Shown: positions 1-36,460 of the stretch, piece by piece
How positions within the stretch are numbered: the stretch's first letter is position 1
How the letters are laid out: each line of letters starts with the position of its first letter
Assembly: GCA_031420835.1 (NCBI GenBank)
Contig: JANONN010000333.1
Location: 1 to 36,460 of the forward strand
Source of the DNA: Ignavibacteriales bacterium
GTDB lineage: Bacteria; Bacteroidota; Ignavibacteria; UBA10030
Length of the DNA stretch: 36,460 nucleotides
Direction: 5' to 3'
Notes under the pieces: model-generated
Told to the model about the DNA's origin: nothing
Databases searched by the model: none
What the model saw: only the letters and a program-made list of their open reading frames with translations
Translations under genes and position numbers: made by a program

Positions 1-2
1 TC

Positions 3-482
3 GACGAAACGTTTGAGGCGAAGGCGATTCTTGTCGGGAGCGGAACGATTACGATGAAGCGGAAGCCGAACATTCGGAAGACATTCACGCTAACGGCCGC
101 AAACTGGACCAATGGCAAATACAATCCTGCAACCGGCATCCTTCGGATGGATCCCGGCGATACTCTTCGGCTCGTGTATTCATGGAATTTCATTGATGAC
201 AACGGAACGGATGTACGTGCCAGCGAGTTCTACTATGTTCCTGATGCATCGTGTCCAGGTCGCATGATATCTGCCCGCGAGAAGTTTATCTTCGAGGCCA
301 AAATGAAAATCTTTGATCGCATTCCAGATGTAGTCGCGGAGCCATATGAGTTCTTCTTGTGCCATGTAAATATATGGGTTGAGCAGCGATTTTGTCAGCC
401 AATCCTAGAGGATCGTCCTGAAACATATTGCCCAAACATTGTCCCTTTCTCATCTTCAGTCGAAGGTCAATCAGTTGAATGA
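3..482 (+). CDS. hypothetical protein, probably 5'-truncated by the window edge
   Basis: The frame of the 54..482 ORF stays open back to nt 3 (DETFEAKAILVGSGTIT precedes the first ATG at 54). No recognisable motifs. It lies directly upstream of a TonB-dependent receptor on the same strand. Confidence 0.45.
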   Translation, partial: DETFEAKAILVGSGTITMKRKPNIRKTFTLTAANWTNGKYNPATGILRMDPGDTLRLVYSWNFIDDNGTDVRASEFYYVPDASCPGRMISAREKFIFEAKMKIFDRIPDVVAEPYEFFLCHVNIWVEQRFCQPILEDRPETYCPNIVPFSSSVEGQSVE

Positions 483-573
483 TCCACACGTTGTGTATCC
501 CGATCTCCAAAATGTTTGACATAAGCGCCCCCGAATATCCGTTCGCTCATTACTGTGCATCCGAGGCACTCCG

Positions 574-3117
574 ATGAAGTGGCGTTTTTTTGTTCGAATG
601 CTTACTGTGCTGGTTTTTCTCGCCGTTGTGGACAATACGCGCGCAAATGGTATCTACGGTATCCTCGAAGGGCGTATCGTTGATAAACGTACGAAAGAGC
701 CGCTGGTCGGCGTGAACGTCGTACTGAGGGAAACCACGCTTGGAGCAGCCACAGATGCTGAAGGATATTATCATATCACGACCGTACGAGCGGGGATCTA
801 TGACGTGACTTACAGCATCATCGGGTACAAGCGTTTCGTCGTTCGCAACGTGACAGTTTTGCCTGACCTGCGAACGCGGATGGATCTTGAGATGGAAGAA
901 ACGAGCATCGAATTGGAAACGATTGAAGTTCGAGCAGAACGGCCGTTGATTCAGAAAGATCAGGCGGCGACTGCCTTCACGATTGGTGAGATCAAGTTAG
1001 ACAAATTGCCTGTCTCCAAGTTTCAGGATGTCCTTTCCCTGCAGCCCGGAACGACGCTCGAAGGGAACGTGCGCGGCGGAAAAGTGAACGAAGTGACGTT
1101 TCTCGTAGATGGTTTGGCGGTGCAAGATGTCATCGGTGGTGGTTTAGGGGCCTCACTTCCACGCAGCTCGATTTCTGGCATTACGATTCACACCGGTGGT
1201 TTCGAAGCAGAGTATGGGAACGCGCTCTCGGGCGTTGTCAATGTCATTACGAAAACGGGGGGAAATGATCACTCTGTCAAGATTCGTTACGAGCGCGATC
1301 AATGGGCGCCGACCAAGTTGACCAAACAAACCGATCGGCTCTCCGAAACAGAGCTGACGGCTGGTGGTCCGTTGATAGAAGGGAAGATGTTCTACTTTAC
1401 TGCCAACACTGTAACGTTATCTGATACGCGATGGTGGCAGGACTTTGACCGCTTCTTCTCCACCATCATTTCCAAAGATTACTCTGGATTTGGCAAAGTC
1501 GAGTATCAGTTCAGCCCAACGATGAAGATCGGGATTCAGGGCATTTACTCATTGCGACAATGGCGGGATTACGAATTCAGCTGGAGGTTCAACCTCAATG
1601 GATTGCCTCCCCGCAAACGAGATGCGTATCGAGTGGCGGCGGTTTTTTCCCACACGATTTCAAACGACTCATACTACACGATCAATGCAAGTCGCTTCTT
1701 TCTCTCATCGAGGATTGGGGAAGGATCGAAGAACGCCATCCAGCCGCAGCCGTATGAATATGACTTCTTCCTTCGCTACATCGTCGGTGGGAAGCGCAGT
1801 TGGTGGGCACAGGCAGACCAGACCATCTATACGCTCAAAGCTGATGCAACGACGTATATCGATCGCTCGCATCTGTTGAAGATTGGATTTGAATTGAATC
1901 AATACGATATCAGTTCTGATCTCATCAAGTACGAGCCGCAGACAACATACTTTGGCAAGCCAATTCTTGATGCACCGTTGCTGAACTACAGCAATCGCTA
2001 CAATTATCAGCCACGATCAGGCGGAGTGTACGTTCAAGACAAGATCGAAGTCATTCGCGATGGCTCCAACGTTAGCTTCGGTATTCGGTGGGATTTTCTC
2101 GATCCAACTGTCGAACGTCCGATTGTAGAATACATTCCCGTCAAACCGAACGAGTTCCGGCAAGAGATCGTTGGGAAGGCGAAAGCGAAGTTCAAGCATC
2201 AACTCAGCCCACGCATGGCGATTGCACTGCCAGTGGGGACATCGAGCTTTTTCTTCATAAACTTCGGTCACTATTTTCAGTTCCCTTTGTTTGACTATCT
2301 GTATTCGGGGATCAACCCTGTGCAATTGCGAGAAGGAACACGGAATGTCCTTGCCGGAAATCCAGACCTTGAGCCGGAACGAACAATTGCGTGGGAAGGT
2401 GGTTTCAAGCACGGAATTGGAATTAATCTCGTTGGTTCTATTACGTACTTCAAAAAGGCGTTCCAGAATCAAATAGATTCCAAAACGCTTATTCCATTTG
2501 ACAGCAAATCGGCAGGAGACTACGGATTTGCCTCGTACGTCAATAATGCAGAGGCGAATGTATCCGGCGTTGAGGTTGTTGTGAGCAGAGAGAGGGATGA
2601 ACGCTTGTCAGGTAGTATCTCCTACACATTCATGACAACCGAGGGGATCAGTGAATATGTTGATCAACGAATCAATCTTGCACAGTGGGGTTTTCCCCTG
2701 GCTGTGAAACCGTACCCGTTGAGCTGGGATCAGCGACATACGATAAAAGCTGACGGGGAATTCAGACTTATTGGTGATATTCAGGCGAACGTGGTGGTGC
2801 TGTATAACTCGGCACGTCCGTATACGTTCTTCCCCACGCGGGACGGTTTTCAACCGATCGATTCTACCAAGGCATTTGTCCCGAATAACAGAAGGATGAA
2901 AGATGTTCTATTCTTGAACGTGAAAATCTCCCGTCGTTTTGAAATCGGCGAAACGAATCCTTACGTCGTCATCCTTTTTGCCGATGCAAGAAATGTGTTC
3001 AACAAGCGCAATATCCGGTGGATTGATTCAAGCGGACGGGTTGGCGGCGAGTTGGGTGATCCGAGCGCTTATTATGATCCTCGTCGTGTTCGCGCCGGCA
3101 TTCGCGTTGAACTATGA
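574..3117 (+). CDS. TonB-dependent outer-membrane receptor with N-terminal CarboxypepD_reg-like domain
   Basis: Signal peptide MKWRFFVRMLTVLVFLAVV. Carboxypeptidase-regulatory-like segment (GRIVDKRTKEPLVGVNVVL...DAEGYYHITTVRAGIYDVTYSIIGY). Plug-like region (LSLQPGTT...VDGLAVQD). Long Tyr/Gly/Asn-rich beta-barrel-type remainder. Total length 847 aa. Confidence 0.85.
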   Translation: MKWRFFVRMLTVLVFLAVVDNTRANGIYGILEGRIVDKRTKEPLVGVNVVLRETTLGAATDAEGYYHITTVRAGIYDVTYSIIGYKRFVVRNVTVLPDLRTRMDLEMEETSIELETIEVRAERPLIQKDQAATAFTIGEIKLDKLPVSKFQDVLSLQPGTTLEGNVRGGKVNEVTFLVDGLAVQDVIGGGLGASLPRSSISGITIHTGGFEAEYGNALSGVVNVITKTGGNDHSVKIRYERDQWAPTKLTKQTDRLSETELTAGGPLIEGKMFYFTANTVTLSDTRWWQDFDRFFSTIISKDYSGFGKVEYQFSPTMKIGIQGIYSLRQWRDYEFSWRFNLNGLPPRKRDAYRVAAVFSHTISNDSYYTINASRFFLSSRIGEGSKNAIQPQPYEYDFFLRYIVGGKRSWWAQADQTIYTLKADATTYIDRSHLLKIGFELNQYDISSDLIKYEPQTTYFGKPILDAPLLNYSNRYNYQPRSGGVYVQDKIEVIRDGSNVSFGIRWDFLDPTVERPIVEYIPVKPNEFRQEIVGKAKAKFKHQLSPRMAIALPVGTSSFFFINFGHYFQFPLFDYLYSGINPVQLREGTRNVLAGNPDLEPERTIAWEGGFKHGIGINLVGSITYFKKAFQNQIDSKTLIPFDSKSAGDYGFASYVNNAEANVSGVEVVVSRERDERLSGSISYTFMTTEGISEYVDQRINLAQWGFPLAVKPYPLSWDQRHTIKADGEFRLIGDIQANVVVLYNSARPYTFFPTRDGFQPIDSTKAFVPNNRRMKDVLFLNVKISRRFEIGETNPYVVILFADARNVFNKRNIRWIDSSGRVGGELGDPSAYYDPRRVRAGIRVEL

Positions 3118-3646
3118 CGACTGTTACTCATTATCTAAGGATGCAATCAAACTACTTCACACGTCAGGTAGAACTTATTTACCCAATGCTTCGTATGATG
3201 AAATGATGCAATGCCGCTGTTCCGTGGGCGGTGCAATAATTAAGCTTGATTTTCAGCCTATTTCCCTTAATTTGCTCGACATAGTCTCATGTCGAGAATC
3301 GGATATCTTGTTGACAATGCGGTATAATGTGAAGCGAAAACGAGTTCGCAACGATGTTTAGGCTACATTTAGACAGAGTTGTGCATGTGGTTGGTGATAA
3401 TGGTCATCACGTGAACGTGAAAAATCAATTAATTTTGATTTAAGGTAACAATAAGCATTATTACGCGACAACGAATTTGGAATTACAATCTGTGTGGGTT
3501 GGGTTTTGGGAAGCTCTACTAAAGTTCGGTTCTCCTTCCGCCTTGGAAATTCCAGCTTGAAAAGGAATGGAAAACCAGAATAGATCATTCATTCGAGAAG
3601 GTGCCAAAGACTAAGGCTCAATAGTCCCGGCTTGAGGAATCATACT

Positions 3647-5269
3647 ATGAAAAGAAAGTTTTCGTTGTGGACGGTCGCACTTCTTGTTCTTGTAGGCGTC
3701 TTTGCGGGAATGGAAATCAACCAACTGATCTCCGGTGACAACATCTATGAGCAGCTCAATAAGTTCAAAGATGTCTTGAGCTTCACGGAGAAATACTATG
3801 TTGAAGAGGTTGACCTTCAGAAGTTGACGGAGACGGCCATTACTTCGATGCTTGAGAAACTGGATCCACATTCGATTTACATCCCGCCACGCGCGTTCGA
3901 GAACGTGAGCGAACAATTCCGTGGGAAGTTTGAAGGGATCGGGATCTCATTCCGTGTTTTGAGCGATACTATTGTGGTTGTGGAGGTGATCGGTGGCGGG
4001 CCATCGGCAACGATTGGCATTCTTTCCAACGACAAGATCGTCAAGATTGACGGTAACTCTTCGATTGGGATAACTCAGGAAGATGTTGTTAAGAAGCTTC
4101 GTGGTCCAAAAGGAACCCGTGTCATAGTGAACATCTTGCGGGCTTGGGAAAAGGATCCATTGGTTTTCGAAATTACTCGTGATGAAATCCCGCTCTATAG
4201 TGTCGACACTTACATTATGGTAAACGATATCGTTGGATACATAAGTGTCAACAAGTTTAACGAGCAAACGGCGCAGGAAATGGATCGAGCGCTAAAACGA
4301 CTGAAAGAACAAGGGATGAAGAAACTCGTGCTGGATTTGCGCTCAAATCCCGGTGGGTATCTCGAAGAGGCTGTACGGATGGCCGACCAGTTTCTCGATG
4401 GGGGAACAAAGGGTGAACCCCGGAAGATCGTTTACACGAAGGCACGTCGCCCTGAGTTCGAAGAGGTGTACCATGCAAAGTCGGGAGATGCGTTTGAACA
4501 GATACCCATCATTGTCTTGATCGGTCCCGGATCTGCCAGTGCGAGCGAGATCGTCGCGGGAGCGATTCAGGATTGGGACCGCGGACTCGTCGTTGGTGAG
4601 ACGAGCTTCGGCAAGGGTCTGGTTCAGCGCCAATGGAAGCTCGCGGATGGCTCGGCGTTCCGCCTCACCATTGCGAAATATTATACCCCAAGTGGGCGTT
4701 TGATCCAGCGAGAATTCAAAGGGAAGGACAAAGAGGCCTATTCACGGGAAGTATTGGAACGCGAAGAAACGGAGGGCGAGAACCTGGACCACAAGATGGA
4801 ACGTGACTCGTTGCGACCGGTATTCCGAACCAACGGCGGTCGTATTGTGTATGGCGGCGGCGGTGTCACGCCCGATTATATCGTGAAGAACGAAACGCTC
4901 ACCACAGCGACATCCAATCTTCTGCGTCGCGATCTTTTCTATCAATTCATCTCAAAATACCTGGATGGCCCTGGGGTGAATCTTCGCTCGACCTACGGCA
5001 AGGATTTGAAGAAGTTCAAAGACGCATTCTTTGTATCGGACAAGATGTTGGCTGATTTCAAGACGTACGTGGAGTCGAAAGAAGCGAAGGTTGAAGAGAA
5101 GGACTTCAACAAGGATCTGCCCTTCTTGAAGAACCGGCTCAAGGCATATATTGCTCGTGCTTTCTGGGGGAATGAGGGATGGTTCCCGGTGGTACTAGAA
5201 ATGGATGCCCAATTCAAGAAAGCAATGAGTCACTTCCCGGAAGCCGAGAAAATCGCTAAACTGAACTAA
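3647..5269 (+). CDS. S41 family carboxy-terminal processing protease (PDZ domain)
   Basis: TM/signal anchor MKRKFSLWTVALLVLVGVFAG. PDZ-like GIGISFRVLSDTIVVVEVIGGGPSATIGILSNDKIVKIDG. S41 motifs LVLDLRSNPGGYL, GPGSASASEI (Ser) and TSFGKGLVQ (Lys). ATG 3647 is preferred over the TTG at 3632 listed in the track. Confidence 0.9.
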   Translation: MKRKFSLWTVALLVLVGVFAGMEINQLISGDNIYEQLNKFKDVLSFTEKYYVEEVDLQKLTETAITSMLEKLDPHSIYIPPRAFENVSEQFRGKFEGIGISFRVLSDTIVVVEVIGGGPSATIGILSNDKIVKIDGNSSIGITQEDVVKKLRGPKGTRVIVNILRAWEKDPLVFEITRDEIPLYSVDTYIMVNDIVGYISVNKFNEQTAQEMDRALKRLKEQGMKKLVLDLRSNPGGYLEEAVRMADQFLDGGTKGEPRKIVYTKARRPEFEEVYHAKSGDAFEQIPIIVLIGPGSASASEIVAGAIQDWDRGLVVGETSFGKGLVQRQWKLADGSAFRLTIAKYYTPSGRLIQREFKGKDKEAYSREVLEREETEGENLDHKMERDSLRPVFRTNGGRIVYGGGGVTPDYIVKNETLTTATSNLLRRDLFYQFISKYLDGPGVNLRSTYGKDLKKFKDAFFVSDKMLADFKTYVESKEAKVEEKDFNKDLPFLKNRLKAYIARAFWGNEGWFPVVLEMDAQFKKAMSHFPEAEKIAKLN

Positions 5270-5288
5270 TGAAGACAGGCGGTTAGGG

Positions 5289-6143
5289 TTGATCTTTACA
5301 GCACTCTCGGCATTTAACATTTTCGTACTGTTGGCTTTTGCCGGCGTATCAGATGATTCATTCAGGGCCGGAGTAGTTGCATCGGTTGCTCAGGTTCAGG
5401 CCGCAGACGGGATGCTCATGGTGGGGGAAGAACTTGAGTACAAAGTTAGCTATTCGTTCTTTGACCTTGGTACCATTCGATTTCAAGTAACAGACAGATT
5501 AGTGCGAGGGAATCGGGTTGTGTACAAAGCCACCTGTACTATGAAGTCAAACCCGTGGATTCCGTTTGTCGACCTGCATATTCGGTTTCTCAGCGAATTT
5601 GACGAAAGTGTTTTCTCGTACGCGTGGAGCAGTTTGGACAGCTCGAAGGAGAAGTTGGCCGTTCGCAAGTTGATATTCGACGAAGCTAACCGCCGTATTC
5701 TCAGGGAGGATAGAACTCTATTTTCAACCGGGGCTCGTTCAACCCGTACCCTTGACACCATTCCGGTTACCGGACGGTACCAGGACGGACTTTCCTTGTT
5801 CTACTACGCGAGGCGGTATGTTCGTCAAGAAAAACAGGAAAATATCTCCACCGTGATCGAAAAGAAAGAAGAGAGCACTTTTTTCAATTTGATGAATAAG
5901 GTTGTTCCGGCAGAAATAGATGCTCTCGATTATCCTGTAGAAACTGTGTACTTCGATGGCGAGGCGAAGTTTGTCGGCGTGTTTGGCATGACGGGGGGAT
6001 TTCAAGGTTGGTTCAGTAATGATGTGGCAAGAATCCCAATTCTCGCCCGGCTGAATGTTATCCTCGGCAGCGTGAAGATCCAATTGGTTCGATGGAATCG
6101 TCCAGGGTGGAAACCACTGAAGTTCAGTGAGGTGCGGCGTTGA
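5289..6143 (+). CDS. DUF3108-like exported protein
   Basis: N-terminal hydrophobic signal-like segment. GEELEYKVSYSFFDLGTIRFQV resembles the DUF3108 N-terminal signature. TTG start, so the exact start is uncertain. Confidence 0.5.
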   Translation: MIFTALSAFNIFVLLAFAGVSDDSFRAGVVASVAQVQAADGMLMVGEELEYKVSYSFFDLGTIRFQVTDRLVRGNRVVYKATCTMKSNPWIPFVDLHIRFLSEFDESVFSYAWSSLDSSKEKLAVRKLIFDEANRRILREDRTLFSTGARSTRTLDTIPVTGRYQDGLSLFYYARRYVRQEKQENISTVIEKKEESTFFNLMNKVVPAEIDALDYPVETVYFDGEAKFVGVFGMTGGFQGWFSNDVARIPILARLNVILGSVKIQLVRWNRPGWKPLKFSEVRR

Positions 6144-6652
6144 TTCATGCTCATCAAGGCCGGACTCCGAAGATTCATAATTCGGTGTTCATTGCTGAAG
6201 GTGCTCATGTGATCGGAGATGTGGAGATCGGTAAAGATTGCAGCGTCTGGTTTAACGCTGTGATTCGGGGAGATGTGAATTACATTAGGATTGGTGATCG
6301 AACCAATGTTCAGGACAACTGCGTTTTACATGTGACTCATGAGCGGTTTCCTTTGACAATTGGTTCTGATGTAACGATTGGTCACGGGGCGATTCTCCAC
6401 GGCGCATCTGTGGGAAATTGGTGTTTGATCGGAATGGGTTCGCGGGTGCTGGATGGAGCGAAGGTTGGTGATTATGTATTGGTGGCTGCGGGAGCAATTG
6501 TTCTCGAAGGATTTGAAGTCCCATCGGGATCACTTGTGGCGGGAGTGCCGGCCCGTGTGAGGCGAGAGCTTAGGGCAGAGGAGCGAGAGACACTTGTCCG
6601 ATCTGCCCAAAATTATGTTAATTACGTTCGGTCGTATCGTTTGCAATCATAA
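6140..6652 (+). CDS. gamma-class carbonic anhydrase family / hexapeptide-repeat (LbH) protein
   Basis: MIHAHQGRTPKIHNSVFIAEGAHVIGDVEIGKDCSVWFNAVIRGDVNYIRIGDRTNVQDNCVLH is typical of the YrdA/PaaY-like family, and hexapeptide repeats run throughout. The TTG start overlaps the upstream stop (TTGA). Confidence 0.8.
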   Translation: MIHAHQGRTPKIHNSVFIAEGAHVIGDVEIGKDCSVWFNAVIRGDVNYIRIGDRTNVQDNCVLHVTHERFPLTIGSDVTIGHGAILHGASVGNWCLIGMGSRVLDGAKVGDYVLVAAGAIVLEGFEVPSGSLVAGVPARVRRELRAEERETLVRSAQNYVNYVRSYRLQS

Positions 6653-6666
6653 TACGGAGGGGTCCC

Positions 6667-7566
6667 ATGAGGCTCAAATTCTGGGGTGTGCGCGGCTCGA
6701 TCCCTACACCCGGAAAACATACAGTACGTTATGGAGGCAATACTCCGTGTCTGGAACTTCGGCTTGATGATGACAAGCTCATCATGTTCGATGCTGGGAC
6801 GGGTATTAGGAACTTTGGCGAGTACCTGATCGGCACCGGAGAATCGCTAAAGGCATTCCTGTTAATTACCCACCCGCACTGGGATCATATCCAGGGATTC
6901 CCCTTCTTTAAGCCCGCTTTTATTTCCGGTAACGAGCTGACGATCATTGGAACAGAACGACCGGAAAAGAAGCTCCATGAGATCATTGCGGAGCAAATGA
7001 ACCGAATCTACTTTCCGGTGCAGTTGCACGAACTCAAGGCGAAGATCAAATTCATCCCAATTGGTGAGGGCAATGTACTCGATGTTCATGAAGCGAAAGT
7101 AACGACGATGTATGTGAACCATCCCGGATTCACCGTCGGCTACCGTGTGGAGTACAAAGATAAAGTGCTCGTGTACATCAGCGATAATGAACCGTTTGAC
7201 AAAGGTGTCGTGAGCCAGATGACGAATTTCGAACAGGCGGTGATCGATGTGTTCAATTCAAAAGATGGCGACCCGAATCAGCGAATCGTTGACTTTTCTC
7301 AGGGCGCGGACGTACTGATTCATGATGCAACCTACACACCCGAGGAGTACATTGATCGCGTTGGCTGGGGGCACTCGCATTATCTGTTCACTTTGCGTGT
7401 TGCGGCGGAGGCAAATGTAAAGAGGTTGTATCTTTTCCACCATGACCAGAACCACAGCGATGACAAAGTGGACGACATCTTGAGAAAGTGCAAGAAGGAA
7501 GTAATAAGCCGAGGATATAAGTTCGAGTGCGAAGCAGCAATGGAGAATATGACGATCACGATCTGA
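6667..7566 (+). CDS. MBL-fold metallo-hydrolase
   Basis: HPHWDHIQGFPFF (HxHxDH zinc motif). N-terminus MRLKFWGVRGSIPTPG...YGGNTPCLEL is typical of a widespread MBL subfamily. A late His-rich motif (LFHHDQNH) is also present. Confidence 0.8.
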   Translation: MRLKFWGVRGSIPTPGKHTVRYGGNTPCLELRLDDDKLIMFDAGTGIRNFGEYLIGTGESLKAFLLITHPHWDHIQGFPFFKPAFISGNELTIIGTERPEKKLHEIIAEQMNRIYFPVQLHELKAKIKFIPIGEGNVLDVHEAKVTTMYVNHPGFTVGYRVEYKDKVLVYISDNEPFDKGVVSQMTNFEQAVIDVFNSKDGDPNQRIVDFSQGADVLIHDATYTPEEYIDRVGWGHSHYLFTLRVAAEANVKRLYLFHHDQNHSDDKVDDILRKCKKEVISRGYKFECEAAMENMTITI

Positions 7567-7569
7567 TTC

Positions 7570-7598
7570 TTGACTCTGTAAGACTCTGTCGCTATATT
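7570..7598 (+). promoter_or_regulatory. sigma70-like promoter TTGACT-17 nt-TATATT
   Basis: Hexamers at 7570-7575 and 7593-7598 with an exactly 17-nt spacer. The -35 hexamer starts 4 nt after the MBL stop codon. The same pattern recurs at four other operon starts in this window. Confidence 0.4.
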
Positions 7599-7705
7599 GC
7601 ATAGAGAGAACGAAGAGTAGATGGCGAAATAACCCATGAATGGTTCGGGAGGGTCATAGAGCAACGACTATCGAAAGATTAAATCGGACTCAATTGCTGC
7701 ATTTA

Positions 7706-7749
7706 CCCCGAGTAGACGTTCCAGCCGCGGAATCCTTCGGGGTTTTTTT
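7706..7749 (+). terminator. intrinsic terminator-like extended hairpin plus T7 run
   Basis: CCCCGA (7706-7711) pairs with TCGGGG (7737-7742). Inner TTCC/GGAA stem around a 6-nt loop. Followed immediately by TTTTTTT (7743-7749). Confidence 0.65.
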
Positions 7750-7780
7750 ATTCTTGTCTGACACGGAAAGGAACCACTAA

Positions 7781-8317
7781 ATGTCCTTTCAATTTTCATC
7801 AGATGATATCAAGAAGATTAGCAACATCCTTGGCGTCGTTCCGAAGCATCGGGGTAACAACTATCGGTTCGAGATCGAAAGTGTTGAATTGTGCCGAAAA
7901 CTTGCTCTTGAGATCTATCCCGATATCGCTATTGGCAAACGCAAAGGGAACCTGATCTCTGTTTATACTCCTAACGCTCATTTGCAGCTTCACTTCTGTA
8001 CGGGATACGTCGTGAGCAAAATGCTCGGTGAAATCACTTTTGTGGGAGAGTCAGACGGAAAACTCTCGGGATTGATCATTGAGCGAGAAGGGGGATGCTC
8101 ATTGTATGCCAACGTCGATAGCTCTATTCTTTCTGGCGATTTTACAACCCTGGGCCCGGAAGTAATGCTGTCGGGAATTGCTCTTTCGCTGACGGAGGCG
8201 ATTCTACCTCCTCCAATGACAAGCGGAAAGAACGGGAACGAGGTTACAAACGCGGTAAGGAGCGCAGGGACGATTCGAAAGACACGTGGAGCAAAGAAGA
8301 TAAGAAAGAGGAAGTGA
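7781..8317 (+). CDS. hypothetical protein with Lys/Arg-rich C-terminal tail
   Basis: 178-aa ORF with no motif I recognise. C-terminus RKTRGAKKIRKRK. Purine-rich RBS-like GGAAAGGAA upstream. Its stop (8315-8317) abuts or overlaps the ybeY start cluster (GTG ATG ATG). Confidence 0.55.
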   Translation: MSFQFSSDDIKKISNILGVVPKHRGNNYRFEIESVELCRKLALEIYPDIAIGKRKGNLISVYTPNAHLQLHFCTGYVVSKMLGEITFVGESDGKLSGLIIEREGGCSLYANVDSSILSGDFTTLGPEVMLSGIALSLTEAILPPPMTSGKNGNEVTNAVRSAGTIRKTRGAKKIRKRK

Positions 8318-8745
8318 TGATGAGGAGGGAGACACTCGTCATCTCGACGCGACATCGGATGTTACGTTTTCCACACCGTGAAACTTTTCGAGTCATCAAT
8401 TGTGTTCTACGAATAGAATCAAAAAGGAAGCTGGATATTTCTGTGGTCTTTGTCGATAGTCGCTTCATCAAGCGGATCAATAAGATCTTTTTGCGGCACA
8501 ACGATGTAACCGATGTAATTGCATTTCCTTTTGCGGATGGTGTAGGAGTAGACGCTGAAATCTACGTCAATCTTGATCGAGCTAGAAGCCAAGCGAAGGA
8601 ATATGGTGTTTCCTTTAGTGAAGAGGTTCGGCGACTGTTGATCCACGGAACCCTTCATATACTAGGATACAACGATGAAACATTTCGAAAGCAACAAGCA
8701 ATGAGGCTGCGTGAAGATCACTATTTGAGGATCTTAAGGAACTGA
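8317..8745 (+). CDS. ybeY: rRNA maturation endoribonuclease YbeY
   Basis: TDVIAFPF and HGTLHILGYND match the YbeY metal-binding signature (HGxLHLxGYDH) in a ~140-aa protein. The start could be 8314 (GTG), 8317 or 8320 (ATG). Confidence 0.85.
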   Translation: MMRRETLVISTRHRMLRFPHRETFRVINCVLRIESKRKLDISVVFVDSRFIKRINKIFLRHNDVTDVIAFPFADGVGVDAEIYVNLDRARSQAKEYGVSFSEEVRRLLIHGTLHILGYNDETFRKQQAMRLREDHYLRILRN

Positions 8746-8752
8746 CGAACGA

Positions 8753-9208
8753 ATGCATGAGCGAATTGTTGAAATAATCCTTCTTCTGGTCAGTGAGCTA
8801 AAATCGGATAAACAACTCAGCGAGATTGACGTTGCCTTTCTTGCGCGCAATGGCTATACACAGACCGAAATTTCAAGCGCGTTCTCCTGGCTCTTTGAAC
8901 GAATGAATACCGGAACGACGATTGTTCGCAGCAAGGGTCAGTCTGAGTCCTCATTCCGCATCCTCCACGAAGCTGAACAAATGGTGATAACGCGGGAGGC
9001 ATTCGGATACATTCTTCAGTGGCGCGAGCTGGGACTTCTCAGCAACGATGAGATTGAAATGATTATTGAACGAATCATGGCGGCGGGATTCTCTTCCATC
9101 GGAGAGTCCGAGATCAAGTCGTTCTTAGCTGGCCTCTTGTTTGACCAAGAGAATCGTCAAGGGAAGAGCGGCCGTATCTCGCTCAATGGCAACGATACCA
9201 TTCACTAA
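8753..9208 (+). CDS. smg: DUF494 family protein Smg
   Basis: ~150 aa. The N-terminal IVEIILLLVSEL...GYTQTEISSAFSWLFER resembles Smg. The position immediately upstream of topA fits the known smg/dprA/topA-type linkage. Confidence 0.7.
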   Translation: MHERIVEIILLLVSELKSDKQLSEIDVAFLARNGYTQTEISSAFSWLFERMNTGTTIVRSKGQSESSFRILHEAEQMVITREAFGYILQWRELGLLSNDEIEMIIERIMAAGFSSIGESEIKSFLAGLLFDQENRQGKSGRISLNGNDTIH

Positions 9209-9217
9209 GACAGGTCC

Positions 9218-11476
9218 ATGGAAAAATCGTTTATCATAGTTGAGTCTCCATCAAAAGCAAAAACCATCAGCAAATATCTCGGCAAGGAGTATATTGTTGA
9301 CGCATCGGTGGGGCATATCAAGAATCTGCCGAAGAGCAAACTCAGCGTTGATGTCGACAATGGATTTGATGTCGTGTATGAAACCATCAATGGGAAGGAA
9401 GATGTGATCAAACGTTTGCGGGAGAAGGCAGGAAAAGCGAAAGTTGTGTACATCGCAACTGACCCTGACCGTGAGGGGGAAGCCATTGCAGCCCACATTG
9501 CTGATGAGATCAAGGGTGTGAATAAGAATATCAAGCGAGTATTATTCCACGAGATCACAGAATCCGGGATCAAGGATGCGATGGCGCATCCCAAGCGGAT
9601 TGATAAGCATCTGGTGCTTTCGCAGCAAGCGCGGAGAGCAATGGATAGGATCGTGGGGTACAAGATTAGTCCGTTCGTGTGGAAGACGATGTACTACGGG
9701 CTATCCGCAGGAAGAGTGCAATCGGTTGCCCTGAGACTCATTTGTGAGCGCGAAGAGGCAATCAAGAAATTCGTCCCAGTCGAATATTGGTCTATCACGG
9801 GAGACTTTCGCACTCAAGATGACCAGACGTTCCTTGCCAAGCTCGCGAAGGTGTCCGGAGAAGAACCGCGCATCCCTGACGAAACCACAATGAAGGGATA
9901 TCTGGCAGAGATTCAGCGTAACAAGTTTGAAATTACGAAGGTCGACCGGAAGCCCGTCAAGAGGAATCCGCCGGCTCCCTTTATCACAAGCACTCTTCAG
10001 CAAGAGGCTGCGCGAAGGCTTCGTTTTTCTGCCAGGCGTACAATGAGCCTCGCGCAAAAATTGTATGAGGGCGTCGAGGTTGGCGATGAAGGGATGACGG
10101 GGCTCATCACCTATATGAGAACTGATTCGACTCGTTTAAACGCGGAGGCAGTAAGTCATGCCCGGGAATACATCTTTGAGAACTATGGAAAAGAATACGT
10201 CCCAAAAGAGCCGCGGCTGTTCAAGAAAGGGAAATCTTCTCAGGATGCACACGAAGCCATTCGTCCCACGTCGATAAAGTACTCTCCTAAGTTCCTCAGG
10301 AAGTATCTCGATAAGGACCTCTACCTTCTCTACGAGCTTATCTGGAATCGATTCATGGCGTGCCAAATGTCGCCCGCGCTCTTTGAACAACTTTCAGTGG
10401 ATGTTGTTGGGGGCGACTATCTATTCCGTGCAACGGATCAACAATCTCTCTTTCGCGGCTTCTTGCAAGTGTACGACGACGTGGTGGAAGAAAACGGAGC
10501 AGGGAAAGATGAAGAGGATCCAACTTCGAAGTTGCCGGACAAGTTGGGGGTTGGACAGAAAGCCCAGCTTCTTGAATTGATTCCGCGTCAGCATTTCACA
10601 AAGCCGCCGCCTCGGTATACGGAAGCAAGTTTGGTCAAGGAACTGGAATCTCTCGGAATCGGCAGGCCGAGCACATACGCAATGATTGTCAGTACGGTCA
10701 TTGACCGTAAGTACGTTGAGCAAATAGACCGTAAGCTTCATGCATCGGAGTTGGGATTGCAAGTGAACAAATTGCTGGTGAAGTATTTCCCGAACATATT
10801 TAATGTGAAGTTCACCGCGAAAATGGAGGAGGAACTTGATACGATCGCGTCGGGGAAACAGAAATACGAGAACGTGATGAGCGATTTCTACACTCCGTTT
10901 ATCTACGCGCTGGAAAAAGTTGAGAAGATCGCTTCCACGATCAAGAAATCATTGCAAGAAGAAACCAAAGAACTCTGCGAAGTGTGTGGCAAGCCGATGA
11001 TTGTGAAGTGGGGACGCAATGGGCGATTCATGGCTTGCTCCGGGTACCCCTCGTGCAAGAATACAAAACCGCTTCCTGAAGATCAGGAAAAGCATCAGCA
11101 CCTTGTTGGAATTATTTGTGATGTGTGTGGCGGTGATATGATGGTGAAATCCGGACGGTTTGGGACATTCTTAGGTTGCTCGAATTACCCTAAATGTACG
11201 AACACTAAACCGATCTCGATTGGTATCAAATGTCCCAAATGCAAAGAAGGGGACCTGATCGAGCGAAAGACGAAAAAAGGGAAGAGAGTATTCTACGGAT
11301 GTTCGCGCTACCCCGAATGCGATTTTGCTTCGTGGGACCGCCCCGTAAGCGAAGCATGCGGAACGTGCGGATCAGCGTATATGGTAGTCAAATACTCCCA
11401 AGCGCGTGGAGAATATTTAAAGTGTCCGGAATGCAAAGCAGAGGTCGCGCGTGAGGAACTTGCAGTAGGAACATAG
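9218..11476 (+). CDS. topA: DNA topoisomerase I (type IA) with four C-terminal zinc ribbons
   Basis: Toprim IIVESPSKAKTI and DPDREGEAIA. Active-site Tyr motif GLITYMRTDS. Four CxxC...CxxC modules (e.g. CEVCGKPM...CSGYPSCKN). Confidence 0.95.
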   Translation: MEKSFIIVESPSKAKTISKYLGKEYIVDASVGHIKNLPKSKLSVDVDNGFDVVYETINGKEDVIKRLREKAGKAKVVYIATDPDREGEAIAAHIADEIKGVNKNIKRVLFHEITESGIKDAMAHPKRIDKHLVLSQQARRAMDRIVGYKISPFVWKTMYYGLSAGRVQSVALRLICEREEAIKKFVPVEYWSITGDFRTQDDQTFLAKLAKVSGEEPRIPDETTMKGYLAEIQRNKFEITKVDRKPVKRNPPAPFITSTLQQEAARRLRFSARRTMSLAQKLYEGVEVGDEGMTGLITYMRTDSTRLNAEAVSHAREYIFENYGKEYVPKEPRLFKKGKSSQDAHEAIRPTSIKYSPKFLRKYLDKDLYLLYELIWNRFMACQMSPALFEQLSVDVVGGDYLFRATDQQSLFRGFLQVYDDVVEENGAGKDEEDPTSKLPDKLGVGQKAQLLELIPRQHFTKPPPRYTEASLVKELESLGIGRPSTYAMIVSTVIDRKYVEQIDRKLHASELGLQVNKLLVKYFPNIFNVKFTAKMEEELDTIASGKQKYENVMSDFYTPFIYALEKVEKIASTIKKSLQEETKELCEVCGKPMIVKWGRNGRFMACSGYPSCKNTKPLPEDQEKHQHLVGIICDVCGGDMMVKSGRFGTFLGCSNYPKCTNTKPISIGIKCPKCKEGDLIERKTKKGKRVFYGCSRYPECDFASWDRPVSEACGTCGSAYMVVKYSQARGEYLKCPECKAEVAREELAVGT

Positions 11477-11600
11477 CCATGCGCCTGCTTGAGACATGGA
11501 TGAGAACCCCCGTTATGTGCTGATGGAGTGCTTATTTCTGAACAGAATTAAATCTTGCTTCAGCTTTATGGAACTTTTCGTCCACGTCTCTTGAATTGTT

Positions 11601-12482
11601 ATGAAGAACATCCAGGATCCAATTCGAAGTTTCTTGGAAGGTCTTGAAGTAGAGCGGAACTACTCAAGGAACACCTTGCTTTCATACGAGTACGATTTGC
11701 ATCAGTTCGCTTCATCCCTTCTTCATCTCCGCATCGGCTCATATTCTAAAGTCAACAAGCAAACGCTTCGATCTTTTCTTGGCACTCTTATCGACCAAGG
11801 ATACTCAAAAAAAAGCATCGCGCGGAAGGTTGCATCGCTCCGTTCGCTCTTTAAGTTCCTGAAGCGGACCGGCATCATTGAAGGGAATCCGACATTTGGA
11901 CTTGCGCCACCGAAGATCGAGAAGCGTCTGCCAACATTCCTTGATGAACGTTCCGTGCACGCGATGTTCGATGCTTTACCGACCGATTCTCATACATCGA
12001 AACGCGATATCGCCATCCTTGAACTTCTCTACGGCACTGGAATCCGTGTCAGTGAACTGACCGGACTGAACAGAGAGGACATTGACTTTATTGACAGATC
12101 AATAAAAGTGTTGGGGAAGGGGAGCAAGCAACGCGTGATTCCCCTTGGGCGAAAGGCCTACGATGCGTTGAAAAGATATTTGGTCATGTATCAGGCAAAA
12201 ACTGTTGACCCACTGTTTGTGGGAGCGACAGACAAGAGAATCACACCGCGCACGGTGCATCGCATCGTCTCCAGGGCCATTGCGCGTGTCTCAGATCTTG
12301 AGAAGAAGAGTCCCCACGTTCTCAGGCATTCCTTTGCTACGCATTTGTTAGATCGCGGGGCGGAACTACGAGCCGTGAAGGATCTCCTCGGTCATGAAAG
12401 TCTTTCGACGACCCAAGTCTACACTCACGTGTCAACTGAACGGATGAAAAAAGCATACAAGCAAGCACACCCAAAAGCATGA
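11601..12482 (+). CDS. tyrosine site-specific recombinase, XerC/XerD family
   Basis: N-terminal SAM-like core-binding domain (LEVERNYSRNTLLSYEYDL). Catalytic motifs RVSEL, HVLRHSFATHLL and LLGHESLSTTQVYTHV. I cannot separate XerC from XerD by eye. Confidence 0.85.
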   Translation: MKNIQDPIRSFLEGLEVERNYSRNTLLSYEYDLHQFASSLLHLRIGSYSKVNKQTLRSFLGTLIDQGYSKKSIARKVASLRSLFKFLKRTGIIEGNPTFGLAPPKIEKRLPTFLDERSVHAMFDALPTDSHTSKRDIAILELLYGTGIRVSELTGLNREDIDFIDRSIKVLGKGSKQRVIPLGRKAYDALKRYLVMYQAKTVDPLFVGATDKRITPRTVHRIVSRAIARVSDLEKKSPHVLRHSFATHLLDRGAELRAVKDLLGHESLSTTQVYTHVSTERMKKAYKQAHPKA

Positions 12483-12508
12483 CTTCCTTCTATCAAAAGG
12501 AGACCGCC

Positions 12509-12841
12509 ATGAAGATCAATGTGACATCGCGCCACTTCAAAGCTCATCAGTCAATTGTGGAATATGCGGAACAAGCAGCAGCCAAGCTCGATCACTTCTA
12601 CGATGGGATCATCAAATGTGACTTCATCTTGATTTATGAAAAGCCGAGGAACAGTTTGAAGGTTGCTGAACTCAAGGTGGCAGTGTATGGCACCATTCTC
12701 ACTTCAGTTACAAAAAGCGATGACTTCCCCAAGTCGATAGACATGGCTGTAGAAAAAGTATTAGTGCAACTAAAGAAGTACAAAGCTAAACTACGTTCTA
12801 GAGATCGGAACCTTGTCCGCACAGCTACTGCAAAAGTCTAA
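12509..12841 (+). CDS. hpf: ribosome hibernation promoting factor / RaiA family (short form)
   Basis: MKINVTSRHFKAHQSIVEYAEQ...LDHFY...KCDFIL is typical of HPF/YfiA. AAGGAG lies 7 nt upstream of ATG 12509, which I prefer over the track start at 12479. Confidence 0.8.
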   Translation: MKINVTSRHFKAHQSIVEYAEQAAAKLDHFYDGIIKCDFILIYEKPRNSLKVAELKVAVYGTILTSVTKSDDFPKSIDMAVEKVLVQLKKYKAKLRSRDRNLVRTATAKV

Positions 12842-12850
12842 AGGCCCAAC

Positions 12851-13858
12851 ATGTCGCTACAAAGTCCAAAAGAAACACACAAGAGTAGCATTACAGTAGG
12901 ATTTCTTTTCGAAGCGAATAAGAAGCGGTTGAAACTCAAATCGCTTAACGGTGACGTTGGATTCAATCGGGAGATACGTGATAAGAACGTTCACCGCCCA
13001 GGGTTGGCATTGGCGGGGTATGTGGAATTGTTTACATATGACCGGGTACAGATTTTTGGGAACACTGAAGTCCGTTATTTGAAGCATCTCAGTTTTGCGG
13101 AACGACTCAAAGCGTTTGAAACGATCTTTCAGTTTGATCTTCCGTGCATTGTCGTGACAAACGATAATCCGCTTGATCCGGAATTGATTAGTGTGGCCAC
13201 CCGGTACGGTGTTTCAATTCTTCAGACTCCTTTTGAGACGACCAAGTTTGTCTATTTCCTCAGCGATTTCCTTGACGATCAGTTCGCGCCACAGACCGTT
13301 GTGCATGGTTCGTTTGTTGATGTGTACGGCGTAGGTGTCATGATCACCGGCCGCTCAGGGATCGGGAAAAGCGAGATTGCCTTGGACCTGATCGAGCGTG
13401 GTCATCGGTTGGTTGCAGATGACGTGGTGATGATTACGCGGAAAGGAGAGGGGATTCTGATGGGCGCCGGAACCGATGTGGTGAAACATTTCATGGAGAT
13501 TCGCGGGCTAGGACTGATCGATGTTCGGTCGGTCTTTGGAATCAGATCCATCCGTTTTCAGAAACGCGTGGAGGTGATTGTTGAACTCCAGGATTGGCAG
13601 CGTGATGTGGAATATACTCGTACGGGCTTAGATCACGAAAACATCGCCATTCTTGACGTTGAAATTCCGCACGTCAAACTGCCGATCTTCCCCGGTAAGA
13701 ATGTGACGGTAATTGCGGAAGTCATTGCCTTGGATTATCTCCTGAAGCACTATGGATACGACGCTGCGAAGGAATTCTCGAAGCAGCTTGATGCCACAAT
13801 TTCCCAGAAAACAAAAGGAAAACGCGTCATTGACTACTTCGAGCACGATTTTGAATAA
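12851..13858 (+). CDS. hprK: HPr kinase/phosphorylase
   Basis: Walker A GRSGIGKSEIALDLI, LVADDVV, and HprK signature MEIRGLGLIDV. Length 335 aa. Confidence 0.9.
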   Translation: MSLQSPKETHKSSITVGFLFEANKKRLKLKSLNGDVGFNREIRDKNVHRPGLALAGYVELFTYDRVQIFGNTEVRYLKHLSFAERLKAFETIFQFDLPCIVVTNDNPLDPELISVATRYGVSILQTPFETTKFVYFLSDFLDDQFAPQTVVHGSFVDVYGVGVMITGRSGIGKSEIALDLIERGHRLVADDVVMITRKGEGILMGAGTDVVKHFMEIRGLGLIDVRSVFGIRSIRFQKRVEVIVELQDWQRDVEYTRTGLDHENIAILDVEIPHVKLPIFPGKNVTVIAEVIALDYLLKHYGYDAAKEFSKQLDATISQKTKGKRVIDYFEHDFE

Positions 13859-13872
13859 CGGCGGCAGGATTC

Positions 13873-13901
13873 TTGACATAGGCTGAAATATTTCCTATTT
13901 T
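13873..13901 (+). promoter_or_regulatory. sigma70-like promoter TTGACA-17 nt-TATTTT
   Basis: Hexamers at 13873-13878 and 13896-13901 with an exactly 17-nt spacer, about 50 nt upstream of the M23 peptidase ATG. Confidence 0.35.
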
Positions 13902-13950
13902 CGCTCTGCCTTTCCCGGATGGCATTCCATCACTCGGTGAAGTTGAAACA

Positions 13951-14901
13951 ATGAGAAGATCAAAACTTTATTATTACTCAAGTGATTCGCTTGATTTTGT
14001 TCAAGCCAAATGGCAACGAACGAAACTTGCCGGGCTGACGCTTGTCATTACTGTGGTGCTTCTGCTTGGTGCGTTTGAGATCAATCATGCGCTTGGCGAT
14101 CCACTCGACATGGGATTTAATAGCATGAGGGTTTTGACTGCTGAGAATCAGGTCTTGAAGAGCCAGCTTCGTCAGATTACGGGTCGGCTTGGCGGATTAG
14201 AAAACCGTCTGAACAATCTGAACGAACAAAATAACCAACTCAGACTTCTGGTTGATCTTCCGGCGATTGATGAAGACACGAGAGAAGTTGGAACCGGTGG
14301 CGCTTCAGAAAAAATTGACTTCAGTGGTTCGCTCGATGTGAGCAAATTGATTCGCCATCTGAATAACTCCGTCTCGAAAGCTGAGAGGGAGCTTCAACTA
14401 CAGTTGACGAGCTACAACGAAGTAGTGGGCACCTATGAGGAGAACAAGGTAAAGTTTGCGCACATCCCAGCCATCAAGCCGATGGAAGGGTTCTATTCTC
14501 CCCACGGGTTTGGGATGCGACTTCACCCCGTCTTGAGAATCTACAAACTTCACGAAGCAGTCGATATCATCGGTGATGTCGGGACGCCCGTGTATGCGAG
14601 TGGAGATGGTGTGGTGGAATATGCGGGTCGTACTGGTGGCGGATATGGAATCATGATTGAAATTGGTCATGGATATGGATACACGTCGCTCTATGCCCAT
14701 CTGGAGAAGGTGTTGGTGAAAGAAGGACAGCGAGTGAAGCGCGGTGATCTCGTTGGGAGGAGCGGACGAACGGGTCTCGTAAGCGGTCCGCACCTGCACT
14801 ATGAAGTGCGTCGGAATGGAGTGCGTCAGAATCCTATTGACTATTTCTTTGACGACATTAATTATCAAGAATACAAAGATAAGCTTGTCATTCTTGATTG
14901 A
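13951..14901 (+). CDS. M23 family metallopeptidase with N-terminal TM anchor and coiled coil
   Basis: TM LAGLTLVITVVLLLGAF. Coiled-coil region (LKSQLRQITGRLGGLENRLNNLNEQNNQLR). M23 motifs HEAVDI (HxxxD) and GPHLHYEV (HxH). Confidence 0.9.
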   Translation: MRRSKLYYYSSDSLDFVQAKWQRTKLAGLTLVITVVLLLGAFEINHALGDPLDMGFNSMRVLTAENQVLKSQLRQITGRLGGLENRLNNLNEQNNQLRLLVDLPAIDEDTREVGTGGASEKIDFSGSLDVSKLIRHLNNSVSKAERELQLQLTSYNEVVGTYEENKVKFAHIPAIKPMEGFYSPHGFGMRLHPVLRIYKLHEAVDIIGDVGTPVYASGDGVVEYAGRTGGGYGIMIEIGHGYGYTSLYAHLEKVLVKEGQRVKRGDLVGRSGRTGLVSGPHLHYEVRRNGVRQNPIDYFFDDINYQEYKDKLVILD

Positions 14902-14938
14902 CTCATTTCCTATCGGTTAATTGTGAATTCGAGCGATC

Positions 14939-15184
14939 ATGGGAGATGATACAGCGATGATTTGGACGATTGAACTGGCTTCGTACCTTGACGATGCCCC
15001 GTGGCCAGCCACGAAAGAAGAACTGATTGACTATGCCGTCCGTACCGGGGCGCCGATAGAGGTTATTCAAAACCTTGAGGAACTGGAAGATAGCGACGAG
15101 CCGTACGAGAGCATTGAGGAAATCTGGCCCGACTATCCTTCCGATGAAGACTTCTTCTATGAAGATGATAAGGAGTACCGATAG
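14939..15184 (+). CDS. DUF2795-like small acidic protein
   Basis: LASYLDDAPWPATKEELIDYAVRTGAPIEVIQNLEEL matches the DUF2795 pattern (W/YPA.KeeLi..A...GA...v...L). Acidic C-terminal tail. Confidence 0.6.
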   Translation: MGDDTAMIWTIELASYLDDAPWPATKEELIDYAVRTGAPIEVIQNLEELEDSDEPYESIEEIWPDYPSDEDFFYEDDKEYR

Positions 15185-15238
15185 CTGAGTCAGGCTCCCC
15201 GCGTCGGACGAACGTTCCGAACGTAATGATCATTCATG

Positions 15239-15266
15239 AAACCCAGTTCTCACGCTGGGTTTTTTT
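15239..15266 (+). terminator. rho-independent terminator
   Basis: AAACCCAG / CTGGGTTT 8-bp stem with an 8-nt loop, running into a T run (15260-15266). Confidence 0.75.
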
Positions 15267-15278
15267 GTGCCGTTCTCT

Positions 15279-17327
15279 ATGAAGTGCATATTGGCCCTCA
15301 TCTTCCTTACGACACTTCCGTTGTCTGCCCAAGAATCGCTAAGGGAGTACGAGGTTTCGACAATCCGTTTCCTCGGCAATGAAGTACTCTCCGAAGACCT
15401 TCTCAAATCCGCGATACAGTTGCGAGAGACACCATCGTGGCCCTTCAAGTTCCTTTTTAAGATCAGCGAGAAGCTTGGTGAGAAGAATGAGTACTTCGAT
15501 CCGGTCACCCTCGAGACCGATTTCGTAAGGATTCGAGCCTTCTACCACGACAACGGATTCTTCCATTCTCGTATTGATACGTCTCTCACGATTGATAACG
15601 AAAACAAGCAAGTGTCAGTGACGTATAGAATTCATGAAGGGTCGCGATCCTTCATCGATACGATTAATTACAAAGGTCTTGAGGGGCTCCCATCCAGTCT
15701 GCTGGATGAAGTTTTCGGCCAGCTGCTCATCAAGATCCATGATCCATTTCGGACTGAGATGATCGATAACGAACTCCGTCGCTTGGTTCGTGTTTTCGCT
15801 GATCATGGTTACATTGCTGTGCGCGTGGACACCGTGATTGCACAACGCTTTGCGTCAACGAACAATGTGAAAGTTGAGTTTCGTTTTACCGAGGGGGAAC
15901 GTTACAAATTCGGCACGATTCAAGTAGAAACCGATACAACCGTAAGCGAGCGAGTGGAAAACGAGATTGTTCTTCGGCATTTGGATTTTCAAACCGGCGA
16001 TTTTTACAGCGAAACGAAGAAGATTGAAAGCGAACGCAACTTGAATCGCCTCGGTGTCTTTGAAATTGCTCAACTCGAGCACATAAGCGCTCGTGCCAAT
16101 GACACCGCTCGGACAATACCCATTCGCATCAACGTTCGGCCGCGACCGTTCCATGAGATGTCTCCCGAGATTGGTGTAAGCGACGAAAACAACGCGTTCA
16201 ATATTCTCATGGGATTGGGATACAACAACAGATACTTTCTTGGTGGGGCACGAAATTTTTCAACACGACTGGGTTTTCAGGTCCAATCTATCCACAATGT
16301 TCGATGGGCTCGGGTGTTCGAAAAGAACGGGTATTTAGATAGCTCGCTCGTTGGCAAGATCGACCTTTCATTCCAGATGATACAACCGTACCTCTTCAGC
16401 AACAAAGTGAGCTTGAGTTGGACAATCTCGTCAATCTTTGAAAAACAGTCGGCTTACTTCCTTCCGATCCTCAGTAACCGTGTGGGCATTGCGGCGCAAA
16501 CCGCACGCTATACGCGTTTGTTTGTTGATTGGAATTTGCAACGTATCAACCCGACCGCCATTGAGAAATCCGCATCCGGTGTTCTCGAACGCCGGGGCCT
16601 GAAGCGCCAGTTCAACTCCATCCTAACGTTCACAATTCAGCGGGACATGCGTAATGATCTCTTCTCGCCGGCGGAAGGTTTTTTTCATTCTGCGTCCGTC
16701 GAAGAGGCAGGGCTTCTTCCATCCGTGATTGGAGATATCTTCGGTACGGAGCTTCCGTATTCTCGATACTATAAGTTGTCAGTGTTGGGTCAGTGGTATT
16801 GGAATCTGATCGGTCAGCGGTATTTCATTCTGGCTACGCGAGTCAGGGGTGGATACGCCCAACTGTACGCGCCGTCCCCTGCCAACGAGGTGCCCGTCAC
16901 GAGCAGGTTCTTTGCCGGTGGGAGCGGAAGCGTTCGCGGCTGGAGGGCGCGCAACCTTGGCGCTCTTGACGACAGCAAACTGGGAGGGAATGCGTCCTTC
17001 GAAACAAACGTTGAAACGCGATGGCATCTCTTCCAAAATGCCGGAAATCTGTGGTTTATTAGTCTTGCCAACATCAGTTTGGTGTTGTTCTACGATGCGG
17101 GAAATGTCTGGCGCTCTGTGAGAAGCGTTCGTGGTTCGGAAGTGGCAATGGCAACTGGCTTGGGCTTTCGCTGGGATACGATTGCAGGTCCGGTGCGAAT
17201 TGATTATGGTTTGAGAGTCTATGATCCTGCGGCAGTGAGTGCGCAACGGTGGATTACACAACGGAGGTTCTTTCCTGAGACAGTAACAGGAGGGGCTTTT
17301 CATTTCGGAATTGGGCACGCATTCTAG
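15279..17327 (+). CDS. BamA/TamA family outer-membrane protein (POTRA repeats plus surface antigen D15 barrel)
   Basis: Signal peptide MKCILALIFLTTLPLSAQ. POTRA-like repeats (IRFLGNEVLSEDLL, INYKGLEGL, GERYKFGTIQVE). C-terminal barrel with RFFAGGSGSVRGW and terminal GIGHAF. ATG 15279 is preferred to the GTG at 15267, which lies inside the terminator T run. Confidence 0.8.
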   Translation: MKCILALIFLTTLPLSAQESLREYEVSTIRFLGNEVLSEDLLKSAIQLRETPSWPFKFLFKISEKLGEKNEYFDPVTLETDFVRIRAFYHDNGFFHSRIDTSLTIDNENKQVSVTYRIHEGSRSFIDTINYKGLEGLPSSLLDEVFGQLLIKIHDPFRTEMIDNELRRLVRVFADHGYIAVRVDTVIAQRFASTNNVKVEFRFTEGERYKFGTIQVETDTTVSERVENEIVLRHLDFQTGDFYSETKKIESERNLNRLGVFEIAQLEHISARANDTARTIPIRINVRPRPFHEMSPEIGVSDENNAFNILMGLGYNNRYFLGGARNFSTRLGFQVQSIHNVRWARVFEKNGYLDSSLVGKIDLSFQMIQPYLFSNKVSLSWTISSIFEKQSAYFLPILSNRVGIAAQTARYTRLFVDWNLQRINPTAIEKSASGVLERRGLKRQFNSILTFTIQRDMRNDLFSPAEGFFHSASVEEAGLLPSVIGDIFGTELPYSRYYKLSVLGQWYWNLIGQRYFILATRVRGGYAQLYAPSPANEVPVTSRFFAGGSGSVRGWRARNLGALDDSKLGGNASFETNVETRWHLFQNAGNLWFISLANISLVLFYDAGNVWRSVRSVRGSEVAMATGLGFRWDTIAGPVRIDYGLRVYDPAAVSAQRWITQRRFFPETVTGGAFHFGIGHAF

Positions 17328-17355
17328 CAAGCTGTTGAAAGACTGTTTTGGGTAG

Positions 17356-17512
17356 CCACGACCTTCAGGTCGTGGACAAGATTAACGAAATCTTATTGGG
17401 CTTTAGCCCATTCGCGCAGAACTATGGTTAAAACCCATATCTCTTTCTTGTATTTGTTTCCACGAACTGCCAGCCCGTCCCGACGAGTCGGGATCTGGCG
17501 GGAAGCTCGTGG
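17356..17512. repeat. cluster of three perfect or near-perfect hairpins sharing CCACGA/TCGTGG arms
   Basis: Hairpin A: CCACGACC-ttca-GGTCGTGG (17356-17375). Hairpin B: TGGGC-ttta-GCCCA (17397-17410). Hairpin C is compound (17460-17512): CCACGA..GCCAG..TCCCGA-cgag-TCGGGA..CTGGC..TCGTGG. Confidence 0.55.
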
Positions 17513-17559
17513 CTATGCACCCCTTTTTTCAACAGCCTGCTAGGATTCAAAGAAAGAAC

Positions 17560-18699
17560 ATGAGCTGGCATAACGTCATAGGACAAACGCGCACAAAAGA
17601 GTTTCTACAACGGGCAATTGCCGCAAACCAGGTTGCGCACGCGTACCTTTTCTGTGGTCCGGTGGGAATCGGGAAGGATGCGCTTGCCATCGAGTTTGCA
17701 GGTACATTGGTTTGTACGCAGCGTGGGGCCGAAGCGTGCGGAGATTGTAGCAGTTGCAAGAAAATGCGCCATTTGCGGCATCCGAATCTCGAGTTCATTT
17801 GTGCGCTTCCGGTCGGAAAAAACGAGGAGCCTGGAGATGACCCAATCGCTGTGCTGACAGAAGAACAAGTTGCGGCTGTACAAGAGCAGCTTAAGGCGAA
17901 AGGAGAAGATCCGTATCACCGTATCTCGATAGCACGAGCAACAGTGATCAAAGTGAACAGTGTACGACAAATCCGCCGGGGAGCTTCTCTCACCGCTGTC
18001 GAAGAAGGAAGAAAGGTGTTCATAATCTCTAACGCCGAAGAGATGACACCTGTGGCCGCCAACGCTTTGCTTAAGACGCTCGAAGAGCCGCCTGCAAATA
18101 CGATGTTCCTCCTCACCTCGTCGCACAAGGATCAGCTTCTGCCAACAATCATCTCTCGCTGTCATGTCATACAGTGTGACCTATTAAGCGAAGAGGAGAT
18201 TTCGTCTGCACTTCAATCGAGAAAGAACATTGACGCAGACCCTGCCCGGTTGGCTGCAAAGCTTTCTGCGGGCAGTTACACGAAGGCAGTCGAACTAACG
18301 TCTCTCGATATTCTCGCGGAACGTCAATCTGTTGTGCACTTTCTGCGCCTTGCGCTTGGATCGAACAAGTTGGAATTGTCGAAGAGCATCGAAGAGTTTG
18401 CGAAAACTCTGAATCGAGACGCAGCTATACGATGGATGATGCTGCTTCAGGTGTGGCTGCGTGATGCTGTTCTCCTGCGAGAAGAACTTGAAAGCGGAGT
18501 TCAGAACCAAGACTTGATTGCGGACCTGAAGAGCTTCGTCACAAACTTCCCTCATGCGGATCTCGTTGGTGCAATTGGCTCGGTAGAGCGATGCATTGAT
18601 CTTGTTGACAAGAATTCCTACCTTGCTCTTGTCTTCACCACACTTGCGTTCGATTTACACAAGTATTCCTACGCAGAAAGTCTCTTCTCCTACCAATGA
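17560..18699 (+). CDS. holB: DNA polymerase III subunit delta'
   Basis: MSWHNVIGQ...AHAYLFCGPVGIGK, zinc module CGDCSSCKKM, KVFIISNAEEMTPVAANALLKTLEEPP, and IISRC. ATG 17560 is preferred to the GTG at 17509, which lies inside hairpin C. Confidence 0.85.
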   Translation: MSWHNVIGQTRTKEFLQRAIAANQVAHAYLFCGPVGIGKDALAIEFAGTLVCTQRGAEACGDCSSCKKMRHLRHPNLEFICALPVGKNEEPGDDPIAVLTEEQVAAVQEQLKAKGEDPYHRISIARATVIKVNSVRQIRRGASLTAVEEGRKVFIISNAEEMTPVAANALLKTLEEPPANTMFLLTSSHKDQLLPTIISRCHVIQCDLLSEEEISSALQSRKNIDADPARLAAKLSAGSYTKAVELTSLDILAERQSVVHFLRLALGSNKLELSKSIEEFAKTLNRDAAIRWMMLLQVWLRDAVLLREELESGVQNQDLIADLKSFVTNFPHADLVGAIGSVERCIDLVDKNSYLALVFTTLAFDLHKYSYAESLFSYQ

Positions 18700-20753
18700 C
18701 TCCCAACTTCGAACGAATTCTCGTGACCGCGGCACTGCCGTATGCAAATGGCCTTCTCCATTTGGGACATCTCGCGGGTGCCTATCTTCCGGCTGATATT
18801 TATGTTCGTTATCAACGAGCCCGCAAACGAGAAGTTCTGTTCATCTGTGGCTCTGATGAACACGGGGTTGCTATTACCGTCACTGCAGAGAAAGAAAAGA
18901 TAACCCCGCAGGAAGTGGTTGATCGGTATCATCCGTTGCACAAGGAGGCGTTTGAACAGTTTGGGATGAGTTTCGATAACTACTCGCGTACATCGCTTCC
19001 CCTTCATTATGAAACATCAAAGGAGTTTTTCACGGAGCTTCATCGTCTCGAAGTGTTGAAGATGAAGGAAGAGCAACAGCTTTACTGCGAGAAGGACCAG
19101 TTGTTCTTGGCCGATCGCTATGTGGAGGGAACGTGCCCCAACTGCAAGCATCCTCAGGCGCGCGGGGACCAGTGCGAGAATTGCGGAACATGGCTGAACC
19201 AAACGGACCTGATTGATCCGAAATGCAAAATTTGCGGGACAACGCCGGTGGTGAGAAAGACGACGCACTTATACTTTCCGCTGGGACGTTACCAGAAGAG
19301 GCTCGAAGAGTACATACACGAGCGTGCCAAGCGGGACGGCTGGAAGGAGAATGTCCTTCGCTATTGTGATAGTTGGTTCAAAGCGGGGCTGGAGGATCGC
19401 GCAGTGACTCGCGATCTCTCATGGGGCGTCCCTGTTCCTGTGAAGGGGTTTGAAACCAAAGTGCTGTATGTGTGGTTCGACGCGGTGCTCGGGTATATCT
19501 CGTCCGCAAAAGAATGGGCAGCGCAGCATTCGAAACCAGAGGAATGGCGCACCTACTGGCAGAACGAGAACACGAAATATGTTGCTTTCATCGGCAAAGA
19601 CAATGTTGTGTTCCATTGCATTGTTTTCCCGGCAATGTTGATGGCGTGGAATGACGGTGGGAGGGAGCAATATGTTCTTCCAGAAAATGTTCCCGCCAAC
19701 GAGTTTCTGAACTTCGAAGGGCAGAAGTTCTCCAAAAGCCGCGGTTGGGGGATTGATGTACGTGATTTTCTGAAGTATTTTCCAGCAGATGCGCTTCGCT
19801 ACACGCTCGCTATCAATCTGCCCGAATCGCGCGACTCGGATTTCTATTTGAAGGACTTCCAAGCTCGCACAAACAATGAGCTTGCAGCCGTTCTCGGGAA
19901 CTTCATCAATCGGACAATGGCGTTTACCGAGAAGAACTTTGGTGGCGAGGTCCCAAAAAGGTCGGAGCTAAGTTCGTTAGATCGCGAAATGATCGAGCGG
20001 CTCGAAAAGACTCCCGACGTTATCGCTGAGTGTTATGAGCGGTATAGGTTTCGCGACGGGGTCATTGAGACCATGAACTTAGCGCGCGCTGGCAATAAGT
20101 ACTTCAACGATAGCGCGCCATGGAAGACGATCAAGACTAATCCAGCTCAATGCGCAACCACTTTGAATATTTGTCTGCAGATCGTGCGCTCACTGGCCAT
20201 CCTGTTCCATCCAATTACCCCGTTTTTAGCGAAGAACGTCTGGTCGTTCTTGAACCTCTCAGAAGGCGTCGCCGAGCAACGGTGGGAAAGTGCAGGCCAA
20301 CTTCTCTTGCCGGATGACTACAAACTGAACAAGTCTGAAATTGTCGTGAGAAAAATTGAAGACAAGGAGATTGATATGATAATGAAGGAGCTTGGAATGA
20401 TTCCGGAAGTCAGCGACCAAACGAAGAACACCATCACAATTGATGATTTTAAGAAGATTGATCTTCGAGTCGCGAAGGTGCTTGCAGCCGAGAAGGTTCC
20501 AAAGTCCGAGAGACTTCTGAAGCTCCAGATCGAAATCGGCACAGAACGAAGGCAAGTCATCGCCGGTATTGCGCAGCACTATGAACCGGAAGCGCTTGTC
20601 GGTAAGTCAATCGTTGTCGTCGCGAACCTTGAGCCAGCCAAACTGATGGGGCAAGAATCACAAGGGATGTTGCTCGCCGCAAACGACAGCAACGGAAAAC
20701 TGTCTGTCGTGACAGTCCTCGGCGAGATTGCAAGCGGAAGTGTTGTTAAGTGA
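18696..20753 (+). CDS. metG: methionine--tRNA ligase with C-terminal tRNA-binding (Trbp111/EMAP-like) domain
   Basis: HIGH motif PYANGLLHLGH. Zn knuckles CPNC...CENCG...CKICG. KMSKS variant KFSKSRG. C-terminal DLRVAKVLAAEKVPKSERLLKLQIEIG. ATGA start/stop overlap with holB. Confidence 0.95.
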   Translation: MTPNFERILVTAALPYANGLLHLGHLAGAYLPADIYVRYQRARKREVLFICGSDEHGVAITVTAEKEKITPQEVVDRYHPLHKEAFEQFGMSFDNYSRTSLPLHYETSKEFFTELHRLEVLKMKEEQQLYCEKDQLFLADRYVEGTCPNCKHPQARGDQCENCGTWLNQTDLIDPKCKICGTTPVVRKTTHLYFPLGRYQKRLEEYIHERAKRDGWKENVLRYCDSWFKAGLEDRAVTRDLSWGVPVPVKGFETKVLYVWFDAVLGYISSAKEWAAQHSKPEEWRTYWQNENTKYVAFIGKDNVVFHCIVFPAMLMAWNDGGREQYVLPENVPANEFLNFEGQKFSKSRGWGIDVRDFLKYFPADALRYTLAINLPESRDSDFYLKDFQARTNNELAAVLGNFINRTMAFTEKNFGGEVPKRSELSSLDREMIERLEKTPDVIAECYERYRFRDGVIETMNLARAGNKYFNDSAPWKTIKTNPAQCATTLNICLQIVRSLAILFHPITPFLAKNVWSFLNLSEGVAEQRWESAGQLLLPDDYKLNKSEIVVRKIEDKEIDMIMKELGMIPEVSDQTKNTITIDDFKKIDLRVAKVLAAEKVPKSERLLKLQIEIGTERRQVIAGIAQHYEPEALVGKSIVVVANLEPAKLMGQESQGMLLAANDSNGKLSVVTVLGEIASGSVVK

Positions 20754-20771
20754 TTTGAGTTGACTCATGAG

Positions 20772-20821
20772 AACCTTGTCAAGGGTAACTCAGCTTGAAC
20801 CATGCTAACCTTGACAAGGTT
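20772..20821. repeat. 13-bp perfect inverted repeat with 24-nt spacer
   Basis: AACCTTGTCAAGG (20772-20784) and CCTTGACAAGGTT (20809-20821) are exact reverse complements. The repeat starts 19 nt after the metG stop. No T run follows. Confidence 0.6.
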
Positions 20822-21063
20822 GCACACTGATGGAGCCGCGCCAGTTGCCTGAACCTAAACGTCGCCCGATCGGTTTCGGGAAAGAGAAGGAGTAGCGGCG
20901 GCTCTGCTTTCTTGTATCGGTTTACCCGGTTCTACGGGGCTTGCATCTTATTGGGAATCTTAGTACCTACCTGCGACAAATCACGGGAGCCAACCATTCT
21001 TTTCACGAACATCAAACATCGCCTAACCTAAGTACAGGGGAGACTGGATTACGATTTTTCCTT

Positions 21064-21110
21064 AGCCTCTGGATTTCCGCTTCGGCGGAATGAAGGGTGC
21101 TTTTTTGTTT
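21064..21110 (+). terminator. terminator-like compound hairpin with UUCG tetraloop and T run
   Basis: TTCCGC-ttcg-GCGGAA (21075-21090) extended by AGCCTCT / AGGG(t)GCT outer pairing. T6 follows at 21101-21106. Confidence 0.55.
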
Positions 21111-21191
21111 GCGGGCGTCATTGCAGATGTTAGCTGAAATTGCCCGTAACTGATATCAAACACCAAAATACAGAAAGGATCTCACTAAGTC

Positions 21192-21335
21192 ATGAAAACT
21201 CCAAACTCTTCGTCTAGACTGTACCTCCTGGTTGTGGGCTTGCTTATCATTTATTCCGCGGCCTTCGCCGGTAAAGAAACACGCCTAACTTGCTACGATG
21301 CATTTGGGACAGCTGGAGAGCAAGTGGTATGACCC
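21192..21335 (+). CDS. possible 47-aa exported peptide (below the ORF-track cutoff)
   Basis: My translation is MKTPNSSSRLYLLVVGLLIIYSAAFAGKETRLTCYDAFGTAGEQVV*. It has a signal-peptide-like hydrophobic core followed by AFA-G. AAAGGA lies ~14 nt upstream. There is no other support. Confidence 0.25.
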
Positions 21336-21348
21336 CACAAAACCGGAC

Positions 21349-21768
21349 ATGAGAACAAACCGGATTCTCATTTGGAACATACTCGCCACAGGCCTGTTGA
21401 TAGGCTGTTTCCCCAACTTTCAAGCAACAACCATCCAGCGCGAATCAATCACCAAGAATGCAATCATGCATTCGCCTTCGAAAGCATACTTGATTGATGC
21501 GAGTGTTGTACTCTTCCCAAAAGGCTTCGTCGTTCGCGGCGACAGCGTCATTGGGACGGGATCACGTTTCTGGATTCACAGATCTGATGCACAGGATCAT
21601 CTCAGGCTCATTCCGATCGATAGTATCATTTCAATCACAGCGTATGAACCCGAAGTCTCACCCGGCAGAGGGTTCGCTGGCTTACTCCTAGGAGTCACTG
21701 GAGCGATCACGACGCCCCTGTTGATTTACACCATTCTTATAATCATATCCCCCGGTGTAGGAGATTGA
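21349..21768 (+). CDS. small lipoprotein with C-terminal hydrophobic segment, hypothetical
   Basis: Lipobox-like MRTNRILIWNILATGLLIGC. C-terminal FAGLLLGVTGAITTPLLIYTILIIISPGVG. ATG 21349 is preferred to the track start at 21298. Confidence 0.5.
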   Translation: MRTNRILIWNILATGLLIGCFPNFQATTIQRESITKNAIMHSPSKAYLIDASVVLFPKGFVVRGDSVIGTGSRFWIHRSDAQDHLRLIPIDSIISITAYEPEVSPGRGFAGLLLGVTGAITTPLLIYTILIIISPGVGD

Positions 21769-21789
21769 CACTCCCACAAGGAGTTCAAG

Positions 21790-22347
21790 GTGAAAAATTC
21801 TATCAAGCATTCTTCAACTGCCGCTTTCTTGATTCTCTTTGCTTCCTGTGGCCCATCGGAATATACCCTCAAATCGGGGGGTGACACTGCAAAGCTGAAA
21901 ACAAAAAGCGGAACAGAGTTGACCGGCGAGTTGATATGCATTCAAGACAACTCCGTTTATCTTAGTGCTGGTGAACAGAAGCCAAAAATCTTCCGCGTTG
22001 ATTTTGAGCATATCGAAGTCATTGAGGTGGAAGGGTACACAAACAGAACTTGGGTTCTACCTTGGATGCTGTTTCAGGTAGTACCTACAGTGATGCAGAC
22101 GATCATTGCGGCATCTGTAGATTTTCAAAACCCAGAAGTCTTTCTTGTTTTTGCGTTACCAACCGCCCTTACGTACGTTTTGTTTGAAACGACAACACCT
22201 GCCCCCCCGACGAGCAATCGACCAAGAACAATGGAGCATGTAGAACACTTGAAAGTACATGCCCGTTTTCCACAGGGACTTGCAGGCTTCCAACTTCAGC
22301 AGCTGCTTGAACTCAACAGACAAAATGAACCGCAAGACCTCAGGTAA
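21790..22347 (+). CDS. small lipoprotein with internal hydrophobic segments, hypothetical
   Basis: Lipobox AAFLILFASCG. AAGGAG lies 8 nt upstream of the GTG start. The architecture resembles the preceding gene: a short soluble beta-like region followed by membrane segments. Confidence 0.55.
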   Translation: MKNSIKHSSTAAFLILFASCGPSEYTLKSGGDTAKLKTKSGTELTGELICIQDNSVYLSAGEQKPKIFRVDFEHIEVIEVEGYTNRTWVLPWMLFQVVPTVMQTIIAASVDFQNPEVFLVFALPTALTYVLFETTTPAPPTSNRPRTMEHVEHLKVHARFPQGLAGFQLQQLLELNRQNEPQDLR

Positions 22348-22357
22348 GTTAGCTGCT

Positions 22358-22409
22358 CACAGTCAGGGTGAGTGAAGCTTGCTCTGAGCATGACTGTGGT
22401 TTTGTTTTT
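22358..22409 (+). terminator. rho-independent terminator-like hairpin
   Basis: CACAGTCA (22358-22365) pairs with TGACTGTG (22391-22398). Followed by GTTTTGTTTTT. Confidence 0.6.
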
Positions 22410-22499
22410 CAACAACCTTCTAAGTGAGAGATGTCCGGCGAAGAGTGCCTTACCAATCAGAACCAACTTTCTATGTCGGAATTGATGTTCTACCTTACC

Positions 22500-22528
22500 T
22501 TGCTTCCATTTCAATTTTGTCCTATATT
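22500..22528 (+). promoter_or_regulatory. sigma70-like promoter TTGCTT-17 nt-TATATT for the plus-strand mqn operon
   Basis: Hexamers at 22500-22505 and 22523-22528 with an exactly 17-nt spacer, 40 nt upstream of the mqnP TTG start. Confidence 0.4.
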
Positions 22529-22568
22529 TTGAAAACTTTTCTCCGACAAATCACTCGCAAGGCATCTG

Positions 22569-23411
22569 TTGAGTCCCATTCTGAAGTTCTTCCGTTTTGT
22601 CAAGATTGAACACACCCTCTTTTCGCTTCCCTTGATCTATAGCGGGGTCTTTCTTGCAGCAAAGGAACCGCCGTCAGGGGGGCTTATTCTGCTTGTTTTG
22701 TTGGCAGCGACAAGTGCGCGCACCGTTGCGCTTGCCCTGAACCGCATCATTGATCGTGAAATTGACCGCCGTAATCCACGAACCGCGATTCGTGAGCTGC
22801 CCAGCGGCAACATGGTTGTCTCGGAGGCTGTAGGGGTTCTGCTGGTCGGCCTTGCGTTCTATTTTCTCTCTGCCGGTCTTATTTCAACGTTCTGTCTTGT
22901 GCTTTCTCCACTTCCCTTGATGATCTTCGCTCTTTATCCCTACATGAAGCGGTTCACACCCTTGGCACATTTCGGCGTCGGATTGGGACTTGCTATGGCC
23001 CCGTTGGGTGGCTGGTTTGCGGTTCAACAATCGTTTGAGAACATCATTCCGGGCGTTCTTCTGTCAGTGTTCACGCTCTTGTGGGTAGCGGGCTTCGACA
23101 TCATCTATTCAACACTGGATGAGATGTTCGATAGGCAGGAGAATCTCTACTCTTTCAGCGCAAAGTATGGGAAGGCAAAGGCGCTCAAGATCTCTGGGGT
23201 GCTGCATGTCGCCGCGTTCGGTATTCTGGCTCTTTTGTTCGTAATATACATCAAGGCGATTGCTGCCTTGCCGTTTCTCGTTGTCTCTGGCTATCTGCTT
23301 TATCTTGAACACAAGAAAGCTGACGACGTTGAGCTCGCGTTCTTCAAGATCAATGCAGTGCTCGGATTTACAGTCTTTGGGATGGTGGTTGCCGGGGTTT
23401 ATTTTCCGTGA
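22569..23411 (+). CDS. mqnP: UbiA-family polyprenyltransferase (futalosine-route menaquinone prenyltransferase, MqnP-type)
   Basis: Multi-TM protein with NRIIDREIDRRNPRT (NxxxDxxxD) and a second Asp-rich motif DIIYSTLDEMFD. First gene of an operon with ubiX, ubiD and mqn genes. Confidence 0.8.
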   Translation: MSPILKFFRFVKIEHTLFSLPLIYSGVFLAAKEPPSGGLILLVLLAATSARTVALALNRIIDREIDRRNPRTAIRELPSGNMVVSEAVGVLLVGLAFYFLSAGLISTFCLVLSPLPLMIFALYPYMKRFTPLAHFGVGLGLAMAPLGGWFAVQQSFENIIPGVLLSVFTLLWVAGFDIIYSTLDEMFDRQENLYSFSAKYGKAKALKISGVLHVAAFGILALLFVIYIKAIAALPFLVVSGYLLYLEHKKADDVELAFFKINAVLGFTVFGMVVAGVYFP

Positions 23412-23959
23412 GAATCGTCCTCGGCATTACGGGATCATCAGGTGCGATCTATGCAAGGGAGTTTCTTCAGCAGTGCAGTGAAGAAAAGTTTCTTGTAGTG
23501 AGCAAGTGGGGAAAGGTTCTCTTGAAAGATGAACTTGGGATAACGACAAAGGACCTGCAGCCCCTCGTCAAGCGGGAGTTCTCCGATGATGATCTCACTG
23601 CGCCCTTTGCTTCCGGTTCGAACAAGTTCGATGCGTTTGTCATCCTCCCTTGTTCAACGTCAACCTTGGGGAAGATAGCTTCAGGAATAGGAGAAACCTT
23701 GATTACTCGAATCGCTCAGGTGGCACTCAAAGAACGGTTCAAGCTTGTTCTTTGCGTCAGGGAAACCCCCCTTTCGACGGTTGCTCTTGAGCAGTGTGCA
23801 AAGCTTTCCCGTGACGGTGTGGTTATCATGCCCATCTCGCCACCGCTCTATTTTGTTCCCAAGACGGTTGATGAATACGTGAGAGCGTTTGTTGATAAGG
23901 TCTTGGGCGTCATCGGTGTGAGAACGTCCAAAGGTTGGCGTTCGGAGGAGTTGGAATAA
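23408..23959 (+). CDS. ubiX: UbiX-family flavin prenyltransferase
   Basis: MRIVLGITGSSGAIYA...ILPCSTSTLGKIASGIGETLITR...RETPLS is typical of UbiX/Pad1. GTGA overlap with mqnP. Confidence 0.85.
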   Translation: MRIVLGITGSSGAIYAREFLQQCSEEKFLVVSKWGKVLLKDELGITTKDLQPLVKREFSDDDLTAPFASGSNKFDAFVILPCSTSTLGKIASGIGETLITRIAQVALKERFKLVLCVRETPLSTVALEQCAKLSRDGVVIMPISPPLYFVPKTVDEYVRAFVDKVLGVIGVRTSKGWRSEELE

Positions 23960-23975
23960 TGTTGGCTAAAAACGA

Positions 23976-25766
23976 ATGAAGTTCCCTGCACTCGGTGAGT
24001 TTGTTCGGTACCTGGAGTCTGTTGGCGAACTTCATCGGGTGAAGGCGCCGGTTGATCCTCATCTCGAAATCACAGAGATTGCCACACGGGCGCTGAAAGA
24101 ACAAAAACCCGCTCTGCTCTTTGAAAATGTAAAAGGCTCTCACTTCCCATTAGCGATCAACGTGCTCGCGTCGCAGCGTCGGGTTGAGCTGGCGTTGGGT
24201 AAGCATCCCGACGAACTCGGCGAAGAACTCATCAATTTCGTCGAGCAAGCGATGCCGCCAAAACTCAACGTCCTGTGGCGACACCGGGCGATGGTTCGAA
24301 AGTTCCTTGCCGCCCGTCCGAAGCGAATCGCACGCGGCATCTCGCAGGAGGTCGTCGAGGAACCGAATCTCGATTCGCTTCCGATCCAGACATGTTGGCC
24401 CGAAGACGGAGGACGGTTTGTTACACTGGGACAAGTCTTCACTTACGATCCGTTAGATCAGCGACGCAATGTTGGTATCTACCGGATGCATGTGTATGAT
24501 CGACGCACGACGGGAATGCATTGGCAAATTCAGAAGGGGGGAGGATTTCATTACGCTCGCGCCGAACAACGTCAGCAAGACCTTGAGGTAGCCGTGGCGC
24601 TTGGAACCGATCCCGCTCTTTTGCTCGCGGCGGTGGCAGCATTGCCTGAAGGAATTGACGAGATTCAGTTTGCTTCGTTCTTGAGGGGTTCGCCGATTCC
24701 AATGGTCCGAGCAAAAAATCTTTCGATCGCAGTACCGGCAAATGCCGAGTTTGTGCTTGAAGGTATTGTTCCGAAAGGTGAGCGAAGAATGGAAGGACCA
24801 TTTGGAGATCACTTCGGGCATTATTCGCATGCAGCTCCGTTCCCGGTCTTTCATGTGCGCACGGTGACACATCGAAAGAATGCCATCTATCCCGCAACGG
24901 TCGTCGGCATTCCACCGATGGAGGATAAGTTTATCGGTGATGCGACACAGCAGATTCTCGGTCCACTTGCGAGAATGATCCACAAGGAAGTACGCTCCGT
25001 TTGGGCGTACTATGAAGCAGGATTTCACAATCTTCTCGTGGTTTCTGTAGAGGAGCGCTATCACAAGGAGGCGATGAAGGCCGCGCTGGGTCTGTTAGGG
25101 ACCGGGCAGCTATCATTAACGAAGTGCCTTATCCTTGTATCCGCCAAGGTTGACGTGCGTGACTGGCGCTCTGTGCTGCGTGAGATCCGAGAAAACTTCG
25201 ATCCACATTTTGATTTTGTGTTGGTTCCCAAAGTCCCACTCGATACTCTCGATTTCACGAGCTTCAAGATGGAGCTTGGAAGCAAGATGATTTTGGACGC
25301 AACAGAAAAGCCCGTCCGCATGAGCCAAAGGCTCACAAAGAAGAAGAGCGTTGGCTCGGGCCGAGTTGAGGAATACGTCAAGCGGATGGTTCAACGTGAG
25401 CATGGAATCCTTGACGCCCGGCTTGTTGATGGATGTTTGTTGCTCGTGAAGGTGCGTGGGGAAGGGCGAGGCGTTGTGGAAAAACTCGTGAAAAAGAAGG
25501 AACTTGAAGCAATCAAGATCGTGGCTGTGGTGAGTGATGATGTCAATATCCACGATCAGGAAAACTACATTTGGGGTGTGTTCACGCGTTTCGATTGCGA
25601 GCGCGATGTGGTTTTCTCAGAGCAGCGAATGATCGGCATTTCGCCGATCTACAAAGGTGTCACGGGAATTGATGCCACCTGGAAAAAAGGATACCCAAAA
25701 CCGTTGGTGATGGACAGACGCATTGTAAAGCGCGTTGACCAACGTTGGAAAGAATACTGGTCATGA
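23976..25766 (+). CDS. UbiD-family decarboxylase (menaquinone biosynthesis decarboxylase type)
   Basis: LLFENVKGS, NVGIYRMHVYD, HWQIQKGG, and EGPFGDHFGHY (UbiD E-x-G-P-F-G-D/E-H-x-G-Y motif). Sits between ubiX and the mqn genes. Confidence 0.85.
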   Translation: MKFPALGEFVRYLESVGELHRVKAPVDPHLEITEIATRALKEQKPALLFENVKGSHFPLAINVLASQRRVELALGKHPDELGEELINFVEQAMPPKLNVLWRHRAMVRKFLAARPKRIARGISQEVVEEPNLDSLPIQTCWPEDGGRFVTLGQVFTYDPLDQRRNVGIYRMHVYDRRTTGMHWQIQKGGGFHYARAEQRQQDLEVAVALGTDPALLLAAVAALPEGIDEIQFASFLRGSPIPMVRAKNLSIAVPANAEFVLEGIVPKGERRMEGPFGDHFGHYSHAAPFPVFHVRTVTHRKNAIYPATVVGIPPMEDKFIGDATQQILGPLARMIHKEVRSVWAYYEAGFHNLLVVSVEERYHKEAMKAALGLLGTGQLSLTKCLILVSAKVDVRDWRSVLREIRENFDPHFDFVLVPKVPLDTLDFTSFKMELGSKMILDATEKPVRMSQRLTKKKSVGSGRVEEYVKRMVQREHGILDARLVDGCLLLVKVRGEGRGVVEKLVKKKELEAIKIVAVVSDDVNIHDQENYIWGVFTRFDCERDVVFSEQRMIGISPIYKGVTGIDATWKKGYPKPLVMDRRIVKRVDQRWKEYWS

Positions 25767-27664
25767 CAGAATCAATTCATTTTCGTGATTCAAAGCTCGT
25801 CCCAATTTGGGAGAAGGTGCGAGCCGGCGACCGTCTTTCGAAAGAAGACGGGATAGCACTGTTCGAGTCACCTGACCTTATCTCAATCGGCAAGATGGCG
25901 CATTGGGTTCAGCGTTCCAAGAGCGGCGATGCAGTGTACTATGTGCTGAACCAGAAAATCGAGCCGACAAACATCTGCGTGCTCTCCTGCAAGTTCTGTG
26001 ACTTCGCGACAAAGGCAGGCCGTCCGGATGCATACGAAATGACGATTCATGAGATCTTGCATAAGCTCACTCCGGAGATCCATGAAGTGCACATTACGGG
26101 CGGGCTTCATCCGGATTGGGAATGGGAGTACTATCTGGAGATGCTCCGGCAGATCAAGTCTAACTTCCCGAATGTTGACATCAAAGCATTCACGGCGGTG
26201 GAGATTGACTTCTTCCACAAGAAATTCAAAATTCCGATGGAAGATGTTCTGATTCAATTGAAGGAAGCCGGCCTTCGAACAATGCCGGGGGGCGGGGCGG
26301 AGGTGTTTTCTGAGCGCGTACGACGGCTCTTGTTTAACCAGAAGATCGGCACGAAGACCTGGTTCGAAATTCACAAGACTGCTCATAGACTTGGTATCCC
26401 TTCTAATTGCACAATCCTTTACGGCCACATTGAGACGATCGAAGAGCGCGTCGTGCACATGCTGAAGGTCCGCGAAGTACAGGATGAAACCGGTGGATTT
26501 TTGAGCTTCATACCGCTTGCGTTTCAACCGGGAGATACGGGCATCAAGCCCGCGGGGCGATTCACATCCGCTATTGATGATCTAAAGATGATCGCGGTCT
26601 CGAGATTGATGCTCGATAACATTCCGCACATCAAGGCTTACTGGGTGATGCTTACGGAAGAAGTCGCATCTGTGGCTCTCAATTTTGGCGCCGATGATAT
26701 GGATGGAACGGTCGGCGGAGAGAAGATCGCTCATGACGCAGGGGCCGTCAGTCCTATGAAGCTAGCGAAAGATCACATCATCAAGATCATCAGAGATGCG
26801 GGAAAGATTCCGGTCGAGCGCGATGTCTATTATAATCCGTTGAATCTTGCTGCGGAGAATGTCATCGGAAAGATTCCTTACTTAAATTCTGTTCCGTTTT
26901 ATCAATACCTTGAACGACGGCAGTTCAAGCTCATGCCAATGTCGCCGCGACGGATGGGTGAGCTTGCAAAGAAGGGTCAGATAGATGGGGGATTGTTCTC
27001 GCTTGTTGATTATCTTCAGCAAGAGAAGAGTTTCGAACTCCTGAACTATTGCATTGCCACACGCGACCAGGTCAAGAGTGTGTTGCTGTTTTCCAACCAC
27101 GGCTGGAAGGACTTGAACGGAAAGAAGATTGGAATTACCGATGACACAGCAACTTCCGTCAAGCTCCTCAAGATCCTGCTTGAACGAAAACATGGAGTCA
27201 AAGCTCACTTCCAGCGCATGCACACCGGCGTGAACGATCTGCGGGAGTATGATGCAGTGTTGCTCATTGGCGATGAAGCGTTACGGCACAGAAAGAAGGG
27301 ACTCTCTGGATTTGAGATCGTGTACGATCTGGCAACAGAGTGGTACGAATGGCAGAATCTCCCCTTTGTCTTTGCCGTGTGGGCGATCAAGAATACTGTT
27401 TCAAAGGAGAGACGGAACGAGCTGAGATCGTTGATTTCGGCATCGCTCGAGAAAGGGGAAATGGATTTTGCCGCCGTCGGAGCGCAACATGCAAAGTCGT
27501 TAGGTCTCACGACGGGGGAAGCATCGGAGTATCTTTCGGCGTTCAATTACCGGCTCGGTGAGAGAGAGCGGGCCGCAATGGAGCTTTTCAGAACTTTGTT
27601 GCTTGAAACAGAAACTCGAAATGTTGTATCATCCGGTCAGGGAACTGAATCACTCAATGGCTGA
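25763..27664 (+). CDS. fusion protein: radical-SAM futalosine-pathway enzyme (most likely aminofutalosine synthase MqnE) plus chorismate dehydratase MqnA
   Basis: The N-terminal ~365 aa carry CVLSCKFC (CxxxCxxC), GGLHPD, MPGGGAEVF, DETGGFLSFIPLAF and FGADDMDGT (CofH/MqnC/MqnE family). The C-terminal ~265 aa begin IGKIPYLNSVPFY and contain FVFAVWA (MqnA/MqnD PF02621-like). ATGA overlap with ubiD. The MqnE versus MqnC assignment of the N-domain is inference. Confidence 0.8.
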   Translation: MTESIHFRDSKLVPIWEKVRAGDRLSKEDGIALFESPDLISIGKMAHWVQRSKSGDAVYYVLNQKIEPTNICVLSCKFCDFATKAGRPDAYEMTIHEILHKLTPEIHEVHITGGLHPDWEWEYYLEMLRQIKSNFPNVDIKAFTAVEIDFFHKKFKIPMEDVLIQLKEAGLRTMPGGGAEVFSERVRRLLFNQKIGTKTWFEIHKTAHRLGIPSNCTILYGHIETIEERVVHMLKVREVQDETGGFLSFIPLAFQPGDTGIKPAGRFTSAIDDLKMIAVSRLMLDNIPHIKAYWVMLTEEVASVALNFGADDMDGTVGGEKIAHDAGAVSPMKLAKDHIIKIIRDAGKIPVERDVYYNPLNLAAENVIGKIPYLNSVPFYQYLERRQFKLMPMSPRRMGELAKKGQIDGGLFSLVDYLQQEKSFELLNYCIATRDQVKSVLLFSNHGWKDLNGKKIGITDDTATSVKLLKILLERKHGVKAHFQRMHTGVNDLREYDAVLLIGDEALRHRKKGLSGFEIVYDLATEWYEWQNLPFVFAVWAIKNTVSKERRNELRSLISASLEKGEMDFAAVGAQHAKSLGLTTGEASEYLSAFNYRLGERERAAMELFRTLLLETETRNVVSSGQGTESLNG

Positions 27665-28532
27665 AGATATTCTCAAGAAATTAGAAGAGCTAATCAATCA
27701 AGGTACTGAACTTGCCCCGCTTGGTGGGTTCGAGTTTTCCGGATACAATGCGCGGTTGCAGAACAAGTATCTCGAATGGCGCAAGGGGTGTCTCGAAGCA
27801 CTGGAGCATGTTGGCCCGATTGGCTTTCCGCACAAAAGTAAGATTGCTGGTGACGCGAATGGAGGTTTCTTCTTTCAACCTTCTGCCCAGTTGATCTTGA
27901 ACCAGATGAAAGAGCTTCATGACAAACTGAAAGCGTCGCCCGATCTTGCGGCTGCTGCCCCAGCTCCCCCTGCAGCAACTGTGACACCTGCTTCAACGCC
28001 AGCTGCTGAAACCTCTGGTGGTGCGCGCGTCTTGAAACCACCACCAAAACCCGCTGCTGCCTCCGTGCCAGCGCCCGCGCCTCCCTCCGTGCCGGCGCCC
28101 GCGCCTGCCACTCAACCGGCTGCCGCTTCCGCGGCGGACGGCACCTTGAAAAAGATATACGTGATCGGAGAGAAAGGAGATCCACTTCGTCTCCAACTTT
28201 CTGACTTCCTGAAAGAGATTGGTTTGGAAGAGATCTCTCTCAACCGTGAGAAGGGAACGATGCTTAGTCTGGAGTCTATTGGAGATCGCACGGATGTCAA
28301 GTTTGCTTTCTTTGTTCTCAACTCTTCGGATTTGGGGTATGCCATGTTCGAGTTGGGGCACTTCGTCGGACAACTTGGGAAGAACCATGTATGCGTAGTA
28401 CACATGACCGATGTTGATTTTCCAAAGAACGTTCCCGGCGTCGTGCTCAAACCGATCGTGGTCAAGTTGGAAGAGGCAAGCTTCAGTCTCATGAAAGAAC
28501 TGAAAAACGCAGGATACAAGGTGTCGATCTAA
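27657..28532 (+). CDS. three-part protein: helical N-domain, Pro/Ala-rich linker, divergent TIR-like domain (CAP12/Pycsar-type, PF10137-like)
   Basis: The C-terminal ~125 aa (KKIYVIGEKGD...FFVLNSSDLGYAMFELGHFVGQLGKNHVCVVHMTDVDFPKNVPGVVL...LKNAGYKV) follow the PF10137 pattern (...vFIvhG...aivLLTPDD...NVifElGyFiGkLGrerVc.l....v.lPSDl.GvvY). The signature Glu is retained (FELG, GAG at 28350-28352). ATG 27657 overlaps the upstream stop (ATGGCTGA). The stop lies 1 nt before the mqnC ATG. Confidence 0.55.
   Translation: MAEDILKKLEELINQGTELAPLGGFEFSGYNARLQNKYLEWRKGCLEALEHVGPIGFPHKSKIAGDANGGFFFQPSAQLILNQMKELHDKLKASPDLAAAAPAPPAATVTPASTPAAETSGGARVLKPPPKPAAASVPAPAPPSVPAPAPATQPAAASAADGTLKKIYVIGEKGDPLRLQLSDFLKEIGLEEISLNREKGTMLSLESIGDRTDVKFAFFVLNSSDLGYAMFELGHFVGQLGKNHVCVVHMTDVDFPKNVPGVVLKPIVVKLEEASFSLMKELKNAGYKVSI
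28062..28109 (+). repeat. tandem 24-nt direct repeat (2 copies, 22/24 identical) encoding SVPAPAP(P/A)
   Basis: TCCGTGCCAGCGCCCGCGCCTCCC followed directly by TCCGTGCCGGCGCCCGCGCCTGCC, inside the Pro/Ala-rich linker. Confidence 0.9.
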
Positions 28533-28533
28533 T

Positions 28534-29676
28534 ATGACCATTGAATCAATCACGAAGAAGGTTCGATCTGCCGAACGTTTCGGCGAGTCTTCGGCGAGCT
28601 CAGCCGAGCCGCTCACGTCGAGCCGGCTCTCACCTCGTGAGGGATCATTTCTTCTTCAGAATGCTGAATTGCTTGATCTGGGCGCTTTGGCGAACGAGAT
28701 TCGATTTAAGAAGAACCCTAAGCCGTCGGTCACGTTCGTTGTCGACACAAATCCGAACTACACAAACGTTTGTAACGTCGACTGTATCTTCTGTGCTTTC
28801 TACCGGCATCCGGGAGATGAGGGGGAGTACACGTACTCTGCAGATCATATGATTCAAAAGTTCAAGGAGTCTGCCGCAGCGGGAGTCACGACAGTTCTCC
28901 TTCAAGGCGGAGTCAACCCGGCTTTGCCGTTTGAGTACTATATAGAGCTTGTCGAGCGGACCATCAAAGAAGTTCCGGAAGTTTATCCGCATTTCTTTTC
29001 AACGTCCGAGATTATTGGGATGGCGCAGGTATCCGGGCAATCGAGGAAAGAAGTTCTGGAGCGCCTTTGGAAGGCCGGGCTTCGCTCGATTCCGGGTGGT
29101 GGTGCTGAGATTCTCGCAGACCGGGTAAAGCAGAAGATCAGCAGCAAGAAGGGATCTTCAGCCGATTGGTTGAATGTCATGCGTGAAGCGCATCAGATTG
29201 GCTATCGTTCAACTGCAACGATGATGTACGGTCATCTCGAAAAGGACGAAGAGATTGTGGAACATCTCGAGAGCATCCGGGCGTTGCAGGATGAAACAGG
29301 TGGCTTTACGGCGTTCATTCCGTGGTCGTTCAAGCCGGGGAACACACCGCTCGAAAAGATTATTCCGCATTATGCCACGCCGAAGCGCTACTTGGAAATG
29401 ATTGCATTCTCCCGAATCTACTTGGACAATTTCCAGCATATTCAGGCGTCGTGGTTTTCAGAAGGGAAGAAGACAGGCCAGATTGCGTTACACTTTGGCG
29501 CCGACGATTTTGGCGGGACGCTTCTCGAAGAGAACGTACACGCGGCAGCGAACTTCGTGAACAAGACGAATACTGAAGAGTGCAAAGAGTTGATTCGTGA
29601 ATCGGGGTTTACGCCAGTGCAGAGGACAACGTTGTACGAGATTCTCCACGTTTTCGAACAGACTGCAGCAGCCTGA
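28534..29676 (+). CDS. mqnC: radical-SAM cyclic dehypoxanthinyl futalosine synthase (MqnC-type)
   Basis: VTFVVDTNPNYTNVCNVDCIFCAFYR (CxxxCxxC), LLQGGVNP, IPGGGAEIL, DETGGFTAFIPWSF, and FGADDFGGT. The choice of MqnC rather than MqnE rests on the VTFVVD-NxNYTN-type N-terminal motif and on the other paralogue being fused to MqnA. Confidence 0.75.
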   Translation: MTIESITKKVRSAERFGESSASSAEPLTSSRLSPREGSFLLQNAELLDLGALANEIRFKKNPKPSVTFVVDTNPNYTNVCNVDCIFCAFYRHPGDEGEYTYSADHMIQKFKESAAAGVTTVLLQGGVNPALPFEYYIELVERTIKEVPEVYPHFFSTSEIIGMAQVSGQSRKEVLERLWKAGLRSIPGGGAEILADRVKQKISSKKGSSADWLNVMREAHQIGYRSTATMMYGHLEKDEEIVEHLESIRALQDETGGFTAFIPWSFKPGNTPLEKIIPHYATPKRYLEMIAFSRIYLDNFQHIQASWFSEGKKTGQIALHFGADDFGGTLLEENVHAAANFVNKTNTEECKELIRESGFTPVQRTTLYEILHVFEQTAAA

Positions 29677-29679
29677 GAC

Positions 29680-30603
29680 TTACACGGAATCTACAAGTCC
29701 GGTCATGTTCTCAAAGAAGATCTTCTTCAAATCCCCAATCGGAATTCTCATCTCCTGAGTAAGCTTCAACTGATTATCAATGATGTCATACCGGTAACCA
29801 CGCGGCAACATTCCTGAATCCGACCCAAAGAGGATTCTCCCCGAACCAAACACCTGCAAGAATTTCTGGAACACTTGCCTTAAGTCCGGCTTATCGGGAT
29901 GATCCGCCATCCATGAATTCGACCCCGCAGTGTCCACATACACATTCGGACACTCTTTTCCGACCTCCAGTGTTTCTTGCATCTTGCCTGCGCCAAAATT
30001 CGGGATCACAAACTTGATTCCGGGGAATTTCTTCGTCACCGGAATCAGATCTTTCGGATTCGCGAATTGATCGTTAATGGTTGCTGGAATTCCCGCATAA
30101 TCACGAGGGCGAATATTGAGCTTACCGAACTGTACGTAGACAATTGCCTTGCATTCCTGCGCAAGGTTGTACAGTGGGTAGAGCCATTCGTCATTGACAC
30201 TAATGTGGTAAAGGGATGGATACAAAAAGAAGCCGCGAAGCTTGTCTTGCTTGAGACGCTTCTCGGCATTTTCCATGAGAACACTTGAGTTCGGGTCAAC
30301 GGTAAAGAATCCAGTAAAGCGATTTGGGAAGGCCTGCACTGCGCTGACCACAGAATCTTCATCTCCGGGCATGCTGCCGATCAGTACCACGCGTTCGATT
30401 TTCCATTTATCAATAATGTCTACCCATCGCTTTGCAAGTTGAACCGGATCTTCACCGGGAATCTCAATATGACCTTTCGCTGCAAGATTCTTTAACTCGG
30501 TGTTGATGTCGAGGCGATTCTGCTTCTGTTTTACAAGAAAACGAAAAAAAGAATTCGAATAAAAGTGAAAATGTGCATCAAATATTTTGAAGAGACCGAT
30601 CAT
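29680..30603 (-). CDS. amidohydrolase-superfamily metal-dependent hydrolase (Amidohydro_2/PF04909-like)
   Basis: N-terminal IFDAHFHF (HxH metal motif), later internal His/Asp motifs (YVDTAGS, LFGSDSG), ~307 aa TIM-barrel size. Last gene of the ubiE-mqnD operon, 13 nt after mqnD. Confidence 0.65.
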   Translation of the reverse strand: MIGLFKIFDAHFHFYSNSFFRFLVKQKQNRLDINTELKNLAAKGHIEIPGEDPVQLAKRWVDIIDKWKIERVVLIGSMPGDEDSVVSAVQAFPNRFTGFFTVDPNSSVLMENAEKRLKQDKLRGFFLYPSLYHISVNDEWLYPLYNLAQECKAIVYVQFGKLNIRPRDYAGIPATINDQFANPKDLIPVTKKFPGIKFVIPNFGAGKMQETLEVGKECPNVYVDTAGSNSWMADHPDKPDLRQVFQKFLQVFGSGRILFGSDSGMLPRGYRYDIIDNQLKLTQEMRIPIGDLKKIFFENMTGLVDSV

Positions 30604-30616
30604 TCTTGTCTTTGTG

Positions 30617-31489
30617 TCAATACAACTCGATTGTTGGTACTTCTGGAATTAATCCGCGTTCCTTCCCTAATCGCAGAAGTAGCTCAATGGCTTTCTTTCC
30701 ACGGTCGCCCATATCGACCGTCAATTCACTGACGTACATCTTGACGAATTGCTCGCCGAGTTGTTTGTCGATTCCGCGTCCATACTGTAGCGCATAGGGG
30801 ATTGATTCGCGCTGGTGCGTATATCCGTAATGGATACTCTGTTTGAGCGCATCGGACAATGTGCGCGCAAGTTCTTCGCCCAGATCTTTTCTTACTACGT
30901 CGAGCCCCAGGGGAAGGGGAAGGTGATCAAACTTCTTCGCCCACAACTCACCAAAGTCGATGATCTTGTGAAAACCCTGCTCTCGATAGGTAATCTGCCC
31001 TTCATGGATGAGAAGCCCGGCATCGAACTCACCACTCGCAACACGTTCCATGATCTGATCGAATGGAATATCAATATTCTGGATGCCATCCGTGAAGATA
31101 TTGAACAACAGTGTCGCTGTCGTGAGCTTTCCGGGCGTTGCGACGGTTTTACCGCGCAACTCTTCGAGTGTCGTGTATTTCTTTGAGACGATGACGGGAC
31201 CATATCCTTCGCCCATGCTTGCACCGGTTGCCATGATCCAGTATTTGTCGGCAACGTAAGCATAAGCGTGTGCTGAAATGGCAGTCACTTCAAGCTCGCC
31301 AGTCATTGCTCGCAGATTCAGTGATTGAATATCTTCAAGCACGTGCTGAATCGCAATCCCCTCAAGCTTCACTTTCCCGCTTGAAAGTCCGTAAAACATG
31401 AATGCATCGTCAGGATCGGGGCTGTGCCCGACTCGGAGAATACGGTCTGCAACGCCTAAAGTGGAAGTTTCACTCTTTGATACCAACAT
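30617..31489 (-). CDS. mqnD: 1,4-dihydroxy-6-naphthoate synthase
   Basis: LRVGHSPDPDDAFMFYGL, LEDIQSLN, GLLIHEGQITY, LPLPLG, and YVSELTVDMGDRGKKAI closely parallel my memory of Thermus thermophilus MqnD. ATG 31489 is preferred to the TTG at 31507. It overlaps the ubiE stop by 20 nt. Confidence 0.9.
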   Translation of the reverse strand: MLVSKSETSTLGVADRILRVGHSPDPDDAFMFYGLSSGKVKLEGIAIQHVLEDIQSLNLRAMTGELEVTAISAHAYAYVADKYWIMATGASMGEGYGPVIVSKKYTTLEELRGKTVATPGKLTTATLLFNIFTDGIQNIDIPFDQIMERVASGEFDAGLLIHEGQITYREQGFHKIIDFGELWAKKFDHLPLPLGLDVVRKDLGEELARTLSDALKQSIHYGYTHQRESIPYALQYGRGIDKQLGEQFVKMYVSELTVDMGDRGKKAIELLLRLGKERGLIPEVPTIELY

Positions 31490-32303
31490 AAATTGTTGCA
31501 ATTCCAAATGTTAGTGAAAGCCGTTCTGTTTTCAAAAACCCGATTGATTGCAAGATCTCGAGAAACGTGTCGCCATCGGGAAACTGAGCGACTGTGGATG
31601 GAAGATAGGCGTAAGCCTCCTTGTCGCCTGAAATGATTCTTCCAAGCATAGGAAGAACGTAATTGAAGTAGAAACCGTACAATTGCTTGATGGGAAAGAT
31701 TCGAGGATGAGAGAACTCGAGAACCACGAGTGCACCTCCTCTGCGAAGTACGCGATGCATTTCCGAAAGACCTTTTGCAAGATCTGAAAAATTCCGCACT
31801 CCAAAAGCAACGCTCACAGCATCAAATGATTCAGTTTCGTAGGATAGCTGTTCCACTGATTGTTCTTCGAAGACAAATCTTGTCGATTTGCCGAGTTTGT
31901 CCACTTTCCGCCGGGCAATGCTGAGCATGGTCGGAGCGATGTCAATTCCGACGATCTGTTTAGGTGCCAGGGCAGCGAGAGCAATGGCCATGTCACCAGT
32001 TCCCGTAGCAACATCGAGGATACGTTTTGGAGAGTGTAGAGAAAGAACTTCGACTGCCTTCTTTCGCCAGAGGATATCGAATCCCGAGCTGAGAAAGTGA
32101 TTCAGGAAGTCGTACTGATACGCAATACGTTCAAAGAGTGATCGTACATATTCTTGATTGTACGTTGTTCGCGGATGGACGGACGAAGATCCGAGGGGCT
32201 CATTCGGCTTATCTGTGTTGTTCTTGTTCGAAGCCGTATTCTGTGGTTCGTTGGGGGAATTCGTCTGAGCGTCGATTTGATTTGTCAGTGGTAAGGTCTG
32301 CAT
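31470..32303 (-). CDS. ubiE: demethylmenaquinone / ubiquinone C-methyltransferase (UbiE/MenG, MqnG role) with N-terminal low-complexity extension
   Basis: YDFLNHFLSSGFDILWRK, SAM motif ILDVATGTGDMA, and GGALVVLEFS. The first ~45 aa are N/Q/T/P-rich, with no alternative in-frame start codon. Confidence 0.85.
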   Translation of the reverse strand: MQTLPLTNQIDAQTNSPNEPQNTASNKNNTDKPNEPLGSSSVHPRTTYNQEYVRSLFERIAYQYDFLNHFLSSGFDILWRKKAVEVLSLHSPKRILDVATGTGDMAIALAALAPKQIVGIDIAPTMLSIARRKVDKLGKSTRFVFEEQSVEQLSYETESFDAVSVAFGVRNFSDLAKGLSEMHRVLRRGGALVVLEFSHPRIFPIKQLYGFYFNYVLPMLGRIISGDKEAYAYLPSTVAQFPDGDTFLEILQSIGFLKTERLSLTFGIATIYVGIKE

Positions 32304-32331
32304 GCGTCACATCTTCATTTGAAGCGTGCCA

Positions 32332-32360
32332 AATATAGCGAAGAGTGCTCTGAATTCCAA
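32332..32360 (-). promoter_or_regulatory. sigma70-like promoter TTGGAA-17 nt-TATATT for the minus-strand ubiE-mqnD operon
   Basis: On the minus strand the sequence reads TTGGAA (32360-32355), an exactly 17-nt spacer, then TATATT (32337-32332). This lies ~29 nt upstream of the ubiE ATG. Confidence 0.4.
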
Positions 32361-32392
32361 CCTGATTTTTGGTTTGATTCATCGATCTCAAG

Positions 32393-32421
32393 TTGATTCT
32401 CGCACCCCAATTCGGTACTTT
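32393..32421 (+). promoter_or_regulatory. possible promoter TTGATT-17 nt-TACTTT for the lipoprotein-TonB receptor operon
   Basis: Exactly 17-nt spacer. The -10 element ends 9 nt before ATG 32431, which implies a near-leaderless mRNA. The -10 match is weaker than at the other sites. Confidence 0.25.
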
Positions 32422-32430
32422 TGCCTTCGT

Positions 32431-32922
32431 ATGAAATCCCTGCACTTTCTCTTTCTCGTTTGTCTCCTCCTTTCGTGCGATGGTGGATTAACTCCGCCCC
32501 CTGCATTTGATCCAGGGTTTGGCGGTACGATCACATTCGAATCATGGCCACCGAGTGATAGTCTCGTCAACGTGTGGCTGTTTGCGTCTCAGATCTATCC
32601 GCTCGATTCTATCAAGATCTTCGAAGGATTGTTTACCACAAGGAAGATCTTTCTCTACCCCGGATTGACCCAAAGTCTGCCGCGCTACGTTGATTCAGTC
32701 GCGTATTCATTTGCACCATTGGAAGTCGGCTATTATCGTTACATTGGCATCATCCAACAGTTTAACATGCAACTCTCTATTCGCAGTTTCCGTGTCGTCG
32801 GAGTGTACAAAAACCCGGCGGACACACTATTGCCGGGGGAGGTCGATGTGCGAGATTTCTCTTTCATGAGCGGAATAAATATCAAAGCGAATTTCAGAAA
32901 CCTTCCGCCTCAACCTTTCTGA
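32431..32922 (+). CDS. small lipoprotein, hypothetical, partner of the downstream TonB receptor
   Basis: Lipobox MKSLHFLFLVCLLLSCDG. The stop lies 2 nt before the receptor ATG. ATG 32431 is preferred to the track start at 32326, which would run through the divergent promoter region. Confidence 0.55.
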   Translation: MKSLHFLFLVCLLLSCDGGLTPPPAFDPGFGGTITFESWPPSDSLVNVWLFASQIYPLDSIKIFEGLFTTRKIFLYPGLTQSLPRYVDSVAYSFAPLEVGYYRYIGIIQQFNMQLSIRSFRVVGVYKNPADTLLPGEVDVRDFSFMSGINIKANFRNLPPQPF

Positions 32923-32924
32923 TA

Positions 32925-35126
32925 ATGAAAAAACGACTTCTTATCATTTGCATTGCCTTGAATGCTGCTATTTGCACGGCGCAGATTACCGGCTCAATCG
33001 TCGGCAAAGTGATTGATGGCGAAACCAAGCACCCACTCTCTGGGGCGAACGTGACAATTCGTGGAACTTTCATCGGAACCGCATCGAACGATGATGGAGA
33101 ATTCCGACTTCTCAGGATTGCTCCGGGCACATACACAGTCGTAGTTTCGATGCTAGGATATCATCGCACGGTGGACGAAGTAAAAGTGAATGCCGGTAAG
33201 GAATCCCGAATTGATGTCACGTTGAAGCCGGCCATTATTCAGACTGAACAAATTGTCATCACTGCCAGTCGAAGAGAACAAAGCCTGCAGGAAGTTCCGG
33301 TGAGTATTTCAACAGTGACAGCCCAAACCTTGGTTGATCGTAATTCGATCACACTCGATGATGCATTGCGGTATGTCCCGGGGGTGAACTTCACCCAGGA
33401 TCAAGTGAACATCCGTGGGTCATCCGGGTACAGTCGGGGCGTAGGAAGCCGCGTGCTGTTATTACTGGATGGAGCGCCATATCTTACGGGGGATACGGGT
33501 GAGATAAGCTGGGAAGTCATTCCCGTGCACCAAATTGAGCGGATCGAAGTCGTGAAAGGGGCAGGCTCAGCACTCTACGGTTCGTCTGCGCTTGGGGGTG
33601 TCATCAATGTCATCACAAAAGAAGCGACTGAGGGAAGTGAGTTTCGCTTCCGGCTGTTCAGCGGCATGTACGACAATCCGCGTTACCCGGAGTGGAAGTG
33701 GTCTTCAAAGAAGCGATTTAACTCAGGGATTCTCGGTACGTATGGAGGTCGATCGGGACCTTTAAGCTACATCCTGAGTGTTGGACGAACGGTTGATGAA
33801 AGCTATCGCGAGAATGATACGTATCATCGTTGGAGTTTCTACTCAAAAACGAAATACGATCTTTCAACGTACCGAAGCATAAGTCTCTCAGCAAACTATC
33901 TGACCAGGACACACGGTAACTTCATCTGGTGGAAGAGTCGAAGAGAGGCGACGCGCCCGGATGATGAACAGCGAAACGGAGAGGTCACTTCGAACCGTGG
34001 GAGTGTCACTGCAACGTACAAAGAGTTTCTCTCCGACAAACTGTTCTACACCGTGCGCGTTCAGTATTTTGGGAACTTCTGGCGGGACGATAGTTTGGGG
34101 AGAGTGAACAATGTGAGCGCTTCCCACTTATTTCATGGAGACGCAGTGGCGACCTATGAGCTTAGCTCGGAGAACTTTCTCACGGCTGGAGGCTCGGCAA
34201 ATTATGACATCGTTCATTCCAATCTCTTCGAAGTTCTCGGGATCAAGAAAGCTGCCCCGAAAGGTGTGGGTCAAGCGTTATACATTCAGGATGAACTTCG
34301 ATTTGGACGTGCCATGCGTTTAACAGTTGGGCTCCGGTACGATAATCAAAAAGTCTCGGCACTTGTGGCAGGCTCGGAAATCAACCCGAAACTTGGCTTC
34401 ACATACAGTCTTGACGATGCAACAACGGTGCGAGCTTCGTATGGGGCAGGGTTTCGGTATCCATCAATCGCAGAAGTTTTCACCGAGACATCGGTGGGGA
34501 TTGCTACAATTCGTCCAAATCTCAACATCCGATCTGAACGAAGCCAATCATACGAAGTTGGCGGCACGCACAGATTCGGTGAGATGGCCTTGCTCGATGC
34601 TGCTCTGTTCCACACTGAATTGGAGAACCTGATCGAGGCTGGCATCTACAGAGATTCGACGGGCTACTTCGTTCAATTCGATAATGTGGTCAAGGCGAGG
34701 ATTGATGGGGGAGAGATGGGGTTGAAAACATATTGGTTCGGTGGAGCAATCTGGACTGATCTCGGCTACACCTATGTTTGGGCGAGAGATCTGATCCGAA
34801 AGATCGCACTGAAGTTTCGGCCGCGCCATCTTCTTCATGTTTCTGTCGGGGCAACTGAAGGCCTATTTCGTACGGCAATTGATTTTCGCTACATCAGTCG
34901 CCCTGAAACAATTGATGAGAACCTTGCTGGTTTTGTCACTCACTATGATGCTCGTGTCCCGATAAAGGTCGTTGATCTGCGTGCCTCGTATGTGCTATCA
35001 GATTTCGGGTTGCCAATGCAAGTCGGACTTAACATCAGAAACCTCCTGAATTACCATTACGTGGAAGTGTCCGGCAATCTTGCGCCCATTCGAACATTTT
35101 TTCTTTCCATCGAAGGGGTTCTGTAA
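32925..35126 (+). CDS. TonB-dependent outer-membrane receptor with CarboxypepD_reg-like domain
   Basis: Signal peptide MKKRLLIICIALNAAICTAQ. GKVIDGETKHPLSGANVTIRGT...DDGEFRLLRIAPGTYTVVVSMLGY. Plug motifs (LDDALRYVPGVN, LLLLDGAP, IERIEVVKGAGSALYGSSALGGVINVITK). Barrel remainder. Confidence 0.85.
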   Translation: MKKRLLIICIALNAAICTAQITGSIVGKVIDGETKHPLSGANVTIRGTFIGTASNDDGEFRLLRIAPGTYTVVVSMLGYHRTVDEVKVNAGKESRIDVTLKPAIIQTEQIVITASRREQSLQEVPVSISTVTAQTLVDRNSITLDDALRYVPGVNFTQDQVNIRGSSGYSRGVGSRVLLLLDGAPYLTGDTGEISWEVIPVHQIERIEVVKGAGSALYGSSALGGVINVITKEATEGSEFRFRLFSGMYDNPRYPEWKWSSKKRFNSGILGTYGGRSGPLSYILSVGRTVDESYRENDTYHRWSFYSKTKYDLSTYRSISLSANYLTRTHGNFIWWKSRREATRPDDEQRNGEVTSNRGSVTATYKEFLSDKLFYTVRVQYFGNFWRDDSLGRVNNVSASHLFHGDAVATYELSSENFLTAGGSANYDIVHSNLFEVLGIKKAAPKGVGQALYIQDELRFGRAMRLTVGLRYDNQKVSALVAGSEINPKLGFTYSLDDATTVRASYGAGFRYPSIAEVFTETSVGIATIRPNLNIRSERSQSYEVGGTHRFGEMALLDAALFHTELENLIEAGIYRDSTGYFVQFDNVVKARIDGGEMGLKTYWFGGAIWTDLGYTYVWARDLIRKIALKFRPRHLLHVSVGATEGLFRTAIDFRYISRPETIDENLAGFVTHYDARVPIKVVDLRASYVLSDFGLPMQVGLNIRNLLNYHYVEVSGNLAPIRTFFLSIEGVL

Positions 35127-35174
35127 GTCACGAAGTGATGCGAGCCTGTGTGAAAAGTCCGAACTCACCCTAAA

Positions 35175-35246
35175 TCCCTCTCTAAGGAAGAGAGGGACTT
35201 ATCGAATCTGCGCTTAATTCTCCCCTTCTCTTCTTAAGAGAAGGGG
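35175..35246. repeat. two adjacent CT/AG-rich perfect hairpins
   Basis: TCCCTCTCT-aagga-AGAGAGGGA (35175-35197) and CCCCTTCTCTT-ctt-AAGAGAAGGGG (35222-35246). Neither is followed by a T run. Confidence 0.6.
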
Positions 35247-35307
35247 CCGGGGGATGAGTTCCGAGGTTTTCAGCAGGCTCGATGCCCTTCGGCACTTGAG
35301 CCTCGCC

Positions 35308-35336
35308 TTGATACAGTCTTGGGATTGGAGTATTTT
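35308..35336 (+). promoter_or_regulatory. sigma70-like promoter TTGATA-17 nt-TATTTT upstream of tatD
   Basis: Hexamers at 35308-35313 and 35331-35336 with an exactly 17-nt spacer, 20 nt upstream of ATG 35357. AGGAAACAG lies in between. Confidence 0.35.
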
Positions 35337-35356
35337 GTCACAGGAAACAGAAGCTT

Positions 35357-36214
35357 ATGTCCCAAAGGGATGGATTCCCACTCATTGACTCTCACGCACA
35401 TTTGTTTGGCGAAGAATTCAAAGAAGACATGGGTGCCGTGCTTCAACGCGCTCGCGACGCAGGCGTGGAGAGAATTGTCGTTCCCGGAACTACGCTTGAA
35501 ACGAGCGGCGAAGCAATCGAGCTTGCAGATAAGTATTCTTTTGTTTACGCTGCAGTCGGTTATCACCCCCATGAAGCATCGAAAGCTTCGGACACGCTTC
35601 TGTCGGAAATCGAACAACTGACCCATCATCCAAAGGTAGTTGCGATTGGAGAAGTGGGGCTTGATTACTACTATGACTTTGCCCCGAAGGAAGTTCAGCA
35701 GAGTGTGTTCAAAGCTCAGATGGAGATCGCTGCTCGCCGTAACTTGCCGTTGATCGTACATACTCGTGATTCGATGGCGGAAGCTATTTCGCTCGTATCA
35801 GGGTTCGTCGAGAAACATCCTTCGTGGTGTAGGAAGCAAGGGAGTGATGGCGCTGGAGCGCGTGGAGTGTTCCATTGTTTTGCGGGAGACGAGGAACAAG
35901 CGCGGCAGTTGTTTGCGCTCGGATTCTACGTTTCGTATCCGGGAATCGTCACGTTCAAGAAGTCGCCAGTTCTAGAAACATTACGGCAGATTGGCCTTGA
36001 TCGACTCTTGATCGAAACAGATTCACCGTATCTTTCACCCGTCCCCTTTCGCGGAAAAAGAAACGAGCCTTCATATCTTCCGCTTATAGCTCAGAAGGTC
36101 GCCGAAGTCCTGGAATTGCCGGTTCAAACTGTTGCAGAAAAAACTACGATGAATGCTGAAATGTTGTTCTCCCTTCAGCCGGCTTCGATTGGCTTACCTG
36201 AGAGAGCGCATTAA
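35357..36214 (+). CDS. tatD: TatD family metal-dependent hydrolase
   Basis: LIDSHAHL, AIGEVGLDYYY, PLIVHTRD, GVFHCFAG, ISYPG-type motif YVSYPGIVTFK, and LLIETDSPYL. Confidence 0.9.
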   Translation: MSQRDGFPLIDSHAHLFGEEFKEDMGAVLQRARDAGVERIVVPGTTLETSGEAIELADKYSFVYAAVGYHPHEASKASDTLLSEIEQLTHHPKVVAIGEVGLDYYYDFAPKEVQQSVFKAQMEIAARRNLPLIVHTRDSMAEAISLVSGFVEKHPSWCRKQGSDGAGARGVFHCFAGDEEQARQLFALGFYVSYPGIVTFKKSPVLETLRQIGLDRLLIETDSPYLSPVPFRGKRNEPSYLPLIAQKVAEVLELPVQTVAEKTTMNAEMLFSLQPASIGLPERAH

Positions 36215-36215
36215 C

Positions 36216-36460
36216 ATGTCAGAACACGCAAGCATATTTGATATTCTGGGACCGATCATGATCGGCCCATCCAGCTCGCACACAGCCGGTGCGAGCCGTA
36301 TTGGATACATTGCCCGACAACTTCTGCGAGACAAACCGAAGAAGGCGTTCATCACTCTCTACAATTCCTTTGCGAAAACACACAAGGGCCATGGCACAGA
36401 CAGGGCAATTGTCGGCGGGATCCTTGGTTTCGGACCGGACGACGAGCGGATCAAGACCTC
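36216..36460 (+). CDS. sdaAB: L-serine ammonia-lyase (iron-sulfur dependent), beta subunit, 3'-truncated by the window edge
   Basis: My translation is MSEHASIFDILGPIMIGPSSSHTAGASRIGYIARQLL...KGHGTDRAIVGGILGF. It matches the SdaAB N-terminus (SVFDIIGPVMIGPSSSHTAGA...KGHGTD). The ORF is absent from the track because it has no stop in the window. Confidence 0.85.
   Translation, partial: MSEHASIFDILGPIMIGPSSSHTAGASRIGYIARQLLRDKPKKAFITLYNSFAKTHKGHGTDRAIVGGILGFGPDDERIKT

Follow-up and report, generated by a model that had tools for sequence, protein, structure and literature searches.

Immunity is the known setting of TIR and TIR-like domains, which serve there as adaptors or as enzymes that consume NAD or produce signals. 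The described systems closest to the protein reported here are CAP12 (TIR-STING) and PycTIR, both with PF10137 domains, and PDC-S35, a candidate single-gene defence system in PADLOC, which no paper in our literature search mentions. The other systems of relevance are metabolic. In menaquinone (vitamin K2) synthesis, MTAN (Pfs/MtnN) and MqnB (PNP_UDP_1, PF01048) act at the step from MqnE/A to MqnC, where they break the N-ribosyl bond that holds adenine or hypoxanthine in (amino)futalosine; MTAN also clears 5'-deoxyadenosine and S-adenosylhomocysteine (SAH), and either enzyme is usually encoded apart from the mqn genes. The PDB holds entries named 'aminodeoxyfutalosine nucleosidase', and the same literature search returned no paper in which menaquinone synthesis was linked to a protein of TIR-like or PF10137 type. 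Here we analyse a TIR-like gene that lies within a futalosine gene cluster, in a 36-kb window (the whole 36,460-nucleotide stretch of an Ignavibacteriales contig that was studied).

The futalosine cluster and its TIR-like gene

The genes of the cluster, and the metG gene that serves as its upstream syntenic anchor, are as follows.

18696-20753, + strand: metG (MetRS; Pfam), syntenic anchor upstream of the cluster, immediately next to the TIR-like gene where a locus has no mqn genes
22569-25766, + strand: late-step genes of UbiA/UbiX/UbiD type, the block directly upstream (NCBIfam MqnP-type and TIGR01475 reported for the block)
22569-23411, + strand: UbiA-type MqnP
23408-23959, + strand: UbiX-type protein (PF02441)
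23976-25766, + strand: UbiD-type decarboxylase (TIGR03701, 526.5 bits, above cut-off)
25745-27664, + strand: MqnE::MqnA fusion of 639 aa (aminofutalosine synthase plus PF02621 domain)
27657-28532, + strand: TIR-like protein of 291 aa (helical N-domain, disordered linker, PF10137-type C-domain)
28534-29676, + strand: MqnC, cyclic dehypoxanthinyl futalosine synthase (TIGR03699, 458.5 bits; cut-off 428.1)
29680-30603, - strand: Amidohydro_2 (PF04909) protein (Pfam E 4e-21)
30617-31507, - strand: second PF02621 protein (Pfam E 1.8e-71), putatively MqnD
31470-32303, - strand: UbiE/MenG-type (MqnG) methyltransferase (TIGR01934, 251.6 bits)

The fusion matches TIGR03700 over residues 21-365 (479.6 bits; cut-off 434.55) and PF02621 over residues 374-618, so that the cluster covers MqnA, E, C and D together with UbiA/UbiX/UbiD-type MqnP/L/M and UbiE/MqnG. 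No PNP_UDP_1-type (PF01048) nucleosidase was detected in it with Pfam or NCBIfam profiles. The absence of MqnB and MTAN noted by a sequence-only reading of this DNA is thus confirmed at the level of the cluster, and tblastn with E. coli MtnN gave nothing credible, only chance matches across the window and related loci (about 1.6 Mb in total). Since these nucleosidases are usually encoded apart from the mqn genes, the 'missing step' may not be missing from the genome.

The same reading had found no signalling partner for the TIR-like protein. Indeed, the 36-kb window holds no cyclase, STING, SAVED, CARF, MTAN or MqnB gene, and sensor and cyclase partners are likewise lacking from related loci. 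All the window's ORFs of at least 150 aa outside the cluster that could be assigned to a family are housekeeping genes. Scans of the window against Rfam and for tRNAs returned nothing; promoter and terminator scans gave counts at shuffle level, such scans being uninformative for this phylum.

The TIR-like gene begins with the ATG at 27657-27659, within ATGGCTGA, in which the TGA at 27662-27664 closes the upstream 639-aa ORF. A single base separates its TAA (28530-28532) from the mqnC ATG at 28534. These junctions are as the sequence-only reading described them, but the translational 'hard-wiring' that it drew from them proved specific to the present contig. The start/stop overlap with mqnE::mqnA is not conserved, relatives having spacers of 14-60 nt instead, and the statement that the gene 'cannot be expressed independently' therefore draws on one contig. 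A public gene call places the start 12 codons upstream (ATG at 27621, 303 aa); we favour 27657 because all homologues have their N-terminus at the MAE/MSE position found there.

A TIR-like domain with altered motifs and a conserved glutamate

The protein is divided as follows.

27657-27941, + strand: N-domain (residues 1-95), a four-helix bundle (AlphaFold2 model of the domain alone, pLDDT 90.5)
27957-28139, + strand: Pro/Ala-rich disordered linker (residues 101-161; AlphaFold2 pLDDT < 50)
28026-28052, + strand: RVLKPPPKP (residues 124-132), a short motif conserved within the otherwise variable linker
28149-28529, + strand: C-domain (residues 165-291), flavodoxin-like TIR-type fold (PF10137, PADLOC PDC-S35, Foldseek)
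28350-28352, + strand: GAG, encoding Glu232 of MFELGHF, a residue that corresponds to the catalytic glutamate in TIR NADases

AlphaFold2 bears out the three-part architecture that had been read from the ORF, with helices at residues 2-93 of the whole protein and a beta-alpha-beta domain at residues 166-284 (C-domain pLDDT 81-93). The assignment of the C-domain to the PF10137/COG4271 TIR-like family also holds: PF10137 matched residues 167-265 of the protein with 33.4 bits (E 5e-8) and the C-domain alone with 36.8 bits, both above the Pfam gathering score of 24.7. Precomputed PF10137 annotation is present on all of the at least 120 orthologues among the matches listed, and lacking from the proteins of subfamily S2. 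In a Foldseek search of the PDB, the proposed likeness to CAP12 was recovered, the first matches of the model being TIR-STING (9lmq and 9lmr, E 2.4e-4 to 2e-3); generic receiver and flavodoxin folds came next, so the margin is modest. The best profile match of the C-domain was PDC-S35 (E 2e-18, covering roughly positions 110-260 of the profile), with PycTIR and CBASS TIR effectors also among the closest. A role as flavodoxin-like electron donor to the two radical-SAM enzymes was considered and rejected, as the protein has no FMN-binding loop motif and its top matches are of TIR type. Nucleoside 2-deoxyribosyltransferase/LOG/DNPH1-type N-glycosidases presumably share with the C-domain a flavodoxin-like fold and a carboxylate whose catalytic part is to attack the ribosyl C1' or to stabilise it. 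They gave no Pfam profile match to the protein at E values up to 10, and none appears within its top 50 Foldseek PDB matches.

The signature Glu reported earlier is Glu232. It aligns with the FEFG of CAP12 and is invariant in 71 of 71 orthologues, across every type of gene context, as are R197, D225, E272 and E273 among the orthologues. The surroundings of this residue are nevertheless altered relative to the canonical relatives P0140, P0139, P0234 and P0243. Where these have VIHGRD (V.HGxx) in beta1 the present protein has VIGEKGD, and the TPDD...R.R.N loop that precedes FELG is deleted, so that both the changed xHG motif and the shortened loop of the sequence-only reading are confirmed by alignment. 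As judged from the alignment, these losses may fit a change of substrate. In subfamily S2 the canonical Glu position is occupied by Ala, and an invariant Glu lies in that helix, three residues closer to the N-terminus. Both glutamates are present in P0366 and P0130, which are plausible intermediates for a shift of one helical turn; the S2 position suggests selection for a carboxylate at this site.

The N-domain had been described as having no recognisable motif, and this stands: it matches no Pfam, NCBIfam or PADLOC profile, and its model, an anonymous four-helix bundle, has no significant fold match in the PDB. In the superfamily as a whole, no other part is so well conserved. The invariant residues of the domain are G16, P21, G23, G24, Y30, N31, Q35, W41 and R42. 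The same domain is fused to the canonical PF10137 domains of P0140, P0139, P0234 and P0243, proteins of PDC-S35 type, which marks the present protein as a domesticated derivative. The linker differs between homologues in length and sequence, except for its proline motif, in which R124 is kept in 68 of 71 orthologues, P128 in 71, P129 in 70 and K131 in 70; it is not conserved in the sister subfamilies.

With CAP12 and PycTIR the protein shares a PF10137 match above the gathering score, the flavodoxin-like fold and the aligned FE(L/F)G glutamate. In contrast to them it has neither a STING domain nor a cyclic-nucleotide sensor domain, and no cyclase partner; its beta1 HG motif is replaced and its long TPDD...R.R.N loop is gone, and its gene is vertically inherited in a biosynthetic operon, outside defence islands. 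CBASS and Pycsar effectors have a fused or adjacent sensor together with an operon cyclase, and the TIR-like gene does not show this arrangement. P0140 and P0139 match PDC-S35 at E 1e-67 and share their two-domain architecture with the TIR-like protein, whose N-domain homology to a subset of PDC-S35-type proteins is seen through a family profile. However, only the C-terminal half of the PDC-S35 profiles aligns to the TIR-like protein, which has some 60 additional residues of disordered linker, the catalytic-site loops are lost and the gene context is fixed, whereas that of the canonical relatives is variable.

Vertical inheritance within the operon

More than 400 full-length homologues, 58-84% identical to the TIR-like protein, were found. 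The orthologues are confined to Ignavibacteria-type MAGs, where the gene is single-copy and syntenic. The sequence-only reading had asked whether orthologues are conserved between mqnE/A and mqnC: the order MqnE::MqnA, TIR-like gene, MqnC is kept in 38 of the 55 main-family loci that have both flanks. Two sister subfamilies (27-45% identical) have the gene at the MqnE::MqnA/MqnC junction in every informative locus, with outer flanks that differ from those of the main family. Overall, the syntenic context is fixed in about 110 loci, in contrast to the unrelated, variable and patchy contexts of canonical PF10137 relatives, and dN/dS is 0.02-0.2 in both domains and every context type. The gene is thus a derivative of the PF10137/PDC-S35 family that is of housekeeping type and passed on vertically. 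It was already an integral part of the futalosine operon (UbiA-UbiX-UbiD-MqnE::MqnA-TIR-like gene-MqnC) when the Ignavibacteria-type lineages now carrying it separated. The long fixation of a TIR clade in an operon for cofactor biosynthesis, with purifying selection this strong, would mean that the fold has been domesticated for core metabolism as well.

These results bear on whether the protein could still be an NAD+-degrading TIR effector, either a one-gene module of PDC-S35 type, for abortive infection or as a toxin, or a checkpoint that consumes NAD, resident in a quinone operon by chance. Its closest profiles are those of defence proteins, it shares its N-domain with them and it retains the glutamate. 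We nevertheless consider this reading improbable, given orthologues that occur in one copy and in synteny, are restricted in taxonomic range and show strong purifying selection throughout a whole class, the loss of motifs conserved in active relatives, and a GC content similar to that of neighbouring genes. No defence genes lie nearby. The TIR-like gene is not a stray defence gene.

The loci also show that the gene can outlast the pathway genes around it. In at least four lineages all mqn genes are gone from the locus while the TIR-like gene, the Amidohydro_2 gene and ubiE are kept, a count of independent losses that rests on the topology of two neighbour-joining trees, one of them of MetRS. 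UbiA/X/D, MqnE::A, MqnC and MqnD were lost by three clean gaps, and no mqn remnants are detectable in the short intergenic gaps. In such loci the TIR-like gene remains under purifying selection, which indicates a role not exclusively in futalosine hydrolysis, unless mqn genes lie elsewhere in these genomes. In one locus (L011) an apparently decaying mqnC was rejected as such, since the 273-aa MqnC fragment and the following 92-aa ORF together make the full length; the split is probably a frameshift or assembly error and was left out as evidence.

This retention raises the question of whether the gene is a housekeeping gene unrelated to menaquinone, the most positionally stable member of a region (holB-metG-...-TIR-like gene) through which quinone genes have moved in and out, so that operon membership would reflect inheritance and not function. 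Consistent with this, all main-family loci whose flank is long enough have holB-metG upstream, 13 loci have the gene immediately after metG (gaps of 0-120 nt), and selection persists where mqn neighbours are gone. Such an explanation seems unlikely to us, however: the sister subfamilies have no metG nearby and yet hold the gene at the mqn junction, loci of C/D type keep it adjoining MqnC or a MenA-like prenyltransferase, and those of B type keep it beside ubiE.

Candidate roles in menaquinone synthesis

The reading that we prefer, and hold tentatively, is that the TIR-like protein might be an adenosyl-nucleoside N-glycosidase analogous to MTAN/MqnB. Glu232 would still serve the chemistry typical of the fold, hydrolysis of a ribosyl N-glycosidic bond. 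With the beta1 'HG' motif and the R-x-R-x-N loop of its NAD-cleaving relatives lost, the protein would now act on non-phosphorylated adenosyl nucleosides that neighbouring SAM-using enzymes make. Foremost among the candidate substrates is aminofutalosine, which would be converted to dehypoxanthinyl futalosine and adenine in the step between MqnE and MqnC. 5'-deoxyadenosine and/or SAH would probably also be cleaved, making the protein a functional analogue of MTAN/MqnB, and the N-domain, common to canonical relatives, would serve assembly or regulation. Position between MqnE::MqnA and MqnC, a cluster with every futalosine step but the nucleosidase, the PF10137 and TIR-STING matches, the invariant Glu232, the relocated carboxylate of S2, the low dN/dS and a GC content like that of the neighbours all count in favour of this proposal, as may the loops lost relative to canonical PF10137 proteins.

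With MTAN/MqnB the protein shares only its pathway position and the proposed reaction, being unrelated in fold and sequence, with no PF01048/MTAN similarity. Other results count against the proposal. The four-helix N-domain together with a 60-residue disordered linker that has a conserved proline motif is unusual for a pathway enzyme. The protein also diverges faster than the flanking enzymes, identity between subfamilies being 36-41% compared with 77-84% for MqnE, 66-79% for MqnC and 55-65% for MqnA. The Ala at the canonical Glu position in S2, and a TIR-STING match that is modest (E 2e-4) and followed by generic flavodoxin-like folds, likewise argue against a nucleosidase. Retention in the mqn-less lineages requires either mqn genes elsewhere or a broader MTAN-like role, which would explain why the gene stays beside ubiE. 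If the nucleosidase reading is right, the protein fills the futalosine step left unassigned in this cluster and is a third unrelated solution after MqnB and MTAN. Somewhat more doubtful is its evolutionary corollary, that a TIR-fold protein with anti-phage NADase effectors as its ancestors was recruited as the Ignavibacteria-type (amino)futalosine/5'-deoxyadenosine nucleosidase, with non-orthologous displacement of MTAN/MqnB; a TIR-type domain that does housekeeping work in biosynthesis and acts on a purine nucleoside would be the first of its kind.

Several of the same observations point instead to a non-catalytic accessory of menaquinone synthesis, a possibility that we regard with some doubt. 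Here the degenerate domain would bind NAD, SAM-derived adenosyl compounds or a pathway intermediate as its nucleotide or nucleoside ligand, and the N-domain and proline-rich linker would provide protein contacts. The protein would then act as scaffold, chaperone or regulator, either for the radical-SAM enzymes or for late steps at the membrane, in either menaquinone pathway. Loss of the HG motif and R-x-R-x-N loop of active relatives, the missing canonical Glu in S2, the strong conservation of the N-domain, the RVLKPPPKP motif within a disordered linker, the faster divergence, and persistence without mqn genes by ubiE or, in some genomes, by a MenA-like prenyltransferase would all fit such a role. 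Yet Glu232 is invariant and the S2 carboxylate appears relocated, not gone; moreover, neither Pfam nor the PDB fold search of the N-domain recognised a known interaction domain, and our literature search found no precedent. If it is non-catalytic, the protein would add a new factor, of accessory kind, to menaquinone synthesis, and the case is directly testable either way, with substrates and complementation hosts that are well established.

The TIR-like gene and its neighbours

The TIR-like gene sits in a menaquinone cluster of the futalosine type, which has the following features:

27657-28532, + strand: TIR-like ORF, 291 aa
25745-27664, upstream of the TIR-like gene: MqnE::MqnA-type fusion, 639 aa (TIGR03700, 479.6 bits, above cut-off; PF02621 at residues 374-618)
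Downstream of the TIR-like gene: MqnC (TIGR03699, 458.5 bits, above cut-off)
Upstream part of the cluster: UbiA-type MqnP, a UbiX-type protein and a UbiD-type decarboxylase
Strand opposite to the TIR-like gene: an Amidohydro_2 protein, a second PF02621 protein and UbiE

The ORF coordinates and the three profile matches (TIGR03700, PF02621 and TIGR03699) confirm the sequence-only reading, both for the junctions of the ORF and for the genes that flank it. The stretch ATGGCTGA holds the ATG of the TIR-like ORF together with the TGA of the upstream gene, and the TAA of the ORF is separated by one base from the ATG of mqnC. The public gene call starts 12 codons further upstream; the ATG used here is the start in every homologue. 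The remaining ORFs of at least 150 aa with an assigned family are housekeeping genes (topoisomerase I, HPr kinase, BamA, holB, metG and TonB receptors), and a scan of all ORFs of this size in the 36-kb window found no defence, cyclase or nucleosidase gene.

The MqnE::PF02621 fusion, which is kept in all related loci, joins consecutive steps of the pathway. We infer that its PF02621 domain is MqnA rather than MqnD, and that the second PF02621 protein of the window is MqnD. The listed TTG start of the fusion overlaps ubiD by 22 nt, and the true start may be an ATG seven codons in (MTESIHF). The gene for the Amidohydro_2 (PF04909) protein (29680-30603, - strand) is flanked by mqnC and the MqnD-like gene; NCBIfam gave no match to the protein, and its only PDB sequence match is marginal (3cjp, E 0.007). 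Between metG and the UbiA-type gene, the window has a 1.8-kb spacer (20754-22568), as against about 50-160 nt in close relatives (e.g. loci L001, L002 and L047). It carries two ORFs with hydrophobic or lipoprotein-like N-termini and no Pfam or PADLOC match (21298-21768, 156 aa; 21790-22347, 185 aa) and, at about 20773-20820, the near-repeat pair accttgtcaagg / accttgacaagg; the spacer has no Rfam match. Directly after topoisomerase I lies a tyrosine recombinase gene (11601-12482; Phage_integrase plus a SAM-like N-domain), most likely for a housekeeping XerC/D-type enzyme, with no mobile element evident.

Domain identity and descent

An AlphaFold2 model run with 30 orthologues resolved the TIR-like protein into a helical N-domain (residues 2-93), a disordered linker (residues 101-161, pLDDT below 50) and a beta-alpha-beta C-domain (residues 166-284, pLDDT 81-93). 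Modelled alone, the N-domain gave a confident four-helix bundle (pLDDT 90.5), with neither a Pfam match nor a significant fold match. The C-domain matches PF10137, the 'CAP12/Pycsar effector protein, TIR domain' family, at 33.4 bits against a Pfam threshold of 24.7. Among solved structures, two TIR-STING cryo-EM entries, 9lmq and 9lmr, come nearest (E 2.4e-4), with generic receiver/flavodoxin folds ranking lower, and Glu232 (GAG, 28350-28352) lines up with the FEFG Glu of the TIR-STING protein CAP12. By profile, fold and Glu the protein belongs to PF10137; the TIR-like domain call, initially made from sequence patterns, now stands on considerably firmer ground.

The C-domain also matches the PADLOC models for PDC-S35, a candidate single-gene defence system (E 2e-18), and, weakly, the PycTIR and CBASS TIR effector profiles. 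Such matches are what a toxin or defence module that still degrades NAD might show. By every contextual criterion, however, the gene differs from CBASS/Pycsar effectors and from PDC-S35-type defence genes, and we regard this reading as very unlikely.

When 1.84 billion representatives were searched exhaustively with a family profile, the main family fell into essentially one cluster at 50%. There are more than 400 full-length homologues, with 58-84% identity among those listed and aligned, and their source names, where given, are Ignavibacteria or 'Bacteroidota' MAGs. Beyond them lie two sister subfamilies, S1 (including P0125, P0285 and P0357) and S2 (including P0382, P0367, P0132, P0134 and P0136). 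Four further proteins (P0140, P0139, P0234 and P0243) combine the same N-domain with a fully canonical PF10137 domain (VFVIHGRD ... LLTPDD ... PRARQNVIFELGYF). These fusions match PDC-S35 strongly (E about 1e-67) and occur in variable, unrelated contexts. Eight N-domain residues (P21, G23, G24, Y30, N31, Q35, W41 and R42) are invariant across the main family, the sister subfamilies and the canonical fusions. Since the same N-domain is found on canonical PF10137 domains, the TIR-like protein is a derived form of a two-domain architecture that is itself old; compared with its canonical relatives it has gained a long linker and lost two conserved motifs (HG in beta1 and the R-x-R-x-N loop), but kept the Glu. 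Locus L073 has, immediately upstream of its complete copy, a further piece at about 10000-10430 that matches residues 1-127 (65% identity) and may have arisen by partial duplication or by misassembly.

Operon position and selection

Scanning one genome per GTDB species, with the window's proteins mapped onto each locus, yielded 74 main-family loci, all from Ignavibacteria-type MAGs. Gene content was read within up to 10 kb on each side, and contexts were counted for the 55 loci whose flanks reach 1.5 kb or more in each direction. With [gene] standing for the TIR-like gene, the order MqnA-[gene]-MqnC is found in 38 of these; nine have MetRS-[gene]-Amidohydro_2(-), three have a MenA-like prenyltransferase followed by [gene]-MqnC, and five have other arrangements. 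Every informative sister-subfamily locus (five look-ups and 31 metagenome loci) has UbiA-UbiX-UbiD-MqnE::MqnA-[gene]-MqnC, with no metG nearby and with different outer flanks. The operon position is therefore ancient, and the earlier suggestion of a conserved operon is considerably strengthened by both sets of loci. Identity between subfamilies is 36-41% for the TIR-like protein, as compared with 77-84% for MqnE, 66-79% for MqnC and 55-65% for MqnA, indicating that it evolves faster than its neighbours. It is a domesticated, vertically inherited PF10137-type protein, and its gene has long belonged to the futalosine operon and has the GC content of its neighbours. Complete or near-complete genomes among the carriers include OY969585.1 (L011), the 4.24-Mb contig of ERZ25039540 (L081) and Ga0265292_1000001 (2.89 Mb; L092). 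The gene could also serve a housekeeping function unrelated to quinones and simply be stable in position; in view of the sister-subfamily loci, in which the mqn neighbours persist between differing flanks, we consider this improbable.

The gene is under purifying selection: whatever the context type of the locus, both folded domains have dN/dS values of 0.02-0.2. Glu232, R197, D225, E272, E273 and the signature residues of the N-domain are unchanged in 71/71 orthologues; conservation of the short linker motif RVLKPPPKP is confined to the main family. In subfamily S2 the Glu is replaced by Ala, but the same predicted helix has an invariant Glu three positions before it, and both Glu residues are present in P0366 and P0130. 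This pattern suggests that the carboxylate has migrated and that the site was not lost. As judged from these alignments, the site of the putative catalytic carboxylate is preserved. The preserved site speaks against a non-catalytic protein that scaffolds or regulates menaquinone synthesis, but we hold this rival to be only slightly less likely than the catalytic reading given below.

The MenA-like prenyltransferase (297 aa) adjoins the TIR-like gene in one clade (L032 8946-9839, L011 8636-9529 and L062 10873-11766), where the UbiA/UbiX/UbiD/MqnE::A block would otherwise stand. In NCBIfam it comes closest to models of 1,4-dihydroxy-2-naphthoate polyprenyltransferase, without reaching the cut-off of any. 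L011, L014 and L050 still have MqnC, which points to a menaquinone pathway that is hybrid or rearranged. In L011, a complete-chromosome MAG, MqnC is split into two ORFs (10860-11956; 273 aa and 92 aa), probably because of a frameshift introduced during assembly and not because the gene is a pseudogene.

Loci without mqn genes and candidate activities

In the MetRS-[gene]-Amidohydro_2 loci, ubiE(-) comes next wherever the contig reaches far enough. UbiA/X/D-MqnE::A, MqnC and MqnD are each cleanly missing, which leaves three distinct gaps of about 20-280 nt with no remnants of mqn genes. Genomes with loci that lack mqn genes include GCA_001802245.1 (L005), CAZHOJ01 (L025), CAZOMY01 (L041) and VGWB01 (L070). 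This arrangement occurs in at least four separate places on the tree of the TIR-like protein and on that of MetRS. Such repeated, precise removal of the mqn genes alone looks like loss of the pathway with three genes kept, not relocation. A complete classical men set has been reported for Ignavibacterium album (PMC3362086), so both menaquinone pathways occur in the class.

These loci speak against a strictly futalosine-specific enzyme, and the Ala at the Glu position of subfamily S2 counts on the same side. The proposal that the protein supplies the missing (amino)futalosine nucleosidase is plausible; it is unproven, and needs broadening to accommodate the loci without mqn genes. In the literature searched, we found no paper describing a TIR-like/PF10137 protein of this kind in the futalosine pathway or as an aminofutalosine nucleosidase. 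The best single mechanism, which we put forward tentatively, is that the C-domain acts as an adenosyl-nucleoside N-glycosidase of MTAN-like breadth; the protein is unrelated to MTAN and MqnB, and any equivalence would be one of analogy. Aminofutalosine would be the first candidate substrate, with 5'-deoxyadenosine and/or SAH as probable further ones; the enzymes encoded around the gene (MqnE, MqnC and UbiE) all use SAM. Such breadth would account both for the place of the gene in the operon and for its persistence where the mqn genes have been lost.

Where the window has the Amidohydro_2 gene, the sister lineages encode either a PF13748 (ABC_membrane_3) protein or nothing. S2 genomes carry a PF02578 (YfiH/PgeF, 'Cu-oxidase_4') gene some 1-2 kb past ubiE (P0382 locus; L083 10122-10814). 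Activities reported for members of the PF02578 family include those of purine-nucleoside phosphorylase, MTA phosphorylase and adenosine deaminase. The PF02578 protein could be an alternative candidate for nucleoside cleavage in these genomes, or its gene may equally belong with the adjacent pyrimidine genes.
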